Source of the DNA: an uncultured Ignavibacteria bacterium
GTDB taxonomy: Bacteria > Bacteroidota > Ignavibacteria > Kapaibacteriales > Kapaibacteriaceae
Length of the DNA stretch: 64,000 bases
Assembly (NCBI GenBank): GCA_937870915.1
Contig: CALMZQ010000221.1
Location: 999 to 64,998 of the forward strand
Direction of reading: 5' to 3'
A program made the position numbers and the translations under genes. This document shows positions 1 to 64,000 of the stretch, piece after piece; position 1 is the stretch's first letter, and each line of letters opens with the position of its first letter. The notes under the pieces are model-generated. The model worked only from the letters and a program-made list of their open reading frames with translations. It had not been told where the DNA came from and did not search any database.

Positions 1-497
1 AGCACGAGAATGAAGATCATGAAGCTCGTGGAAAGCGCAGTCATCGTTGAGCCAAGAGCTCCTGTTACCATTGCAATAATCTTCTCAGCATCGAGAAGTT
101 TTGAAGGCTCAGAGAATGTTGTACTCGACCCTCCAATTGTACCCAAGAATTCTGCCACAAGGTCTTGAAGGTCGTGGATAGAATTGGCTATTGCTGGTGC
201 ATATCCCGGAATCACTTCGGCCACCTGTACGCCACAGTAGCCTAGTACTGCGCCTACGCCAGCTGCAAATAGGGCGCAGATAACAGAGACGATAAGAATG
301 GATAGCGCATGGGGGATTCCCTTTTTCGTGAGCTTCGTTACGTATGGACGTAGTAACCGGGCAATGAGGAAGCTCACAAAGACTGGTAGGATCAGTTCGC
401 TTAGCGACTTCGCAACCCAAACAAGCACAACAAACGCGAGAATGCCTGTGAACCACGTCAGCATACGCACGTCCATTCGTACCTTGGATTCGATCAT
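1..497 (-). CDS. AI-2E family (UPF0118/PerM-like) transporter, 5' part; runs off the window edge
   Basis: Manual translation from ATG at 497: MIESKVRMDVRMLTWFTGILAFVVLVWVAKSLSELILPVFVSFLIARLLRPYVTKLTKKGIPHALSILIV... has the typical AI-2E N-terminus (lPf..a.l.a.ll.P.v..l.k..ip..la) with several TM segments; open to the edge; absent from the ORF track. Confidence 0.8.
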   Translation of the reverse strand, partial: MIESKVRMDVRMLTWFTGILAFVVLVWVAKSLSELILPVFVSFLIARLLRPYVTKLTKKGIPHALSILIVSVICALFAAGVGAVLGYCGVQVAEVIPGYAPAIANSIHDLQDLVAEFLGTIGGSSTTFSEPSKLLDAEKIIAMVTGALGSTMTALSTSFMIFILV

Positions 498-549
498 TTG
501 AGCCCCTTTCAGTTCGTGGTCTACATTCGATCGCAGTGCAATGTAAACG

Positions 550-578
550 AAAAAGCCTCGGCAGTTGCCGAGGCTTTT
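550..578. terminator. Intrinsic terminator hairpin downstream of rpmG, potentially bidirectional
   Basis: AAAAAGCCTCGGCA-GT-TGCCGAGGCTTTT perfect inverted repeat with A/T tails on both sides. Confidence 0.8.
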
Positions 579-608
579 GAACGTTGACTTTGAGAGAAAA
601 ACCGCTGG

Positions 609-788
609 TTAGCGGATTTCCTTATGTACAGTGTGACGCTTGAGGTACGGATTGTACTTCTTGATCTCCAAGCGTTCTGTTGTGTTTTGCTTGTTCTTCA
701 TCGTTGAATACCGCGATGCAGGCTTGCCTTCTTTTTTGGCTTCCGTGCATTCTAGCGTGATGATGACGCGTGCGCCCTTTTTGGCCAT
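609..788 (-). CDS. rpmG: 50S ribosomal protein L33 (59 aa)
   Basis: Manual translation [59 protein letters not shown]; below the ORF-track length cut-off. Confidence 0.97.
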
Positions 789-828
789 GACATTACTCCG
801 TGTTTCTCGATTGCATTTTTGGGGACGA

Positions 829-836
829 CAAATCTA
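829..836 (-). promoter_or_regulatory. Bacteroidota-type -7 promoter box upstream of rpmG
   Basis: TAGATTTG on the minus strand matches TAnnTTTG, 40 nt upstream of the ATG. Confidence 0.55.
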
Positions 837-865
837 CGGCAATGTGACGTAAACTCCAAACAAGG

Positions 866-3343
866 TTACCGCTTACGTGTCGTTTTAGCCGGAACCTTTT
901 TGGAAACAGGACTACGAAATGCAACAGGAATAGCCTCGGTAATGGTGCCTACATAGACAATCGTTAGACCCTCTGTGACCATTGGCGAGAGCTCCTGTAC
1001 ATCTTTCTTGTTGTCTTTAGGTACCATTACGGTAGTCATTCCGGCCCTTTTTGCAGCAAGCAGCTTCTCGTTCAAACCACCAATCGGGAGCACGTTGCCG
1101 CGCAAGGTTACCTCACCCGTCATGGCAACATCTCCACGAAGGGGCTTGCCACTCGCTGCAGACAATAGCGCCAACGTCATCGTGATACCGGCCGATGGGC
1201 CATCCTTAGGAATGGCACCTTCCGGAACGTGGATGTGGATCTCCTTGCCCTTGGCGAAATCGGGGTCGAGTTCGAAACGAGCGGCATTGCTGCGCAGAAA
1301 TGACAGGGCGGCCATGGCGGACTCCTTCATCACGTCGCCGAGTTTCCCCGTTAACGTCAGACGTTCTACGCCGGGCATGAAAGTAACTTCAACCGGTAGC
1401 GTATCACCACCCATTGACGTCCAAGCAAGCCCCGTAGCAACTCCAATCTTATCGCTGATCTCTTCTTCTTTTTCCTTGTATTTGGCTACGCGGAGAAGGC
1501 GTTCAATAGCCTTTTCATCTACCTTCCACGACCGTTGTTTAACGATCTTGGCATATGCCTTACTTGAACGGACGTCGTCAACCTTGGTCTTGCCGGACCT
1601 CTTGCTCACGTCACCAACGATGTCCATGGCAAGTTTGCGCATCACACTTGCGATCTCGCGTTCAAGACTCCGTACTCCTGCTTCGCGCGTGTATTCTCGC
1701 ACGATCTTCAACAAAGCGGCATCGGTGAAGGTGATGTTGAAATCCTGGAGTCCGTGACGTTCGATCTGCTTTGGAATGATGTACTGCTTAGCAATCTGAA
1801 CCTTATCTGGCTCCAGATAACTCGATAGCTCGATCACTTCAAGTCGATCAAGTAGGGGGCCTGGAATATCGTACTTCACATTCGCCGTTGCGATGAAGAG
1901 AACGTTCGATAGATCGTAGTCCACTTCGAGATAATGATCACTAAATGTGCTGTTCTGTTCCGGATCCAATACTTCAAGAAGGGCTGCACTTGGATCACCA
2001 CGGAAATCCATGGACATCTTATCGATCTCATCGAGCAAGATCACAGGATTTGTAGACCCGGCACGCTTCATCGACTGAATAATCTTGCCCGGCATCGCGC
2101 CGATATATGTTCTTCTGTGTCCGCGGATCTCGGCTTCATCTCGTACTCCACCAAGCGACATGCGAACAAAGTTTCTGCCAAGGGCCCGTGCAATAGACTT
2201 TGCAAGGGAAGTTTTCCCAACTCCCGGAGGTCCAACAAAACACAGAATCTGGCCACGCATTGCACCAACGAGGTTCAATACGGAGATGTATTCTAGAATG
2301 CGTTCCTTGGGCTTTTCAAGATCGTAGTGGTCCGTGTTGAGTATGCCTTGAACATGATTGATGTCGAGGTCATCAGCTGTGCGTGCAGACCACGGTACAT
2401 TGGCAATCCATTCTAGCCATGTGCGATTCACGCTGAATTCAGGAGACATCGACGGCGTGCGTTTTAGCCTGTCGAATTCTTCGAATACCTTGGACTTTGT
2501 TGGCTCCGGCAGCTCAGCTTTTTCTAGGAGCTCACGAAGCGGACCGAGCTCTGTTCCACCATCATCTTCATCTCCGAGCTCTGTTTGTAGTGCTCGAATC
2601 TGTTCCTGAATGAAATATTTACGCTGGGATTTTTGGATCTGATCCTGAACCTTAGAGTCAATCTCTACTTCAAGGCGAAGCAGTTCGAGCTCGTTGGACA
2701 ACATCTGAACAAGCTCATAATATTGGCTCTTCACATCCGGTGCGTCAAGAATCCGTTGTTTCACCTCAACCTTTTGAGAAACATTGGCCGCAGCGTAATA
2801 CAGCTTACGCATAGGATCTTCAATGTTCTGGAATGCGCCAAGCACCTCAGGAGGGAGATTCCGATTGTCCTTTACGTACTCTTCAAAGAGTTCCGTGGCA
2901 TGACGTATGAGCGCCTTGAGATTCCTATCTCGTTCATTCACCACCGGCGCAATCGTCTCCACCTCTGCTTCCAGGTATGGTTCGGTGCGGGACGGACCAA
3001 CGATTTTGGCCGTAACAGCACCTTCAACAAGTACCTTTAGAAGGTTGTTCGGAAGCCTCATCACCTGAAGGATCTTGGCGACTGTGCCTACCTTATGGAT
3101 GTCGTCAAAACCTGCGTCTTCGGTGGACGCATGTCGCTGAGAAGTAACCAGTATGAACTTGTCCCGCTCCAGCGCTTCGGCAACCGCCTTGAGCGAAGAA
3201 GCCCGTCCTATAAGGACAGGAAAGATCATATACGGGTAGATAACGATATCCCGTAGGGGGAGAACCGGCATCTGCGTGGGGATGGCTGGGGCTCGTTTTT
3301 CGGCCTGTTCAATAGAGTCGAGGACGTCGGATTGGTCGATCAT
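866..3343 (-). CDS. lon: ATP-dependent Lon protease (endopeptidase La)
   Basis: LON N-domain (PVLPLRD), Walker A GPPGVGKTS, Walker B ILLDEIDK, catalytic PKDGPSAG and GGLNEK. Confidence 0.98.
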   Translation of the reverse strand: MIDQSDVLDSIEQAEKRAPAIPTQMPVLPLRDIVIYPYMIFPVLIGRASSLKAVAEALERDKFILVTSQRHASTEDAGFDDIHKVGTVAKILQVMRLPNNLLKVLVEGAVTAKIVGPSRTEPYLEAEVETIAPVVNERDRNLKALIRHATELFEEYVKDNRNLPPEVLGAFQNIEDPMRKLYYAAANVSQKVEVKQRILDAPDVKSQYYELVQMLSNELELLRLEVEIDSKVQDQIQKSQRKYFIQEQIRALQTELGDEDDGGTELGPLRELLEKAELPEPTKSKVFEEFDRLKRTPSMSPEFSVNRTWLEWIANVPWSARTADDLDINHVQGILNTDHYDLEKPKERILEYISVLNLVGAMRGQILCFVGPPGVGKTSLAKSIARALGRNFVRMSLGGVRDEAEIRGHRRTYIGAMPGKIIQSMKRAGSTNPVILLDEIDKMSMDFRGDPSAALLEVLDPEQNSTFSDHYLEVDYDLSNVLFIATANVKYDIPGPLLDRLEVIELSSYLEPDKVQIAKQYIIPKQIERHGLQDFNITFTDAALLKIVREYTREAGVRSLEREIASVMRKLAMDIVGDVSKRSGKTKVDDVRSSKAYAKIVKQRSWKVDEKAIERLLRVAKYKEKEEEISDKIGVATGLAWTSMGGDTLPVEVTFMPGVERLTLTGKLGDVMKESAMAALSFLRSNAARFELDPDFAKGKEIHIHVPEGAIPKDGPSAGITMTLALLSAASGKPLRGDVAMTGEVTLRGNVLPIGGLNEKLLAAKRAGMTTVMVPKDNKKDVQELSPMVTEGLTIVYVGTITEAIPVAFRSPVSKKVPAKTTRKR

Positions 3344-3432
3344 GGGGTCTGAAGACGTGGACAGAACGGAAAAATTACGAAGGATATTCGTTAAAGCCAG
3401 CCGGACGTTTGGACGTAACCCCTTTTAACCCC

Positions 3433-3440
3433 TATCTTTG
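3433..3440 (+). promoter_or_regulatory. Bacteroidota-type -7 promoter box upstream of infC
   Basis: TATCTTTG matches TAnnTTTG, 43 nt upstream of the infC start. Confidence 0.6.
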
Positions 3441-3483
3441 CGTTCTTTCCAAGAAGCTCAATTCACTGTAACCGAAGGTCCGT

Positions 3484-4149
3484 TTGAGGCGTCCGTATAT
3501 CCCGCCGCAAGGTCCGCGTCAGGAACCCCAAAGAAAACACAAGATCAATGACGAGATCACAGCTGCTGATCTTCGAGTTGTTGATGCACAAGGTGCGCCG
3601 CTAGGCGTAATGCCGCGTCGCGAAGCATTGCGGATCGCACTTGAGCGTGAAGCAGATCTTGTTGAGATCGCACCACAGGCAAATCCACCTGTTTGTAAGA
3701 TCATTGATTATGGGAAGTTCATCTATGAACAGACCAAGCGTGATAAGCAACAGAAGAAGCAGCAAACGCAGACAACGTTGAAGGAAGTTCGGTTCAAGGC
3801 AGGAACAGACACGCATGACTTTGACTTCAAGACGAGACATGCGCGTGAGTTTCTGGAAGAAGGCCACAAGGTAAAGGCAACGGTGATGTTCAAGGGCCGC
3901 GAGATTCTTCACAAGGAACTCGGTGAAGTGCTTTTGCAACGATTCATCGATGCATTGGTGGAGGTCTCAAAGGTAGACCAGCCAATGCGCATGGAAGGTC
4001 GGTTCCTTGGTGTGATGCTTGCACCGGATATCAAGAAACCGGTCAAGAAGAAGGAGCCAAAACCAAAAACTGACGAGGCAGCTCCAAAGGCTGCGGCGCC
4101 AACGGAAGAAGCTCAACCCGAAGCAGAACAACAATCAGTTCAGGAGTAA
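3484..4149 (+). CDS. infC: Translation initiation factor IF-3 (TTG start, low-complexity C-terminal tail)
   Basis: [48 protein letters not shown] motifs; first gene of infC-rpmI-rplT. Confidence 0.97.
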
Positions 4150-4153
4150 TGTA

Positions 4154-4351
4154 ATGCCGAAGATGAAAACGAATTCCGGAGCCAAGAAGCGATTCAAGGT
4201 CACCGGGTCAGGTGCGATCAAGCGTCAAAAAGCTAATCGCAGCCACATCCTCACAAGCAAGAATCGCAAGCGCAAGCGTAACCTCCGTCAGGATACACTT
4301 GTACACCCGGCAGATATGCCGAACGTGTTGCATTGCCTCGCAATGCGTTAA
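4154..4351 (+). CDS. rpmI: 50S ribosomal protein L35
   Basis: [20 protein letters not shown]...SHILTSK...KRNLR; true start is the ATG at 4154 within the longer track ORF. Confidence 0.97.
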
Positions 4352-4426
4352 GCGAACTCTCGCTTTTTTTTCTCACGTCGTTCAGGGACACAGCCGTTCT
4401 CCTGACGACAAACAAAGGAGTTTGAC

Positions 4427-4768
4427 ATGCCAAGAAGTGTCAATAAAGTAGCGGCGCACCAGCGGAAGAAGAAATACTTCAAGCTCGCAAAGGGCTACTG
4501 GGGCGCAAGGTCAAAAGTATGGACAGTAGCGAAGCACCACGTTGAAAAGGGTCTTCAATATGCCTACAGAGACCGCCGTAATAAAAAGCGTACGTTCCGC
4601 TCACTGTGGATCATTCGTATCAATGCTGCAGCCCGCCTCAATGGCACAACGTATTCGCGTTTGATGCACGGTTTGAAGCTGAAGAACATCCAGATCAATC
4701 GCAAGGTCCTTGCAGACATCGCGATGAATCACCCAGCGGTGTTTTCAACAATCGTAAAATCGGTGTAA
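4427..4768 (+). CDS. rplT: 50S ribosomal protein L20
   Basis: [46 protein letters not shown]; AAGGAG RBS upstream. Confidence 0.98.
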
Positions 4769-4811
4769 GGCAACGGTAGCAGAAGATCGTCAGATCTTCG
4801 AGAACTTTTCG

Positions 4812-4852
4812 AACGGCGGTGATGACTTCGGTCGTCACCGCCGTTTCTTCTT
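4812..4852 (+). terminator. Intrinsic terminator after rplT
   Basis: 15-bp stem AACGGCGGTGATGAC-TTCG-GTCGTCACCGCCGTT (one G.U pair, UUCG tetraloop) followed by a T-rich tract. Confidence 0.8.
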
Positions 4853-4867
4853 CCTAGATTTGCATCT

Positions 4868-5890
4868 ATGACGCTCATCGACCAAATATCTGCTCTCCGC
4901 TCGGAGATCGAACACGAGATCCCCACGATCGATTCAGCGGATGCTGCTGAACGCTTCCGGCTAAAGCACCTTGTGAAGAAGGGGACCATTCAATCCTGCG
5001 TTGAAGGTCTTCGAATGGTTCCGCGCGAGGAGAAGCCCCTTGTTGGAAAAGCACTCAATGAATTGCGTGCACTTGCCGAAGGAGCATTTGCCCATGCTCA
5101 AGAACAGTTCGGAAAACGTTCTTCAACTCCGCATCTCGATCTTACACTTCCTCCTCGTGGGCAACGCCGTGGAGCAGTACATCCTATCACGCAAACTGTT
5201 GACAAACTCGTCAGCATCTTCTCGTCCATGGGGTTCGAAGTTGCTGAGGGGCCGGATGTTGAAGACGACACGCATAACTTCGGTAAGCTGAATTTTGCTG
5301 CCGACCATCCTGCTCGCGATATGCAGGATACCTTCTTCATCGACGATGAGGCTCGGGCAGATCTTCTCCTGCGTACACACACATCGAGTGTACAGGTACG
5401 TGTTATGGAGAACATGAAACCACCAATTCGCTGCATCATGCCGGGTAGGGTCTATCGTAATGAGGCGGTGAGTGCACGATCGCTGGCAGAGTTCCACCAG
5501 ATTGAAGGACTGTATATCGATAAGGGTGTGAGCATGGCCGATCTTAAGGGTACGATCATGGCCTTTGCCCGTCGGTTCTACGATGAAAACGCTGAGTTCC
5601 GTTTCCGCACCTCCTACTTCCCATTCACTGAACCGAGTTGCGAGATCGACATGTCATGTTTCCTCTGTAAGGGAGACGGGTGTCGCATTTGTAAACATTC
5701 CGGATGGTTGGAGATCTGCGGTGCCGGTATGGTCCATCCCAATGTTCTCTCGGCATGCGGAATCGATCCAAATGAATATTCAGGCTTTGCCTTTGGCTTT
5801 GGTGTTGAGAGAGTTGTGTTGATGCTAACGGGGATCGATGATATTCGACTCCTGTATGATAATGACATTCGTGTCCTATCGCAGTTCTGA
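4868..5890 (+). CDS. pheS: Phenylalanine--tRNA ligase alpha subunit
   Basis: HPARDMQDTF, LLRTHTSSVQ, EFHQIEG, SYFPFTEPS, WLEICGAGMVHP, GFAFGFGVER. Confidence 0.98.
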   Translation: MTLIDQISALRSEIEHEIPTIDSADAAERFRLKHLVKKGTIQSCVEGLRMVPREEKPLVGKALNELRALAEGAFAHAQEQFGKRSSTPHLDLTLPPRGQRRGAVHPITQTVDKLVSIFSSMGFEVAEGPDVEDDTHNFGKLNFAADHPARDMQDTFFIDDEARADLLLRTHTSSVQVRVMENMKPPIRCIMPGRVYRNEAVSARSLAEFHQIEGLYIDKGVSMADLKGTIMAFARRFYDENAEFRFRTSYFPFTEPSCEIDMSCFLCKGDGCRICKHSGWLEICGAGMVHPNVLSACGIDPNEYSGFAFGFGVERVVLMLTGIDDIRLLYDNDIRVLSQF

Positions 5891-5892
5891 TC

Positions 5893-6591
5893 ATGCCCCT
5901 TCTAACGGCAACAGATATCCACAAGTCGTATCGCAGAACGGGTCAGGCAGACACCGAAGTGCTGCGAGGCGCATCCCTCATAGTAGAAGCCGGCGAGGTG
6001 GTGGCATTGGTTGGTCCAAGTGGGGCAGGCAAGAGTACGATGTTGCATATCATGGCGTCGTTGGATTCTGCTGATAGTGGAACGGTCCTTCTCAAGATCG
6101 AAGGTCAAGACACCAACCTTGCCAAACTCTCACCGTCGGCTCTTGCTATCATCCGTGCGAATAGCATCGGCATGGTCTTTCAGTTTCATCATTTGCTGCC
6201 GGAATTCACTGCTCTTGAGAATGTTGCCATGCCTGCGTTGGTTGCCGGACTGTCAAGTAAGGCTGCCAATGCAAAAGCCAATACCTTGCTTGAGCAAGTA
6301 GGGATGTTGCATCGTGCCGGACATATGCCAATGGAAATGTCTGGGGGTGAACAGCAACGTGTGGCGATTGCCCGTGCGTTAATCAACGAGCCGTCCATCG
6401 TATTCGCAGATGAGCCAACAGGCAATCTGGATACTGATAATGCTTCGTCCGTTGCAGAACTGTTGCTGGGACTACGAGAAACACGCAACGTAGCCTGTGT
6501 TATCGCAACTCATAGTCTCGAGCTGGCGCATAGAGCACATCGCGTTGTGCAGATGGTTGATGGCAGATGTATTGGGCCGGGAAATGCATAG
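5893..6591 (+). CDS. ABC transporter ATP-binding protein, LolD-like
   Basis: [49 protein letters not shown]. Confidence 0.85.
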
Positions 6592-6943
6592 GCGACTCGG
6601 AATGATGCTCATTGGCTACGGAGTGTTCCTTGTAGCAACCGGCGTTTTGGGATTCGTCCTTACGCGGGAAACAAGTGTATCGTCGCTATTCAACGGTGGG
6701 ATATTTGGAACTCTCCTCATAGTGCTTGGAGTAATGCATCAACAGGGGAGAATGTGGACACATCCTGCTAGCCTGTCTGCTTCCGCGATCTTCACACTTA
6801 CGTTTCTGTGGAGAGCTGCACTTCAATGGTATGAAATAGCGAACGGCGATGTCACACGAGTGAACATCGCCGTTCTGTTGTCTGTTATGTCTCTGGTGAG
6901 CCTCGCCGTTGTGCTCGTGCTCTTCAAGCACTACAGACACTAG
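6584..6943 (+). CDS. Small 4-TM membrane protein, TMEM14-like
   Basis: Likely ATG at 6584 overlapping the upstream gene end; YG.FL...G.LGF.....S..SL..G pattern and four hydrophobic segments. Confidence 0.55.
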   Translation: MHRRLGMMLIGYGVFLVATGVLGFVLTRETSVSSLFNGGIFGTLLIVLGVMHQQGRMWTHPASLSASAIFTLTFLWRAALQWYEIANGDVTRVNIAVLLSVMSLVSLAVVLVLFKHYRH

Positions 6944-6950
6944 GAGCCCC

Positions 6951-7589
6951 TTATAGCTTGAAGACCAATCCGCCACCAAGGCTGAATTGGAAGAGCTGGA
7001 TCATCGTTGATACACCGTAGCCACTACCACCCGTTCCAAGGTAGAAGCCGGCACCGCCAAACACCATGGGCATGTTAAGATTCGCATTGAGTCGAACACC
7101 GATCTTCTCATTCAACCAGATCTTTGCGCCACCAGTAACGGAACCAAGAAAACGTGTCTCAGAATCGTAGGCACTATTGACCGGAGCAAAGATCTCCATG
7201 CCAAAAAGCAAACCCCCAAACATCGTTACCTTGTCGTTTACATCCTTGTGATAGAGTCCGCCGATCTGAATGAAGTGATTGTTGATTTCACTGCCATTGT
7301 CTCCCGGCATACCCATATAACCCTCGATGCGAACAGACGTAGGCTGAAATGCATATTGCAGCTCGAGCATCACGTTGTTTCGGAGATCAACGTCAATAGC
7401 ACCACCGTATACGATGGAAGGCTCGAAATAGAGATTGCCGTTATAGTTGTTGTAATAGTAGTCATTCGACGCACCGAACATGTAGTTCGCAAAGGCATTG
7501 AGTTCTACCTTTTGGGCGCTCACGGTAGAAGCAGCAAGAACAAGGGCAAGGCACGTTGTTACAAGGTGTTTCATAGAGATCTTTCGCAT
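6951..7589 (-). CDS. Outer-membrane beta-barrel protein
   Basis: Signal peptide ending VSA-Q, alternating beta-strand pattern, C-terminal GGGLVFKL. Confidence 0.7.
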   Translation of the reverse strand: MRKISMKHLVTTCLALVLAASTVSAQKVELNAFANYMFGASNDYYYNNYNGNLYFEPSIVYGGAIDVDLRNNVMLELQYAFQPTSVRIEGYMGMPGDNGSEINNHFIQIGGLYHKDVNDKVTMFGGLLFGMEIFAPVNSAYDSETRFLGSVTGGAKIWLNEKIGVRLNANLNMPMVFGGAGFYLGTGGSGYGVSTMIQLFQFSLGGGLVFKL

Positions 7590-7616
7590 GTGGGAAGTGG
7601 GTGATATGTTGAGAAT

Positions 7617-8894
7617 CTACTGTACTTGACCGAAGAGGTCGAACTCTGCAGCATCGTCGATCACTACGTTGACAAAGGAGCCAGGGCTAAGTGTGGTATT
7701 TGAACGAATATAGACGTCATTATCTACTTCCGGTGCATCGGCCTCGGTTCTTCCGCGGTACTCTCCGTTAAGGTCTTCTTCGATGAGAACACGTTGCCTT
7801 GTGCCAACCTTTGCAAGGTTTTTGGCGAGCGATATACTTCCTTGCAGGTCCATAACACGTTGAACGCGGGCGTCCTTTACGTCATCCGGGATTGGATCAC
7901 CGAGAATGTAGGCATAGGTGTCGTCTTCCTGCGAATACTTGAACACACCAACGCGGTCGAGTTGTTGTTGCTCCAAGAACTCAACAAGTTCATCAACATC
8001 TGATTCGGTCTCGCTCGGATAGCCGATGATAAACGTGCTACGGAGCGTGATGTCCGGTACTTGTTGGCGAATGGCGTCGAGTAGTTCTTCCGTGGTTTTG
8101 CGTGTTATGCCCCTTCTCATATTCTTCAACACATTGGTAGATGCATGTTGAAGAGGCATATCGAGATAATTGCAGATATTCTTTCGATCACGGATGACCG
8201 GAAGAATGTCGTGGGGGAATTTGGCCGGATAGGCATACATGCAGCGGATCCACTCAGCACCACTTTCGTCTGAGAGAGCCATGAGTAAATCAGCAAGCCT
8301 GCGTTTGTCATAGATATCCAGACCATAATACGTTAGGTCTTGGGCCACAAGTACGATCTCTTTCACGCCTTGCGAAACAAGATTCTGAGCATTCTTTACG
8401 ACTGTCTCAATGGGCGTACTACGATGTGTTCCGCGCATGATCGGGATGGCGCAGAACGAACACGGATTGTCGCATCCTTCGGAAATCTTGAGATAGGCGT
8501 AGTGTTGTGGAGTTGAGAGAATGCGGTCTCCCAGCAAGGAATATTTGAGGTCGGGAGATATGGCCTTGATGATCTGTTCATAGGCCTCAGTACCGAAGAA
8601 GTGATCTACTTCCGGTATCTCCTTGCGTAGGTCATCTCCGTAGCGTTCAGAAAGGCAACCGGCCACAACAAGCTGACGAAGCGAACCGTCTTTTCGGAGC
8701 TGGGCTGCTTCGAGGATCATGTTAACGCTTTCTTCCTTTGCCGTATCGATAAAGCCACACGTATTGATCACAAGGGTATCGGCATCTTCAACAGAATCTG
8801 CCAACTCCATGTGATTGGCCGTGAGATGTCCAGCCAGCGTTTCGCTGTCCACAGTGTTCTTGCTGCAACCCAGGGTGATAATGTGGACCTTCAT
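7617..8894 (-). CDS. rimO: Ribosomal protein S12 methylthiotransferase RimO
   Basis: LGCSKNTVDSE, INTCGFI..AKEES, AYLKISEGCDNPCSFCAIP radical SAM motif, DAPEVD TRAM region. Confidence 0.95.
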   Translation of the reverse strand: MKVHIITLGCSKNTVDSETLAGHLTANHMELADSVEDADTLVINTCGFIDTAKEESVNMILEAAQLRKDGSLRQLVVAGCLSERYGDDLRKEIPEVDHFFGTEAYEQIIKAISPDLKYSLLGDRILSTPQHYAYLKISEGCDNPCSFCAIPIMRGTHRSTPIETVVKNAQNLVSQGVKEIVLVAQDLTYYGLDIYDKRRLADLLMALSDESGAEWIRCMYAYPAKFPHDILPVIRDRKNICNYLDMPLQHASTNVLKNMRRGITRKTTEELLDAIRQQVPDITLRSTFIIGYPSETESDVDELVEFLEQQQLDRVGVFKYSQEDDTYAYILGDPIPDDVKDARVQRVMDLQGSISLAKNLAKVGTRQRVLIEEDLNGEYRGRTEADAPEVDNDVYIRSNTTLSPGSFVNVVIDDAAEFDLFGQVQ

Positions 8895-9370
8895 GCGAAT
8901 CTATTCTTCATACGTTCTGCCACGATCTCGGGCACAAACTCGGTGATGTTCTGATCATATCTCCCCAGCTCTCGAATGATACTGGAGTTGAGATAGGTGA
9001 AACGTTCGTGGGGCATCATGAAGATGGTCGTCACGTCGGGCTGGAGCTTGCGGTTCATAAGGGCAATCTGGAACTCATATTCGAAGTCGCTTACAGCACG
9101 GAGTCCACGCACAATAACGTCCACGCCATTCTCGCGGGCAAAGTCCACAACGAGTCCGGCATAAACCGTTACTCGCACATTGGGAAGATGGACAAGTGAG
9201 GCCGCGGCCATCTCCAAACGTTCGGTTTCGTCAAAAAGTGGGGTCTTCTTACTGTTCTTGGCAACAACAACGGTAACCGTCTCGAACATCTGGGCTGCAC
9301 GTTCGATCACATCTACGTGACCGTTCGTGATAGGATCGAATGATCCCGGATACATGGCGTGTTTGGACAT
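8891..9370 (-). CDS. coaD: Pantetheine-phosphate adenylyltransferase
   Basis: YPGSFDPITNGHVD, RGLRAVSDFEYE. Confidence 0.97.
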   Translation of the reverse strand: MSKHAMYPGSFDPITNGHVDVIERAAQMFETVTVVVAKNSKKTPLFDETERLEMAAASLVHLPNVRVTVYAGLVVDFARENGVDVIVRGLRAVSDFEYEFQIALMNRKLQPDVTTIFMMPHERFTYLNSSIIRELGRYDQNITEFVPEIVAERMKNRFA

Positions 9371-9380
9371 AGACTACAAA

Positions 9381-9941
9381 TTACGGCAAGGGGCGTTCAT
9401 AGCGCAGAACATCGATTACCGTAGAGCCCCTTTCCTTGTGCCAAAGGAGGGAAACACCGTCCGGTACGATCACTGCTTCTTGATCACCGTGTTCGAGAAC
9501 AACTATGGCACTCGGAGCAAGGATAGGACTTGTTGTAAGTATCTCGGCGATATGATTGCACAACTTGAGTGCATATGGTGGGTCGGCAACGATCACGTCA
9601 AAAGGTCCGGCAATGCCATTGCGTAGGAATCCAAGGACATCGGCCTTGATAATGGTAACCTGTGGATCGTATCCGAATTCCTTCGACACTGACCGGAGGT
9701 GCCTACATACGAGGGCAGAGGCATCAACCATGGTGGCATGTGCCGATCCTCTGCTGAGCATCTCAAAACTAAGCTGCCCGCTGCCTGCGCAAAGGTCCAA
9801 AACACGTTTTCCGGCGAAATCAATGTGGTGGGTAAGAACACTGAAGAGACTCTCTTTCAGAACGTCTGTTGTTGGTCTGGTATCAGACCCCGGGGGCTGT
9901 GGGACCAGCCTACCTTTCAGAGTACCACCGATGATCCTCAT
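9381..9941 (-). CDS. rsmD: 16S rRNA m2G966 methyltransferase RsmD
   Basis: MRIIGG..KGR, TRPT, KESLF, LDLCAGSG, DPPY. Confidence 0.93.
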   Translation of the reverse strand: MRIIGGTLKGRLVPQPPGSDTRPTTDVLKESLFSVLTHHIDFAGKRVLDLCAGSGQLSFEMLSRGSAHATMVDASALVCRHLRSVSKEFGYDPQVTIIKADVLGFLRNGIAGPFDVIVADPPYALKLCNHIAEILTTSPILAPSAIVVLEHGDQEAVIVPDGVSLLWHKERGSTVIDVLRYERPLP

Positions 9942-10783
9942 GGAGGGAGGAGTTCGCTTGTTACAGAGGACAATGCTGGTGCAACAAGTGGTCCGAGCAG
10001 ATGAGCCTTAGCCAACAATGATGACTTTGTGCTCTGATCCACATTGGCGATCACGCGTCGAAACGGTTGTAACCGTCCTGAACGGACCTCGAGGGGCGCA
10101 ACAGCTGCGGCGATATCTGCGTAGACGGATTTCGTGAGATGGTCTCCGAACAACAAAACTTTATCAATGAATGTCCCGGTGGCAGATCGGAGATCAAGTA
10201 TGCTCGTATGGACAACAGAGTCTGGTGTTTCGTCAGCGTCTACGGGTACACATGTAAGGGACTGGAGTGCATGGTCAGCTCCGATCACGGCGCGATACCA
10301 GCTTAAACCTCTGCGCCCCATGAGCAACCATGGAGTTTGTTGCTGCGCAACTGTAGCCCGAGCGATCTCGATGTCGAGTTCGATATCGGAAATGAATATG
10401 GCGTCCTGATGGACTCTCCGATGAATCGACTCAATCACATCCTTGTTGATAATCAGGAGACCGTGCCATTGAGTACGGTGCATACGTGCAGGCATCGTTA
10501 CATCGTGTACCACGTCTACACCTTCCCGAACGTTAGGTAGACACGTAGACAGCTCAAACGAACGCCTCTGGCGTGCGTCTTCATTCGGATCTACCGGATA
10601 TGCGTGATAGGTTATGGAAGACCCATGAACAGCAACCGTTATGTCCTGTGCCTTGCTGACGAGGTCGTCAAGGGACTCATCGGGGTTGCGTTCAACATAG
10701 GCCTCTAGGACCGGGACAGCATTGTCCGCAGACCATTGAGCTACTACAGTTCGTTGAGGATGAAGATAGACCGTTACGCGCAT
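9938..10783 (-). CDS. Hypothetical protein, possibly actin-like fold (PilM/DUF3822-like)
   Basis: Coupled to rsmD; C-terminal IDKVLLFGD...LQPF resembles the PilM/FtsA-type C-terminus; family assignment is tentative. Confidence 0.45.
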   Translation of the reverse strand: MRVTVYLHPQRTVVAQWSADNAVPVLEAYVERNPDESLDDLVSKAQDITVAVHGSSITYHAYPVDPNEDARQRRSFELSTCLPNVREGVDVVHDVTMPARMHRTQWHGLLIINKDVIESIHRRVHQDAIFISDIELDIEIARATVAQQQTPWLLMGRRGLSWYRAVIGADHALQSLTCVPVDADETPDSVVHTSILDLRSATGTFIDKVLLFGDHLTKSVYADIAAAVAPLEVRSGRLQPFRRVIANVDQSTKSSLLAKAHLLGPLVAPALSSVTSELLPP

Positions 10784-10793
10784 GTGTCTGAAT

Positions 10794-11276
10794 TTACGGC
10801 ACCTTGGCGTATGGTAGAAGTTTTGCGAGTTTCTTCTCTCCGATACCCTTCACATTGAGGAGGTCTTCTACGGACGTAAATCGGCGTCGCGTACGTGCCT
10901 CAATGATACGTTGTGCCATCGCCGGACCTATACCAGGCAGGGTTTCGAGCTGTGATGCCGATGCTGAATTCAGATCAACGATCCTGTGCGAATTCTTTTT
11001 CTCAGGAACCTGGGGCAGTGTTGTCCCGGTATCAGCTCTCTGCTCTGGTTGATAGGGGGCTTGGTGGTTACCGTCTACCACAAACCGCTCTGCTTCGAGA
11101 GAATCCAGTATCTGGGCGATTCGTTGAGCCGAAGCATGCTCGTGCAGGGACGTAACCGGTACGAGCCTCGTTCCCACAGTACCAACTGTGAGGATTGTTG
11201 CCACAAACGTAACTGCGATAGCCTCTGACCGGGTGATGCCGAGGTGCTTCTGAATGGTCGTGATAAAACGCTTCAT
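10794..11276 (-). CDS. comEA: ComEA family helix-hairpin-helix DNA-binding protein
   Basis: N-terminal TM, VDLNSAS..QLETLPGIGPAMAQRII...FTSVEDLLNVKGIGEK. Confidence 0.88.
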   Translation of the reverse strand: MKRFITTIQKHLGITRSEAIAVTFVATILTVGTVGTRLVPVTSLHEHASAQRIAQILDSLEAERFVVDGNHQAPYQPEQRADTGTTLPQVPEKKNSHRIVDLNSASASQLETLPGIGPAMAQRIIEARTRRRFTSVEDLLNVKGIGEKKLAKLLPYAKVP

Positions 11277-11306
11277 GGTTTACTCCCTGAAGCGCTCTAC
11301 GAAAAC

Positions 11307-12455
11307 TCAGGAGAACGCTTCCTTGATCTTATCGAAGAAGTGTGACTCTACGCGTTGATCCTTCGGCTTGAAGTGATCACTAGTTGCCAAATCCTTCAGA
11401 ACCGACTTTTCTTTCGACGAAAGTTTTGTTGGTACGTGAACATTGAACCGTACAAGCTGATCGCCACTTCCGCGCGCATTGAGGTGTGGAATGCCCTTAC
11501 CCTTCATGCGGAGCACGGCTCCTGGCTGGGTACCTGGTTCGATCTTTAAGGAAGCTTCTCCGAACAACGTCTGGACATTCACTTCTCCACCAAGTGCGGC
11601 GGTTGGGAAGTCTACCACAACATCCATATAGACGTCGTCTTCATCTCGCTCAAAGATCTCGTGTTCTGTCTGTTCAATAACCACAATCGCATCGCCAGAC
11701 TCACCACCCCTGCGTCCTGCATGCCCCTTGCCAGTGACGGTGAGATAATTACCAGTGTGTACACCGGCAGGAATCGTGACTTTTACGGTGGTTTCACCTT
11801 CTACTCGACCTTCACCCTCGCATGTGTCGCATCGGTCCTTGAGGATCTCTCCGGTGCCACCACACGTGGTGCATGGCGCAATGTTGATGAACTGCCCAAA
11901 CACACTTCGTGATACTTGACGGATCTCTCCGGACCCTTCGCATACCGTACACGTAGAAAAGCCCGATCCTTCCTTGGCGCCGGACCCGTTGCATGTACCA
12001 CAGGCCTTCCAATGGCGGAGTTTGATCGTCCGCTCCACTCCGGTGGCTATGTCTTCCAGGGATAATGGCATGCGCACTCTAAGATCAGCACCCGGCTCTC
12101 GTTGCGAGCGTTTGCGCCCACCACGTTGTTGTTGACCAAACATGTCGCCGAAGATGGACTGACCAAAGATGTCGCCGAATGCACTGAAGATGTCGTTGAT
12201 ATTCGAATACTGGTGATAGTCTTGGCCACCACGCATGCCGGCATGACCATACTGGTCATATCGAGCACGCTTGTTTTGATCGCTAAGCACCTCATATGCT
12301 TCAGCGGCCTCTTTGAATTTGCCTTCGGCCGAGGGATCGTCTGGGTTGCGATCGGGATGATATTGCATGGCCATCTTGCGATAGGCAGACTTGATCTCGT
12401 CGGCCGACGCAGACTTACCAACACCAAGGATCTCGTAATAGTCACGTTCCGTCAT
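11307..12455 (-). CDS. dnaJ: Chaperone DnaJ
   Basis: J domain with HPD, G/F-rich region, four CxxCxGxG zinc-finger repeats. Confidence 0.98.
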
Positions 12456-12967
12456 GTTCTCTCTTCCGTTGTTTCGTTATGCGCAGGTAGTCCGGCCGAT
12501 GTGATCACTTTTGCGTGGCGGATCACCTTCTCATGGAGCTGGTAGCCGCGTTGTACGTTTTGCACCACATGACCCTCCGGATGTTCGGAAGCGGTGTGCA
12601 TGAGGGCTTCGTGGAATGCCACATTAAAGGGTTCTCCAACACCCGCCTCAATGACGTTTACGCCGGATTCTTCAAAGATCTTCACAGCCTTTGCATAGAT
12701 CATTTCGATGCCGGTCTTCAGTGGCGATTCGTCCACCGACTTGCGAGCGGCTTCCACCGCCGCATGCAGATCGTCGAGCACCGGCAACATCTTTGTGATG
12801 ACATGCTCAGAGGCATAGACCATCAGGTCCTGACGTTCCTGTTGCGTTCTGCGTTGAATGTTCGCGATCTCTGCGGACCGCCGATGAGCAAGATCCTTCC
12901 ACTCTTCTACTTGAAGTTGAAGGGCCTCAATCTGCTCTTCTAGGGTAAGTTCTTCTTCGTTTTCCAT
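12452..12967 (-). CDS. grpE: Nucleotide exchange factor GrpE
   Basis: [41 protein letters not shown]. Confidence 0.95.
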
Positions 12968-12976
12968 GTTGGCTAT

Positions 12977-14062
12977 TTAGGGTTGGTTTTCGGAGTCATC
13001 GGGCGATTGACGAACATCTCCGAGAGTACGTGTAAGAACGCTTGACATCAATTGCACGATCGAGATCATCCGACCATAATCCATCCTACGTGGACCGATA
13101 ATTCCAAGAGATCCTGTGGCATGTCCTGCACGGTAGGTTGTAGCGATCATTGCATAATCTCGCATGTCGGTCTCGGCAAACTCGTTGCCTATGGTCACCG
13201 AAACCCGCCCTGGTTCTGTTGCAGATCCAAGGAGGTGAACGATAACGTCCTCATTCTCCACAAGTTCGATAACGCTACGGAGTCGATCCGGGGCTTCAAA
13301 CTCAGGCTGTGTGATCAGATTCTGCGCACCGGATATATGCACCATGCCACCCGCCTTTGTGGAGACAAGATTCCCAACCTGCTCCACGAACAACCTGAAC
13401 AGCGATGGGGTAGGGTTTGAGGAGGGGGCAAGCAGTTCGGAGAGCATTGCTGTGATCGATGAGAGTGGTCTGCCTGCCAATCTCTCGTTGAGCTGACGGG
13501 ATACAGCCTCTACCGTGCCATGCTCGATCAACTCATTTGTCTCGAGAGTGAGCGTGCGGACGATGTCGCTGTCAAGGGCTATAACAACGAGCAGTCGCTC
13601 GCTTGACAGAGGAATCAATTCCACTCGCTGCACAAGGGCTTCACGAAGTAATGGAAGCTGAACCATGGCAAGGTGTCGGCTCAACGAACCGAGAATCCGC
13701 GAAGCATCGCGCATCACACTCTCCCGCGGGAGCGCGAGTAGGTCAGAAACCACCTGATCGGTCTCGTGGGTTGGTAGCCGGCCAATATCCACAAGGGAAT
13801 CAACGTAGAATCGATACCCTAGATCTGTGGGCATTCTTCCTGCTGAGGTATGGGGATGTGTGATATATCCCATCGCCTCGAGGTCCGACATGGTGTTGCG
13901 TATTGTTGCCGGACTCAGGGGTAGAGAACGTTCCAAATACCGAGAAACAACACGCGACCCTACTGGTGTAGCATGAAGGATAAAGAGCTGAACGATCGCA
14001 CGCAGGATCGCACGCTCTCGGTCGTTCAATTCTCGATGGTCCGCCGGAACGATTACAGACAT
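12977..14062 (-). CDS. hrcA: Heat-inducible transcription repressor HrcA
   Basis: PVGSR, SPATIRNTMSDLE.MGYI.HPHTSAGRMPT, GIIGPRRMDY. Confidence 0.96.
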   Translation of the reverse strand: MSVIVPADHRELNDRERAILRAIVQLFILHATPVGSRVVSRYLERSLPLSPATIRNTMSDLEAMGYITHPHTSAGRMPTDLGYRFYVDSLVDIGRLPTHETDQVVSDLLALPRESVMRDASRILGSLSRHLAMVQLPLLREALVQRVELIPLSSERLLVVIALDSDIVRTLTLETNELIEHGTVEAVSRQLNERLAGRPLSSITAMLSELLAPSSNPTPSLFRLFVEQVGNLVSTKAGGMVHISGAQNLITQPEFEAPDRLRSVIELVENEDVIVHLLGSATEPGRVSVTIGNEFAETDMRDYAMIATTYRAGHATGSLGIIGPRRMDYGRMISIVQLMSSVLTRTLGDVRQSPDDSENQP

Positions 14063-14071
14063 CGCGTTCCC

Positions 14072-16666
14072 TTAGGCCGAAACAACAGAGAAGTAGAACC
14101 TGACAAATGAGAAGGCATCATAGGACGCATTCCACGAGATCAGGATGGCAACGAGTGCAACAGCTACTAAACCGAGTCCGATCGAATACACAATCGTTGA
14201 TGGCACGTCGAAAACAACCGATGTGGCTCGCAGCGTACGCATAAGAGACCAAATCGTGAGTGCTATCACTAGCAAGGGAACCCACAAGGACAAGGCGTCG
14301 GTACTCAATGCCTGATAGAGGGCCACACCAATAGGGAGTAATACCACAAGTGGCAAGGCCGACCAAACAACTATCGTGAGTGTGTCGCGGAAATAGATCC
14401 GTGCCTTAATGAACATCGAGCCCACACGGAGGAGGAATGCAGCGAAAACGAAGAGCCCCATAACTACTGCAGACCACAGGGGGACAGCAAGTGTTGGTCT
14501 CCACGAAACAAACCGAACAATGTCATAGGCAACATTGGAGGGAATGAGTAGGTGGAGCAGGTATTCGATCTCGGCATCAACCCGCACATAATACAGCAGT
14601 GATGAAATGACTAGTCCTACGCAGCTGGCAATAACGATACCCAGGAACGATGTCTGAACCGCAGACAGAATACGCTGATCTCGAATATCTGCATAGAAAT
14701 TGTACGGACGGGCAATGGCACGAAGCAGGTACTCGCGGAATCGGCGAGAGCGATTGATCAAGAAGGTCATGATCAATGCAAGGATGATACCCGCAGCAAT
14801 GAATACGAGTGGTGTGTCAAAGGCGGCATCACGAGCTTGAAGAAGGGGCTCCTTCTCATCGTTGATGAGTGACTTTAACATTGCATAAGAAATGCGTGGT
14901 TGGCGCCATACATCGAGAAGTCCGGATGTGCAGACATAGGCGTCATAGTGGTCAACCAACATCGTTGGACGCTCAAGCGAAAAGTCTACAAAGGACCAAA
15001 TCATCACTCCAGCTAGTCCGGCAGACATCGAGGCACGGAAACAATCGCGCACAACAAGAGCCTGCGCCTCATTTGAGAGTGGGTCACTGAAACCATTGGT
15101 GTTGCTTGGTGAGAGGCGAGAGCCAAATTCTGTGAGAACAGCAGCGGAGCGAAAGGCTTTTGGCAGCGCTTGAACGATGCGCTCGAAACGTGTGCGGTCC
15201 TGTGTTGTACTGAACCTGACAACGATGATGTCGAATCCGCCTTCGCTCGTACGATCGTAAAGTCCAGCGGGTACAACCTTGAACAACATCTTTGTGGACA
15301 GTTTCCGATACAACTGCACAAGATCGGCGTGGTACTGAGCAACGGCATCAGAACCTTCTTCGAGTCCGTCACTTAGACCAATGGCTATCACAGAGGGATG
15401 TGTGTCGAGGTACGAGATAGACCGCTCAGATGCATTTCGATAACGAGCAAGGAGTTCTTCTTGGAGGATCATGTCCGATGGAACGTCAGATGTTGGCAGC
15501 TCCGCCATTACCATAAGTCCGTATCTGTCGCAAAGGCTGAGGAAATACGGGTGAGGGCTTCCATTGCGGACACGTACTACATTCACCCCAAGGGTCTTCA
15601 TCAACGAAACGTCGAGTTCCATCTGACGCCATGACATCGATGGTCCGCGGTTGGGATAGTCGTCAACATAATCAACGGCATAGATCGGTATGATCGAATC
15701 GTTGATCGAGATCTGACGTCCGCGGTCGGTGCTAACAACTCCGATAGAGCGGAATCCGACTGGTGTTTCATAGATATCTATAAGCTGACCGTCTCTCTCG
15801 ATCCTGACAACAAGGTCGTAGAGATTCGGTGAAGCAACACTCCATCGCTGTGGATTGGAAACCGACATCTGAAAACTGACAATCTGCTGTCTGGAACGTT
15901 CGATCGTTACCGAGGACGATCCCGTCCGCGCTACCACCTGTCCGCCATCGCGTGATCTCAGCATGGCCTCAACAGAAACCGTCGTCTTCCCCTGCGCAAG
16001 TGCATCACCGCCCAGGGTAGAGCCAAGTAGACGTTCTACAGTTCCGCCAACAATTGTGGCCTTAACATTCATCGACCCTACACCCGACGTTATCGTGCTC
16101 CGCGTTCGAACGTCATTGGTCCATACATGCGGAGTGCCGACAAGAAACACTTCCCGCAGGAGCCCCATGTGGCGAGATCTCGATGACCGTGCAAATCCTT
16201 CCACAAGTGCGGTGAGTTCGCTCGTGGGTGACACAACAAGCTCAACAGTATTTGTGCCGGGGACTAAAACTCTGTCCGGAATGCGAATCCCAAATGGCAC
16301 CATGCCACCCGGATATCGCATGATGAATCTCCCATTAACCCGAAGCTCTATCTCATCAACCACCCCGAGGACTTGAAGATGCCAGGTGTGTTTGCCTAGT
16401 GTAGCCTGTTCGATGCGAATTGTCCGCCGAAGGATCACCGGTGATCGAGCATCCAAGGAACCCGGTATAGAAACCGTTTCCAAGGGAACCCCATCATTCA
16501 TTCGTTGCCACTGTCCACTTAAGTTGATGATCGTTCGTGTCTCAGAAGGCATGAACGTGGCTACCTGTTGGGGACCAAGTTGCGTGTACTCAGAAAAATC
16601 CGCTGCCAACAGACAGAGTGAGGAGATGGAGAGAAAGAGGAGGACGAGGGCGTATCGTTGCGTCAT
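14072..16666 (-). CDS. Glycoside hydrolase family 2-like protein fused to a C-terminal multi-pass membrane domain
   Basis: Signal peptide; GH2 sugar-binding/Ig/TIM features (LSGQW, RWS..SPNLYDL, GFRSI, LGVNVVR, CDRYGLMV, HPSVI, TEFG); about 6 TM helices after residue ~620; start set to the ATG at 16666. Confidence 0.75.
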   Translation of the reverse strand: MTQRYALVLLFLSISSLCLLAADFSEYTQLGPQQVATFMPSETRTIINLSGQWQRMNDGVPLETVSIPGSLDARSPVILRRTIRIEQATLGKHTWHLQVLGVVDEIELRVNGRFIMRYPGGMVPFGIRIPDRVLVPGTNTVELVVSPTSELTALVEGFARSSRSRHMGLLREVFLVGTPHVWTNDVRTRSTITSGVGSMNVKATIVGGTVERLLGSTLGGDALAQGKTTVSVEAMLRSRDGGQVVARTGSSSVTIERSRQQIVSFQMSVSNPQRWSVASPNLYDLVVRIERDGQLIDIYETPVGFRSIGVVSTDRGRQISINDSIIPIYAVDYVDDYPNRGPSMSWRQMELDVSLMKTLGVNVVRVRNGSPHPYFLSLCDRYGLMVMAELPTSDVPSDMILQEELLARYRNASERSISYLDTHPSVIAIGLSDGLEEGSDAVAQYHADLVQLYRKLSTKMLFKVVPAGLYDRTSEGGFDIIVVRFSTTQDRTRFERIVQALPKAFRSAAVLTEFGSRLSPSNTNGFSDPLSNEAQALVVRDCFRASMSAGLAGVMIWSFVDFSLERPTMLVDHYDAYVCTSGLLDVWRQPRISYAMLKSLINDEKEPLLQARDAAFDTPLVFIAAGIILALIMTFLINRSRRFREYLLRAIARPYNFYADIRDQRILSAVQTSFLGIVIASCVGLVISSLLYYVRVDAEIEYLLHLLIPSNVAYDIVRFVSWRPTLAVPLWSAVVMGLFVFAAFLLRVGSMFIKARIYFRDTLTIVVWSALPLVVLLPIGVALYQALSTDALSLWVPLLVIALTIWSLMRTLRATSVVFDVPSTIVYSIGLGLVAVALVAILISWNASYDAFSFVRFYFSVVSA

Positions 16667-16843
16667 GCAGTACACAATAGGATTGCAGGTGGTTCGTGCG
16701 AATTGCAAAACTAACCCACGATGTATCTTTGTACATCATAAACTCACACGGAGAGGGCGTATACTCACCATTTGGTACGTTGCTTGCATGACCATGTTGG
16801 AATGCAGATCCGGTTTTTTTAGTCCATAGGTGAGCTGCCCGAC

Positions 16844-19800
16844 GTGTTCGAGGGTTCTAAACGAACATCTTTGACGGCTTTGGTTCTGGTGACATGCCTT
16901 TGCATGGTCGCCTTTTCCACGTCCGTTTTTGCCACATCCCGGCCCAATGCCGTGGGTGAGCCTCTGCATATGGCCTGTGTTCAGGCTGCATCGTGGACAA
17001 TATCCGCGTATATCTTGCCCCTTTTGCAGGATACGACCAAGCCGCCGGTAGTTATTGACCGATATGATTCGGGCGATCCAAACAATACAGACCTGCCGAG
17101 ATACTACCCAACAACGACGATCAAGCGATATGGGACTAGTCCGGCTCAGCGCAGGGACAGAACGATCCCGATCCCGAAGGGGTATTCCTCGTTTGGATAT
17201 GTAGACTCTCTGCTCGGTAGTGTAACCCTGCGCGAGATGCTCGATGGTGTAGATGTGGGGACGATGGTTCCGATCACGATGGAGGGCTACCTTGAACAGC
17301 AGCGTGAGGCAATGGCGCGAAAACTGCGTGATTCCTCACTTTTGGCCTACGAGATGAAGAAACCTATGTCTTCTGCAGAGCTTACAAAGCTTATCGATCA
17401 GGCCACAAACATTACAATCCCTCTGCCTCAGAACGCCATCTTCGGGATTTTCGGGAAACCAGAGGTATCCATCAACGTCAATGGCGAAGTGAATGTTCAG
17501 GCGGGCTGGCGGTGGGATACGCAGCGATTGGGAACAGCCTCGGTCCTTGGACAGACACAATCAGCCCCGATCTTCAACCAGAATATTCAGGTAAATGTTA
17601 GTGGTCGGATCGGCGACAAGTTCCGCATGAACGTAGACTGGAACACTCTCAATCAGTTTGAGTTCAACAATAGATTTAAGGTTGGCTACGAAGGTTATGA
17701 TGATGATATCATCAAGCGGGTTGAGTTTGGCAATGTGAACTTGGAGACACAAAGTACCCTCATCGGTGGGGGACAGACACTTTTTGGTGTCCGTGCAGAC
17801 TTCCAGTTTGGCCCCCTCTACCTCAAGACGATTGCATCACAACGTCGCGGCGAACGCAAGGTCATCAATGCCCGGGGCGGTTCTGCTCGTCAAATGTTCA
17901 CCGTGCGAGCCTATGATTACACACGCAACCACTTCTTCCTCGATACTGCATATCTGCCAATCTGGCGTGCTTACTTCCGATCCACAACGCCGGTTATTCC
18001 CCCAGAAGGGGCTCCATTAGTGGTTAAAGAGATTGAGGTATGGGAGTCAACCACGGATTTGCGCGAAGTACAAGCTAACGAGGCAATTGCTATCGCAGAT
18101 CTAGCACCCATTCGTGCTCTGCAAGGGGAAACATATCCGGTATCTGTCAAGAGTCAGGAGATCAAGGCCGGTACAATCGAGCGTGGTAGATTCACGCGCC
18201 TCGACAACAAACGTTACGAAATCGACTATAACCTTGGTACTCTAACCATCCTGAATCTTCGGACCGATCGGTTTTATGCCGTAGGATATCGCACAGAAGG
18301 TCCAACCACGGACAACAGGGATGACTTCTATCATGGCACGTTGACAAATACAGTGAATGAGAAGGATACACTGATCCTGAAGCTCATCGCCCGTCCGCAG
18401 ATGCAACCCGGATTCAAGCTTCTCTGGAAACGGTTGATGAAGAACATCTACAACATTGGCGTTGCCAACGTAAACCCACAGGACGCAAAGATCGGTATGT
18501 GGTATTACCGATCTACGAACGACTCCACTGATGTTCTCGAAGGGGCTCCCGATAAGATCCCAACGATCTTCCGCATCGATCAGGTCAACAATGGAACGGG
18601 TGCCGCTCCGCCTGACGGTGTGTTTGACGCACGCCCACCGGTCTTCAACTCTCAACGTGGTGAGGTTACGTTCCCAAGTCTAGAGCCATTTAGGGAAGGT
18701 ATTCGCGAATATTTTGCCTCAAAGGGAAATGCGCAGCTCGCCGAGCAGTATGTCTTTAATGAAGTTTATGACACAACAGATGCAGCAGCCCGACTCGTAA
18801 CGGCAAAGGACCGATTCTTGTTAGTTGGTGAAGCTGCCGGTACGGCAACCGGCAATCGCATTCCACTGGCATATCAACTCGCTCCGGGTAGTGTACGCGT
18901 TACTCTGGACGGTGCTCCGCTCCGTGAGGGCGTAGATTATACCGTTGACTACTATACCGGAACGATGTCGCTTCTGAATGCTCGCGCCTCACTGCCGAAT
19001 GCCAATTTGAATATTGAATACGAGCAAAACGACATCTTCAATCTCACAACGAGAACGTTGCTCGGTATGCGTGCTGATATGGTTCTGTTCAACAAACGTC
19101 GGATGAACGGATCTATCGGCATGACGATGATGAACTACGATCAAGCTGCGATCGTAGACCGTGTTATGCCGGGCCAAGAGCCAAACTCGAACTTCATGAT
19201 GGGATTCGATGCAAAATTCAATGCAGAACTGCCGTGGTTAACACGGGCTCTTGATGCATTACCGGGCCTAGATACAAAGGAAAAGTCAACGTGGACGTTT
19301 ACGGGTGAATGGGCAATGGTTTCTCCCACACCGAACAAACGGACTTCCACTGTTGCCAGTGATGCAGGCAAGGCCGTTGCCTATGTTGATGACTTCGAAA
19401 GTGCTCGCCGATATCTATCGTTCGGTCTTACTCCTACAGTTTGGCAACATTCATCTCCTTCTAAAGATGAAACACTGTGGGATCATGACACAAATGCAGT
19501 GAAGTTCAAAGGCAAGACCTTCTGGTACCAGAAATTCGTTCCCGATGTGCCACAGGCAGATGTCTACCCTAATCGTGCTCGTGCGCAAGGTAGGAACAAC
19601 ATCAATCCTATCAGATTGGTGTTTGAACCTCGCGAACGTGGGATCTACAATCCCAATCCGGAGTTCCTTGATCCAAAGAATCCACGTTGGAATGATGCAG
19701 ATTCGCTTGCTGTGAGGGCATTCACGCAGAGCTATATCGAACAGAATCGACCAAAGATCTGGGGCGGTATGCTCAGGTTGCTCTCTCCATTCAATACGAA

Positions 19801-22800
19801 CTTTGACAACGATAACATCGACTACATCGAGATCATGATGAAGATCGATGCCTATGAACAAGGCTCTCGAATGTTCATCGATCTCGGTCAGATCAGTGAA
19901 GATATCATTCCCAATCAGCGCCTCAACACTGAAGACAATCCCCCTGCAAACAACCTCATTGATGTAGGTGAAGACAGAGGTATCGATACCCTTGCCAATG
20001 ATCGAGAGAAGGTCGTCTATCCAGATCCACTCAATCGAGAATCCGACCCAGCGCGGGATGACTATTCATTTGACTTTAACGCAGACCGTCAAAATCAGAA
20101 TGAGTCTCAGTTTGTTCAATACAACAACTTTGAAGGAAACTCCACGCAGTCGGAACTTGGACAGTTCCCGGACACTGAGATCCTCAATAAAAACAACGGT
20201 CAGACAATCTCTCTTGATAACAGCTATTTCCGCTACGAAGTCCAACTCAACCCTAATCCATCCACAAATCCCCAGATAGTAGGGGGCAATCCTGCTGCCG
20301 GGTGGTATCTCTTCCGTATCCCAGTCAGACGTCCGGATACCGTGGTAGGTAACCCGCTCTTTACAAACATCCAATACGCGCGCGTCCACTTCCAAGGTGG
20401 CACGGTAAAGGTCTCCATCGCTGACTGGGGTGTTGTTGGTTCGTATTGGCTGCGCAATCACCAGTTTCAGCCAAATGTTTCATCCAATGACTCTGTACTC
20501 CAAGTAGCATACGTGAACCGTGAGGAAAACCAGAGCGCACCAGACTTCTATACAATGCCGCCGGGTGTTCAACCACCCCAACAACTTCAGAATCCGGATC
20601 CGTACCAACAGCTCTATCTCAATGAACAGTCCTTGGTGATCAAGGCTCGAAATCTTCGTTATGGTGAAGAACGATTTGCTGCGCGGATATTTCGGCCGTG
20701 GGATCTTTTCTATTACAAAGAAGTTGCCTTCTTCATCTATGGCGACAATACGATGCCAAGTAGCGTCACCGAAGGCTCAACGCCACCTGCATACGCATTT
20801 GTGCGCTACGGTGTGGACTCTGCGAACTATTACGAATACAGGCGCCCCTTACTTCGCGGATGGCAGGATCTTCGGATCAAGATCTCCGACCTAACAGCTA
20901 TCAAGGAACGCAGGGACCAAAGCAGAACAAATGACAGACAGGAGTTCTCTGTTCCGGGAGACCCGCAAGGGACCTTTGCGATCAAGGGTAATCCGATCAT
21001 GACGCGTGTTACCTTCTTTGGTTTTGGTATCGCTAATCCGGCGGAGAGGTATCCGAACGAGCTTTCAACAACCATGTGGGTGGATGAACTCCGTGTGGTT
21101 GATCCTACCAATGACAATGACTGGGCAGGTCTTGCAAGCACCACATTAAAGCTTGCCGATGTTGGAGATATCACAGCGTCGATCAATCATACTACTCCCA
21201 ACTATCACCGACTCGAAGACAGATTTGGCAATCGTTTGCAAGCAACGGCCTGGAATGCAACTGTTCAGCTTGGCCTGGAGAAATTTCTTCCGAAAGAACT
21301 GAAAGAGACCCGGATCCCCGTGACGTATACGCACACGGAGCTGGCGGAGACGCCGAAATATCAGGCGCAGAATGATGTGGAATTGGACGCAGCCGCGGCT
21401 GCAGCTGCGCAGGACACGTTGGATAAGGGTGGTACTGCAGAGGCAGCTGCGCAGGCATCGGATAATGTGAAAACACGGTCGCAGCGTGTTCGCGTACAAG
21501 ATCAATGGGCTCTTACCGGATTGCGACTTGGCATTCCTACTAAGGCTTGGTATGTGGATGACACGTTCAACAAACTCACGTTCAACTTTGCCTATGCTCA
21601 AGAGTTTGAACGGTCGCAGGTTGTTCAACAACGTTTTGATTGGCGCTGGCGATTGCGGATCGACTATGCTGTGACACTCCCGGCTAAATACGATGTAAGT
21701 CCCCTCAAATTTCTAGCCGAAGTATGGGGCCTAAAGGCGTACAAGGACATGAAGATCAATTTCCTTCCGCAGACAATTACCGCAAACCTGGGGATGACCA
21801 GAGCCCGGACAACGGAACAGTCGAGATTCCTCCTGCAACCAAGCCCTATCATCCGCGAGTTTGTGGCGGAAAAGACGTTCGGCTTTAATTGGCGTGTTGT
21901 TGAAAATGGTTTCCTTAGTCCGGTGATCGACTATAAGGTTATCTCCTCTTCTACAATGGTGCCACTGGAACTTGATGAGAACGGTCGCCAGCGTACGGGT
22001 AGTCAGATCGCAGATCAGATGTTCTTTAACAATGGCCAGCTATTCAACTTCGGGCCGGATAATAACTTTGGTCAGACCATCACGCTCTCATTCAGACCAA
22101 AGTTCCCCGATATCTTCGGACTCAATAGGCTGTTAGAGACCACGGGTTCGTACAATGTGGTCTATGGCATCTTTGACCCGCTACAGCCCGATCCGGCGCA
22201 ACGTGATGTAGTTCGTACGGCTCGCTATACATCCAATTTCCGGTTGAGTCCGGTGTTCCGCTGGCGTCAATTCGGTGCAGAGATCTTTGGCCCTTCAACA
22301 AAGGGATCTGGTAATATCGGTACCATCCTGCAGGACATATTCTTCGGATTTGAAAATTTCACCTTTACATTCAACCAGACGAACACGGCACTGAATAACG
22401 GTGTCTTGGGGGGAAGCGGAATCACCAATCTTTGGGCCCGATCGCTGACATTCCGCGATAACGATCCTATGTGGGGTCCGAGCACCCCGTATCAATTGGG
22501 TCTAATCTCCAACCCTCACGGCTCATTGAACCTCACGGGCAGTTCGGCATTTCCGTTCTTCAAATTCGAGACCACCGAAGGTGTCCGTCCCTCTAATGCC
22601 GTGATGGTGGACGATTACACACAACGGTCAACATTCCAGTTCCAAACAAACCGTCCGCTTTGGCCAGGCGCTACGCTCGATCTTAACATGCGCACGGATG
22701 TTGGATATAGTCGTAATCAGCGCGTTGTGACAGATGCGGCCGGCATTCCAACGTTCACAAACATTAACAAACGTCAGACACTTGAGCGCAGCTTCATCAG

Positions 22801-23653
22801 TTTCCCGGACATGCCGTTCGGGTTGTTTAACGACAATGTTGAGAATGTGATCACGATTTATAATGAGCGCAAGGCCGTGATCGAGGCAGACCCAGATACC
22901 GTTGGACGGAACGCTAGACTTCTCGAGGCTCTTGCTACATCGTTCCGAGAAGGGTTTGAATCCTTGGATTTCATCTCTGGAGAGATAGGGCGGATACTTC
23001 CAGCTATCAACTGGACATTGAGGTGGGACGGCATCGAAAAGATTGCACCATTCCGAGGGATCGCACAACGGATCTTCCTTGAACATGCCTATCAATCCAT
23101 GTACACCGAGAATGCTCGTATCAATGACAATGGCCGTGTTATTGAAGTCCAGCAGATCAAATCCGGCTTTACACCACTCATAGGACTTAATCTCTCATTT
23201 GACGAGCGCAAGCTCAATGGACTCCTCACTGCAACCGGTCGATACAGCGTAACAACAACGCACGGTCTGAACGCTTCGGCTCGAAGCGTGATCTCACGTG
23301 AAACATCCCATGAGATTCAGATCCAAGCCTCATATCTCAGAAGGGGCGTGTCCTTGAAGATCTTGGGACTCGATCTCCAGAATGACATGGAGTTTACCTT
23401 TAACACGCAGATTCGACGGAATCTCCGCTCACAATATGACGTGACGGACTTCAAGGGGGCTGATGGTTCCCTCGTAGACGGTACCACACAGATCATCATT
23501 GAGCCCCGTGCCCGATATACCATCAGCAACAGAGTAACCGCTTCTGCCTTCTTCAGATACGAAGGAAATTTCAGCGAAGGTGCTGCAAATCCGGGCTTTA
23601 GTACAACTCAGGTTGGACTTGATATCCGTCTGTCCATCTCTGGTGGCCGATAG
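16844..23653 (+). CDS. sprA: Type IX secretion translocon SprA/Sov
   Basis: 2269 aa; QNIQVNVSGRIGDK, GYEGYDDDIIKRVEFGNV, L.EGVDYTVDY..G, YVDDFES, WVDELRV motifs; beta-barrel C-terminus. Confidence 0.92.
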   Translation: MFEGSKRTSLTALVLVTCLCMVAFSTSVFATSRPNAVGEPLHMACVQAASWTISAYILPLLQDTTKPPVVIDRYDSGDPNNTDLPRYYPTTTIKRYGTSPAQRRDRTIPIPKGYSSFGYVDSLLGSVTLREMLDGVDVGTMVPITMEGYLEQQREAMARKLRDSSLLAYEMKKPMSSAELTKLIDQATNITIPLPQNAIFGIFGKPEVSINVNGEVNVQAGWRWDTQRLGTASVLGQTQSAPIFNQNIQVNVSGRIGDKFRMNVDWNTLNQFEFNNRFKVGYEGYDDDIIKRVEFGNVNLETQSTLIGGGQTLFGVRADFQFGPLYLKTIASQRRGERKVINARGGSARQMFTVRAYDYTRNHFFLDTAYLPIWRAYFRSTTPVIPPEGAPLVVKEIEVWESTTDLREVQANEAIAIADLAPIRALQGETYPVSVKSQEIKAGTIERGRFTRLDNKRYEIDYNLGTLTILNLRTDRFYAVGYRTEGPTTDNRDDFYHGTLTNTVNEKDTLILKLIARPQMQPGFKLLWKRLMKNIYNIGVANVNPQDAKIGMWYYRSTNDSTDVLEGAPDKIPTIFRIDQVNNGTGAAPPDGVFDARPPVFNSQRGEVTFPSLEPFREGIREYFASKGNAQLAEQYVFNEVYDTTDAAARLVTAKDRFLLVGEAAGTATGNRIPLAYQLAPGSVRVTLDGAPLREGVDYTVDYYTGTMSLLNARASLPNANLNIEYEQNDIFNLTTRTLLGMRADMVLFNKRRMNGSIGMTMMNYDQAAIVDRVMPGQEPNSNFMMGFDAKFNAELPWLTRALDALPGLDTKEKSTWTFTGEWAMVSPTPNKRTSTVASDAGKAVAYVDDFESARRYLSFGLTPTVWQHSSPSKDETLWDHDTNAVKFKGKTFWYQKFVPDVPQADVYPNRARAQGRNNINPIRLVFEPRERGIYNPNPEFLDPKNPRWNDADSLAVRAFTQSYIEQNRPKIWGGMLRLLSPFNTNFDNDNIDYIEIMMKIDAYEQGSRMFIDLGQISEDIIPNQRLNTEDNPPANNLIDVGEDRGIDTLANDREKVVYPDPLNRESDPARDDYSFDFNADRQNQNESQFVQYNNFEGNSTQSELGQFPDTEILNKNNGQTISLDNSYFRYEVQLNPNPSTNPQIVGGNPAAGWYLFRIPVRRPDTVVGNPLFTNIQYARVHFQGGTVKVSIADWGVVGSYWLRNHQFQPNVSSNDSVLQVAYVNREENQSAPDFYTMPPGVQPPQQLQNPDPYQQLYLNEQSLVIKARNLRYGEERFAARIFRPWDLFYYKEVAFFIYGDNTMPSSVTEGSTPPAYAFVRYGVDSANYYEYRRPLLRGWQDLRIKISDLTAIKERRDQSRTNDRQEFSVPGDPQGTFAIKGNPIMTRVTFFGFGIANPAERYPNELSTTMWVDELRVVDPTNDNDWAGLASTTLKLADVGDITASINHTTPNYHRLEDRFGNRLQATAWNATVQLGLEKFLPKELKETRIPVTYTHTELAETPKYQAQNDVELDAAAAAAAQDTLDKGGTAEAAAQASDNVKTRSQRVRVQDQWALTGLRLGIPTKAWYVDDTFNKLTFNFAYAQEFERSQVVQQRFDWRWRLRIDYAVTLPAKYDVSPLKFLAEVWGLKAYKDMKINFLPQTITANLGMTRARTTEQSRFLLQPSPIIREFVAEKTFGFNWRVVENGFLSPVIDYKVISSSTMVPLELDENGRQRTGSQIADQMFFNNGQLFNFGPDNNFGQTITLSFRPKFPDIFGLNRLLETTGSYNVVYGIFDPLQPDPAQRDVVRTARYTSNFRLSPVFRWRQFGAEIFGPSTKGSGNIGTILQDIFFGFENFTFTFNQTNTALNNGVLGGSGITNLWARSLTFRDNDPMWGPSTPYQLGLISNPHGSLNLTGSSAFPFFKFETTEGVRPSNAVMVDDYTQRSTFQFQTNRPLWPGATLDLNMRTDVGYSRNQRVVTDAAGIPTFTNINKRQTLERSFISFPDMPFGLFNDNVENVITIYNERKAVIEADPDTVGRNARLLEALATSFREGFESLDFISGEIGRILPAINWTLRWDGIEKIAPFRGIAQRIFLEHAYQSMYTENARINDNGRVIEVQQIKSGFTPLIGLNLSFDERKLNGLLTATGRYSVTTTHGLNASARSVISRETSHEIQIQASYLRRGVSLKILGLDLQNDMEFTFNTQIRRNLRSQYDVTDFKGADGSLVDGTTQIIIEPRARYTISNRVTASAFFRYEGNFSEGAANPGFSTTQVGLDIRLSISGGR

Positions 23654-23781
23654 CGTGGAACGCCCATGAAACATAGGTTTCCCGGAGACGAGGTGGGTTC
23701 GTACCTTTGTAACCCCGACTCGAGAACTTCGAGCGGAAACATCACCACTCACGTAGCAGCGTCGAGGGAGTCCGAATAGAC

Positions 23782-24570
23782 ATGGGTAAGATCATCGCGG
23801 TCGCCAATCAAAAAGGCGGAGTAGGGAAGACAACAACGGCCGTTAACCTAGCGGCCTCATTGGCTGCTGCAGAGCAAAAGACACTCCTTGTAGACATAGA
23901 CCCTCAGGCAAACGCATCACACGGTTACGGCGTAGAGACAGCTCAACTCGATCGAACCATTTACGAAGTGCTTGTGAATGGACTCTCGATCAACAGCGTT
24001 GTTGTGAAAACACAAATGCCGTTTCTCGATCTCGTTCCATCGCACATCAACCTCGTAGGCGCAGAGATCGAATTGGTTGAAGTGCCTCATCGAGAGCACC
24101 TGCTCAAAAAGGTGTTGGATACGATCAAGGATCAGTATGACTTCATCGTTATCGACTGTCCACCGTCACTCGGACTTCTTACGTTGAATTCGCTCACAGC
24201 CGCGGACTCTGTACTCGTTCCGGTGCAATGTGAGTTCTATGCACTTGAAGGTCTCGGACAGCTTCTCAACACGATTTCGATCGTGCGCCGTACAACAAAT
24301 CCGCAACTTGAAATCGAAGGCGTCTTGCTGACGATGTATGACTCGCGTCTACGCCTCTCCAATCAAGTGGTTGACGAAGTTCGCAGGCACTTTGAAGACA
24401 AGGCATGTAGAACGGTTATTTCCCGCAACGTCAGACTCTCAGAGGCTCCAAGCCACGGAAAGCCGGCTTTGCTCTACGATGCATCGAGTATCGGTGCACA
24501 GAACTATCTCGAGCTCGCAACGGAGATCCTCACAAAAAATGGTGTGATCCCCGGGGCCGTGGCAGAATAA
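23782..24570 (+). CDS. parA: Chromosome partitioning ATPase ParA/Soj
   Basis: [42 protein letters not shown]. Confidence 0.96.
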
Positions 24571-24585
24571 CAAAAGGACCACAGC

Positions 24586-25554
24586 GTGAAGCAAGGGTTA
24601 GGACTAGGTAAGGGCATCGGAGCACTCATTCCCAAAGAGCTTCTCAGAGCCGAATCAACAGCACAACAGCCCCTTTCCGACACTTCGGAAGAGGTCCTTG
24701 GCGTTGCACTGATCGATATCGAGAGGATCAGCACGAATCCCGTGCAGCCCCGTCACCATTTTGATGAGGGGGCTCTCCAGGAACTCGCTCAATCTATCGC
24801 CGTTCATGGCGTGATAACACCCATCACCGTACGACCACACTTTGACGGATACGAGCTCATCAGCGGAGAACGTCGTTTGCGTGCCTCTAAGATGGCAGGA
24901 CTTACGTCCATACCTGCCTACGTGATGAATGTAGGTTCAGATGGACAAATGTTGGAGATCGCCCTCGTAGAAAACCTCCAACGCGAAGACCTTAATCCGC
25001 TAGAGGTTGCACTTGGCTATCAACGTTTGATTGAAGAATGTAACCTGCGCCAAGATGATGTAGCCGTGAAGGTCGGAAAGGATCGGAGTACTGTTGCTAA
25101 CTTCCTTCGACTCCTCAAGCTCCCGCCCGACGCTCAGTCTGCCCTTCGAACGCGGCGGATCACAATGGGGCATGCACGAGCGCTCCTCGCACTGTCCTCC
25201 GATCACTTGCAACTCGTGGTCCTACGTGAGATTATAAAGCGAGAACTCTCTGTCAGGAAAACCGAGGCCCTCGTAAAGGATCTCGAACTCGGCCGGAAGG
25301 AACTGATCAAAGGCGGGGAGATTAAGTCCACGGCAACGCCGAACAGTGGCGTACGTTCAATCGACAAGAACGGTCCATCCAATTCAGTATCTGAGATCGA
25401 AAACTCCCTCCGTCACCTCTTCGCCACCCAGGTCCGGGTTCGCATGAAGGCCGATGATTCTGGCTCGGTAGAGATTGAATTTTACTCTCTTGAGGAACTC
25501 GAGCGATTGCTCGAGTTGATGCTGTCCATGAATGATCAGGGCAATTCCAGATGA
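24586..25554 (+). CDS. parB: Chromosome partitioning protein ParB/Spo0J
   Basis: GLGKGIGALI, NPVQPR, SGERRLRA, ENLQREDL, KDRSTVANFLRLL HTH. Confidence 0.96.
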   Translation: MKQGLGLGKGIGALIPKELLRAESTAQQPLSDTSEEVLGVALIDIERISTNPVQPRHHFDEGALQELAQSIAVHGVITPITVRPHFDGYELISGERRLRASKMAGLTSIPAYVMNVGSDGQMLEIALVENLQREDLNPLEVALGYQRLIEECNLRQDDVAVKVGKDRSTVANFLRLLKLPPDAQSALRTRRITMGHARALLALSSDHLQLVVLREIIKRELSVRKTEALVKDLELGRKELIKGGEIKSTATPNSGVRSIDKNGPSNSVSEIENSLRHLFATQVRVRMKADDSGSVEIEFYSLEELERLLELMLSMNDQGNSR

Positions 25555-25976
25555 CTGCCACCATCGTACATCATACCGACTACCGTGTGCGTTACAGTGA
25601 CACGGACAAGATGGGTGTGGTGTATTATGGAAATTACATGAGGCTCTTTGAGATCGGGAGGACAGAATTGCTTCGTTCAGCCGGTCTGCCATACGCAGAG
25701 CTCGAAGCAGATGGCTACCTTATGCCGGTTCTAGAAGCACATGCTCAGTATATGCTGCCGGCACGATACGATGATATAGTGACGATCGAGACCAGGTATA
25801 CCATGGAGCACTCTCCGGTGTTGATGCTACAATATGAACTTCGCAGGGGAGTGGACACACTCGCCAGCGGCTGGACACGTCACAGTTTTGTATCGGCCAC
25901 CGAGTTCAAACCCGTGCGGCCGCCGCGACGTTTTTTCGATGCTATGGCATCGTATAACCAATCTCCCGGCGCATGA
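25551..25976 (+). CDS. Acyl-CoA thioesterase, YbgC/FadM family
   Basis: RVRYSDTDKMGVVYYGNY..FEIGR hot-dog motif. Confidence 0.9.
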   Translation: MTATIVHHTDYRVRYSDTDKMGVVYYGNYMRLFEIGRTELLRSAGLPYAELEADGYLMPVLEAHAQYMLPARYDDIVTIETRYTMEHSPVLMLQYELRRGVDTLASGWTRHSFVSATEFKPVRPPRRFFDAMASYNQSPGA

Positions 25977-26920
25977 AGTTCAAACGTATCATCCTCGTAT
26001 TCGCCATCGTGTTCACACCTGTATTTGTGTACGCGCAAGAGGCCACGATCTTCCCCTTCCTACGTGGTATGATGAGCGCTCGTATGGCCGGGCTAGGGGG
26101 CTCAACAGTCGCTATGCCGAATGATCCGCACAACGTTGTGCTCAACCCCGCGGTTTTGCCAACACTAGAACAACGGAGAGTTGCCGGTACATTCATCAAA
26201 CATGTTCTCGACATCAACGCCGGGTATGCCACGTATAATCAAGAATTGGAAGATCTCGGCACATTTGCCGTTACTGCGTCATTCACGAGTTATGGATCAT
26301 TCGATCGTGCCGACCAACTCGGGACTGTATCTGGAACCTTTGGTGCCAGTGACGTTGTTTTCGGTGTGTCGTTCGCACGCGAACTTGATACTCTCATCAC
26401 GTACGGAGTAACAGCTAAGGTCTTGCATTCTTCGCTCGATGATATGGCCTCTACGGCTCTGGCGCTAGATGCCGGACTCCTTTTTCGTTTCCCGGCCCAG
26501 CGAACGAACTTGGGAGTAAGCATCCTCAATGTTGGCGGTCAACTGTCAACGTATGATGGAACACACGATGTTCTGCCCCTTGACATGAGGCTTGGAGTGA
26601 ACCACCGTCTACGCGGACTTCCATTATTGGTGAATCTCTCCTTGAATCACCTCACAGACGATGTAGCGTCATTCTTCGATAGATTCTTGAACTTCTCCAT
26701 TGGTGGAGAATTGTATCTCGGTAAGGTTGTCCAAGTTCGCGTTGGCTATGACAATTCAACACGAAACACAAGTGGTGTGAACGTGGCAACTCAGCTCACT
26801 GGACTGAGCGCCGGTATTGGACTCGACCTTCCAGCTCTTGACTTTGATTACGCATTGAGCTCATTAGGCGCATCTGCATTACTACATCGCGTAAGTGTGG
26901 CCGTGAGGATAGACGGATAA
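25973..26920 (+). CDS. PorQ/PorV family T9SS-associated outer-membrane beta-barrel
   Basis: Signal peptide VYA-Q, FL....SAR.AGLGG, NPA.L, terminal H.VS..; near sprA. Confidence 0.75.
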   Translation: MKFKRIILVFAIVFTPVFVYAQEATIFPFLRGMMSARMAGLGGSTVAMPNDPHNVVLNPAVLPTLEQRRVAGTFIKHVLDINAGYATYNQELEDLGTFAVTASFTSYGSFDRADQLGTVSGTFGASDVVFGVSFARELDTLITYGVTAKVLHSSLDDMASTALALDAGLLFRFPAQRTNLGVSILNVGGQLSTYDGTHDVLPLDMRLGVNHRLRGLPLLVNLSLNHLTDDVASFFDRFLNFSIGGELYLGKVVQVRVGYDNSTRNTSGVNVATQLTGLSAGIGLDLPALDFDYALSSLGASALLHRVSVAVRIDG

Positions 26921-28863
26921 TGCTACAGCCCATCCACATACAGAACGTTGAACTGCTCAAAGAAGCAGAGGGACTTGTTCGCAGAGATCCACAGCTTGCC
27001 ATCGAGATGCTGCAGCCGATACTCGTTGACGAGAACTGCATTGAAAGTGATCGCGTTCGCGCCTTACTCCTCATAGCACGCGCCTGTCTGTTTATTGGAA
27101 GAGTAGCAGAAGGGGAAGGGTTCGCACGGCAAGCGCTTGAGATATCTCGTCAGAACGGACTGCGCCGATATGAAGGGCTATCTCAAAACGAGATTGGGAT
27201 ATACCGTTTTATAGCAGCCGATTATGAAGGCGCTCTAGGACACTATGCCGTTGCTGAGCAGTTGCTAAAGGAAAATGGGACTGAGCTAGATCTTAGCAAG
27301 GTCTATCTCAACATGGGTAACGTGTATAACAGGTCCAATGATGAGATCCTCGCCATCGAAATGTATGAGAGGGTGCTGGTGATCGTTGAACGTACGGGGG
27401 ATACGCTTACAGAAGCAAAGGTCTCAACGAACCTCTCCGGGATGTATGGAACCGTGCTTTATGACAACGAGACTGCGATACGTTATTCTCGTCGTGCCAT
27501 AGAGCTCTATGAAAAGCTTGATGATCTGATTGGACTTGGCAAGGCCTATGTGAACCTTGCCGGTCAATTGCGTGAAGTAGGTCGTGAGAAAGAGGCTGTT
27601 GAGTATTATTTGAAATCGAAAGAGCTCAGGAGATTTAATGTTGAGCCAACCGACTTCTTCTCGATGTATCGTGGGCTCATTACATCGACGATTCAATTAG
27701 GTGATATCAAAAAGGCTCGAGAACTGTTTGAAGAGGCATGCGAGCATCCGTATTCCAAGGAAGAGCTGCCAGGAATAGCGTTTCTCAAACAAGTAGAAGC
27801 CTCCCTACTTGTATGTGAAGGGAGGCACGAGGAGGCACTCGAAGCTATCGACAGCCTAATCAGTTGGATCGATGAGCACCAGGCAGAGGAGATGCGCGGC
27901 GATATGTTGTGGCTGAAGACGGCCAGTCTGCGCGGCGTTGGAAGGACGGACGAAGCCTTTGATACACTAGAGGCACTCCTGAATGACATTTCTCGAAATA
28001 CGAGACGCAGAGCTGAACACAGACTAGTACAGGTGCGTGCACATTACGACCTTGTGCAAGCTCGTAATCATGCTGAGATGGAGCGCTTACGAAATGTTGA
28101 ACTTGCAGCGGCTCTCGAGGACGCAACCAGATTACAACGTCAGAACGAAGAGTACCTGGCCTTTATGGCCCATGAGCTGAAGAGCCCCCTCACAACAATT
28201 CGATCCATCGCCAACATGCTTAAATCAGAAGCCCATGTAAGCGATGCAGATAGAGTGACGTACAGCCTTGAAGTGTTTGATATTTCTACACGTATGTTCG
28301 ACCTCATCAATCAGGTCTTAGAACGTGGTCGGGAGGTTGTTCAGAAGACTGCAAGCAAGGTAGATGTGGCAACTATTTGGGGACACGTGCTGGGGATGTG
28401 GAGACACAGAGTAGCCGAGAAGCAGATCCATCTTGACACTACCTTGATCGAAGGCCCTGTCTATGTCTCCGGCGCTGAAGGTAGTATGGTCTCCATCCTA
28501 GACAACTTGATCTCTAACGCTGTGAAGTTTTCCCATGTTGGTTCACATATCGAAGTAGCCACACGTGGAATTCCGAGTACCTCCGATCCAACAAGCGTTT
28601 TACTCTCTGTTCGTGATCAGGGACCTGGACTCACGGCATTAGATCTGTCGAAACTCTTCACTCCCTTTGGTAGACTGTCTGCTAAGCCCACATCCGGTGA
28701 AGATTCAACCGGACTAGGATTACTTATTGTAAAGAGGGAAGCTGAAGCACTTGGTGGACGAGTATGGTGCGAGAGCATCGCTGACCAGGGTGCAACGTTT
28801 TTTGTTGAGCTTCCGCTAGCGTCAACTTCGGAATATGCAGTAGATGTGAAACGCACGTCATGA
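26920..28863 (+). CDS. TPR-repeat sensor histidine kinase (soluble)
   Basis: TPR-like helices (Y.NMGNVY, Y..ALGHY), AHELKSPL H-box, NLISNAVKFS, DQGPG, STGLGL, GATF. Confidence 0.9.
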   Translation: MLQPIHIQNVELLKEAEGLVRRDPQLAIEMLQPILVDENCIESDRVRALLLIARACLFIGRVAEGEGFARQALEISRQNGLRRYEGLSQNEIGIYRFIAADYEGALGHYAVAEQLLKENGTELDLSKVYLNMGNVYNRSNDEILAIEMYERVLVIVERTGDTLTEAKVSTNLSGMYGTVLYDNETAIRYSRRAIELYEKLDDLIGLGKAYVNLAGQLREVGREKEAVEYYLKSKELRRFNVEPTDFFSMYRGLITSTIQLGDIKKARELFEEACEHPYSKEELPGIAFLKQVEASLLVCEGRHEEALEAIDSLISWIDEHQAEEMRGDMLWLKTASLRGVGRTDEAFDTLEALLNDISRNTRRRAEHRLVQVRAHYDLVQARNHAEMERLRNVELAAALEDATRLQRQNEEYLAFMAHELKSPLTTIRSIANMLKSEAHVSDADRVTYSLEVFDISTRMFDLINQVLERGREVVQKTASKVDVATIWGHVLGMWRHRVAEKQIHLDTTLIEGPVYVSGAEGSMVSILDNLISNAVKFSHVGSHIEVATRGIPSTSDPTSVLLSVRDQGPGLTALDLSKLFTPFGRLSAKPTSGEDSTGLGLLIVKREAEALGGRVWCESIADQGATFFVELPLASTSEYAVDVKRTS

Positions 28864-29588
28864 TGACGTATCGAGGTTTTCACCTTCGTTGGACCATCCC
28901 ATTGTCGATCGTCTGCCTGATCGTCTGGCTGGCCTCTGGGTCTCCAATTCAGTCGCTCGTGACGATCTTTGGCCTTTGTGTTGTGGTAGTGGCCTTTACC
29001 TTTCCATGGGACAACTGGGCCGTGTCAAAGGGCATCTGGGACTTTCCGTCGGACCGTGTCCTCTTTAGAATCCGTCACCTTCCGATTGAAGAGATTTTCT
29101 TCTTCGTTGTGCAAACGATCCACGTTGGTTTACTGACTGCTGCATTGTCCGCACATTTTCCGGTTGAAGCTGCTGATGAAGCCGATCTCGGTCTAGCGTC
29201 ACTGATTGTTCTGGGAGTCATTGGCACGGTTTGGATCAGTCTGTGGTTCATCACGCGGCGATGGCGTCAGTCGCATACCTCAGCAATGTATGCATGGCAT
29301 CTGCTCTATTGGTTTCTTCCCATTATTGCCATGCAGTGGACGTTTGGGTGGCCAATTCTTGCTCCGCGGATAGTAACGATGCTTGCAGCATCTTTATCCG
29401 TTGGTACCGTTCTTGTATTCTCGGATCTGTGGGCTGTGCGCAAAGGGATATGGTATTTTGACGAGAGAATGATCACAGGTCATAAAGCCTTTAGGGTGTT
29501 ACCGTGGGAAGAAATTGCATTCTTCTACATCACCAGCATCCTCGTTTCCCAGAGTACATTGTTGTTATTGTCTTCGTCAGCTCGATGA
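28860..29588 (+). CDS. Lycopene cyclase domain protein (two CrtYc/d-type repeats)
   Basis: Two repeats: PWDNWAV.KGIWDF...LPIEEIFFF and DLWAV.KGIWYF...LPWEEIAFF. Confidence 0.85.
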   Translation: MMTYRGFHLRWTIPLSIVCLIVWLASGSPIQSLVTIFGLCVVVVAFTFPWDNWAVSKGIWDFPSDRVLFRIRHLPIEEIFFFVVQTIHVGLLTAALSAHFPVEAADEADLGLASLIVLGVIGTVWISLWFITRRWRQSHTSAMYAWHLLYWFLPIIAMQWTFGWPILAPRIVTMLAASLSVGTVLVFSDLWAVRKGIWYFDERMITGHKAFRVLPWEEIAFFYITSILVSQSTLLLLSSSAR

Positions 29589-29638
29589 TGTTTGACGGAG
29601 AAGTTCTTCATTTCTGATGCAGTAGGTGATATCACTTC

Positions 29639-31816
29639 ATGGAGCATTTCCGATTCGATCTTGCAGCCGGTCCTTGGTGGATGTACATGCTTCTGGTGTT
29701 GGCAGCCATCACACTCGCGGCTATTACCTATTCACGAACAAATCCGCCCCTTTCAACACCATGGCGGATGATGTTCGTTTCTTTGCGTACGGTAGGATTA
29801 GCGTGTTTGCTGCTACTGCTATTTGAGCCACTCATTCGTTTGGTTCGAAGTGAAACGACTACTCCGCGTGTGGCTATAGCATTGGACGTCTCAAGGTCCA
29901 TGACCATTACGGACCTTTCCGGCGATCGGGCCGGCTTGGCAAGGAACATCGTCCAGACTCTACGGGACGGATTTGGTGATGATGCCGAGCTCTTCTTTTT
30001 TGATGAAGGACTGCGAGAAGCAGGAGATGCTCCATCGGATTCGATTCGTTTTACGGGGTTCAGAACCAATATCGCACATGCGATCTCCGGAATCTCAAAC
30101 CGATCGCTCGATGCAGCATCGTACGGTGCCGTGATCCTCGTATCAGATGGAAACCATAACGCAGAAGATGTGCCTGTGCACGTTGCCGAGCGTTCCGGTA
30201 TGGGAGTGTATTCCATTGGAATCGGAGACACGGTTCCACCAAAGGACATTCATGCCGCAAGTATTCTCGTGAATGGTATTGCTGTAGTTGGCGAGCCCCT
30301 TCCCGTTACTGTTGAGATCTTGCAAACAAACATGGAAGATCAGGATGTTGACGTAATCTTTGAGGACAACTCCAAGGAAGTGGGCCGAGAGCGAATTTCA
30401 CTCCGTAGGGGAATAGGGAAGCAGTCTATCACGTTCGTTTGGACCCCTTCAGCAGATGGTATTCGTAAGGTGAGTGCACGAGTTGCACCGGTGCAAGGTG
30501 AATTCACACAGCGCAATAACCTTGTGCAGGACTTCGTTTCTGTCCGCAAAGACAAACGTCGTGTGGTGATCATTGCCGGATCTCCTAGCCCGGATGTGAC
30601 GTTCATAAAGACGGCACTCGCTCACGATCCGTCGGTTACCATTCAAACATTCGTCCAGAAACAGGGTGCTGAGTTTTATGAAGGGGCTTTGCCCGCCAAT
30701 GCATTGGATGACGTAGAAGCAGTTGTACTTATCGGTTATCCAACGCAGTCGTCATCGCGTGACGTTATTGAGCGTATTGCCTCGGCATGCGCTAAGGGTC
30801 GGTCCTTGATGTTCATTCCTTCACTTCAAACAGACTACACCAAACTGGGTCCATTTGAAAAGATCCTTCCATTCCGCGTAGGAGGATCACGACCACAGGA
30901 ATTCCTCGTAACGCCGGACGTATCTCGGGGTGCCTCAGCTGATCCGATCATTAAACTGAGCGGAACTGAGTCTGACATGGCAGTATGGAACAATCTGCCA
31001 CCAATCTATAGAACAGAAACGTTTGTAGAACCAGCGCCTGGGGCCGTTACCCTGGCAACAATTCGTGTAGGGAATGCACCGTTGGACGAGCCCCTTCTCA
31101 TGAAGAGGGAGGATGGAAACATCCGATCTTTGGCATTATTAGGATATGGCATCTACCGGTGGAAGCTTATGGGAGACGGACCTTCGGCATCCCGTGGAGG
31201 AGCAGTAACCGACGTCTTGCAGACCTTTATGGGGAATTCACTCAAATGGCTTAGCGTGCGTGACGATGCGAAGCGAATTCGCATCCGAAGCACGCATCCA
31301 TTTTATGCCGCAGGAGAGCACGTTGGGTTTAATGCCTCGGTCCAGGACCAGACGTTTGCTCCTGTAGATGATGCTGAGGTGAGGGTTGTTGTAGAAGGGG
31401 CTTCCGGCCGCCGAGATGTGATCCTCACCGGACAAGGCAATGGTCGCTACGGATTTGATATCGGTTCGTTGGCCCCTGGCGACTATTCCTATAACGGTGT
31501 TGTAACGAGTAGGGGTATTCAGATCGGAGTAGATAAGGGGCGATTCACCGTGGGTGATCTTGGGATTGAAGAAAGCGCTTCAACGCGTAATATCTCACTC
31601 CTGCAAACACTTGCGCTTCGAACGGGTGCTATGGCCGTATCCGCCCCAAGTATCAACGAGTTGATCGCTGCGGTTAAGGCTGACCCACGGCTTCGTCCGG
31701 TAGCCAGAACACATGAACGCGAATTCCCACTCTACCACCTGCCGTGGTTGATCATGGCAGGTATAGGGGCCTTTGCATTAGAATGGTTCTTGCGTAAGCG
31801 CAGGGGGCTTGTGTAA
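29639..31816 (+). CDS. Membrane-anchored vWA-domain protein
   Basis: N-terminal TMs, LDVSRSM MIDAS, LVSDG, C-terminal TM ending EWFLRKRRGLV. Confidence 0.8.
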   Translation: MEHFRFDLAAGPWWMYMLLVLAAITLAAITYSRTNPPLSTPWRMMFVSLRTVGLACLLLLLFEPLIRLVRSETTTPRVAIALDVSRSMTITDLSGDRAGLARNIVQTLRDGFGDDAELFFFDEGLREAGDAPSDSIRFTGFRTNIAHAISGISNRSLDAASYGAVILVSDGNHNAEDVPVHVAERSGMGVYSIGIGDTVPPKDIHAASILVNGIAVVGEPLPVTVEILQTNMEDQDVDVIFEDNSKEVGRERISLRRGIGKQSITFVWTPSADGIRKVSARVAPVQGEFTQRNNLVQDFVSVRKDKRRVVIIAGSPSPDVTFIKTALAHDPSVTIQTFVQKQGAEFYEGALPANALDDVEAVVLIGYPTQSSSRDVIERIASACAKGRSLMFIPSLQTDYTKLGPFEKILPFRVGGSRPQEFLVTPDVSRGASADPIIKLSGTESDMAVWNNLPPIYRTETFVEPAPGAVTLATIRVGNAPLDEPLLMKREDGNIRSLALLGYGIYRWKLMGDGPSASRGGAVTDVLQTFMGNSLKWLSVRDDAKRIRIRSTHPFYAAGEHVGFNASVQDQTFAPVDDAEVRVVVEGASGRRDVILTGQGNGRYGFDIGSLAPGDYSYNGVVTSRGIQIGVDKGRFTVGDLGIEESASTRNISLLQTLALRTGAMAVSAPSINELIAAVKADPRLRPVARTHEREFPLYHLPWLIMAGIGAFALEWFLRKRRGLV

Positions 31817-31818
31817 AC

Positions 31819-32448
31819 GTGAAGCCGATGTTGCCAGAAGATCTGCAGGATCTATATCGAGTTCGTAAGGCTGAAATACGTCAACGACTTGCTGAATTTG
31901 CTTCAGTCAATGCGGAAGATAGATTCTACGAGTTATGTTTCTGTCTCCTAACACCGCAATCTTCTGCGCTTCACGCCAATCACGTTGTTAACGAACTCAA
32001 GTCTATTGATTATCAATCATTTGGCCAGAACGTTTTACATCTACTTCGACAGCCAACGTCATACATTCGATTTCATAATGTTAAGCATGCCAGACTGGCA
32101 CAGGCGCGACTAGAGTGGCCAACGATATCCAACGTTATTGAACGCACCCACATAACCCCACAACAACGAAGAGACATGTTGGCGTCAACAGTAAATGGCT
32201 TTGGATTGAAGGAATCGAGCCATTTTCTACGCAACATCGGAGTACGTGGGCTAGCGATTATAGACCGCCATTTACTTACGAACCTCGTGCATTGTGGCGT
32301 TTATTCTGAGGTGCCAACTCTAGGCTCAAAACGAGCATATCATGACGTAGAGAAACGGTTCTTAGAATACTGCACAGACATCGGAATCGACATTGATGAA
32401 GTGGATCTTCTGTTCTGGTGTGCACAAACTGGACATATTCTCAAATAG
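31819..32448 (+). CDS. 8-oxoguanine DNA glycosylase/AP lyase (archaeal/Thermotoga OGG-type)
   Basis: ELCFCLLTPQS, IRFHN.K, GFGLKESSHFLRNIG, AIIDRH, DLLFW. Confidence 0.88.
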   Translation: MKPMLPEDLQDLYRVRKAEIRQRLAEFASVNAEDRFYELCFCLLTPQSSALHANHVVNELKSIDYQSFGQNVLHLLRQPTSYIRFHNVKHARLAQARLEWPTISNVIERTHITPQQRRDMLASTVNGFGLKESSHFLRNIGVRGLAIIDRHLLTNLVHCGVYSEVPTLGSKRAYHDVEKRFLEYCTDIGIDIDEVDLLFWCAQTGHILK

Positions 32449-32646
32449 TTTTGTTAACACAGAATACTCGTAAGTGTATTAATAGCAAGTGCTTAGCAGT
32501 AATAGTAGATGTTACCTCAATGTCTCTACGTAGTAACACGCAAGAAAGTACTTGACATTAGGTAGTCTTACGCATAAGTTAGCCCCCGTTGAACATGTGG
32601 TCGTGTTATCACGTACGCATATACCATCAAATTCAAGGGAGCACCC

Positions 32647-34059
32647 ATGGACAGGAAAAGCTCAGTCATGATCAGCGTTGTAATGATGCTCGTTGTGGCA
32701 ATGTCCTTCCAAACGGTTGCGGCCGGCGGACTAGATCCGATCATGCCGAACAGCACACCTAGTGTGGCTGCTGTTTCTACAGTACGTGATCTTGTTACGT
32801 CAGGTCAAGCTCGCTATCAGCTTGTTGAGCGAAAGGTGTTTGCTGAGCGAACGGAGATTGAACTTGTACTTACCGATCAGAAGGGGAATACGATTGGCGG
32901 CTATGCTCCACCGTATCTCCAATCAGAAGACGAAGCTCGCCAATTATGGAAGGACTTCGTTACCGCTAATCTTGGCATGTCTGCTGTGGCTGACCAAATC
33001 TCCATCCGTGAAGATCGCAAGAGTGAATCAGAGTCGTTTGCAGTGGCCTTCGCACTTGACCACAGCCCATCAATGACCATCCCGCGTGCAATTCGCATGC
33101 AGAAGGCTATACAGCAAGCACTGAACTCGTTTAATGCCAACGACTATGTATCCATTGTGAAGTTTACTGGTAGAGTTACAACAGAAGTTGAGCTCACCAA
33201 TGAGCGGTCGGAGTATCTCTCAGACTTTAAGGTCAATGGACTTAATCTACGCTCAAACGGAACGGCTATCTACGACGGTGCCATTGAGGCACTCAAACAG
33301 CTTGACCAAGCTCCGCAGGCTACAAAGCGTATCCTTATCGTCTTTACAGACGGCGAAGACAATTCCTCATCGGCGTCAAGCGAAGATGTGCTTGAGTATG
33401 CAAAACGCACAAACACCATCATCCATACGGTTGTGTATGGCGTTTCAAATGATGCACCTGTAACTCAGCTCTCAACGGAAACAGGCGGAAAGAACTTTAG
33501 ACTGACAGATGTGTATGAGTTCGACCGTGTATTCCTTGGTATCTATACAGCACTTCGTCATTCGTATGTATTAACTGTCAACATGAAGGCAGATCGCGAA
33601 CTCGAGTCTTCCGCTGGTGGTGTGCTTACGGCTGCAGGCAGCTCCGCAGGTTCAATCCGCTCCAATGAAATGATGGTTCTTCTTCCTAGAAACCGGGTTG
33701 AAGTGTCGAAGTATTCAACAGATGATGCCCTTGTCATGAACGTTGATCTGTCATTCGACGCTGAAAATGGAGAGGTGACGCAAAGCGATCTTAACCTTCT
33801 TGATTCTGTTGCGACGGTCCTTGTTCAACGGAATGATGTGGGCTTGGATATCGTTTCTGCTACGGGAGCAAACACAGGCTCGCACGAAGAGGTAGAGATC
33901 TCACAGAAACGTGTTCGTTCTATCCGCGATCTGCTGATTCGTCGTGGTATCAATCCTGCCCGCATTCAGAGTTATGCAAACAGAGCTGCATCGTCCAACC
34001 CGATGCTTCAACGTGTGGCGTCCCCTACAAAGACCACGTTCGTCTTTACGAAGCTGTAG
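32647..34059 (+). CDS. Secreted vWA-domain protein with degenerate OmpA-like C-terminal domain
   Basis: Signal peptide; DHSPSM, GTAIYD, TDGED vWA motifs; C-terminus LDSVATVL...SQKRVRSIRDLLIRRGINPARI. Confidence 0.75.
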   Translation: MDRKSSVMISVVMMLVVAMSFQTVAAGGLDPIMPNSTPSVAAVSTVRDLVTSGQARYQLVERKVFAERTEIELVLTDQKGNTIGGYAPPYLQSEDEARQLWKDFVTANLGMSAVADQISIREDRKSESESFAVAFALDHSPSMTIPRAIRMQKAIQQALNSFNANDYVSIVKFTGRVTTEVELTNERSEYLSDFKVNGLNLRSNGTAIYDGAIEALKQLDQAPQATKRILIVFTDGEDNSSSASSEDVLEYAKRTNTIIHTVVYGVSNDAPVTQLSTETGGKNFRLTDVYEFDRVFLGIYTALRHSYVLTVNMKADRELESSAGGVLTAAGSSAGSIRSNEMMVLLPRNRVEVSKYSTDDALVMNVDLSFDAENGEVTQSDLNLLDSVATVLVQRNDVGLDIVSATGANTGSHEEVEISQKRVRSIRDLLIRRGINPARIQSYANRAASSNPMLQRVASPTKTTFVFTKL

Positions 34060-34076
34060 GCCGTAAAATCACCAGA

Positions 34077-34475
34077 CTACATTTCCGCCTGCTTGCATCG
34101 TTCTGCAAGAGATGCCGAACTCATAAGAACTTGACCCTGAGTACCCTCCGCTAGGAGGGTACTCGTTTTTTGTGCCACCACTTGGATGGTACACAGAACA
34201 TGGCGCCCCTTAACCGATGATACTAGCGCAGTTATCCGTACAAGCGCGCCGATTCCTGCCATAGCCTTGTGGTTTATATGTATGGAGCTACCTACGGCGT
34301 TGTCTCCCTCTTGGAAGTAGGGCTCTATTGCGCGTCGGGCTGCCAATTCCGCATGATAGGCAAGCCAAAATGTCGAGTACACAGGGTGGATGAGTTTACC
34401 ATCCAGCCTTGCGGTCATGTCCGGCGTTACCGTAATCTCAACAATGCCGATGCCGTTTTCAATACCGGGTTTCAT
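34077..34475 (-). CDS. Hot-dog thioesterase, fluoroacetyl-CoA thioesterase (FlK)-like
   Basis: MKPG, HPVYST..L....ELAA, VG..I.INH.A...GA.V. Confidence 0.8.
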   Translation of the reverse strand: MKPGIENGIGIVEITVTPDMTARLDGKLIHPVYSTFWLAYHAELAARRAIEPYFQEGDNAVGSSIHINHKAMAGIGALVRITALVSSVKGRHVLCTIQVVAQKTSTLLAEGTQGQVLMSSASLAERCKQAEM

Positions 34476-34522
34476 ACTCAATGATACGAAGGTCTACACG
34501 TTCGATGCCGTACATTTGTTGA

Positions 34523-35875
34523 ATGCGCATTGCTCTTCATACGCTTGGGTGCAAGCTGAACTATAGCGAAACAGCCACCATACGAGAAGATCTCGTACAG
34601 CGTGGACATGAGATCGTCCCATTTTCGGCAGAAGCAGACGTGTTGTTGGTCAATACATGTTCAGTAACCGAGAATGCAGATATAGAGTGCCGAAAGATCG
34701 TTCGAAGGGGGCTTCGCACCTCGCCCAATGCGTCTGTCGTAGTCACGGGCTGTTATGCGCAGCTGCAACCGGAAGAGATTGCCAGCATTGATGGCGTTAA
34801 GGCTGTGATCGGGATGACGCAGAAGTTCAGCATCGGGGAAAAGATCGATGAGATTCTGTCGAGCGTATCACCTCGTATCTACGTAGATGAGATTTCTACG
34901 GCTACGGTGTTCAATGGATCTCGTACCGGACGTGGTGACTCTCGAACGCGATCGTTCTTGAAGATCCAGGATGGATGCGACTACTCATGTACATTCTGCA
35001 CGATCCCACGTGCACGTGGTCCCGCTCGCGCCATGCCCCTTTCATCCATCCAACAGAATCTGGAATCCATCGCTAAGGAAGGATACCACGAAGTGGTACT
35101 CTCGGGGATCAACCTCGGAGAATACCGAGGGGAAAACGGCGAGAGATTTATCGATGTCGTGAACATGATCGAAGAAATGGCACCACCATTTCGTGTTCGT
35201 ATTTCATCCATCGAACCCAACACGCTCACGGCGGAGATCATTGACCTGATCTCTGTTTCTCAAACCTTCGTACCACATCTTCATGTTCCGCTGCAGAGTG
35301 GGTCTGCAGACGTGCTGCGTGACATGCGCCGTAGATATAGTCCAGCCATGTATGCAAAAATGGCCGACCGCGTTTCCAGCTCAATGCCCCATGCAGCGCT
35401 TGGGATAGACGTGATCGTAGGATTCCCGGGTGAAACGGATGCACACTTCGAAGAGACGGTTTCGTTTTTGGAAGGGATTCCATTTACCTACCTACATGTG
35501 TTCACCTACTCTGAGCGAGAGAATACTCCGGCAAGTACGATGCATGGCCAGGTTGACATTCCAGTACGCAGACTTAGAACGCAGAGACTTCGCGCTTTAT
35601 CTCAGATCCGCACAATAGAGTTTCATAAGGGGCAGTGTGGTAGTCGTAGAGTAATGATCCCAGAAGGGTACGATCCAACTACCGGACGGTGGGACGGGTG
35701 GACGGAAAATCATGTCTACGTTTCACTTGAGGCCCCTTCAACTTTGCGTAAACGTCCGTACAGTGTTGATCTGCTTTACATGGAGCAAGATGCCGTGCGT
35801 GTTTCTCCGATCGAACCACTTGAATTCACAGAGCCCTCTCTTCTACCGATCTTGAATCACACGGAATTTCAATGA
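34523..35875 (+). CDS. mtaB: tRNA t6A37 methylthiotransferase MtaB
   Basis: HTLGCKLNYSET, VNTCSVTE, VTGCYAQ, RTRSFLKIQDGCDYSCTFCTIP, RISSIEP, HVFTYSER. Confidence 0.93.
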   Translation: MRIALHTLGCKLNYSETATIREDLVQRGHEIVPFSAEADVLLVNTCSVTENADIECRKIVRRGLRTSPNASVVVTGCYAQLQPEEIASIDGVKAVIGMTQKFSIGEKIDEILSSVSPRIYVDEISTATVFNGSRTGRGDSRTRSFLKIQDGCDYSCTFCTIPRARGPARAMPLSSIQQNLESIAKEGYHEVVLSGINLGEYRGENGERFIDVVNMIEEMAPPFRVRISSIEPNTLTAEIIDLISVSQTFVPHLHVPLQSGSADVLRDMRRRYSPAMYAKMADRVSSSMPHAALGIDVIVGFPGETDAHFEETVSFLEGIPFTYLHVFTYSERENTPASTMHGQVDIPVRRLRTQRLRALSQIRTIEFHKGQCGSRRVMIPEGYDPTTGRWDGWTENHVYVSLEAPSTLRKRPYSVDLLYMEQDAVRVSPIEPLEFTEPSLLPILNHTEFQ

Positions 35876-36720
35876 AGATCTTTATTGCGGCAGATTTAGA
35901 AGGCGCTACTGGTGTGGTTCACCACGATCAGCTTATGCCCGAAGGAAGAGGCTATGCAGCTGCACAGCGGTTACTTACAGCAGACGTCAACGCTGCTATT
36001 GAAGGAGTGCTGCGTGTTTCGCCTTCATCAACCTTTGTAGTGGGGGATGGACATGGTCCAATGCGGAACATCATCTTGGAGGAACTACACGACGCGGCTG
36101 AACTTGTCATTGGATCTGCAAAGCCGCAGAACAAGCCCCTTTGTCAGCTTCAAGGAATAGATGAATCGTTTGATTTGGCATGTATGGTGGGATATCACAG
36201 CAAGGCCGGAACACCATCCGGACTTCTCGCACACACCTATATCGGCAGCCTCGTGCGAGAATGGCGACTCAATGGTATGGCAGTAGGCGAGGTACAGATG
36301 AATGCTGCAGTCCTTGGTTCGTTTGGTGTACCGGTTGGACTGATTGTTGGCAATAGCGATCTGGAACCGGAAGTGCGCGCGTGGGACAGAAACGTTGAAT
36401 TCGTTTCAACGAAACGAACACTTGGACCTACAGCCGCTATCTGTGCCACGCCCGGTCGCACGCATTCATTGATCGCAGATGCTGCTGCAAAAGTTGTATC
36501 TCAGAATATTCATGCGGATCTCTACAACATTGGTCATACCCGAATAGAGGTTGACACGTATCGTAGGGAGCAGTGTGATAAAGCGTCGTCTGTACCTGGT
36601 ATCACAACGTCAGGCGAATTCACAATCGTGGCCGAGGCCGACACGGCAGCCAAGGCCTTTCAACTCATGTGGAGCGCTTGTACGCGAGCACTAGATGAGA
36701 CCCCTAGTTGGCTCGCGTAA
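35872..36720 (+). CDS. M55 family D-aminopeptidase (DppA-like)
   Basis: IFIAADLEGATG, DGHG.MRN, VGYHS, LAHT. Confidence 0.9.
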   Translation: MKIFIAADLEGATGVVHHDQLMPEGRGYAAAQRLLTADVNAAIEGVLRVSPSSTFVVGDGHGPMRNIILEELHDAAELVIGSAKPQNKPLCQLQGIDESFDLACMVGYHSKAGTPSGLLAHTYIGSLVREWRLNGMAVGEVQMNAAVLGSFGVPVGLIVGNSDLEPEVRAWDRNVEFVSTKRTLGPTAAICATPGRTHSLIADAAAKVVSQNIHADLYNIGHTRIEVDTYRREQCDKASSVPGITTSGEFTIVAEADTAAKAFQLMWSACTRALDETPSWLA

Positions 36721-36730
36721 TTGTACGGAC

Positions 36731-37540
36731 CTATAGCGACCTTTTGAACTCAGTGTAGGCGCGCGTGTTGAGCTGGGCTTCAGTTGGTGGCGGAATATTC
36801 GCCTTTTTCAACCGTGAGTTTGTATCATCGATACGGTCTTGTGGCAGGGGATGAGTGCTGAGGAGTCTCTCGATAGACGAACCACTTCGCCCCTTGACCT
36901 TATCAAAGAAATAGAGGATTCCCCCGGGGAACCATTGTGTTGACCGAAGGTAACGGAAGGAAAAGTCATCTGCTTCCTCTTCGTCTGACCTGCTGTTCTT
37001 GAGCAGACCTAGTCCCGCAAATGCATTGGCAGCTAGTTCAATGTGCTGATTCTTGTTGTTTCCCAATGCAATATCCATCATAGTCTGGATGCCAAGCTGC
37101 GTGGTCATGCGATCTGTTGAATGGCGTTGTTCGGCATGAGCAATCTCGTGTCCGAGCACTCCGGCAAGTGTTGCCTCATTATCGATTGCTTTGAGCAGTC
37201 CAGTGTACACATAGATGTATCCGCCTGGAGTACAGAAGGCATTGATCATCGCATCGTCCTTGATCAGCTGCACCTTATAAGAGAACTTTCCGCGGTACTT
37301 CACATCAGGAGATTGTATGATCTTGTCGATGATGCTTTGTACGTATTGTTGTGCTTTTGCATTTACATAGGGCGGATATTGCTTTGCATCGGCCTTGATC
37401 TCTTTATCGAATTGTGCGCCAAGGCGTTGGTCTTCACTTACCGGAAAGACATTGATGGCTCCACAATACGTGAGGACCAGAGCTGACGTGATGCCTAGAG
37501 CAATGGTGGCGACAAGGCGGAGGTTCATGTATACCTGCAT
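36731..37540 (-). CDS. M48 family zinc metallopeptidase, probable lipoprotein
   Basis: LTYC lipobox-like, NAFCTPGG.IYVYTGL, GHEIAH, EEEAD, LSTHP. Confidence 0.9.
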   Translation of the reverse strand: MQVYMNLRLVATIALGITSALVLTYCGAINVFPVSEDQRLGAQFDKEIKADAKQYPPYVNAKAQQYVQSIIDKIIQSPDVKYRGKFSYKVQLIKDDAMINAFCTPGGYIYVYTGLLKAIDNEATLAGVLGHEIAHAEQRHSTDRMTTQLGIQTMMDIALGNNKNQHIELAANAFAGLGLLKNSRSDEEEADDFSFRYLRSTQWFPGGILYFFDKVKGRSGSSIERLLSTHPLPQDRIDDTNSRLKKANIPPPTEAQLNTRAYTEFKRSL

Positions 37541-37550
37541 GTGATTTCAG

Positions 37551-38321
37551 TCAAAAGAAGGATTCGTTGTCAAAAATACCATTTGCGTAGCGGACGTGGT
37601 TGAGGACCAGTCCTTGTGGTGGTGCAAGGGGCGCCTGTCCAGACCGAACGCCTGATGCTAACATTGATTCAGCATCTACGAGCTCGATCTTCCTCCGAGC
37701 AACTGTCATTGCCGTTCCGATGATAGAACGGCACATGCCATAGACAAATCGATCTGCTCGAATCCGAATGAGTAGACGATCGTGGGACTCCTCAACTCTG
37801 CATGATTCCACCCGGCACATATACGATGCCGTGGATGGATTATGTTTCGAGATTGCGGTAAAATCATGAAGTCCTTCAAAAACACGAGTGGCCTGAGCAA
37901 ATCTCTCAATACTGAAAGGGAGCTCGGGAGTCCATGCAAACGTGTCAGTGAAAACAGACCCAGACTTCGTGATCACGTACACATACTCGCGAGAACACGC
38001 ATCAAATCGAGCATGGAATCCTTCATGGACTCTGACGGCAGCGCGAACCCTGATATCTCGAGGTAGGCGAGTATTCAGTGCTATATGGACCTTGTCTATT
38101 GGGATCTGATGGGCCCCTTCCGGTAAGTGTACATGTGCTACTTGGCCACGAGCGTGTACGCCGGAATCCGTTCGCCCGGAACCTATTACCGGCTCGGCTA
38201 CTCCAAAGGATTCTTTGATCGCATGTTCGATTGCCTGTTGTACTGACTGACCATTTGGTTGGTTCTGCCAGCCAACATAATGAGTACCTTCGTATTCGAT
38301 CAAGAGGGCAAGTGGGGTCAT
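37551..38321 (-). CDS. truA: tRNA pseudouridine(38-40) synthase TruA
   Basis: YEGT.YVGWQ.Q, GSGRTDSGVHA.GQ, FHARFDA, HDF, F.YGMCR; start set to the ATG at 38321. Confidence 0.95.
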   Translation of the reverse strand: MTPLALLIEYEGTHYVGWQNQPNGQSVQQAIEHAIKESFGVAEPVIGSGRTDSGVHARGQVAHVHLPEGAHQIPIDKVHIALNTRLPRDIRVRAAVRVHEGFHARFDACSREYVYVITKSGSVFTDTFAWTPELPFSIERFAQATRVFEGLHDFTAISKHNPSTASYMCRVESCRVEESHDRLLIRIRADRFVYGMCRSIIGTAMTVARRKIELVDAESMLASGVRSGQAPLAPPQGLVLNHVRYANGIFDNESFF

Positions 38322-38346
38322 TTCACAAAAGTAGGGAGTTGGGACT

Positions 38347-38790
38347 ATGAAGATCGTACAAAGCTTGATCCTCTCGGCAACGGTGTTGGGGGTTATGGTG
38401 TCTGCTCCGGCAACATTTGCCCAGCAAGATGGGGGCACCGCTGTTGGTGTTCAGTTCGGATATCCGGGTAATGTGGGGTTGTCAATGCGGTTCGACCGTA
38501 TTGCCATTGGTGCTGCATGGCACCTAGGCGATAATGGCTATCTGCACGTAACGGCTGATTATTGGCTGCTCAAGAGCACTATCGTTAAGAATCTTGATTG
38601 GTATCTCGGTCCTGGTGTAAACCTTGGGATTGGTGATCCATTTGCCTTTGGCGTTCGGCTCCCAATTGGCCTTCAATGGATTCCATTCAAACATTTAGAG
38701 CTTTTTGGAGAAGTTGCACCATGCCTTTGGCTCATCAATGCTGTTGATCTTGATTTCAACGGTGCTGTAGGTATTCGCTACATTTTCTAA
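38347..38790 (+). CDS. Small outer-membrane beta-barrel protein
   Basis: Signal peptide TFA-Q, G.RLPIGL, ELFGEVAP, C-terminal GIRYIF. Confidence 0.7.
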   Translation: MKIVQSLILSATVLGVMVSAPATFAQQDGGTAVGVQFGYPGNVGLSMRFDRIAIGAAWHLGDNGYLHVTADYWLLKSTIVKNLDWYLGPGVNLGIGDPFAFGVRLPIGLQWIPFKHLELFGEVAPCLWLINAVDLDFNGAVGIRYIF

Positions 38791-38826
38791 GCCATTAACG
38801 CTGATGATGAGAGCAAGGGTCGGTAT

Positions 38827-41800
38827 TCATTGAGTACTGACCCTTACGTTTTCCTCAACTCCTATCTCGCGTGTATCTGTACCACCGGCATAGGAGAGAT
38901 GTCCATGATATCCTCCGATGACATTCGTTAGCACACGTACGTCTTCTACCATCACTCCTCGCCAGTGAGCGGTTCCATGCAAAGTGCCCTTTACAACAAG
39001 TGATGCATTACGAAGATCAGTACGGAAGAGATCGCGGATCTCCGGACGTACTACACACTGAAGAAAGCCTGTCTCATCTTCGATAGTCACAAAGAGCATA
39101 CCGTGTGCTGTTGCGGGCGCTTGACGTAATATGACGATCCCTGCGGTTGTAACGCGGAGTCCAGGTGTTACGGCCAAACGTTTGATCACTTCAATCGGAC
39201 GTACTTCAAGATCAGTAAGCCCCCTTCGATAGAGCGTCATAGGATGCAACCTCGCTGCTCCATGGGTGATGTAGTCATATGCAAGTCGTTCCTGTGCACG
39301 CAACTCGGGAAGTAGTGGTATGTCCTCTTCATGAAGCAATGGAGAGTGTATCAGTGGTGTGGGATTACCTGATGCTCGTCGTTTGACAACACCCACCATC
39401 CACATAGCTCTACGTGCATCGGCTTCCCAGGGCTCCATAGCACCAGCGAGTGCAAGTGCATCAAGAGCATCACGTGGCACGTCAGGTAGGCGAACTACAA
39501 TGTCCTCGATGCTGGTAAATGGTGCGCGAGAACGCTCCCAGACGATCATTCGTGCTACATGTTCACTTACATGTGAAACACTGGTAAGGGGCTTGCGGAT
39601 TGCCGTTGTTCCGTCGGGCATGGTTTCGAGTGCATAGCGCATACCGGAGTAGATCATGTTGGGAAGTAGAACGTTCACGCCACAACGGCGTGATTCTTCC
39701 TCCAAGGTCATAAGGTTATACATACCCGGACGATGTTGCATGAAGGCCGCCATGTATGCGGCTGCATGATGAGTTTTAAGCCATGCACTCTGGTAGACGA
39801 TCTTGGCAAATGCAGCAGCATGAGATCTACAGAAGCCATACCCTACAAAGTGCGAGACCTTTTCATAGACATTCTCTGCGCTGATACGGTCTACACCACG
39901 CAACATCGCTCCTTGAATGAATCGCTCTCTCATAGCCTCCATGAGGACACGGTCGCGATTCTTAGATACCAGTGCACGAAAGTCATCGGCTTCATCAAGA
40001 GGCATACCGGCAAACTTGTGAGCAATCTCCAGTACCTGTTCTTGAAAGAGGACAATGCCTAGAGTGTCCTTCAGTATGGGTTCTAGGTCCGGGTGGAGGT
40101 AGGTGATAGGTTGTATGCCTTTACGTCGTGCGATGTACGGATGTACCATTCCGCCTTGGAGCGGACCCGGACGGAACAGTGCTACTTCCGTCACAAGGTC
40201 GTCAAAAGATTCCGGTTGATGTTTCGCTAACAGGTGCATTTGACCCTGAGACTCTATTTGAAACACGCCTAATGTGCGACCGCTGCGAATAAGGTCAAAT
40301 GTGGCGGGGTCATCTAAAGGAAGTTCATCAACATCGAGTGTCTCGCCGGTATGCTGCATGAAAAGTTCAATGGTCTCGCTTATGCAGGCTAACATCCTGA
40401 GTCCTAGCACATCGAATTTCACAAGCCCCATTGCCTCAACATCATCTTTGTCGAATTGAACAACGGCAACACCATTGGCCGAGCGTTGTACCGGTGTGAG
40501 ATCCGTAAGTGGACGGGAAGAGAGGATCATGCCTCCGGAATGAAGGCCAAGATGACGTGGATGATCAAGAAGCAGATGAACAGCACGCATGAGGACATCG
40601 AGCAGGGGGATATCTCCGCATACAGCTGCGAGATCTGCACGATACTCCGTCACATCCTTGTTTGTCCACGACGGTACACATTTCGATAGTTTGTTCACAG
40701 TCTCCATTGGCCAACCAAGCGCCTTTGCAGCATCACGTACGGCCATACGAGCACGGTACATGATCAGCGTGGCTGTCATGGCTGTCCTGTTCGTTCCAAA
40801 TCGTTCTTCCATCCACGCAATCACTTCATCCCGTCTGTCGCTATCAAAGTCAACATCGATATCTGGTGTACCCTTTCGCCCCCTATGAAGAAATCGTTCA
40901 AAGAGGAGGTGATGTTTGATGGGGCATACGCCGGTGATACCAAGGAGGTAGGCTACGATTGAGTTGGCTGCAGAGCCACGCCCGGAACATCGGATGCCGC
41001 GACGTTTTGACTCGTCGACTACTTCCTTCACCACAAGAAAGAAGTCCGACAGTTGTAGATCGCCTATCACACGCAGCTCATGTTCAAGCAACGTTCTGGC
41101 CTTCTCTTCACGTCCGGTGTATCGTAGTGGAAATGTTATCTCACACGCATTTCGTAGCACTTCATGAGCAACCTCCCCGGGCTTCAATTGAGCTGAAGGG
41201 GGCGTAATGTGCTCCGGAATTATGTTGAATGAACATTGTTGAATGATATCACGAACATGCTCGAATGCCTCTGGCCAAGGAAGGAGCGAACGCAATTCAT
41301 CTTCGCTCCGTAGACAATGCCTGTCATTGACTGGACGTTGAGGATGGGGCTCATGGATCGTGATGCCATGGCGTATGCACGTCATTAGGTCATGCGTTGC
41401 ATATCTATCGCGGACAGCATACCTAACATCCTGAGCGATCACACATGGAAGCGAATGCACCTTAGCCAGTTCTACGATTTGTGCTGCACGGCGCCTAGCC
41501 CATGGCCTTCCATCGTGTCCAATTCCAACATACGTCAGCTTCTTGGGGAGTTTCTGAAGTACTTCTTCCACCACTACACGTTCAGCCGAAAGCCCGTGCA
41601 GAATGAGAATACACCGATTAAGTATTGATAGCCTGTTATAGATCTCGCAATCATCTTCAGCGCGAAGCACAGTTACAAGCTCACAGATCTCTGCGTATCC
41701 TTTCTGATCCTTAGCGAGTACTGTTACTACTGTGCCGTTACACTCCAGATCCGTTCCAATGATCGGCTGTAAACCGTACTCAATACATGCCTGCTGAAGT

Positions 41801-41943
41801 CGTACCGCTGCAAACACCCCCAATGTGTCGGTTAGAGCCAATGCCACATGGCCAAGTCGTACAGATTCTACTACATACTCTTCCGGAGACGAAGCACCGT
41901 CTAGAAAGGAGAAATGTGAACGGGTGTGGAGGGAAGCAAACAT
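38827..41943 (-). CDS. dnaE2: Error-prone DNA polymerase III alpha subunit DnaE2 (ImuC)
   Basis: PHP start H..SHFSFLDGASSP, GRGSAANS, FERF, catalytic PDIDVDF, PRHLGLHSGG, KFDVLGL, GVFQIES, YGFCRSHAAAFA, RQAP.TA.G.LFVTIEDETG; start set to the ATG at 41943. Confidence 0.93.
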   Translation of the reverse strand: MFASLHTRSHFSFLDGASSPEEYVVESVRLGHVALALTDTLGVFAAVRLQQACIEYGLQPIIGTDLECNGTVVTVLAKDQKGYAEICELVTVLRAEDDCEIYNRLSILNRCILILHGLSAERVVVEEVLQKLPKKLTYVGIGHDGRPWARRRAAQIVELAKVHSLPCVIAQDVRYAVRDRYATHDLMTCIRHGITIHEPHPQRPVNDRHCLRSEDELRSLLPWPEAFEHVRDIIQQCSFNIIPEHITPPSAQLKPGEVAHEVLRNACEITFPLRYTGREEKARTLLEHELRVIGDLQLSDFFLVVKEVVDESKRRGIRCSGRGSAANSIVAYLLGITGVCPIKHHLLFERFLHRGRKGTPDIDVDFDSDRRDEVIAWMEERFGTNRTAMTATLIMYRARMAVRDAAKALGWPMETVNKLSKCVPSWTNKDVTEYRADLAAVCGDIPLLDVLMRAVHLLLDHPRHLGLHSGGMILSSRPLTDLTPVQRSANGVAVVQFDKDDVEAMGLVKFDVLGLRMLACISETIELFMQHTGETLDVDELPLDDPATFDLIRSGRTLGVFQIESQGQMHLLAKHQPESFDDLVTEVALFRPGPLQGGMVHPYIARRKGIQPITYLHPDLEPILKDTLGIVLFQEQVLEIAHKFAGMPLDEADDFRALVSKNRDRVLMEAMRERFIQGAMLRGVDRISAENVYEKVSHFVGYGFCRSHAAAFAKIVYQSAWLKTHHAAAYMAAFMQHRPGMYNLMTLEEESRRCGVNVLLPNMIYSGMRYALETMPDGTTAIRKPLTSVSHVSEHVARMIVWERSRAPFTSIEDIVVRLPDVPRDALDALALAGAMEPWEADARRAMWMVGVVKRRASGNPTPLIHSPLLHEEDIPLLPELRAQERLAYDYITHGAARLHPMTLYRRGLTDLEVRPIEVIKRLAVTPGLRVTTAGIVILRQAPATAHGMLFVTIEDETGFLQCVVRPEIRDLFRTDLRNASLVVKGTLHGTAHWRGVMVEDVRVLTNVIGGYHGHLSYAGGTDTREIGVEENVRVSTQ

Positions 41944-41944
41944 G

Positions 41945-42124
41945 GAACAGCGAACATTAACAGCGAACGCAGAACAGCGAACAGCGAACCTTAGTGAATA
42001 GGGGAAACGTAGAAGAAATATACAAAATGTACATCCTTCATTCTCTACGCAATTCGCTGTTCTGGATTCGCTGTTCGCTGTTAACATTCTCTATTCGCTA
42101 TTCGCTATTCTCTATTCGCTATTC
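41945..42124. repeat. Two inverted arrays of heptamer repeats (GAACAGC versus TTCGCTG/TTCGCTA) flanking a ~60-bp spacer
   Basis: 41945-41989 GAACAGCGAACATTAACAGCGAACGCAGAACAGCGAACAGCGAAC; 42052-42124 ATTCGCTGTTCTGGATTCGCTGTTCGCTGTTAACATTCTCTATTCGCTATTCGCTATTCTCTATTCGCTATTC. Confidence 0.85.
42017..42031. promoter_or_regulatory. Candidate SOS-like operator upstream of dnaE2 (TACA-N3-TGTA)
   Basis: AATATACAAAATGTA, identical to 48334-48348; extends to the near-palindrome ATATACAAAATGTACAT. Confidence 0.6.
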
Positions 42125-43026
42125 TTCATCCACGTCCGTTCCAACACAGAAGTAGCGATGTAGTCAACTTTCAGCCCATTATTTGTTACCATTCTGTTCG
42201 TTGTGCTGAAAGCTCTCATGTATCCGCGGTTTACATATCGCTCCATAGTTGCATGAGAGATTGATATAGTGCCGTACGCAGGGATACGTTTCATCGTTAC
42301 GGCCATATAGGCTATCTGATCGTTGCCGGTTCCTGAAAGTGAATCCACACGAACTGTTCGAAAAAGCGTATCAAGCTTCTCGTTCATAACAACGGTCTTC
42401 TCTGGGCCGAATGTATGGCCGATATTCTGTATGGCTGAGCGAAGAGATAACGTATCAGTATAGGACTTGCCAATCATGGTCATAGTCTCGCCCCTTGCAA
42501 ATGGAGCTAACAATGCAAATTCTGTAGGAAAGGTCATTACAAGTGACGTTTGTGCCTCTGAGTCCATTGTTCTGGAGATCACACTTCCTAGGCTATTACC
42601 ATCGTCCGTGGATGACATCATGTCATGACTAGCCATCATTATGCGTCCATAAGGATCTAACGTGGCTTCATACTGAGGGGAAGCCCATGCCAATCGAACG
42701 CCCGTGATGCTCATTTCACCCTTCTTAGAGAAGAGGAGGGTGTCAGATTTCAGCAGGTCTCGCATGGTTCTCATTTTTACAGCTACACGAACGTTGCCCA
42801 CTTCGTCGCGGTCTATGATCTCCAACTGGTATACAGCAGGCACACATACACCTTTGTCATTCATCACATGCTGGTCAATTCGCAGGTGATAGGAGAGTAT
42901 CCTACCAATAGCAAGGTCGCTCGTACCTTGATCTTGCACCATGCCCGGTCCCGATTGTTCATTCTGTCCACTTGCAACCTGGTAGATCAAGAGAGCAAGG
43001 ACAGAGACACACAGGAAGTTCTTCAT
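42112..43026 (-). CDS. Secreted hypothetical protein, tandem paralog 1 of 4
   Basis: Signal peptide (ASG-Q), GAGGTG RBS, shared motif GR.L.Y.LR.DQ.V...GVC.PA.Y....DRD..GN.RV. Confidence 0.8.
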   Translation of the reverse strand: MKNFLCVSVLALLIYQVASGQNEQSGPGMVQDQGTSDLAIGRILSYHLRIDQHVMNDKGVCVPAVYQLEIIDRDEVGNVRVAVKMRTMRDLLKSDTLLFSKKGEMSITGVRLAWASPQYEATLDPYGRIMMASHDMMSSTDDGNSLGSVISRTMDSEAQTSLVMTFPTEFALLAPFARGETMTMIGKSYTDTLSLRSAIQNIGHTFGPEKTVVMNEKLDTLFRTVRVDSLSGTGNDQIAYMAVTMKRIPAYGTISISHATMERYVNRGYMRAFSTTNRMVTNNGLKVDYIATSVLERTWMKNSE

Positions 43027-43149
43027 CTCGCCACCTCTTTGTAATTCGGACAAGACAGTCCGAATATATGACGACGCCTTATAGATAGCAAGGAAAAGTT
43101 TTCATACGTGAAAAAACGTATACTAGAGGTAGAATTAGTGAGTAGGGGG

Positions 43150-44085
43150 CTACTTTTTCACTGTACTCGAATCCAATATCGAGGTAGCGATGTATTCAGG
43201 AATCAAGCCGGGTATGCCTTCCTTACGGCTAGTAGTTTCAAAGGTCTTCATATACCCCTTTTTTACATACCGTTGCATAATGGACGTGGCAATGGAATGT
43301 ACACCATAGACCGGGTGGCGCTCCATCCGAACCGTCATATGAGCAACCTCATCGTCACCACTACCAGAAAGTGAGTCTATGGTGACTGCTCGAATGATTG
43401 TATCCTGGTTCAAGCGTGGTTGTTTCTCTGATTCTGACCCAGTTGTATGACCGATCTTTTGGATCGTCGATGTGATCAAAAGGGTGTCTACATATGCCGT
43501 ACCAATAATGAACGAATTTGATTCGCGTAGATATGGGGCCAAAAGCGCATACTCCGTAGGTATGGTAGAGAGTACTTGCGTCATTGCATCGGAGTCTGTT
43601 ATGCGCGGCAGAACTGTCCCCATGGTGATCGTTTCTGGAGTTGTAGACTCGAACTGTGCGTTAGTAAACATAACCCTGCCATACGCGTCGAGGGTGGCTT
43701 CGTATCTAGGAATTGTAAATGCAAGGCGTACACCAATGATCTTCAATTCTCTAGACTTTGTCATAAAGAGCGTATCGGATGATATCAATTCACCAGCCGA
43801 TCTCATTTGAACAGATACGCGTGAATTGCCAGCCTCATCTCGGTCAAGAATTGTAATCGTATACGTGGCAGGTATACATACCCCTCTACCGTTCACAACG
43901 TGCTGATCAACTCTGAGCCGGTAGGTCAGAACCCTGCCAGGCACCAATTCCGTGTATGCTTTGTCATTGAGTATCCCTGGCCCCACACGAACATCCGGAC
44001 CATTGTCTCCATTCTGACCTCGACTCACATTGGCAGAAAGAATGAAGACGCACAAAACAAATGGTAAAGAGACGGTCTTGATCAT
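43150..44085 (-). CDS. Secreted hypothetical protein, tandem paralog 2 of 4
   Basis: Signal peptide (SRG-Q), same shared motif, C-terminal PEYIATSILD. Confidence 0.8.
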   Translation of the reverse strand: MIKTVSLPFVLCVFILSANVSRGQNGDNGPDVRVGPGILNDKAYTELVPGRVLTYRLRVDQHVVNGRGVCIPATYTITILDRDEAGNSRVSVQMRSAGELISSDTLFMTKSRELKIIGVRLAFTIPRYEATLDAYGRVMFTNAQFESTTPETITMGTVLPRITDSDAMTQVLSTIPTEYALLAPYLRESNSFIIGTAYVDTLLITSTIQKIGHTTGSESEKQPRLNQDTIIRAVTIDSLSGSGDDEVAHMTVRMERHPVYGVHSIATSIMQRYVKKGYMKTFETTSRKEGIPGLIPEYIATSILDSSTVKK

Positions 44086-44207
44086 GGCATCACCTCAGAG
44101 TAGATGGTTTGACGACGTCAGATCAGCTATCACGAACTTCTACACAAGAACAGTAGTGTGGTAATGTTCGGGTGTACGAGTGCCGTAAGTAATATAGCGT
44201 ATGAAAC

Positions 44208-45140
44208 TCACCTATCCATCGTACTCGTATCGAGAATGGAGGTTGCGATGTATTCAGGAATGGGGCTGGTAGATCCCACCTTCCTACTGGTGGTAACAAA
44301 GGACTTCATATAGCCCTTTTTTATGTAGCGTTCCATAACCGAGATCGCAACCGAAGGCATTCCGTAAACAGGGTAACGCTCCATACGAACGGTCATATGT
44401 GCGAGCTCATCGTTACCACTTCCAGAGACTGAATCGATCGTCACCGTTCGAATGATAGTATCCTGAGCCTCTTTCGGCTGGGGCCTTGTCTCGGTTCCTA
44501 TAGTTCTGCCAATCTTTTGGATTGCAGAGGTAAATAGTATTGTGTCTTTATACGGTCTTCCTACGAGAATGGAGGTTGCCCCTTGTAGATACGGTGCCAT
44601 GAGGGCGTATTCTGTTGGGATAGTGGAAAGGACGTTTGCCATTGCATCCGAGTCCGTTATCCGAGACTCAACGTTACCCATCGTACTTGATTCTTGGGAC
44701 ATTGCGTCTAATTGTTCATTTGTATATAGAACCCTGCCATTTACGTCCAAGGTTGCTTCATACTTGGGAATTGCAAAAGCAAGGCGCACCCCAACGATCT
44801 TCATCACCGTTGACTTTGAGAGAAAGATCGTGTCAGACGCAATGAGCTCGCCTGCGGATCGCATTTCAACTGAAACACGTGAGTTGCCAGCAGCATCTCT
44901 ATCGAGTATTGCTATCGAATATATAGCTGGTATACATACGCCTCTTCCATGTACAACATGTTGGTCAACCCTGAGTTTATACGTTAGGACTCTACCAGGA
45001 GTAAGCTCTGTGTATGCCTTGTCGTTGAGAACTTCAGGCCCTACCTGAATAATCGGTGTATCGCTGGTGTCTTGCCCCTTACTCACGCCAATTGAGATAA
45101 AGATCAAACAGAAATGGACCGTCAAGGCAAGTAGTTTCAT
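44208..45140 (-). CDS. Secreted hypothetical protein, tandem paralog 3 of 4
   Basis: Signal peptide (SKG-Q), same shared motif, most similar to paralog 2. Confidence 0.8.
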   Translation of the reverse strand: MKLLALTVHFCLIFISIGVSKGQDTSDTPIIQVGPEVLNDKAYTELTPGRVLTYKLRVDQHVVHGRGVCIPAIYSIAILDRDAAGNSRVSVEMRSAGELIASDTIFLSKSTVMKIVGVRLAFAIPKYEATLDVNGRVLYTNEQLDAMSQESSTMGNVESRITDSDAMANVLSTIPTEYALMAPYLQGATSILVGRPYKDTILFTSAIQKIGRTIGTETRPQPKEAQDTIIRTVTIDSVSGSGNDELAHMTVRMERYPVYGMPSVAISVMERYIKKGYMKSFVTTSRKVGSTSPIPEYIATSILDTSTMDR

Positions 45141-45277
45141 TACGTTTACTCGAGTCAGATGCCGACAGTAAGCAAAACTACTTACTTCCGTTCTACGCGA
45201 GAAGGTACTTTATAGTTTCCTCCAATTCTATTTCTGGTGAAATACTTTAAAAAGAACTCTCTTTGAGCCGTTTAAGG

Positions 45278-46207
45278 CTATTTGGTGTCTTCTAAGGAAT
45301 TGTTAATCCAGGAACGTTCAAGTACGGTGGTTGCCACGTAGTCCAGCCGTAAACCTTTATTCGTGACCAAGTTGTTTGTTGTTTTGAATGACTTCATATA
45401 GCCGCGGCTTACGTAGCGTTCCATGGTTGCTTGGACGATAGATTCTGCTCCGTGTGAGGAAGATCGATTCATAACAACCTTCATATACGCGATCTGGTCA
45501 GGCCCTGCACCTGAGAGCGAGTCGACACGAACTTTCCTGATCACTATATCGTGTATCTCCTTTACGCTTGAAGTGCTATCGGGGCCATATGTATGACCGA
45601 TTGCTTGCATGCTCGATCGAATGGTGAGAGTATCAACATATTCTTTACCAACCTCTGTCATAAATGCCCCGTGTTGATAGGGGGCTAACAATGCTAACTC
45701 AGTAGGGAATGTTACTGCAACTGAAGAAACGGCCTCATAGTCAGTTGTGCGGGAAAGTACTGACCCCATAGTTCTTGCGGCTTCAGTGTGTCCGGGTAGT
45801 TCGTCACGTGCACGTAACAGACGGCCGAATTTGTCGAGTGTAGCTTCGTATTTCGGTGATATCCACGCCATTCGAAAACCCACGATCTTCAGTTCTCCAC
45901 TTTGCGAAGCAAAGAGAGTATCAGTAGTTAAGAGCTCTCTCATTGTTCGTACTTGTACCCCAACACGAACGTTACCTGCGGCATCGCGATCTAATACCTC
46001 TAACTGATAGACTGCCGGGATACATACACCTTTATCTTTAACCACACTTTGGTCTACCCGCAAATGATACGTAAGAACTCTGCCGGGTACGAGTTCTGAT
46101 TCAGCGTTCATCTTGCTGCTGTGCGATTCCATTCGCTCAGTCTGTGCGCTCGCCTCTACTGTCAAGAACAAAGAGACGCAATGAAGAAGTACGAGAGCTT
46201 TCATCAT
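45278..46207 (-). CDS. Secreted hypothetical protein, tandem paralog 4 of 4
   Basis: Signal peptide (ASA-Q), same shared motif, C-terminal DYVATTVLERSW like paralog 1. Confidence 0.8.
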   Translation of the reverse strand: MMKALVLLHCVSLFLTVEASAQTERMESHSSKMNAESELVPGRVLTYHLRVDQSVVKDKGVCIPAVYQLEVLDRDAAGNVRVGVQVRTMRELLTTDTLFASQSGELKIVGFRMAWISPKYEATLDKFGRLLRARDELPGHTEAARTMGSVLSRTTDYEAVSSVAVTFPTELALLAPYQHGAFMTEVGKEYVDTLTIRSSMQAIGHTYGPDSTSSVKEIHDIVIRKVRVDSLSGAGPDQIAYMKVVMNRSSSHGAESIVQATMERYVSRGYMKSFKTTNNLVTNKGLRLDYVATTVLERSWINNSLEDTK

Positions 46208-46278
46208 GTCACCTCTGTTTGGTGCGGAGAATTACGTACGAAGATGTAGCATTGCCGAATTATTACCAAATATTAATT

Positions 46279-46515
46279 TCAATCGAATATTCTCGATAAA
46301 ATCCAGGAGTTCTGGCCGCTTTTATAGACCTCCATTACACCGGAAGTGGTCTCGAGGAGGATATAGTCACGCATTTCATCAATACCCCACCAAGGGCCCC
46401 TACTCGACCATGCATCGAGCACTCGTTCCACGTCGTAAGCACCCCCACGCCAGCATACAACATATGGTGTATTGTTGCGGCACCCAACATCTATCGGTTC
46501 TAGCAGGAGTTTCAT
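46279..46515 (-). CDS. Small protein of the mutagenesis cassette, DUF6504-like / ImuB-C-like
   Basis: WRGGAYDVERVLDAW...GPWW....RDY...W.LSRIFD; ATGA-coupled to the imuB-like gene. Confidence 0.7.
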   Translation of the reverse strand: MKLLLEPIDVGCRNNTPYVVCWRGGAYDVERVLDAWSSRGPWWGIDEMRDYILLETTSGVMEVYKSGQNSWILSRIFD

Positions 46516-47468
46516 TCATTCCCTCTGCGTTCTTGGGAATAGCCTGTAATCCGTGCATATGACTCGGGAACTATGGACCATGGATCTAGGATCTCGATAC
46601 GCTTCATCACGGAGGAATAGCGTGGAATCATAGCTAAGGAGACATCTAGAGCTGTTTTCCGCTCGATGAACAGCTGTGTTTGAATAACACTTGGTTGGGT
46701 AAGTGAAGCCAGCCGTAGCCGCAGACCCCACCAGAGTCGTACTGGGCCTTGTAGATCGCGCAGTAAGGCGCGTGCATGGACCAAGATGGTATCATATGTT
46801 GTGGCACCCTGACGTAGTACTCTACTGCGCTGCGCGCACACGTCATCGGCTCTATCCAGTACTGCAAGCTCAATACGCCAGCAGAGTTTTGGTACAAGTT
46901 CTGATATCACACGAGCACAACATTCTCGCAAGGCTGAGTCTAGGACACCGGGCTCACATTGCACATCATCGAATCGCTCTGAAGAGACGATGGCAGGGGG
47001 CGGAACATAGAGTGGAAGGGGAGGAAATTCTTGTACAAGGAAGGTGTGGAGTTTACTGCCGGCCGTTCCAAACTGAACACGGAGATGACGTTCCTCCAGC
47101 TGCTGCAGGTCTCCTATGGTGCGGATACCAAAGAGCCGTAAGCGTTCTGCGTCGCGTTCATCTAAAGAGAGCTCAGGTATTCGCAGGAGCACGGAGCTAG
47201 GTACATCCTTCGCATTTGCGTAGGCGTCCAAACGTCCTGCCGTTCCGTTGAGTGCACAGAGAAATGCACTTATTCTATCGGGTGCCAACGCAGATAATGC
47301 CTTGGTTCTACGCACGAGCTCACGAAGTCCATTCAGATCATCAGTGCCGGCAAATAGCCTACCATGCCCGGACACTACAAGAAGTGGGGTACAAGCATGT
47401 ACCCGTTCAACAACGGCATCCCATCGGGCGGAGGAGAGAGCCCCTTCCATAACAACGCAGAGAATCAT
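46512..47468 (-). CDS. Y-family polymerase-like accessory protein (ImuB/ImuY-like, probably catalytically inactive)
   Basis: ERLRLFGIRTIGDL HhH/thumb motif, L..QFG..G, little-finger-like region, Q.QLF clamp-binding-like motif; lacks the N-terminal acidic catalytic motif. Confidence 0.75.
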   Translation of the reverse strand: MILCVVMEGALSSARWDAVVERVHACTPLLVVSGHGRLFAGTDDLNGLRELVRRTKALSALAPDRISAFLCALNGTAGRLDAYANAKDVPSSVLLRIPELSLDERDAERLRLFGIRTIGDLQQLEERHLRVQFGTAGSKLHTFLVQEFPPLPLYVPPPAIVSSERFDDVQCEPGVLDSALRECCARVISELVPKLCWRIELAVLDRADDVCAQRSRVLRQGATTYDTILVHARALLRDLQGPVRLWWGLRLRLASLTQPSVIQTQLFIERKTALDVSLAMIPRYSSVMKRIEILDPWSIVPESYARITGYSQERRGNE

Positions 47469-47527
47469 CTGCGATTCTACGAAATGTCAAATGAATTGAC
47501 AAAGCAGATGTGGGCTGGGGGATAAGT

Positions 47528-48298
47528 TTAGAGTTTCTTGATGCAACTGCGAACCACACCAACTATCGTAAAGTCCATGTCGGCTGTGATGGCAATGTCC
47601 TTATACCGTCTGTTTTCAGCCCGCAGAACTGGACGCCCTTCGGCCTTGATATATCGTTTAACGGTGAGTTCGCCGTAGACCTTTGCAATGACGATCTGAC
47701 CAGAACGTGGCTGGATGGCACAATCAACGATAAGAGTGTCTCCATCACTGATTCCTGCGTCAGTCATTGAATCTCCCACCACCCGAATAAAATAGGTGCT
47801 TTCGGGATGTTCAAGAAGCATATCGGCCAGATCAATCTCACGCTCGATCGTGTCATCGGAAGCAGTAGGGAGGCCGGCACTAACTCCCAATGACAACATC
47901 GGAATACGTGGCCCGCGAGCCCCCTTCACTGAACGAGCAGGTGCTACAACAAGGGGCGATTGTGACTTGAGTTCGGCAATTACAGAACGAATGGCTTGCA
48001 CTTGCTCTTCGAGACGGTCTAAAGCGGTTTTTGCCTCGCTGGGAATCGAGTGATGATCAGGGCCTGATGTTCCAAGTGTTGGAGAGCCGGTTCCGGTCAA
48101 GAGCCAACCGGAAGAAATCCCGTAGCGTTTTTCGAGGATGGCCAATACATCCTGGGGTACAGATGTGCGACCAGATTCCCACGAATACACGGTAGGTACC
48201 TTTACCTGCATATGCTTTGCATAGTCAGCCACAGACATCTGAAGGACAGATTCGCGGATCTGACGATGACGGGTGCCGAGCTGGATCTTGGTTTGCAT
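47528..48298 (-). CDS. XRE-HTH plus peptidase S24 (LexA/UmuD-like) self-cleaving repressor
   Basis: HTH (YA..MQV...TVYSWESGRTSVP..WLLTG), VSAG cleavage site, VVGDSM Ser, TVKR Lys; start set to the ATG at 48298. Confidence 0.88.
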   Translation of the reverse strand: MQTKIQLGTRHRQIRESVLQMSVADYAKHMQVKVPTVYSWESGRTSVPQDVLAILEKRYGISSGWLLTGTGSPTLGTSGPDHHSIPSEAKTALDRLEEQVQAIRSVIAELKSQSPLVVAPARSVKGARGPRIPMLSLGVSAGLPTASDDTIEREIDLADMLLEHPESTYFIRVVGDSMTDAGISDGDTLIVDCAIQPRSGQIVIAKVYGELTVKRYIKAEGRPVLRAENRRYKDIAITADMDFTIVGVVRSCIKKL

Positions 48299-48333
48299 AG
48301 GAATACCGTATTCAATTGTGGAAACATGTGGAC

Positions 48334-48348
48334 AATATACAAAATGTA
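48334..48348. promoter_or_regulatory. Candidate auto-operator upstream of the HTH-S24 repressor
   Basis: AATATACAAAATGTA, 35 nt upstream of the ATG, identical to the box upstream of dnaE2. Confidence 0.6.
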
Positions 48349-48379
48349 AAGGTATTTGCATTTATTATGGAGTAGGGGG

Positions 48380-49900
48380 CTATGTGGTGGTGGACTTCTC
48401 GACTGTTTTCAATAGGGACTCGAACATCACTTCGAAGGGGATGAGCTCATTTGTTTCAGAGGGCATGGGATCATGCGAGGAGGCAACAAGCTCCTCGTAA
48501 ATGTCCTTTGTGTTCTTGCGGATCTCGGATGGAATAAACGAGTGTTTGGGAAAACTTTGAATGAGGCGTAAGAATATCCGGACCCTATTGAAGTGCTTTT
48601 CTTTGAGATAGCGCGAGGAATAGACTCGCAGATAGTCGATCCGTTTTTCAGCCGTATCGTAGTCACCATTGATCATGAGGTAGAATACGTGAGACACTAT
48701 GATCAATACGTTATAGACCTTCTTTGACTTTGATTCTTCCGGTAGGGAATTCAGATACGTTGAAAGGCGAAACGTCTTTGCGCGACTCTGTTGCGGTGCA
48801 TACAGACCGAGCTGTTCAGCGAGCAAAAGGTAGGCGCCGTAGATGATCCAGCGCTCCCTTGTATTCTCGGAGAGCATGTTGTACTTGCGATGGGTTGTTG
48901 CCCTCGTGTAGAGGAGTTCAGCCTTTTCATAATCCTGGATATTGATAGCAGCTACAAAGGCAAGGTCAGATGCAAAGTACCAGTTGTTACCTGCTACAGT
49001 GAATGAATCAATACACTTGTCTGAAAGGGTGAAGGCCTCACTATAGCGTCGTAGGTAGAGTGCCGCCGTCATTTTCTGAAGCATGAACTCACCGTGACGT
49101 GCTCGTTGAGACAGATGAGGAACCGAATTCAGGTATTCAATGGCACTGTCACATTCATTGATAACCCCGGAAAAATCCTCAACAAAATCGAAGTAGTTCA
49201 CCGCGGCGCGGAAACTGCTCAACCGCAGGCCATGCGTATTGTGTTCCTTACGCATCGTCTCAACCTTTACCATGGCGTCTTTATGTAGGTCGATCAAATA
49301 GGACCGTTTGCGACTCGTTACCGTCATCTCCATTTTTAAATGGTCGAGCAAAAAGTCTGCATCATATTCACATTTCAATGCGCTCATATGTCGTACCGCT
49401 TCTCGATGATGATGCAGAAACGTGGTGCGCTTGTTCCAAACGGCAGCAGATTCTCGTAACATCACTGCAAGCGAGACGCAGATATCGGTGAACTGATACT
49501 TTTGAGCAATGGTCAGAGTCTTCAACGCTATCGCATAACCAGCACGACGAGATGCAAATCGCATCAAGGTCTGAGCTGCGATCTGGTTGCGCATACATTT
49601 GTAATAGTAGCTCAGGTATTCCGAGTGCTCTGGCTGTTTTACCTGTAAAAAGAGCACGGAGTGCATCAATCGCTCGTACGTACGCGACTTTAGCGTTCGG
49701 TAACGCTGGTCGCTAGATCCCGTTCCATAAAGATCAAGTGCGGCTTCATCATCGTTGGCATATTGATCACTGGCAATACCGATTAGATACCGCCCTGCCA
49801 GTGATGAGGCTGCCTCATCACCCTCGACGAGCTCAGGAAAGACCTTGGCTTTGTCGGATTTCGTTGTAACAATCCGCAATATTTCTTTAAGAATTTCCAT
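48380..49900 (-). CDS. Large alpha-helical hypothetical protein (possible N-terminal HTH-like region plus TPR-like repeats)
   Basis: 506-aa ORF, no signal peptide or TM; helical-repeat patterns (LYLRRYSEAF, INIQDYEKAE, MINGDYDTAE); DDEAALDLYG....RYRTLKSR segment; fold call is an inference. Confidence 0.65.
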   Translation of the reverse strand: MEILKEILRIVTTKSDKAKVFPELVEGDEAASSLAGRYLIGIASDQYANDDEAALDLYGTGSSDQRYRTLKSRTYERLMHSVLFLQVKQPEHSEYLSYYYKCMRNQIAAQTLMRFASRRAGYAIALKTLTIAQKYQFTDICVSLAVMLRESAAVWNKRTTFLHHHREAVRHMSALKCEYDADFLLDHLKMEMTVTSRKRSYLIDLHKDAMVKVETMRKEHNTHGLRLSSFRAAVNYFDFVEDFSGVINECDSAIEYLNSVPHLSQRARHGEFMLQKMTAALYLRRYSEAFTLSDKCIDSFTVAGNNWYFASDLAFVAAINIQDYEKAELLYTRATTHRKYNMLSENTRERWIIYGAYLLLAEQLGLYAPQQSRAKTFRLSTYLNSLPEESKSKKVYNVLIIVSHVFYLMINGDYDTAEKRIDYLRVYSSRYLKEKHFNRVRIFLRLIQSFPKHSFIPSEIRKNTKDIYEELVASSHDPMPSETNELIPFEVMFESLLKTVEKSTTT

Positions 49901-50290
49901 GGCAAAAACACCTAAAGTGCCTTATAGTAGGGACTTGCATTGCAACTCCAATATACAGTATTGCCAGTAATGCCCTGTAACAATTTCAATTTATTTGTAA
50001 CAGAGTATCAATTCTATTCATACCATTTTCGCTCTACAGGCAACGGACCGGGGTTATACCCGTGCCGTGGTGCCTCGCGTCGCACAATGCCCGGCAAATG
50101 CCGGTGTTGTGATCGTACATATGCATTGATCTGTCCAATAACATGGACGGTTCATCTGTATCTGGTCAAACATAACCTATCCGTTGTGGTGGGGTAGGTT
50201 TGGGTTGGTTGATGCAGAGATATATGGAGTCACAAAAATGAAGATCAACTACAAACATCATTTGTTCAAACCAATACAAGGGTTTCCGCC

Positions 50291-50476
50291 ATGGAACTAC
50301 TCATCGCAATCATGTGCTTCTTCGGACTCGTTAGCTACGAGGATGCCGGTATTACGCAACCTGAGGCCAATCTTCTGTTGCAGAACAATCAGTCGACGGT
50401 CCAGTATTACTACGATAATCCGGACTCACTCGCCGTATTGCCACAACGCGTCAACATTGATAGAGCAGAAGATTAA
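50291..50476 (+). CDS. Small peptide L1 (61 aa), hydrophobic N-terminus, ends IDRAED
   Basis: MELLIAIMCFFGLVSYEDAGITQPEANLLLQNNQSTVQYYYDNPDSLAVLPQRVNIDRAED; paralog at 50745. Confidence 0.85.
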   Translation: MELLIAIMCFFGLVSYEDAGITQPEANLLLQNNQSTVQYYYDNPDSLAVLPQRVNIDRAED

Positions 50477-50528
50477 TGTCTGTCTGAACTAACAAATCAC
50501 TTCAAAAACAATTTCAAGCGAGAACATC

Positions 50529-50582
50529 ATGCGTACAACACGCCAACACCCATACTCGATCGATCGCGGCGAAGAAAACTAA
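50529..50582 (+). CDS. Micropeptide S1 (17 aa) MRTTRQHPYSIDRGEEN
   Basis: ATG...TAA; differs from S2 only at silent positions; GAGAACATC-ATG start context. Confidence 0.8.
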   Translation: MRTTRQHPYSIDRGEEN

Positions 50583-50611
50583 TTCAAACAACTCCTTAAC
50601 ACGAGAACATC

Positions 50612-50665
50612 ATGCGCACAACACGTCAACACCCATACTCGATCGATCGCGGCGAAGAGAACTGA
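50612..50665 (+). CDS. Micropeptide S2 (17 aa) MRTTRQHPYSIDRGEEN
   Basis: ATG...TGA; peptide identical to S1 with 4 nucleotide differences, all silent. Confidence 0.8.
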   Translation: MRTTRQHPYSIDRGEEN

Positions 50666-50744
50666 GCTGCAAAGAGTCCTCGAGTCTTTGTCGAAGTCAA
50701 GAACAACCACAAATCAAACAACACAAAAATCGAAAGTCAACACC

Positions 50745-50933
50745 ATGGAACTCCTCATCGCAATCATGTGCTTTTTCGGAATCGTCAGCTATGAAGATGC
50801 TGGTATCAGCCAGACCGACGCGAGATACCTCCTTCAAAGCAATCAGACAACAGTTCAGTACTACTACCAGAACCCAGATGAACTAACAGGCCTCGTACCA
50901 CAACGCGCACAGATCGACCGTGCTGAAGACTGA
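50745..50933 (+). CDS. Small peptide L2 (62 aa), paralog of L1, ends IDRAED
   Basis: MELLIAIMCFFGIVSYEDAGISQTDARYLLQSNQTTVQYYYQNPDELTGLVPQRAQIDRAED; 46 identities to L1 by manual alignment. Confidence 0.85.
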   Translation: MELLIAIMCFFGIVSYEDAGISQTDARYLLQSNQTTVQYYYQNPDELTGLVPQRAQIDRAED

Positions 50934-50936
50934 AGT

Positions 50937-50973
50937 TAGAGTGCTAGTGTGCTAGAATGCTAGAATGCTAGAG
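50937..50973 (+). repeat. Octamer tandem repeat (TAGAATGC consensus, ~4.5 copies)
   Basis: TAGAGTGC TAGTGTGC TAGAATGC TAGAATGC TAGAG. Confidence 0.8.
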
Positions 50974-51034
50974 AAGGCGAAGCGGTCACATGAAACTCAA
51001 CACGAACAACAACAAGAACACAAAAGGAAACATC

Positions 51035-51088
51035 ATGAAAACCAACCGTCAACACCCGTACTCGATCGATCGCGGCGAAGAGAACTAA
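51035..51088 (+). CDS. Micropeptide S3 (17 aa) MKTNRQHPYSIDRGEEN
   Basis: AAAGGAAACATC-ATG; last 13 aa identical to S1/S2; an upstream in-frame ATG at 50990 would give a 32-aa form. Confidence 0.8.
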   Translation: MKTNRQHPYSIDRGEEN

Positions 51089-51139
51089 GAAGTCCGTGGA
51101 CTTGAACCAATATATTTTTTGAACTCAAAGGAGAACGTC

Positions 51140-51496
51140 ATGTTGCAAGCAATGCCCGTTCAGAACTGCATGCACTTCCTGATGCCGATCAGCTTGGATG
51201 ATTGGAAGTCGTATGACGTCCCCGGTGTAGTGGGAATCCTCCGCAAAGGCGAATCAGGGCAATATGAGCTAGTCGATGCCTTTGATTGTGACCAGATCCC
51301 AGGAGCCAACGAGCTCACGCTTCATGAGAAGTATGGTCAATGGTTGAATGCAGCAGGCAGCCAAGAGCTCATGCGTTTCGATGTCTTCCTCATGCCTCAG
51401 GCAAACAAGACACGCAGAAATGATGTGATTGCACTTATTGAGCGCAGCTGTGGCATTATTCTGCCTTCTAGATCAGCCTACGTGAATGCCGCATAG
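51140..51496 (+). CDS. Hypothetical protein (118 aa), possible degenerate GIY-YIG-fold
   Basis: AAGGAG RBS; PGVVGIL...YELVD...HEKYGQWL..AGS...FLMP....RR...LI pattern resembles small GIY-YIG-like proteins but the Tyr/Gly motifs are substituted. Confidence 0.55.
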   Translation: MLQAMPVQNCMHFLMPISLDDWKSYDVPGVVGILRKGESGQYELVDAFDCDQIPGANELTLHEKYGQWLNAAGSQELMRFDVFLMPQANKTRRNDVIALIERSCGIILPSRSAYVNAA

Positions 51497-51503
51497 CGTA
51501 AAA

Positions 51504-52154
51504 CTATTTACGTGTGATCTTGACAAGTTTTGAAGTAGTAGCACCGAATGGTGGCCCGTCCGTAGTAGTTCCAGCCCACAGCTGAGATTCATCTGTGATG
51601 ATGCCAAGAGACGGGCTTACAAACGATAGAGATTTCGTAACAACCACACCAACGCCATCGGTTAACGTTGGTACTGACAATGCCTGGAAAACGGCGCAGC
51701 GAATAGAACCCGCAGGCGTCGTTAAGGTGGTGTCCGCATGTACTGTTGTTACAACCTTCTCATAGATCTGCAGAGTTGAACCTGAAGGATTCCTTAGTGT
51801 ATCCAAAACGTGGATCACTGTATCTCCTACTGTTGTAGGGAATCGGGCGATCTTCACTGCCGTCTCTGTTCCTCGATAGGTTTCAAGATAGCCGCCCCTC
51901 ATCCTATACGTGTAGTCTTCGCGTAAGAGTACTTGAGCTCCCGGAGCTCCTGAAACTCCAATAACCAATACCGTTGTAACGGTGGTACTGTCTGGTTGCG
52001 TAGTTGACGTAGATTCGAAATCCAATTTATCTCCTGCCTTAAGGTCAAAGGTGGAGAGTGTGAATGTAGGTTCTTGAGGAACTGGATCTGTGGTAGATGC
52101 GCACGATGAAATCAAGAGCGCAGTGCAGATCAAGGAAATGAATGTCTTTATCAT
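51504..52154 (-). CDS. Hypothetical lipoprotein
   Basis: LISS-C lipobox; Thr-rich beta region with TTPAGSI.C and PSLGII motifs. Confidence 0.7.
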   Translation of the reverse strand: MIKTFISLICTALLISSCASTTDPVPQEPTFTLSTFDLKAGDKLDFESTSTTQPDSTTVTTVLVIGVSGAPGAQVLLREDYTYRMRGGYLETYRGTETAVKIARFPTTVGDTVIHVLDTLRNPSGSTLQIYEKVVTTVHADTTLTTPAGSIRCAVFQALSVPTLTDGVGVVVTKSLSFVSPSLGIITDESQLWAGTTTDGPPFGATTSKLVKITRK

Positions 52155-53926
52155 GGGATCACCAAGGTTAGGCGTGATACAACGGCACTGTTAGATTTGA
52201 CCGTTAGCACATAGATGCCAGGGGAAACATTGTTTATCAGTTCAACTGGTATAATTGTCCGACCAGCATCAATACGATGCATGCCCAAATCGCTTGTTGA
52301 GCCACTCATGTCAACAAGAGCCAAGGATACCATTTCGGCATTTGGTGCTGTCACCTCGAACACGCTTGCGTTTGTGACAGGATGAGGTGTTACATGAAGT
52401 TCCCAACCGCTTTCTTTGAACTCCGCAACACTCGTTACAGTTAATGTGAATGCAGCTGGTGTAGACCACCCGCCATTACCACAAGAATTCTTAGCACGCA
52501 CCTCCCAAGTGAAACTGCCGGCACCAATGGACGTGACCGAAACGTTTGTTGTTGTTCCCGAGACGAGTGAATCTTCGAATACCACTGCAAATGGTGACGT
52601 GGAATTTTTCACTCTCAGATGGTATTGGGTTGCATCGGTTGCAGCAGACCAGGAGAATCGTACAGAGCCCGTATTGTCTGCGGATTGGGCGCCTTTCGGT
52701 GATGTTGCCGTGGTGGAGGTAGGGAGCTTCCCACCTGTTGTGAACGTGAAGGGGGCCGACCATTGACCGTTACCAACGCTGTTCACGCCACGCACGCGCC
52801 AATAGTGTTTGGTGTTGCACAGTGCAAGGATAACGCTGGCACTCGTTCCGCTTGGTGTTCCTGTGGCCACGATACTATTAGCTGCAAAGTTCTGCGTAGT
52901 TGCAACCTGATATTCATATGAATCAGCCATGGCGGCAGATGCCCATTCAAGTGTAACGTCTAATGGTCTACCAGTTGCGCTATTGGCTGGCAAGCGAAGC
53001 GTAACATTGCCCGGACCTTGTGACGCCGGAATGAAGTCAACCTTCAGATTCTCACCGTTGAAATCCACGGTCTTTACTACTGGTGCAGACAAGCCCCCTT
53101 CAGAAGCCGTAACTACAACAGATCCGCTCCCAGTGAAAGGGATTGCATAACCACCGGAAGTGCTTGTAACAGCATAATAGGTTCCGCGATTGGGTTTAAC
53201 GGAGACGCCTCCAAGGCCTTCACCAATATCATAGAAGCCGTTAGAGTTTTTGTCATTGTACACAACTCCGGTAATGTAACGCACACTGCGAAGACCAAAG
53301 TCTTGGGTGATGACGTATGGACCAACGTGACTGGTCTGAAGCCCTTGATTATTCTTGATGATCCCGATACCGATCTCTGTAAACAGATAGTTCGAAATGT
53401 TCATGATGTTGGTGCGGTGTCCAAGCTGTATTTGGTTCTCTTCTCCCCAGTCTACGTTAAGTCCACAGTGACCATACCATACAGACTCGCTATAAGCCGC
53501 AACGTTTTCACCATAGGTCCCCATCGATGCGTAGCTCACCTTTGCGTACCGATCTCCAAGATCGTCACCATTGCTACTAGTGTGGCCTTGGAAATTGTTG
53601 TCATCCATATCCTTTGAATGTGCCGCAGCTGCGGTCATCAGTGCCGGATGAAATGCAAGAGGCGGACGTTGAGCATACGTTGTAAATGCTTGCTTCGTAG
53701 CGCTCTTGTTGATCTGCCAGAAGGAGTAGGCTTGTTGTACACTGGCATCATCAGTATCCATCAAGCGAATGCCTTCCTCAGTTGGATTGGCACGAGCTCT
53801 GTTGATCATTTCCAACATCAACTGTTCTTCAGGTGATGGATCGCCATGACTATACGTCTGCGTTGGTTGAGCTGATGCGCGCATCGAAATGAGTGCTACA
53901 AAAAGCACGATAAACACCTTGGTCAT
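52151..53926 (-). CDS. CAP/SCP-domain secreted protein with FN3-like repeats and T9SS C-terminal domain
   Basis: ASA-Q signal, LEMINRAR, AHSKDM, GENVA, GHRTNIM, YWRVRG/WEVRA FN3 motifs, P.PV...GIYVL CTD. Confidence 0.85.
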   Translation of the reverse strand: MTKVFIVLFVALISMRASAQPTQTYSHGDPSPEEQLMLEMINRARANPTEEGIRLMDTDDASVQQAYSFWQINKSATKQAFTTYAQRPPLAFHPALMTAAAAHSKDMDDNNFQGHTSSNGDDLGDRYAKVSYASMGTYGENVAAYSESVWYGHCGLNVDWGEENQIQLGHRTNIMNISNYLFTEIGIGIIKNNQGLQTSHVGPYVITQDFGLRSVRYITGVVYNDKNSNGFYDIGEGLGGVSVKPNRGTYYAVTSTSGGYAIPFTGSGSVVVTASEGGLSAPVVKTVDFNGENLKVDFIPASQGPGNVTLRLPANSATGRPLDVTLEWASAAMADSYEYQVATTQNFAANSIVATGTPSGTSASVILALCNTKHYWRVRGVNSVGNGQWSAPFTFTTGGKLPTSTTATSPKGAQSADNTGSVRFSWSAATDATQYHLRVKNSTSPFAVVFEDSLVSGTTTNVSVTSIGAGSFTWEVRAKNSCGNGGWSTPAAFTLTVTSVAEFKESGWELHVTPHPVTNASVFEVTAPNAEMVSLALVDMSGSTSDLGMHRIDAGRTIIPVELINNVSPGIYVLTVKSNSAVVSRLTLVIP

Positions 53927-54636
53927 TACAGATCTCCACGTTGAGGTCGAATGAGAATTTCTTCAAATTGTATGCGTGGGTTGTTGTACGATGAAACGAT
54001 CATCTGTACAGCTTCGGCCACGTCTTCTGATTGCATCATGCGCTCGCCTAACAAAGCCCGCTCTTCTATTCCCCATATGTCCGTCTCTGTGGCTCCCACA
54101 ATCACGTCAGCAATCTTAATGTGTTTGCTGCGCACTTCATTTCGAAGGGAACGAGTAAGAGCAAGTGCTCCAGCCTTTGAGGCACCATAGCCGGTACATC
54201 CGGAGAAAGCTGATATTGCGGCTACAGAATTGATCGTGATGATCATACCCTTTTGCTGGCTTAACATGTATGGTAGTACGGACTTGATGCCAAGAAATAC
54301 TCCACGCAGGTTTATAGCCACTTGATCGTCAAAGGCATCCACTGTCATGTTGACAAGATCTGTGAAAACAGCGACCCCGGCATTGTTGATCAGGACATCA
54401 ACCGGGCCAAACAACTGTGTGGCTGCCGCGTGTGCAATGGCCACGCTGTGTTCATCGGCCACATCACAGGGAATAACAGCAGCATTTCCTCCTGGAAGCA
54501 TATTCTCGATCTGACGAAGAGATGCCTCATTACGCCCACTCAAGGAAATGCGATGTTTTGTGCCTAAATGTTGGGCGATCGCTGCGCCAATTCCACGGCC
54601 AGCGCCAGTGATCCAGATGTGTAGAGATGCGGACAT
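53926..54636 (-). CDS. SDR family oxidoreductase
   Basis: TGAGRGIG, NNAG, YGASK. Confidence 0.92.
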   Translation of the reverse strand: MSASLHIWITGAGRGIGAAIAQHLGTKHRISLSGRNEASLRQIENMLPGGNAAVIPCDVADEHSVAIAHAAATQLFGPVDVLINNAGVAVFTDLVNMTVDAFDDQVAINLRGVFLGIKSVLPYMLSQQKGMIITINSVAAISAFSGCTGYGASKAGALALTRSLRNEVRSKHIKIADVIVGATETDIWGIEERALLGERMMQSEDVAEAVQMIVSSYNNPRIQFEEILIRPQRGDL

Positions 54637-54637
54637 A

Positions 54638-55786
54638 TTAGCCCGCAAGATAGCGCAAAAGGGCTTCAGTTTCCTGTCCGAGCACGATGTTGCGCCGGGC
54701 CATTACAGTGCGAGCAACCTCTACAGCCTTATCGGTATCATAGGTGTCGTTGAGCCAACGAAAAGAGCCGATTGACTTGGTAGGAGCCCCTTGCGTAACA
54801 ATGTTACTGCTCACGCCACAAACTGTGCCTGTTGAAAATCGTGTTCCGATAGCGGATTTACTGTGATCACCCATGAGGAGCCCAAGGAATGTCCTCTGTG
54901 AATCTTCCTTGCCCCAAGGTAGCTCTACATTGACATGATCATAATTGTTCTTGAGATCGGACGTTGTTGTTCCGGCACCAAGATTGACCCATTCACCTAG
55001 GTAGGAATGGCCAAGGAATCCGTCATGTTGCTTATTGCTATAGCCATGGATAACCGAGTCTTCGATCTCTCCGGCGATCTTACACCATGGACCGATAACC
55101 GATGTCCCGACGGTTGTTAAAGGCTTAACGATTGTATCAGAACCAATGGCTACTGGACCTGACAAAATGCAATACGGTCCAATTGTGACGTTTTCATCGA
55201 TCATCACCGGGCCATTTGTTTCGTCGATGACCACTGTTGGATGGATCTTGGCCGATGGCGCAATTGTCTGCCGACGTAGTGAAACATCCCATGAAATCGA
55301 GTCTGCAATGTGATCCAGTGCCTGCCACTGCCTATGAAGGACATGACCACTGCATTCAACAGCTTGGATCACATCAGGATCATAGGAAGCAAGTATCTCA
55401 CTTGCATCATCAGGTTTTGACATGGCTGTAGGTATATACGCCCCCACAATATGTCCACTGCACGTAACGAGGAAGGCCTCGGTGCGCTGTTCGCAGGTAG
55501 CTACCAATTTTCGTATCACATCAGGCGATAAGACAACATTTCCCGCAATGAGTAGGGAGGGGGCCGACGAAAATGTAGCCGTATGCGGATAACGTTCTAC
55601 GAATGACCTGACATGTTTGTCGCGGTGGGAAACTACGCTCACGGCGCTGTGGCCGAGTGTCTGTTGCCAGCGTTCCAAGATCGTATAGAGCCCGGTACGG
55701 ATCTCCCACGAACAATGAGTTGCCGTAAAAGGATAAAGTCCTTCTACATCATCATGTTCGAGGAGGAGGATCTGCACCGGACCCAT
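54638..55786 (-). CDS. GlmU-related putative sugar nucleotidyltransferase/acyltransferase with hexapeptide repeats
   Basis: LYPFT.T...EIRTG..TI.ERW N-terminus, left-handed beta-helix, NKQHDGFLGHSYLGEWVNLGA.T.TSDLKNNY. Confidence 0.82.
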   Translation of the reverse strand: MGPVQILLLEHDDVEGLYPFTATHCSWEIRTGLYTILERWQQTLGHSAVSVVSHRDKHVRSFVERYPHTATFSSAPSLLIAGNVVLSPDVIRKLVATCEQRTEAFLVTCSGHIVGAYIPTAMSKPDDASEILASYDPDVIQAVECSGHVLHRQWQALDHIADSISWDVSLRRQTIAPSAKIHPTVVIDETNGPVMIDENVTIGPYCILSGPVAIGSDTIVKPLTTVGTSVIGPWCKIAGEIEDSVIHGYSNKQHDGFLGHSYLGEWVNLGAGTTTSDLKNNYDHVNVELPWGKEDSQRTFLGLLMGDHSKSAIGTRFSTGTVCGVSSNIVTQGAPTKSIGSFRWLNDTYDTDKAVEVARTVMARRNIVLGQETEALLRYLAG

Positions 55787-57397
55787 TTACAACTTCTCCA
55801 GAGCATGAGCCAGCGAAGCCTTAATGAACGAGACAAACAATGGGTGACCTGTTACGGCACGTGACTTCAGTTCTGGATGGAACTGTACGCCAACAAACCA
55901 TGGATGATTGGGCAGCTCTACAACTTCAACAAGCCGACCATCAGGAGATGTGCCGCTGATACGGAGCCCCTTGCTCTCAAGAATCTCTCTGAAATCATTA
56001 TTGAACTCATAGCGATGACGATGTCGTTCGCTGATGTGTTCACTCTTATAGGCAGCAAATGCCTTGGTCCGCTTTTCAAGGTGACACGGATAAGCGCCCA
56101 GTCTCATGGTACCGCCCTTTTCCGTCACCTTACGTTGCTCAGGTAGGAGGTCTATCACATTGAACTTGTTCTTCTTGAACTCAGACGAGTTGGCAAGAGC
56201 TAGTCCGGCAACATTACGAGCGAATTCAATCACAGAACACTGCATTCCAAGACAAATTCCAAAGAATGGAATGTTGTGTGTTCGAACGTATTCAATGGCG
56301 TTAATTTTGCCTTCAATTCCGCGCGAACCAAACCCTGGAGCCACGAGGATACCATCAACATCTGAGAGGAGTTCCTGTACGTTGTCCTTGGTGATCCCTT
56401 CGGAATCGAGCCAACGTAGGTTCACCCTCGTGTTGTTGATTGCACCTGCGTGGATGAAGGCTTCTGTAATACTCTTGTAGCTGTCAGGGTACTTGTTGTA
56501 CTTACCAACAAGGCCAATGGTGATGTTGTGCTTCGGAGCTTTGATGCGATGGACAAATCGCGACCATGTATCGAGGTTGAGCTTCGACTTTTTTAAATGA
56601 AGTTTCTCACAAACGATCTCGTCGAGCTTGTGCTTGGCGAACATCATCGGTACTTCATAGATCGTATCGGCATCAAGGGCTTCAATAACACTACGTTCTT
56701 CAACGTTGCAGAAGAGGGCGATCTTGGCGCGAATGTCCTTGTCGAGACTCATCTCTGCCCTACATAGAAGTAGGTCGGGTGTGATGCCGAACTCCATCAA
56801 TGTCTTTACCGAGTGCTGCGTTGGTTTTGTCTTCAGTTCACCGGCGCTCTTGATATAGGGCACATAGGTGAGGTGAATATCGAGCACGTTGCCTCTTCCT
56901 ACTTCATGGCGTAGCTGACGGCACGCCTCGAGAAAGGGAAGCGACTCAATGTCGCCAACGGTACCACCGATCTCAATGATGATCACATCAAATTTGCCTT
57001 CAAAGGCCCTCATTCGACGTTTGATCTCGTCCGTGATGTGTGGGACAACTTGAACAGTTTTACCCAGGTATGCGCCTTGACGCTCCCGAGTGATAACGTC
57101 AAAGTAGACCTGTCCGGCTGTTGCAGTATTCGAACGCGACATGCTTACATCGAGATACCGCTCGTAATGGCCTAAGTCGAGATCAGTCTCAGCGCCGTCA
57201 TCGGTCACAAAGACCTCACCGTGCTGATACGGATTCATCGTACCGGGATCGACGTTGATGTAGGGGTCTAGCTTCTGTACCGTTACGGAAAAACCGCGCT
57301 GACGGAGGAGGAGACCGATGGAAGAAGAAGCAATGCCCTTTCCTAAAGAGGAAAGAACCCCGCCCGTAATGAAGATGTACTTTGACGTCTTCGGCAC
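55787..57397 (-). CDS. pyrG: CTP synthase
   Basis: [47 protein letters not shown]; GTG start at 57397. Confidence 0.98.
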
Positions 57398-57483
57398 TGG
57401 ACACCCGGAAGATGAAGTAATGGACGGGCTCAAAACTACGGATAGTAGCGCGAATGGACAACGCGTTTGCGTAGCTTCGTCGC

Positions 57484-58719
57484 ATGAATACTCGATATCA
57501 CCTGCAGTTCGCCTCATTTTGTTCGATCTGCGCAGTTATTCTCTTGAGCAGTTGTGGCGGTGGAGAGACGCCTGCAACATCCACCCGCACCATCCGATTC
57601 TGGCACTTTTGGAGTGAACCGGGACAAAAGGCCGTTTTACAGGAATTGGTCACGGAGTTCGAAAAGGCGAACAACGCCAAAGTTGAGCTCACCGAACTTT
57701 CATGGAACGACGGGAAGGTGAAGCTCCAAGCGGCATTCAACTCGGGTGCTCCTCCGGATGTAATTGAATTGGGCTCTGACTGGGTAGCGCAATTCTCAAG
57801 TTCGGGAGTGCTCCTTGCTCTTCCGGGTGATGCCAATGCCCTCGGACGATTTGTTTCGTATTCCGTGGCACCGGCTATGTGGCAGGGAAGAGCATATGCA
57901 TATCCGTGGACTCTGGACACACGTGTACTCTACATGAATTCTTCTCTTGTTCAAAAGAGTGGGTGGAGTTCTCCTATCGTCACAATGACGGACTTAGTAA
58001 AGGCTGCTGAGGCTGTCCAAGAGTCTGGGGCTAATGGTTGGGGAGCAAACGGTGCTGATGCCCACCGGTTGTACAAGAAGATTCTGCCGTTCATGTGGAC
58101 GTTTGGAGGCGATGTTCTGGATGCTAACGGCAGACCAGTCCTTAACAGTCAGGAAAATGTAAAGGCTTTGTTGACCTATGCGCAGCTAGCACGTGCGGGC
58201 TTTGTTGAGACGCAACGTCAGCTCGATGCCGCATTCATCCAGGGTAAGGTTGCCTTTTGGAATTCCGGTTCATGGCTCACCAAGAAGATCAATGCAGCAA
58301 CCACGCTAAAGGTCACACCTATCCTTATGCCGGGTCTTACGGGCGAGCCCGGCATCTCATTTGCCGGTGGCGAATATCTAGCGGTTAGTGCTACAACAAA
58401 GAACACACAACTTTCGCGAGACTTCGTACTCTTTCTCACAAAGGGCACAAACGCCGTGCGATTCTGCGCAATGGTCCCAGAGGCCGGTTTTCCGGCCGAA
58501 AAGGGTTCATATGCAGATCCTTCTTTGATAGCCGACCCAATGAAGGCTGTTTTTGCTCAACAACTTGAGCACGCACGTATGACACCCGTCCATCCACGTT
58601 GGTTGGATCTCGAAGCAGTGCTCGAAGACGCCGTTGTGCGTGTTTTGCTCGGTGAGTCAACACCGGAAGAGGCATTAAACACCGCCCAACAGGAAGCACT
58701 TCATATTGTAGGGGGCTGA
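57484..58719 (+). CDS. Sugar ABC transporter solute-binding lipoprotein
   Basis: LLSS-C lipobox, IRFWH, FEKAN, PPDV, YAYPW, family-1 SBP pattern. Confidence 0.85.
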
Positions 58720-58723
58720 ATCC

Positions 58724-61135
58724 ATGCGCACCCTTTGGTGCCTTGTGGTGTTTGTTGCGTCTCTGAGCCTATCACCGGCACAGGGCGACGTAACATTGCG
58801 AGGGTCCGTGTTCGATACAGATTCAAGTGGTCCACTTCGATTTGTGAGCGTTCGCGTTCTAGAATCACGTTCGGCCACAATGACCGATCGTAGAGGAGCA
58901 TTTCTTCTGCGAATCCCTCAAGCACAACTGCGCAACCTAAGAACATTGACGGTTGTTTTTTCCTTGGTTGGATATGCTCCAGATACGGTGCGTAGGCCTG
59001 TAACCGATGCAGTGTTCGCAGTTGGACTGCGGGAGAGGGCGTTCACGGGTGCCGAGGTTGTGGTTTCGGCTGAAGATCCTGCAGTACAAATCATGAGGCG
59101 CGTCCTTGCCCGAAAGGCTCGGCAACGAGACTCGCTGGATAGGTACTCGTACATGCTCTACACAAAGTTTGTTGTCAACACAGATACAGCAACCGCATCT
59201 CGCAGTTCCGGTCGAGGAGACACAACGGTTTTCAGCATCCTTGAATCATTCTCTCGTGGCTATTATGCCAAACCGGGACGGTATTTCAACGAGATCATAC
59301 AACGGCGACAGACGGCAAACATTCCACCCCAGGCAAATTTTGTCTCCTTCGGAACAAACCTCAATGCCTATGACGATGCTGTAACGATTCTGAATGAGGA
59401 GATCCAATCGCCCCTTCATCCCAATGCAATCGACGATTACGAATTTGTGTTAAAGAGTAGTGTTGAGGATGACACAGTGCTCATTGACGTATCACCAAAA
59501 AGTGCAGCTCGAAGGGCATTCACGGGCACCATCTATGTTGATCAACGCAATAACGTTCCGCTCGAAGTGCGACTTACTCCAAACAGATCAGTGAACCTAC
59601 CATTTGATGCTTCACTTCAATACCGACAGAGTTTCATCGTGTCAGAAGGGGTCGTGGTCCCCGAAGCACTCTCCATACAATCTTCGCTCGTCGCAGAGAT
59701 ATTCTTTCTCTTCGCTCCGAGACTTGATATCGAGATTGAGACCTTCTGTTATGACTATCTCATCAATGCACCCATCGAAAATGATCTTTTCGAACAACGT
59801 CGCGTTGAGATATCCGAGCAGGCAAACACGTTCGATTCCACCTTTTGGAATGTGAATCAGAAACTTCCTCTACGCAAGGAAGAGGCTAGTGCGTACGCAG
59901 AGATCCAGAACCTGATTGATAATCCTGATAGTCTCCAGACAACGTTTCTCGATCGATATATTGGTCCGGTAACGCGTACTCTTGCTCGATTAGGCAGGCG
60001 CCCCTTCTCGGGATTTGAAGACATCTTCCGATACAATCGGATCCACGGTCCATACCTAGGACTTGGTATGCGTTTTCGTCCCGACACTGTTCTAGAGATA
60101 GAGGCATCAGCAGGATATGGTTTTATGGACAAACAGGGGTTCGGTTCTGCTAAGTCCACATGGTTCATCGGAGAACGTCAAAAGTGGACCATTGACGGGG
60201 CGTTGTACAAGGTACTGCAGAGGCGAGACGACCCAAATGTTGTGAGAACGGGGCTTATCACGTTCACAAGTCTTCTCTTCGGCAACGACTATGGGGACTA
60301 CTACTACCGCACGGGTGGAGAGGCAGGAATTGGATATACATGGGGACAGTTGCGTTTCATTCGTAACGATCTGTGGTCGCGTCCAAGTGGCATACGGTTG
60401 TTCGTAAGATCCGATGATCATCGATCGGCAACATCTGTGCCGGCGTGGTCATTGTTCAAACCGAATGCAGACTTGAGAGAGAATCCGGCAATTTTCGATG
60501 GCACCATGCGAACGATCGGCATGACGCTGACATTGGACTATTCACCAATCCGCTTGATCTCGAGAACGGGGACGTGGTTGAACGTGGAAACATCGCGACC
60601 AGGGATCCTCGCTTCGAGCTATGATTTCACCAAGGCCTCGTGGATAGGTGTGTTACGCTTAAAGACGCTACCATTGTGGACACTCGATGTTGTTGCAACT
60701 GCCGGTTGGTCGTGGGGTGCAGTGCCCCCTCAGAAATTCTCCAGTTTGGAGTCGAGCGTAAGCGGTCTTGTAGTTGGATCTGTGTTCCGCGGAATGAGTG
60801 TTAAAGAGTTCTATGGCGATCGATATGCAACCGTTTCCCTCAGTCATAACTTTGGTGAAGTGATACCCGGACTACTTCGCATCCCGGATATAGCCTCATT
60901 CGGTATTGAGTTTGTGGCCTTTGGAGGTGTGGGATGGACAACCTTCTCGCCTCAGACCCAAGAATACACTCGGACAACGTTGCCAACAACAGACCTAACG
61001 GCCGATAACACATATTATGAGGTGGGCCTAGGTATCAATCGCATTCTCCTCTTTTTCCGTCTCGACGTAAATGCACGCCTTTCACAAAAATCAACGCCAG
61101 AGTTCAGGATCACGTTATCAGGTGCAACCTTTTAG
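58724..61135 (+). CDS. Outer-membrane protein with N-terminal carboxypeptidase-regulatory-like domain (DUF5686-like)
   Basis: Signal peptide, G.V.D....PL.FVSV, FSLVGY, SPL, FW...PL, RYNRIHG, YYEVGLGI, terminal F. Confidence 0.75.
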   Translation: MRTLWCLVVFVASLSLSPAQGDVTLRGSVFDTDSSGPLRFVSVRVLESRSATMTDRRGAFLLRIPQAQLRNLRTLTVVFSLVGYAPDTVRRPVTDAVFAVGLRERAFTGAEVVVSAEDPAVQIMRRVLARKARQRDSLDRYSYMLYTKFVVNTDTATASRSSGRGDTTVFSILESFSRGYYAKPGRYFNEIIQRRQTANIPPQANFVSFGTNLNAYDDAVTILNEEIQSPLHPNAIDDYEFVLKSSVEDDTVLIDVSPKSAARRAFTGTIYVDQRNNVPLEVRLTPNRSVNLPFDASLQYRQSFIVSEGVVVPEALSIQSSLVAEIFFLFAPRLDIEIETFCYDYLINAPIENDLFEQRRVEISEQANTFDSTFWNVNQKLPLRKEEASAYAEIQNLIDNPDSLQTTFLDRYIGPVTRTLARLGRRPFSGFEDIFRYNRIHGPYLGLGMRFRPDTVLEIEASAGYGFMDKQGFGSAKSTWFIGERQKWTIDGALYKVLQRRDDPNVVRTGLITFTSLLFGNDYGDYYYRTGGEAGIGYTWGQLRFIRNDLWSRPSGIRLFVRSDDHRSATSVPAWSLFKPNADLRENPAIFDGTMRTIGMTLTLDYSPIRLISRTGTWLNVETSRPGILASSYDFTKASWIGVLRLKTLPLWTLDVVATAGWSWGAVPPQKFSSLESSVSGLVVGSVFRGMSVKEFYGDRYATVSLSHNFGEVIPGLLRIPDIASFGIEFVAFGGVGWTTFSPQTQEYTRTTLPTTDLTADNTYYEVGLGINRILLFFRLDVNARLSQKSTPEFRITLSGATF

Positions 61136-61202
61136 AGATAGTTGCCTTGTATACTTGTGACTATCTTTAGTGGTGTTATAACATTGTTCTGAGGGGTAAA
61201 AT

Positions 61203-61569
61203 ATGCAGCTGCGAGCTATTGCTTTTTGTGTAGTTGCGTTACTACTCTATGGCTCCATCTATACAAGCAGCCAAACACTTCATTGGACAGGTCATTGCAT
61301 CAACTGACGATGGAAGCACCTGGACAGTTCTAGAGTTACCTGAGCTTGGGAGTGAAGCGGTCAATAGTATGGATCTCATCGATTTAACGATCAATTGGAA
61401 TGGCGGTGCAGCACAGCTCTATGTTGCTACGCCTGATGGTAGAACCGTTCTGGAACTGTCGATTACCGGACCAACGGAAAAGATCGACACGTCGCATCTT
61501 GCGCCCGGCGCATACGCAGTGTCGATCTCTTCAGAAAGAGGAACTGTAGGGGCTGTAGTGGTAAGATGA
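61203..61569 (+). pseudogene. Collapsed, frameshifted remnant of a secreted BNR-repeat T9SS cargo gene
   Basis: Frame 1 from ATG 61203 gives a signal peptide (MQLRAIAFCVVALLLYGSIYTSS-QTLHW) then stops at 61307; another frame holds an Asp-box (STDDGSTW) and a CTD-like tail (DGR.V...IDTSHLAPGAY.V). Confidence 0.6.
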
Positions 61570-61589
61570 ATGATCTTACGTGACCGCGA

Positions 61590-63059
61590 CTACTGTACGA
61601 TCAGTCTCTGTACAGCACGCTCACCCTTGTCTGTAGTCATGGTAACAAGGTACATGCCCGGAAGAACGCCTTCTAGTGTAAAGGCAATCTGTCCGGACCC
61701 TGCTTGTTTACGCAAGCCAGAGGCTAGAGTAGCAACCTTGTTCCCAGCAAGATCATGGAGGTCGATCGAGATCTGTCGGTCACCGGTCAATTCATAGGAG
61801 ACTGTTGCACCACCATCCATCGTAGGATTGGGATAAATATTCTCCAAGCGCAGTGCTCCCGACTCAATCCTGTTTTCTTGTAGGTGAGAACCATCTACGT
61901 TTGGAATGATTGCCTTAGAAGACCCGCCCCTTCTGAGGATTATCACGCGAGTTTTGGTTGACATGCGTGCACAGGATGGCAATGTTGAGTCAAGGCTAGT
62001 CAATATGTCGGCATCGGCAGTGATATGCGTTCCCATTCGCTTGATCTCGATCCGACGTTGCACCACTTTGCGCTGCCCGATCGAGGTGTCGGACTGTGTT
62101 ACCCAGGTCATGGACTTTGACTGCGTTGAATCAGTACCCCCATCCAGAACAATTGTTTTGATACTGGCCAACATCTCTCTGCTATGAGCATTCATCGTAT
62201 CAAGCATCGGAATAGAGCGCACTAAGGAGTCGATGTTTAGGGAATGAATTTCAGCGAGTTCGCCGTCATTCATAACCTGGATGTCAAGATTGAGATCCTG
62301 AGTTCCTCGCTCCTTGCAAAGTTGTTTCTCCACGCCCTCCGGAAGCATCTGCATTACATCCTGAGTTGGGGAGAACCACATAAGCATCGTGCCATCAGAC
62401 GATGGGGCTTCAACAGGTATAAGTTCATTGGGATCGAATGAGCGAGACATCTCAATACGAACCACCTTGCCCCTTCCATCTGCAGAGGTGAACATCACCG
62501 GCATCGGTCCCGGACCGTTGCGTAGGGCTACTTCTTGACGTTCACCATTCTTCCAGACACAGATTGTACCGTTGGCTGTTCTAGGCCGTGGCATACACTG
62601 CGCAAGGCTGTCGGCATGAGGTACCATTGTACGCAGTATTCCCAATGAAGCAACATCGATGTTTAGTTGTTGAAGGTCATCCGACTCGAGGGACAGTACA
62701 GCGATCGACATCGTCGATTCGCCCTCACGTTTTACAGACGTCTCTGTGATGTCATCTGATGGGCTATCTGCAGCCGGCTCGATAACACGAATCTCGCGAG
62801 TAGTAGGACGTGGTTCGGCAACGGCACCAAGGTTGTTTTGGGTTTGCTGTGGTGGTTCCGGAGATAGGATGTAGGCTGTTAGACCTGCAGCCATGGAGAG
62901 GGTGGCAACTGTAGTTGCGATGATGGCAGGCATAGATGTACTCGGTATAGGGGCTGACCCTACGCTCTCAACGATGGAACGCACATCATCGGAGGAGACC
63001 GGAGATGTTTCCTGGCGGGCACGTGCAAAAAGTGTCTGGAGGTTGCGTTTCGGTGACAT
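61590..63059 (-). CDS. Probable anti-sigma factor: short N-terminal domain, one TM, C-terminal T9SS-CTD-like domain
   Basis: Coupled to the ECF sigma gene; TM IIATTVATLSMAAGLTAYIL; C-terminal IYPNP...DLAG.KV...PGMYLV. Confidence 0.65.
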   Translation of the reverse strand: MSPKRNLQTLFARARQETSPVSSDDVRSIVESVGSAPIPSTSMPAIIATTVATLSMAAGLTAYILSPEPPQQTQNNLGAVAEPRPTTREIRVIEPAADSPSDDITETSVKREGESTMSIAVLSLESDDLQQLNIDVASLGILRTMVPHADSLAQCMPRPRTANGTICVWKNGERQEVALRNGPGPMPVMFTSADGRGKVVRIEMSRSFDPNELIPVEAPSSDGTMLMWFSPTQDVMQMLPEGVEKQLCKERGTQDLNLDIQVMNDGELAEIHSLNIDSLVRSIPMLDTMNAHSREMLASIKTIVLDGGTDSTQSKSMTWVTQSDTSIGQRKVVQRRIEIKRMGTHITADADILTSLDSTLPSCARMSTKTRVIILRRGGSSKAIIPNVDGSHLQENRIESGALRLENIYPNPTMDGGATVSYELTGDRQISIDLHDLAGNKVATLASGLRKQAGSGQIAFTLEGVLPGMYLVTMTTDKGERAVQRLIVQ

Positions 63060-63625
63060 TATAGGATCGGCTGATTGTGAACACGTGGAATTGGTTGAAG
63101 CGGAGGCTCTTCTTGCTGAAGGTCTGCGCCTAACATCATGGCCAATAAACGTCGGCCACGGACGAGTCGAGATTTCACGCCGGAGAGAGTTCCGCCTTGG
63201 ATTCCCTTGATCTCCTCGAGGGATAGGCCAAGTATGTCGAAGAGGATAACAGCTTCTCGCATTCGTTCCGGTAGACGCTGCAGCGCCTCACGGAGAATTA
63301 CGATATCCATCTGCACATCCGGTTGCGCGTCCGTATTGGGAATCTCATGGGCAGAACGTTCATCGTAGTGTCCGAAGAGCGTTCTGCGCCACCGATGCCG
63401 TTTTACGAGTCGATGTGCGATCGTGAATAGAAACGAAACAAAAGCTTGTTCGTCTCGAAGCTTGTGGATCGATTGATACGCCTGAAGGACCGTTTCAGAC
63501 ATCATGTCCTCTGCCTCGTGGTCGGTGCGTACCATTGAGCGCACAAACCGCCACAACGCACTGCGTTGTGGTTCAAAAAGCCTGAGGAACAGATCCTGTA
63601 GGTCGCGATCTTCCTGTATGCCCAT
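63059..63625 (-). CDS. ECF RNA polymerase sigma-70 factor
   Basis: AEDMMSET, F.SFLFTIA, LPERMREA.IL, GLS.EEI, GVKSRL.RGR. Confidence 0.92.
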   Translation of the reverse strand: MGIQEDRDLQDLFLRLFEPQRSALWRFVRSMVRTDHEAEDMMSETVLQAYQSIHKLRDEQAFVSFLFTIAHRLVKRHRWRRTLFGHYDERSAHEIPNTDAQPDVQMDIVILREALQRLPERMREAVILFDILGLSLEEIKGIQGGTLSGVKSRLVRGRRLLAMMLGADLQQEEPPLQPIPRVHNQPIL

Positions 63626-63700
63626 GTGGTCGTTGTTTGCGCGCAACAGGGGGTAGGTGACGCGTGGACGCAAAAAGTTTCATCGACACGCCGATCACGA

Positions 63701-64000
63701 TCATTCCGTGACCACCGTAATACAATCGGCTGCTGTGCGAGCATGTGCACGAAGTGCTTCCACGTCTGCGTCCGGAGTTCCATTGGCTAGTGCTACAGCC
63801 ATTCGGCGATAAGGTCTGGTGTTGGGCTTTCCGAAAATGCGGATCTCAATCTCGGGCATTGAGAGGGCCGTATCGATACCGGTGTAGGTAGGGGGCTCTG
63901 CGGAAGCCTCAGTGGCAAGAATCACCGCGGAAGCACCGGCATGATCAAGGACGATGGATGGGATGGGATAGCCAAGAACAGCTCGAGCATGAAGCTCGAA
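63701..64000 (-). CDS. purT: Formate-dependent phosphoribosylglycinamide formyltransferase, 3' part
   Basis: FELHARAVLGYPIP...GASAVILA...IRIFGKP....RRMAVALA is the PurT C-terminus; open to the window edge. Confidence 0.88.
   Translation of the reverse strand, partial: FELHARAVLGYPIPSIVLDHAGASAVILATEASAEPPTYTGIDTALSMPEIEIRIFGKPNTRPYRRMAVALANGTPDADVEALRAHARTAADCITVVTE

Follow-up and report, generated by a model that had tools for sequence, protein, structure and literature searches.

A conserved TAC-N5-GTA palindrome as candidate operator of an XRE-S24 protein and an imuB-like/dnaE2 cassette in an uncultured Ignavibacteria bacterium

Described relatives of the system

The LexA-regulated imuA-imuB-dnaE2 cassette is a damage-regulated operon encoding an inactive Y-family protein and a second Pol III alpha, and the repressor gene can stand at the head of the cassette. 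The locus described here lies in a window of 64,000 nucleotides (the whole stretch of DNA analysed) from an uncultured soil bacterium, and it departs from this arrangement in that imuA was undetected with a low-power model, ImuB is short (318 aa), DUF6504 forms a separate ORF and a protein other than a winged-helix LexA is the predicted repressor.

The operator has a described counterpart in Elizabethkingia anophelis, where a non-canonical LexA binds TTACAAATTGTAA (TACA-AAT-TGTA) by EMSA (Sanchez-Osuna et al. 2021, PMC8565304, section 16 and Table S10). The dyads in our window equal those of this EMSA-validated site, so what we describe is a new lineage and variant of an operator kind already known, and not the new type of box that had originally been claimed. 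Written TTAC-AAATT-GTAA, the site of this LexA paralogue has the dyads seen here (TACA...TGTA, or TAC-N5-GTA) and an A/T-rich spacer (PMC8565304). Common to that system and ours are a site 5' of the regulator's own gene and near its start, an error-prone polymerase gene that is similarly controlled (as predicted here) and a regulator composed of an HTH (PF01381) and an S24 domain (PMC8565304). The two differ in lineage, the records here being labelled Kapabacteria, Kapaibacterium or Ignavibacteria, and in the predicted targets, here an imuB-like gene and dnaE2; the S24 domain here also scores as UmuD.

For the Bacteroidetes non-canonical LexA proteins, PMC8565304 gives the motifs CTAA-N5-TTAG and GGA-N5-TCC, the former covering imuA-imuB-dnaE2 in some species, and reports these proteins to be exclusive to Bacteroidetes by BLASTP. 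They share with our protein a CI-like HTH joined to S24 (Ala-Gly, Ser/Lys), a dyad-N5-dyad palindrome, autoregulation (predicted here) and the lack of a canonical LexA. Their regulons are broad (recA, recN, ruvB, umuDC and others, with ~9 operons in some families; PMC8565304), whereas here four transcription units are predicted and recA is without a site. A sequence link to the Bacteroidetes proteins was not demonstrated by full-length, N-terminal or profile searches: apart from stand-alone UmuD, the first two returned members of the Kapabacteria-type family only, the weak N-terminal matches (E 1e-4 to 1e-6) were other XRE-S24 proteins of the phylum with different operators, and the profile search was dominated by multi-HTH proteins.

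Other regulators offer functional parallels. UmuDAb of Acinetobacter, like our protein, adds a domain that binds DNA, at the N-terminus, to a UmuD-type S24; it is self-cleaving and its regulon consists of error-prone polymerases only in a LexA-less genome (PMC8565304), and the same is predicted here. UmuDAb regulates umuDC operons, as against the imuB-like, dnaE2 and Pol IV targets predicted here, and the Ala-Gly cleavage site sets our protein apart from it. HdiR of Streptococcaceae, with a phage-repressor-like HTH and S24, regulates its own gene together with a minimal mutagenic cassette, as is predicted here, but clusters with Streptococcus phage repressors and requires Clp processing (PMC8565304), and both phylum and targets differ. 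The LexA box of Bdellovibrio, TTAC-N3-GTAA (PMC8565304), has the same TAC/GTA half-sites with a spacer two bases shorter, and is bound by a canonical LexA.

The cassette and its repeated element

As the original prediction had stated, the exact 15-mer AATATACAAAATGTA occurs twice, before dnaE2 and before the HTH_XRE-S24 gene, and the variant TACGAAATGTC indeed lies closely 5' of the imuB-like gene (Table 1). All three sites closely precede minus-strand genes, and since the cassette genes are all on this strand, the coding-strand readings are TACATTTTGTATATT and GACATTTCGTAGAAT.

Table 1. Genes, predicted sites and repeats of the cassette (window coordinates)
Feature	Position	Strand	Remarks
Error-prone Pol III alpha gene of dnaE2 type, 1038 aa	38827..41943	-	NCBIfam, Pfam domains; ATG 41943
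Heptamer array GAACAGC x6.6	41945-41989		Tandem Repeats Finder
AATATACAAAATGTA, exact 15-mer, copy before dnaE2	42017-42031	+
Predicted operator O(dnaE2) GTACATTTTGTAT with -10 box	42017..42032	-	matrix score 20.6; 73 nt 5' of dnaE2 ATG; -10 TATATT 42022..42017
Heptamer array CGCTATT x11	42048-42124		Tandem Repeats Finder
Four tandem paralogous signal-peptide protein genes, ~310 aa	42112..46207	-	between DUF6504 gene and dnaE2; 45278-46207, 44208-45140, 43150-44085, 42112-43053
DUF6504 ORF, 78 aa	46279..46515	-	PF20114, E 1e-5
imuB-like gene, 318 aa	46512..47468	-	Y-family polymerase derivative, thumb and little-finger region kept; ATG 47468
imuB promoter TTGTCA-17-TAGAAT	47474..47502	-	best sigma-70-like match in 41850-48450, 10/12
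Predicted operator O(imuB) TGACATTTCGTAG	47489..47477	-	matrix score 15.7
Variant TACGAAATGTC	47478-47488
Predicted repressor gene, 256 aa	47528..48298	-	PF01381 and PF00717; ATG 48298
AATATACAAAATGTA, exact 15-mer, copy before S24 gene	48334-48348	+
Predicted operator O(S24) TTACATTTTGTAT	48337..48349	-	35 nt 5' of S24 ATG; -10 TATATT 48339..48334

The TATATT promoter-like neighbour that had been proposed is present, and the motif overlaps it, the -10 box being TATATT or TAGAAT. O(S24), with a matrix score of 21.1 the highest of the genome, overlaps its -10 box, and O(imuB) occupies the whole spacer of the imuB promoter and overlaps the -10, from which only 5 nt lead to the ATG; this gap suggests that the imuB mRNA may be leaderless. 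A good -35 was absent from the S24 and dnaE2 promoters in the sigma-70-like promoter scan. As for the core, which had been given as a palindromic TACA-N3-TGTA, the palindrome holds and the TACA/TGTA ends do not: TAC and GTA are invariant in 28/28 unique sites, R/Y variation occurs at the inner A/T positions, and the core is best written TAC-N5-GTA, usually TAC(A/G)-TTT-(T/C)GTA.

The predicted repressor consists of an N-terminal five-helix HTH_3 (XRE; PF01381, E 4.1e-6, 27.2 bits, cut-off 23; five helices in residues 2-68 of the model secondary structure) followed by a linker helix and by an S24 domain (PF00717, 98 bits). Ala141-Gly142, Ser177 and Lys214 are invariant in an alignment of 9 sequences reaching down to 43% identity. 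The protein scores 126 bits with the UmuD model NF007621 (Pol V autoproteolytic subunit; cut-off 110) and 82 bits with the LexA model (cut-off 110.95), and its best PDB match is UmuD (1.5e-23), with LexA at ~1e-13. LexA_DNA_bind (PF01726) is absent from the protein and has 0 matches in the 97% complete genome, which holds one strong S24 gene only. Across the genus, identity is 55-80% over the N-terminal 130 residues, and the C-terminal half is almost invariant. The S24 protein and the imuB-like gene are present or absent together across the genomes compared, the imuB-like profile giving no match in 5/5 order-level genomes without the S24 protein (a search without a positive control).

The imuB-like profile, built from 14 orthologues, matches Pol IV 7yll (E 3.3e-6, residues 99-285), with weak matches to NCBIfam Pol IV models and to IMS_HHH; the palm domain (IMS, PF00817) gave no Pfam match. 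The DUF6504 ORF has a 4-nt overlap with the imuB-like stop and is kept in 19/19 genus cassettes; among 14 control genomes its family had a match in Caulobacter vibrioides only. The ORF probably represents a C-terminal module of ImuB that has become detached. The best NCBIfam model for dnaE2, NF004225 ('error-prone DNA polymerase'), scores 854.9 bits, below its cut-off of 939, as against 658 for DnaE, and the protein is 60-86% identical across the genus. The ImuA model NF033429 matched only recA, below cut-off, and since it also stayed below cut-off in all 14 controls this test is without power; a separate umuD was not found in the genome. The four paralogues share 43-65% identity, match no Pfam family and fall near DUF6263 in an Atlas structure search (TM 0.66); they are missing from 17/19 genus cassettes, and a single copy occurs in the close relative L035. 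The two heptamer arrays (41945..42124) flank the dnaE2 promoter on both sides in opposite orientation, forming an inverted repeat with 54-nt arms that are 72% complementary.

Conservation and the predicted regulon

Footprinting revealed a conserved block 5' of the S24 gene in 24/24 genus loci, the protein identity among these being 70-100%. Among the genus cassettes examined, the S24-proximal site is present in 19/19 and the imuB-proximal site in 18/19, the exception being L044, in which imuB starts 16 nt past the S24 stop. A dnaE2-proximal site is found in 6/6 cassettes in which other genes split dnaE2 from the DUF6504 gene, namely the paralogues in the window and L035 and two opposite-strand genes in L040, and in 0/13 compact cassettes. 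Judged from these arrangements, this is a natural experiment: in the window, dnaE2 would carry its own promoter-operator copy because four foreign genes cut it off from the imuB promoter.

Over 43 sites, information content is highest at AC-TTTTGTA, at the -10 box and at a TTGT -35-like element, and the flanking regions lack conservation. The pattern of operator plus -10, ACRTTTYGTAKAWT, has 50 matches in 28/29 genus genomes and its reversed control has 3; of the 50, the S24-cassette contig carries 44 and the Pol IV start a further 2. With this distribution the element is not the housekeeping promoter variant that had been named as the refutation, and, kept before S24, imuB and dnaE2 across the genus, it behaves as would be expected of an operator of the XRE-S24 protein, as originally put forward. 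In distant relatives, whose S24 protein is 42-65% identical and whose S24 and imuB genes share a single operon, CTAC-N5-GTAG palindromes precede the S24 genes, often as two sites 20-22 bp apart; the most divergent protein group has a slightly shifted motif, AAC-N5-GTAA.

Beyond the cassette, the only conserved site in this genome stands, on another contig, before a DinB-family (PF05163) gene, and sites were found in 4/4 genomes with this gene, one of which has an otherwise unrelated flank. The scan before recA and polymerase genes that had been proposed as a check fails in this genome, where neither recA (best upstream matrix score 7.2) nor Pol IV (1.7) has a site. Among relatives, 11/24 Pol IV orthologues have one, ending 1 nt before the ATG; its TAGAAT/TATAAT tail overlaps the start codon and hence cannot serve as the Pol IV -10. 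The predicted regulon is thus minimal and centred on error-prone polymerases, with four transcription units (S24, imuB-like/DUF6504, dnaE2 and the DinB-family gene) and recA outside, and is not a full SOS network.

A repressor site and its alternatives

The numbers of copies, taken by themselves, are within the reach of chance. Random 64-kb sequence yields a mean of 2.3 direct 15-mer pairs (30 Markov simulations), so that one pair is expected; the exact 11-mer core occurs at the two 15-mer sites only in the whole 3.32-Mb genome, 2 copies where length alone predicts ~1.6; generic TACA-N3-TGTA is found 45 times in the genome against ~46 expected, and the window has 3 where 0.67 are expected, a count of 3 being reached by 5/100 shuffles; and the 13-mer weight matrix gives 6 genome matches scoring >=18 (at least 18), compared with a mean of 3.0 and a range of 1-6 in 5 Markov genomes. 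Two of the high-scoring matrix sites fall within ORFs, and an intergenic one near prfB is kept in 0/5 relatives. Neither the 15-mer identity nor the abundance of the motif, then, excludes chance, and the two copies might be a coincidence or the functionless, neutral remnant of a local duplication. What exceeds chance is placement and conservation: within one cassette, two promoters have their copy at the same place relative to a -10 box, 28 other genomes retain orthologous sites although the flanks diverge, and loss of the site without loss of the gene was not seen in close relatives. These conservation data contradict coincidence, which we regard as extremely improbable.

Alternatively, the block might be no more than a promoter module that the cassette genes share through copying, made up of a -10 and its upstream extension, with no repressor bound. 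All 43 sites have one and the same orientation and, on the coding strand, a T-rich spacer. The -10 belongs to the conserved block, and the conservation is therefore partly that of a promoter rather than of an operator. The dnaE2 modules of the window, L035 and L040-43 are moreover alike beyond the palindrome (TTCTAC tail), which suggests common descent. Promoter spacers normally vary freely, however, unlike the invariant TAC and GTA seen here; distant relatives keep a perfect CTAC-N5-GTAG, sometimes as a pair spaced by two helical turns; the Pol IV site abuts an ATG where its tail is unable to act as a -10; the element is essentially limited to damage-related genes; and in E. anophelis an identical dyad has been proven to be a repressor site (PMC8565304). 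We accordingly consider a promoter module improbable. Nor do we favour a genuine operator bound by some other transcription factor, even though assignment to the S24 protein draws on adjacency and analogy: the site precedes the S24 gene in 19/19 cassettes and in relatives down to 42% identity, the S24 and imuB-like genes co-occur and are co-absent, the S24 protein with its HTH is the sole LexA-like candidate in the genome, and the motif shifts in the most divergent protein group. Another binding factor seems to us very improbable.

From the sequence comparisons above, we think it likely that the XRE-S24 protein has its operator in this motif and is a self-cleaving repressor whose damage regulon is minimal and centred on polymerases; by analogy, the best reading is a repressor like UmuDAb or HdiR. 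A dimer of the S24 protein would bind the palindrome, which lies in the spacer of a sigma-70-like promoter and over the first bases of the -10, so that RNA polymerase would be kept out by the bound dimer. The genes repressed in this genome would be the S24 gene itself, imuB-like/DUF6504, dnaE2 and the DinB-family gene. When DNA is damaged, self-cleavage at Ala141-Gly142 via the Ser177/Lys214 dyad would be set off by RecA filaments, and this cleavage would free the promoters.

We may speculate further, although we rate it unlikely, that the S24 protein is bifunctional, the intact form repressing and RecA-triggered cleavage at Ala141-Gly142 both lifting repression and releasing a UmuD'-like fragment as a possible accessory subunit. 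Hints in this direction are an S24 domain that passes the curated UmuD cut-off, a C-terminal half far more conserved than the HTH half, and the finding of neither imuA (with a low-power model) nor a separate umuD. For the polymerase system encoded here, a UmuD'-like fragment could replace ImuA in an ImuA-less ImuB-like/DnaE2 mutasome, and, if this were true, one and the same cleavage event would both switch on transcription of the polymerase and activate it.

Palindromes at three promoters of the mutagenesis cassette

The original prediction saw, upstream of a predicted HTH_XRE-S24 repressor gene (the S24 gene) and of dnaE2, a common palindromic operator, and its placement of the motif is borne out by the window sequence: the identical 15-mer AATATACAAAATGTA is present twice, the variant TACGAAATGTC lies before the imuB-like gene, and the promoter-like box said to abut the palindrome takes the form TAnnnT directly 3' of it at all three sites. 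On the coding strand the S24 and dnaE2 sites read TACATTTTGTATATT and the imuB site GACATTTCGTAGAAT. As to the core, the bases TAC and GTA are invariant, with A/G and T/C at the inner positions and variation at the outer ones, and the core is therefore TAC-N5-GTA; the proposed TACA-N3-TGTA is its commonest form but not its invariant part.

Sites, genes and repeats of the cassette region (positions in the window)
Feature	Position	Strand	Remarks
dnaE2-type polymerase gene	38827-41943	-	
Heptamer array GAACAGC x6.6	41945-41989		
15-mer before dnaE2	42017-42031		
Heptamer array CGCTATT x11	42048-42124		
Four paralogous secreted-protein genes	42112-46207	-	~310 aa each
DUF6504 ORF	46279-46515	-	78 aa
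imuB-like gene	46512-47468	-	
Variant site before imuB-like gene	47478-47488		
S24 gene	47528-48298	-	HTH_3 + Peptidase_S24; ATG set from orthologues
15-mer before S24 gene	48334-48348		
ORF upstream of S24 promoter	48380-49900	-	506 aa

The best sigma-70-like match in the region is the imuB promoter, TTGTCA-17-TAGAAT (10/12), where the palindrome occupies the 3' portion of the spacer and extends over the first two -10 bases. In the window's S24 and dnaE2 promoters, good -10 boxes are combined with poor -35 boxes. From the -10 to the ATG there are 5 nt at imuB and, in four related loci (L040-43), 8 nt at dnaE2, short distances which suggest that these mRNAs are leaderless. A search of sequencing runs listed no RNA run containing the locus. 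A Bacteroidetes -7 box, TAnnTTTG, does not match the sites when these are judged by eye.

The imuB-like gene shares its last 4 nt (ATGA, 46512-46515) with the start of the DUF6504 ORF, which is in another frame; ImuB is thus divided between a 318-aa core and a module of 78 aa, an arrangement common to 19/19 genus cassettes. Replacement of the dnaE2 gene was considered and dropped, the identities across the genus being 60-86% with the start at 41943. Within the cassette sit the four tandem paralogues, 43-65% identical, with signal peptides and without a Pfam family, which an Atlas structure search puts near DUF6263; one copy is present in a close relative (L035) and none in 17 of the 19 genus cassettes. 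Neither Pfam nor NCBIfam gave a match for the 506-aa ORF immediately upstream of the S24 promoter; the C-terminus of this ORF is conserved beside the S24 gene in some relatives. The two heptamer arrays flank the dnaE2 promoter in inverted orientation; the downstream one makes up most of the 73-nt dnaE2 leader, and in a read-through transcript from upstream the two could fold into a long hairpin. Similar arrays occupy the intergenic regions before relatives' S24 and Pol IV genes.

Chance, conservation and the extent of the regulon

Random sequence of 64 kb is expected to contain a repeated 15-mer: 30 Markov simulations gave a mean of 2.3 pairs. The exact 11-mer core has two copies in the genome, both at the reported places. 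The genome-wide scan that had been proposed, with the generic TACA-N3-TGTA, ended at chance level (45 found, ~46 expected in the 3.32-Mb genome), for which reason a 13-mer weight matrix was made from 28 unique orthologous sites; with a score of at least 18 it yielded 6 genome matches versus 1-6 in each of five Markov genomes. Identity and abundance are thus not beyond chance, and the case rests on placement and conservation. On contig C3 an equally high-scoring site lies between an RDD gene and prfB; it is conserved in 0/5 relatives and was therefore treated as chance, providing a negative control. High-scoring sites on contigs C29 and C227 both lie inside ORFs.

An S24 orthologue was found in 23 of the 24 other genus genomes first sampled, and a conserved block stands ~35-45 nt upstream of the S24 start at 24/24 genus loci, the window's own included. 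For the cassette itself we compared 18 fetched genus cassettes and that of the window, 19 in all, counting sites by the pattern AC[AG]N3[TC]GTAN3T. The order S24 - imuB-like - DUF6504 - dnaE2 is intact in 13 of them, and in the remaining six dnaE2 is parted from DUF6504 by other genes. The pattern precedes the S24 gene in all 19 and imuB in 18, the exception being L044, where the imuB start lies 16 nt past the S24 stop. dnaE2 is preceded by a site of its own, the third, in 6/6 cassettes in which it is parted from DUF6504 and in 0/13 in which it directly follows. The split cassettes are those of the window, of L035 (one paralogue) and of L040-43 (~3.5 kb insert, which in L040 consists of two opposite-strand genes, PIG-L and DUF2911/TPR); they fall into at most two clades and therefore represent one or two evolutionary events, not six.

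Across all 43 sites the information content is highest in three places: AC-TTTTGTA, the -10 and, 17 nt upstream of the latter, a TTGT element; the flanks are unconserved. Relatives whose proteins are 54-65% identical, and in which S24 and imuB share an operon, have CTAC(A/G)TTTTGTAG sites, often followed by another site 22 bp further downstream. In one relative at 42% identity a pair of sites lies 20 bp apart. One S24 orthologue (L052, genome G015) matches as two pieces, residues 2-193 and 195-257, possibly through a frameshift or an assembly error.

Combined with its -10 (ACRTTTYGTAKAWT), the operator gave 50 matches in 28 of 29 genus genomes versus 3 for the reversed pattern, and 44 of the 50 are on the contig with the S24 gene. 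Two of the six outlying matches lie at the start codon of the Pol IV gene; matches outside the cassette also include G023:C171 and G008:C375, and those in genomes G003 and G016 have no repair gene nearby. Among 24 Pol IV orthologues scanned (25 were found; one, its match starting at residue 12, was left out), a TTAC/TGAC-N5-GTA site ends 1 nt before the ATG in 11 and is absent from 13, this genome's clade among them, which has lost the operator found at the Pol IV start of its relatives. The original prediction proposed a scan upstream of recA, uvr, dinB and SRAP genes; in this genome recA and Pol IV both lack a site. On contig C212, Pol IV (13395-14606, -) is immediately preceded by a short ORF whose product, by eye, resembles an antitoxin or HTH protein. 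A further site picked by the matrix precedes, by 49 nt, a DinB-family (PF05163) gene of contig C118; the gene is present in 4/29 genus genomes, and the site in 4/4, one of them with an otherwise unrelated flank.

The S24 protein and known repressors

In the S24 protein a long linker helix stands between a five-helix XRE HTH and the S24 domain, and A141-G142, S177 and K214 are invariant among relatives down to 43% identity. Judged from profile and structure matches, the S24 domain is of the UmuD type: it scores 126 bits against NF007621, the curated UmuD model (cut-off 110), versus 82 against the LexA model (cut-off 110.95), and its best PDB match is UmuD (1.5e-23), with LexA behind at about 1e-13. 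Homologues in the databases carry the label 'Pol V autoproteolytic subunit'. The genome yielded neither a LexA_DNA_bind domain nor another strong S24 gene.

Sanchez-Osuna et al. 2021 (PMC8565304) describe Bacteroidetes HTH(PF01381)-S24 proteins as 'non-canonical LexA', a family that they report as exclusive to Bacteroidetes by BLASTP, and report that a diverged paralogue of Elizabethkingia anophelis binds TTACAAATTGTAA by EMSA upstream of its own gene, beside an error-prone polymerase gene. The dyads of that site (TACA-AAT-TGTA) are the same as the window's, and the box is therefore not the new type it had been taken for. Compared with the non-canonical LexA of that paper, the lineage here differs, the S24 domain is UmuD-like, the targets form an ImuA-less imuB-like/dnaE2 cassette (the ImuA model search being of low power) and the predicted regulon is minimal, a likeness to UmuDAb and HdiR as the same paper describes them. 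The system belongs to a kind already known, of which it represents a new lineage and variant. Our literature search returned no paper that treats Kapabacteria together with LexA, or imuB/dnaE2 together with XRE and S24, and none on the damage response in the Kapabacteria-type branch.

As to its kinship, the S24 protein may be a member of the Bacteroidetes clade or, alternatively, an independent HTH-UmuD fusion. Full-length relatives come exclusively from records whose titles mostly name Kapabacteria, Kapaibacterium, Ignavibacteria or Chlorobiota; strong matches to the N-terminal half occur only in the protein's own family and in a single further family of the order, a word-index search with residues 1-130 returned its own family only, and multi-HTH proteins dominate the matches of an N-terminal domain profile among 1.84 billion proteins. 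In other families of the same class, three loci (L166, L170 and L171) encode 216-aa XRE-S24 proteins with WLLTGEG, as in the window's protein, and a different near-perfect palindrome, ACGACAT-N2-ATGTCGT, lies upstream of these genes; its left half is similar to CGACAT, a sequence found at many S24 sites of the genus.

A predicted polymerase-centred damage regulon

From the observed sequence, position and conservation of the sites and the residues of the S24 protein, we infer binding, cleavage and induction as follows. A dimer of the S24 protein on the palindrome would block the -10 or the start site; upon DNA damage, RecA filaments would provoke its self-cleavage, which would free the promoters of the S24, imuB-like/DUF6504, dnaE2 and DinB-family genes. 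Through its own copy of the promoter-operator module, dnaE2 would regain the control lost on insertion of the four paralogue genes. That the operator has been duplicated at the very point where an insertion interrupts the operon makes this a clean natural experiment. On this sequence evidence we regard the motif as a real, well-conserved predicted operator of a small damage regulon centred on polymerases.

The current annotation 'Pol V autoproteolytic subunit' conceals a predicted transcription factor, and the presence of a UmuD-like domain beside an ImuB-like protein raises the testable possibility that the Pol V and ImuB/DnaE2 systems are linked; of greatest interest is that the UmuD-like fragment may have a second role. 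With the predicted system, control of error-prone polymerases by S24-family repressors other than LexA would reach into a deep, uncultured branch of Kapabacteria type, which has no canonical LexA, and the system supports the view that mutagenic-polymerase silencing by a self-cleaving repressor has evolved repeatedly.

What the first reader, a model, noticed from the sequence alone, without database searches (positions are those of the whole stretch)
50291..51088. Array of five small peptide genes sharing a C-terminal IDR[AG]E[DE] motif, in two size classes
Seen: the order is L1(61 aa)-S1(17)-S2(17)-L2(62)-S3(17). L1/L2 end PQR(V/A)(N/Q)IDRAED and carry a hydrophobic N-terminus (MELLIAIMCFFG). 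S1-S3 end RQHPYSIDRGEEN and have no hydrophobic segment. S1 and S2 differ at 4 nt, all silent (CGT/CGC, CGC/CGT, GAA/GAG, TAA/TGA), which points to selection on the peptide rather than the DNA. The short genes share an AACATC-ATG start context and sit behind A/C-rich unstructured spacers. The three 17-mers are invisible to standard ORF calling. Inference: these are ligands or substrates whose active part is the acidic C-terminus, possibly an exported or membrane-tethered class (L) and a cytoplasmic class (S) acting on one receptor. I do not recognise this as a described system.
Basis: partly seen in the sequence, partly recalled or inferred. Interest (0 to 1): 0.92.

Follow-up and report, generated by a model that had tools for sequence, protein, structure and literature searches.

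The report
Peptide mini-genes paired with TPR protein
Five tiny genes, three of them only 17 codons long, are real protein-coding genes that always sit beside an uncharacterised repeat protein, and the pair looks like a peptide-and-receptor switch of a kind not yet described in this bacterial phylum.

Summary

Both classes are under purifying selection:
- L genes have dN/dS of 0.06-0.19.
- In 40 distinct S units, the Ile codon that my search pattern left free varies only at its third base.

The array belongs to a conserved cassette. A 506-aa all-helical TPR-like protein ("c0", 48380-49900) is transcribed divergently from the peptide genes, and a 118-aa orphan protein follows them.
- S units occur in 21 of 254 genomes of the order, all in one family, and in one genus as 3-4 tandem units within a single ORF.
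- L-like genes accompany distant c0 paralogs in other families (13 of 23 loci).
- Analogous precursors, with an apolar N-terminus and a C-terminal or tandem-repeated short motif, accompany c0 homologs in Saprospirales/Chitinophagales (6 of 10 loci).

No curated family matches any part.

Best reading (about 0.4): a peptide-ligand/TPR-receptor pair that works like RRNPP or Rgg-SHP cassettes but is not a member. Here it heads a LexA-like/ImuB/DnaE2 operon. Binding, export and expression are untested.

The parts
48380..49900 (-). c0: a 506-aa all-helical TPR-like protein, the constant partner of the peptide genes and the putative receptor or regulator
   Evidence: ORF. No Pfam, NCBIfam, PADLOC or PHROG hit. 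AF2 model has pLDDT 89 and is all helices. Foldseek best hits are MalT domain III and the LGN and KLC TPR domains, E about 3e-3. The Atlas structure search hits HTH+TPR clusters at TM 0.47-0.48. Homologs were found in 41 of 61 relatives, with up to 16 copies per genome.
49976..50001 (+). Conserved direct-repeat element, TGTAACAA followed about 10 nt later by TTTGTAAC, in the divergent intergenic region; a candidate promoter or operator
   Evidence: Exact position. Present in the c0/peptide or c0/118 intergenic regions of related loci. Not found before SOS genes of this genome. Not conserved at distant paralogs.
50291..50476 (+). L1, a 61-aa precursor-like small protein: apolar N-terminus, central NQ..V/I and D/N-P motifs, C-terminus IDRAED
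   Evidence: Family alignments A4 and A5. dN/dS of 0.06-0.07 against orthologs.
50529..50582 (+). S1, a 17-aa mini-gene: four leading residues (M-x-x-x) plus one 13-residue unit (R-x-x-P-Y-x-I-D-R-G-E-E-N)
50612..50665 (+). S2, a 17-aa mini-gene with the same peptide as S1; 4 silent differences
50745..50933 (+). L2, a 62-aa paralog of L1
51035..51088 (+). S3, a 17-aa mini-gene
51140..51496 (+). 118-aa orphan protein downstream of the array, with an AAGGAG-like site before its ATG; a family-specific partner of c0
   Evidence: Present in 16 of 21 S-bearing loci. 70 clusters in the 5.8-billion-protein set, all unnamed or 'hypothetical'. Only 11 representatives at E<=1e-3 among 1.84 billion. AF2 pLDDT 83. 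No PDB fold match. Weak GIY-YIG-like hints only.
47528..48361 (-). LexA-like repressor (HTH_3 + Peptidase_S24), 18 nt downstream of c0 on the same strand
   Evidence: Synteny c0 > LexA-like > ImuB-like > DnaE2 in 9 loci. Non-canonical Bacteroidetes LexA proteins are described in PMC8565304 (passages).
46512..47468 (-). ImuB-like gene (inactive Y-family type) of the same operon
   Evidence: Weak IMS_HHH_1 hit. The ortholog in L027 hits the IMS family.
38827..42087 (-). DnaE2-type error-prone polymerase, the last gene of the cassette
   Evidence: ORF. The ortholog in L027 hits DNA_pol3_alpha, PHP and the finger domain.

Best explanation
The five ORFs are genuine, translated small-protein genes. 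Together with the divergently transcribed 506-aa TPR-like protein c0 they form a cognate peptide/receptor cassette.

L (about 60 aa) is the ancestral precursor. It has an apolar N-terminal helix, which is either a membrane-targeting or export handle or a second contact with c0, and a tail of hydrophobic residues followed by D-R-x-E-[ED].

S is a free-standing copy of that tail: a 13-residue unit placed after a 4-residue start. It has been amplified as separate mini-genes here and as 3-4 tandem units in one ORF in a sister genus, so the cell can make much of the tail peptide.

Inferred mechanism: c0 binds the tail in its TPR groove, as TPR receptors do with short or C-terminal peptides. Occupancy switches c0's effect on neighbouring genes. 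In this window those are its own operon (LexA-like, ImuB-like, DnaE2) and the divergent peptide/118-aa operon. In function this resembles RRNPP, Rgg/SHP or PrgX/PrgQ cassettes.

Whether the peptide acts after export, as a population signal, or inside the producing cell, with S competing against or mimicking the L tail, remains open.

Shown: the genes are real, selection acts on the peptides, the pairing with c0 holds across the phylum, and c0 has a TPR-like fold. Inferred: binding, regulation, processing and export.
For: (1) The ORFs are coding.
- Among 40 distinct S units, the Ile codon not fixed by my pattern varies 0/0/17 at codon positions 1/2/3, the Pro codon 3/2/24 and the Tyr codon 2/2/6.
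- L genes have dN/dS of 0.06-0.19 in the 9 of 11 pairs where dS could be computed.
- Against the closest relative, the ORFs are 79-94 % identical and the spacers 38-63 %.
- 37 distinct S starts share a purine-rich AAGGA-like site at -12 to -8, with A at -3 (70 %) and -6 (76 %). Upstream adenines at -3, -6, -12 and -13 favour initiation in a Bacteroidetes model organism (PMC6847099 passages).

(2) Pairing with c0.
- 19 of 21 S-bearing loci have c0 within 1.5 kb.
- In loci found through c0 alone, peptide genes are present in 8 of 18 close loci, 13 of 23 distant paralogs in other families of the order, and 6 of 10 loci in other classes. One further orthologous case comes from a Saprospirales MAG.
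- The peptide genes are always divergent from c0.

(3) The tail is the functional unit.
- S reproduces the L tail.
- Paralogous peptides at one Chitinophagales locus share only their last 13 residues.
- Units occur as 3-7 tandem copies in single ORFs.
- Tandem pheromone copies in propeptides are known for Rap-Phr systems (PMC11343458 abstract).

(4) c0 has a TPR-like solenoid fold with no enzyme domain.

(5) Genes downstream of c0 paralogs are diverse: CHAT, IgGFc_binding, CotH+LTD, a glycosyltransferase and LexA/ImuB/DnaE2. This is what one expects of a regulator and not of a dedicated enzyme.
Against: - No DNA-binding or other output domain was found in c0. Pfam is blank. An N-terminal profile finds nothing in the PDB (best E 0.28). 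The sigma-70 region 4 model does not hit c0, and hhalign to this genome's own region-4 alignment gives 1.2 % probability.
- The TPR fold is generic. Foldseek E-values are only about 3e-3 and TM is at most 0.4.
- About half of the c0 loci show no recognisable peptide gene, including this genome's second copy. c0 together with the 118-aa gene occurs without peptides.
- S has no export signal at all, and the L apolar run lacks the K/R n-region of Sec signals (0 of 27).
- No peptidase, exporter or importer is conserved in the loci.
- The pairing counts include close relatives that are not independent. My peptide recognition at distant loci was by eye from ORF lists.
Confidence: 0.4

Rival explanations
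1. The peptides are precursors of a ribosomally made natural product (RiPP-like). L carries an N-terminal leader, and S and its multi-unit forms are leaderless or multi-core precursors. c0 and/or the 118-aa protein would be an undescribed maturase or recognition protein.
For: - Multi-unit precursors with 3-7 repeats of a short core are typical of several RiPP classes (recalled, not tested).
- The N-terminus of L is conserved like a leader.
- S ends in an invariant Asn in 40 of 40 units, although the search pattern fixed that residue.
- The 118-aa protein has invariant Asp, Arg and Cys residues.
Against: - No known maturase, protease, cyclase or transporter family lies in or next to the loci.
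- c0 models as a plain TPR solenoid.
- The cores have no conserved Cys, Ser, Thr or Lys pattern for the common cross-links.
- Precursor peptide models in NCBIfam do not match.
- c0 paralogs sit beside unrelated genes.
Confidence: 0.15
2. L is a small membrane-active effector of a stress (SOS-type) response, for example a division inhibitor or a toxin-like peptide expressed divergently from a lexA operon. S is its soluble antagonist or decoy, and c0 is not a receptor but a co-regulated scaffold of the ImuB/DnaE2 mutasome.
For: - c0 > LexA-like > ImuB-like > DnaE2 synteny in 9 loci, with the peptide operon divergent from it.
- Small membrane proteins encoded divergently from lexA are known SOS division inhibitors in Gram-positive bacteria (recalled, not tested).
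- The L N-terminus is apolar, with a 19-residue Kyte-Doolittle window median of 1.56.
- There is no imuA-like gene in the cassette.
Against: - Peptide/c0 pairs also occur far from any lexA/imuB/dnaE2 genes: loci L015, L018, L019, L021, the distant paralogs and the other classes.
- The conserved intergenic element matches neither published Bacteroidetes LexA motif. It was not found before SOS genes in this genome.
- The apolar run (median 13 residues) is short for a membrane span.
Confidence: 0.15
3. The S ORFs are cis-acting leader or arrest peptides (uORFs) whose translation tunes expression of the downstream 118-aa gene. The conserved C-terminus would act inside the ribosome.
For: S genes lie in the 5' part of the transcript that carries the 118-aa gene. 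Arrest peptides have conserved C-termini (recalled).
Against: - Multi-unit S ORFs repeat the motif internally.
- In locus L049 an L-like gene and an S gene are followed by a hairpin plus T-run, and no 118-aa gene follows.
- No terminator-like or antiterminator structure was found here. The region folds like its shuffles.
- L shares the motif but is a 61-aa protein.
Confidence: 0.05
4. Non-coding DNA repeats whose open frames arise by chance.
For: The units are short, and S is invisible to gene callers.
Against: - The third-position-only substitution pattern.
- Low dN/dS.
- ORFs are better conserved than spacers.
- Conserved start contexts.
- Reversed-pattern control gives 0 hits against 16 of 254 genomes.
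Confidence: 0.02

Closest known systems
RRNPP(A) quorum-sensing cassettes of Bacillota (Rap-Phr, NprR-NprX, PlcR-PapR, PrgX, Rgg-SHP, AimR-AimP)
   Same: - A TPR-type cytoplasmic protein sits next to a tiny, often unannotated, propeptide gene.
- The C-terminal part of the peptide is the conserved active part.
- The arrangement is divergent, as in Rgg/SHP and PrgX/PrgQ (recalled).
- Paralog families each have their own peptide.
- Tandem copies of the pheromone within one propeptide occur (PMC11343458 abstract).
   Different: - No sequence or profile relation to these families.
- No HTH or phosphatase output domain found.
- A different phylum, and a diderm one. The large surveys read covered Firmicutes only (PMC10075063 passages).
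- S has no export signal, and the L N-terminus lacks the basic n-region.
- There is an extra 118-aa partner gene.
TPR receptors of C-terminal peptides (Hop with EEVD tails, PEX5 with PTS1); recalled, not tested
   Same: A TPR groove reads a short, acidic, extreme C-terminus. Both S and L keep their conserved motif at the very end of the chain.
   Different: Those are eukaryotic chaperone or import systems whose ligand is the tail of a large protein. Here the ligands would be dedicated mini-genes, and the internal units of multi-unit S would need cleavage to expose a C-terminus.
AgrD-type autoinducing peptide precursors (recalled)
   Same: A small precursor with an apolar or amphipathic N-terminal membrane-targeting helix instead of a Sec signal, and an acidic C-terminal part.
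   Different: No AgrB-like protease or histidine-kinase receptor lies in the loci. No Cys is available for a thiolactone.
Multi-core RiPP precursors and microcin C-type mini-genes (recalled)
   Same: Very short ORFs missed by gene callers, repeats of a short core in one ORF, and an invariant terminal Asn in S.
   Different: No maturase is present: no ThiF/MccB-like, ATP-grasp, YcaO, radical SAM or protease gene in the cassette. L ends in Asp, not Asn.

Membership tests
RRNPP(A) peptide quorum sensing | Receptor with a TPR-type peptide-binding domain | tested here: met
   AF2 model is all helical with pLDDT 89. Foldseek hits TPR/SUPR domains at E about 3e-3. Atlas structure rows are HTH+TPR clusters at TM 0.47-0.48. 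This is a resemblance at fold level only.
RRNPP(A) peptide quorum sensing | Sequence or profile membership in a known RRNPP receptor family | tested here: not met
   0 Pfam or NCBIfam families for c0. Of the 19 family members scanned, none hits such a family.
RRNPP(A) peptide quorum sensing | Output domain (N-terminal HTH or Rap-type domain) | tested here: not met
   N-terminal profile against the PDB gives best E 0.28. PF08281 does not hit c0 in its own genome. hhalign to sigma region 4 gives 1.2 % probability.
RRNPP(A) peptide quorum sensing | Adjacent small propeptide gene | tested here: met
RRNPP(A) peptide quorum sensing | Export signal on the propeptide | tested here: inconclusive
   L has an apolar run of median 13 residues, 0 of 27 with K/R before it. 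S has no apolar segment.
RRNPP(A) peptide quorum sensing | Mature peptide binds the receptor after re-import | not testable with these tools
No RNA run was listed.
RiPP biosynthetic cluster | Co-located maturase of a known class | tested here: not met
   Pfam and NCBIfam scans of neighbours in the window and in related loci.
RiPP biosynthetic cluster | Precursor matches a curated precursor family | tested here: not met
   No hit over any cut-off for L, multi-unit S or the repeat precursors.
Microcin C-like peptide-nucleotide systems | Short precursor ending in Asn | tested here: met
   S ends in Asn in 40 of 40 units, although the search pattern fixed that residue. L ends in Asp.
Microcin C-like peptide-nucleotide systems | Adjacent MccB (ThiF/E1-like) adenylyltransferase | tested here: not met
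   None among the neighbours.
SOS-induced small membrane proteins encoded beside lexA | Divergent from a lexA-type operon | tested here: inconclusive
   True in the window and in some of the 9 loci that carry the LexA-like/ImuB/DnaE2 operon. Peptide/c0 pairs also occur without it.
SOS-induced small membrane proteins encoded beside lexA | Recognisable LexA operator shared with other SOS genes | tested here: not met
   The conserved element differs from GGA-N5-TCC and CTAA-N5-TTAG (PMC8565304). The genome scan shows no SOS gene behind similar sites.
Leader-peptide attenuators | uORF coupled to a terminator/antiterminator before the regulated gene | tested here: not met
   0 terminator-like sites. 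Folding z-score +0.66. Locus L049 has the peptides but no downstream gene.
GIY-YIG nuclease fold (118-aa protein) | Fold match | tested here: inconclusive
   No PDB match (best E 0.1, a transthyretin hit that I treat as noise). In BFVD, rank 7 is a phage endonuclease with TMq 0.56 and E 0.19, and ranks 43-44 are GIY-YIG proteins with TMq 0.46-0.47. Atlas feature lead: 13 % of one cluster.
GIY-YIG nuclease fold (118-aa protein) | Catalytic Tyr residues of the GIY and YIG strands | tested here: not met
   The two strands read G-[IV]-[LF] and [YF]-x-[VL]-[VIL]-D in all 12 aligned members. The motif definition itself is recalled.

The most novel reading that the evidence does not exclude
c0 and its divergent mini-genes are the first family of ribosomal-peptide cell-cell signalling in Bacteroidota. 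It would be a diderm, convergent counterpart of RRNPP or Rgg-SHP systems, spread patchily from Kapabacteria to Saprospirales/Chitinophagales. In this lineage it would place an error-prone polymerase operon (LexA-like, ImuB, DnaE2) under peptide control, with the leaderless 17-codon S genes acting as a cell-autonomous mimic or competitor of the exported L signal.
Probability: 0.2. Interest if true: 0.9.

Novelty: new variant of a known kind. Interest (0 to 1): 0.8.

Why it matters
Peptide-plus-TPR-receptor switches are textbook biology for Gram-positive bacteria and their phages. The surveys I read covered Firmicutes only, and my two literature searches found nothing comparable for Bacteroidota.

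Four gene families with no annotation (c0, L, S and the 118-aa protein) form a cassette that is conserved and under purifying selection. Its smallest members are 14-18 codons long and escape gene callers entirely.

If c0 binds these peptides, the cassette would be:
- a new and easily testable ligand/receptor family, since the ligands are synthetic 13-mers and the receptor is a soluble protein;
- a handle on gene regulation in uncultured Kapabacteria;
- possibly a link between peptide signals and mutagenic DNA synthesis.

Even if the mechanism differs, the multi-unit precursors and the free-standing tail genes are an unusual example of how mini-genes arise from the end of a larger precursor.

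Tried and rejected
- **Structured RNA.** Rfam at E<=1 gives one sub-threshold hit outside the array. Folding z-score is +0.66. Rejected.
- **Known families.** Pfam, NCBIfam, PADLOC and PHROGs are all blank for c0, the 118-aa protein and L.
- **c0 as a sigma-region-4-like HTH protein.** I noticed a T-L-K-S-R stretch. The idea was rejected.
- **118-aa protein.** No PDB fold was found, and the profile search shows a tiny family. The GIY-YIG link remains only a weak hint.
- **Conserved TGTAAC element as a LexA box.** Not supported and not conserved at distant paralogs.
- **Terminator and promoter scan.** Nothing above the shuffles.
- **Expression.** No RNA holder was listed.
- **Mistyped pattern.** One search covered only G-E-[DN]-N, so it found the genus-g7 variant alone. 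It was repeated correctly at a cost of 254 genomes of budget.
- **Literature.** The supplementary tables of PMC8565304 (regulon lists) were not seen and could show whether a c0-like gene was noted in Bacteroidetes SOS regulons. My statement that the system is not in print rests only on the searches and on the passages read.
- **Counts by eye.** Peptide presence at distant loci (13 of 23; 6 of 10) was judged by eye from ORF lists. A strict automatic filter found 0 of the non-Kapabacteria cases.
Full report
**1. The observation**

The region 50291-51088 holds five + strand ORFs in the order L1 (61 aa), S1 (17), S2 (17), L2 (62), S3 (17).
- S1 and S2 encode the same peptide and differ at four nucleotides, all silent.
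- All three S genes have AACATC before the ATG.
- The spacers are A/C-rich, and the stretch folds no better than shuffled sequence (z = +0.66).
- A six-frame scan of the whole assembly (3.32 Mb, 233 contigs, 51 % G+C) finds the terminal motif only here.
- Rfam finds nothing in the array.

**2. The ORFs are real genes under selection on the peptide**

I collected every S unit from related genomes, giving 40 distinct 39-nt sequences.
- The Ile codon before the D-R-G-E block was not fixed by my search pattern. It varies in 0, 0 and 17 sequences at codon positions 1, 2 and 3.
- The Pro codon varies 3/2/24 and the Tyr codon 2/2/6.
- L genes give Nei-Gojobori dN/dS of 0.06-0.19 in the 9 of 11 ortholog or paralog pairs where dS was not saturated.
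- Against the closest species (c0 protein 92 % identical), the five ORFs are 79-94 % identical in DNA and the five spacers 38-63 %.
- 37 distinct S start sites share a purine-rich AAGGA-like site at -12 to -8, and A at -3 (70 %), -6 (76 %), -12 (73 %) and -13 (59 %). Adenines at exactly these four positions promote initiation in Flavobacterium johnsoniae (PMC6847099, passages).
- The 32-aa upstream extension of S3 is not conserved.

**3. The cassette**

The 506-aa ORF at 48380-49900 (called c0 here) is transcribed divergently from the array, and a 118-aa ORF (51140-51496) follows S3.
- c0 homologs occur in 41 of 61 related genomes, with up to 16 copies per genome.
- In loci fetched through c0 alone, L and/or S genes are present in 8 of 18: the window plus L013, L015, L018, L019, L021, L023 and L027. 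Two others are cut by contig ends.
- Searching by DNA pattern in the reverse direction, DRGEEN+stop occurs in 16 of 254 genomes of the order, with 0 hits for the reversed control. DRGENN+stop occurs in 5 more. All 21 are in one family.
- 19 of the 21 loci have c0 within 1.5 kb, and the other two end at contig edges. 16 of 21 have the 118-aa gene.

The S unit is 13 residues long: R-x-x-P-Y-x-I-D-R-G-E-[EN]-N.
- Single-unit genes are M-x-x-x plus one unit.
- In genus g7 one ORF carries three or four units head to tail. That is the case in 6 loci, one of them truncated.
- In one locus with a c0 paralog only 26 % identical, an L-like gene whose tail is a hybrid of the L and S tails is followed by one S gene and then by a hairpin with a T-run. 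No 118-aa gene follows.

**4. L is the older and wider partner**

- Distant c0 paralogs (23-28 % identity) in three other families of the order carry a 68-73-aa ORF divergently upstream in 13 of 23 loci. Two of these loci are orthologs of each other.
- This ORF has the same plan as L: an apolar N-terminus, a central N-Q..I and D/N-P, then a hydrophobic stretch and an acidic end.
- Across 27 diverse L proteins, the apolar run has a median length of 13 residues (range 7-19). None has K/R before it, 23 have D/E there, and the rest of the chain has a median net charge of -5.
- A profile of the family finds only 36 clusters among 5.8 billion proteins, all unnamed or "hypothetical".
- The S unit resembles the L tail (hydrophobic residues, then D-R-x-E-[ED]). 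S therefore looks like a tail that became a gene of its own.

**5. Beyond the class**

- In an even sample of 301 genomes of the phylum, the c0 profile hits 16 at E<=1e-10. Seven of these are in other classes. Record titles of close relatives name Saprospirales and Chitinophagales MAGs.
- In 6 of 10 such loci a small divergent ORF is present again. Three kinds were seen:
  - an apolar N-terminus followed by 7 copies of a heptapeptide, or by 4 copies of a nonapeptide;
  - two neighbouring ORFs that share only their last 13 residues;
  - single ORFs ending in a related hydrophobic-T-D-D-x-G motif.
- An orthologous three-repeat form occurs in another MAG.
- A strict automatic filter tuned to Kapabacteria L proteins found none of these. 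They were recognised by eye.

**6. The proteins**

- c0 has no hit in Pfam, NCBIfam, PADLOC or PHROGs and none in the PDB by profile.
- Its AF2 model is confident (pLDDT 89, pTM 0.82) and entirely helical. Foldseek places it among TPR/SUPR solenoids: MalT domain III and the peptide-binding TPR domains of LGN and kinesin light chain, at E about 3e-3 and TM at most 0.4. The Atlas structure search lists HTH+TPR clusters at TM 0.47-0.48.
- I found no output domain. The best-conserved stretch lies in the N-terminal 100 residues, but the PDB profile search, the sigma region 4 model and hhalign are all negative.
- The 118-aa protein belongs to a tiny orphan family: 70 clusters, and 11 representatives among 1.84 billion proteins. 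Its strand-strand-helix-helix-strand-helix model has no PDB match and only weak GIY-YIG-like hints. The tyrosines that define that fold are not conserved (the motif definition is recalled).

**7. Context**

- In the window and eight other loci, c0 is followed on the same strand by a LexA-like repressor (HTH_3 + S24), an ImuB-like gene and DnaE2. Non-canonical LexA proteins of this domain type are described for Bacteroidetes (PMC8565304, passages).
- In this window four paralogous 304-311-aa genes are inserted before DnaE2.
- Other c0 copies sit before unrelated genes: a CHAT protease, an IgGFc_binding protein, CotH+LTD and a glycosyltransferase. This genome's second copy sits beside housekeeping genes.
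- A direct-repeat element at 49976-50001 is conserved in the intergenic region of close loci. It matches neither published LexA motif, is not found before SOS genes here, and is not kept at distant paralogs.

**8. Interpretation**

The data show a gene pair (c0 plus a small precursor) that is inherited and duplicated together across a phylum. The peptide's tail is the part that is conserved, copied, multiplied and turned into separate mini-genes. c0 has a fold whose usual job is to hold short peptides, has no enzyme domain, and sits in front of varied genes.

The most economical mechanism is a cognate ligand/receptor switch that works like RRNPP or Rgg-SHP cassettes. I give this about 0.4.

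It is not a member of those families. There is no homology and no output domain, the phylum is different, and export signals are atypical or absent.

Rival readings:
- RiPP-like precursors with an unknown maturase: 0.15.
- A stress-response membrane peptide with a soluble antagonist, tied to the mutasome operon: 0.15.
- Cis-acting leader peptides: 0.05.
- Chance ORFs: 0.02.

The remainder is "something else". Whether the signal is extracellular is open. The leaderless S genes argue that at least part of the action is inside the producing cell.

**9. What could not be done**

- No RNA run was listed.
- Supplements of the papers were not available.
- The literature statement rests on two searches and on passages or abstracts of four papers.

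Noticed in passing
window 42112-46207 (- strand): Four tandem paralogous genes of 304-311 aa, with signal-like N-termini and no Pfam hit for the one tested. They are inserted between the ImuB-like gene and DnaE2. The closest relative has one copy at that place (L013).
   Followed up: partly
window 38827-48361 (- strand): A mutagenesis cassette without a recognisable imuA: a LexA-like gene (HTH_3+S24), an ImuB-like gene and DnaE2, headed by the TPR gene c0. Some relatives carry a DUF6504 gene between ImuB and DnaE2 (L023).
   Followed up: partly
G000 contig C164:1757-4325 (locus L024): This genome's second c0 copy (44 % identical) keeps the divergent 118-aa gene and the TGTAAC element. The 691-nt spacer between them holds no recognisable L or S gene.
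   Followed up: partly
window 49976-50001 and similar sites on G000 contigs C34, C206 and C210: A direct repeat, TGTAAC followed 13-15 nt later by TGTAAC. It occurs at a handful of places in the genome, and the genes behind those sites are unrelated. It could be the promoter of an alternative sigma factor.
   Followed up: partly
L104:4838-5041 and L103:10450-10623 (Chitinophagales/Saprospirales MAGs): Small ORFs made of an apolar N-terminus plus 4-7 tandem copies of a 7-9-residue D-P-x-G-containing motif, each divergent from a c0 homolog. In both loci a 145-aa ORF converges on them.
   Followed up: partly
window 51504-53926 (- strand): A 216-aa lipoprotein-like ORF with no family hit, and a 591-aa CAP + fibronectin-III protein with a C-terminal sorting-like domain. 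They flank the cassette, and the flank is syntenic in close relatives only.
   Followed up: no
G000 contigs C20, C107 and C118: Open frames of 527-595 aa with a weak sigma-70 region-4-like match. They were not examined and are unrelated to c0 by position.
   Followed up: no
L015 (G016), around 4960-5400: A run of N (withheld or masked bases) interrupts a second L gene copy in this relative, so its copy number there is uncertain.
   Followed up: no
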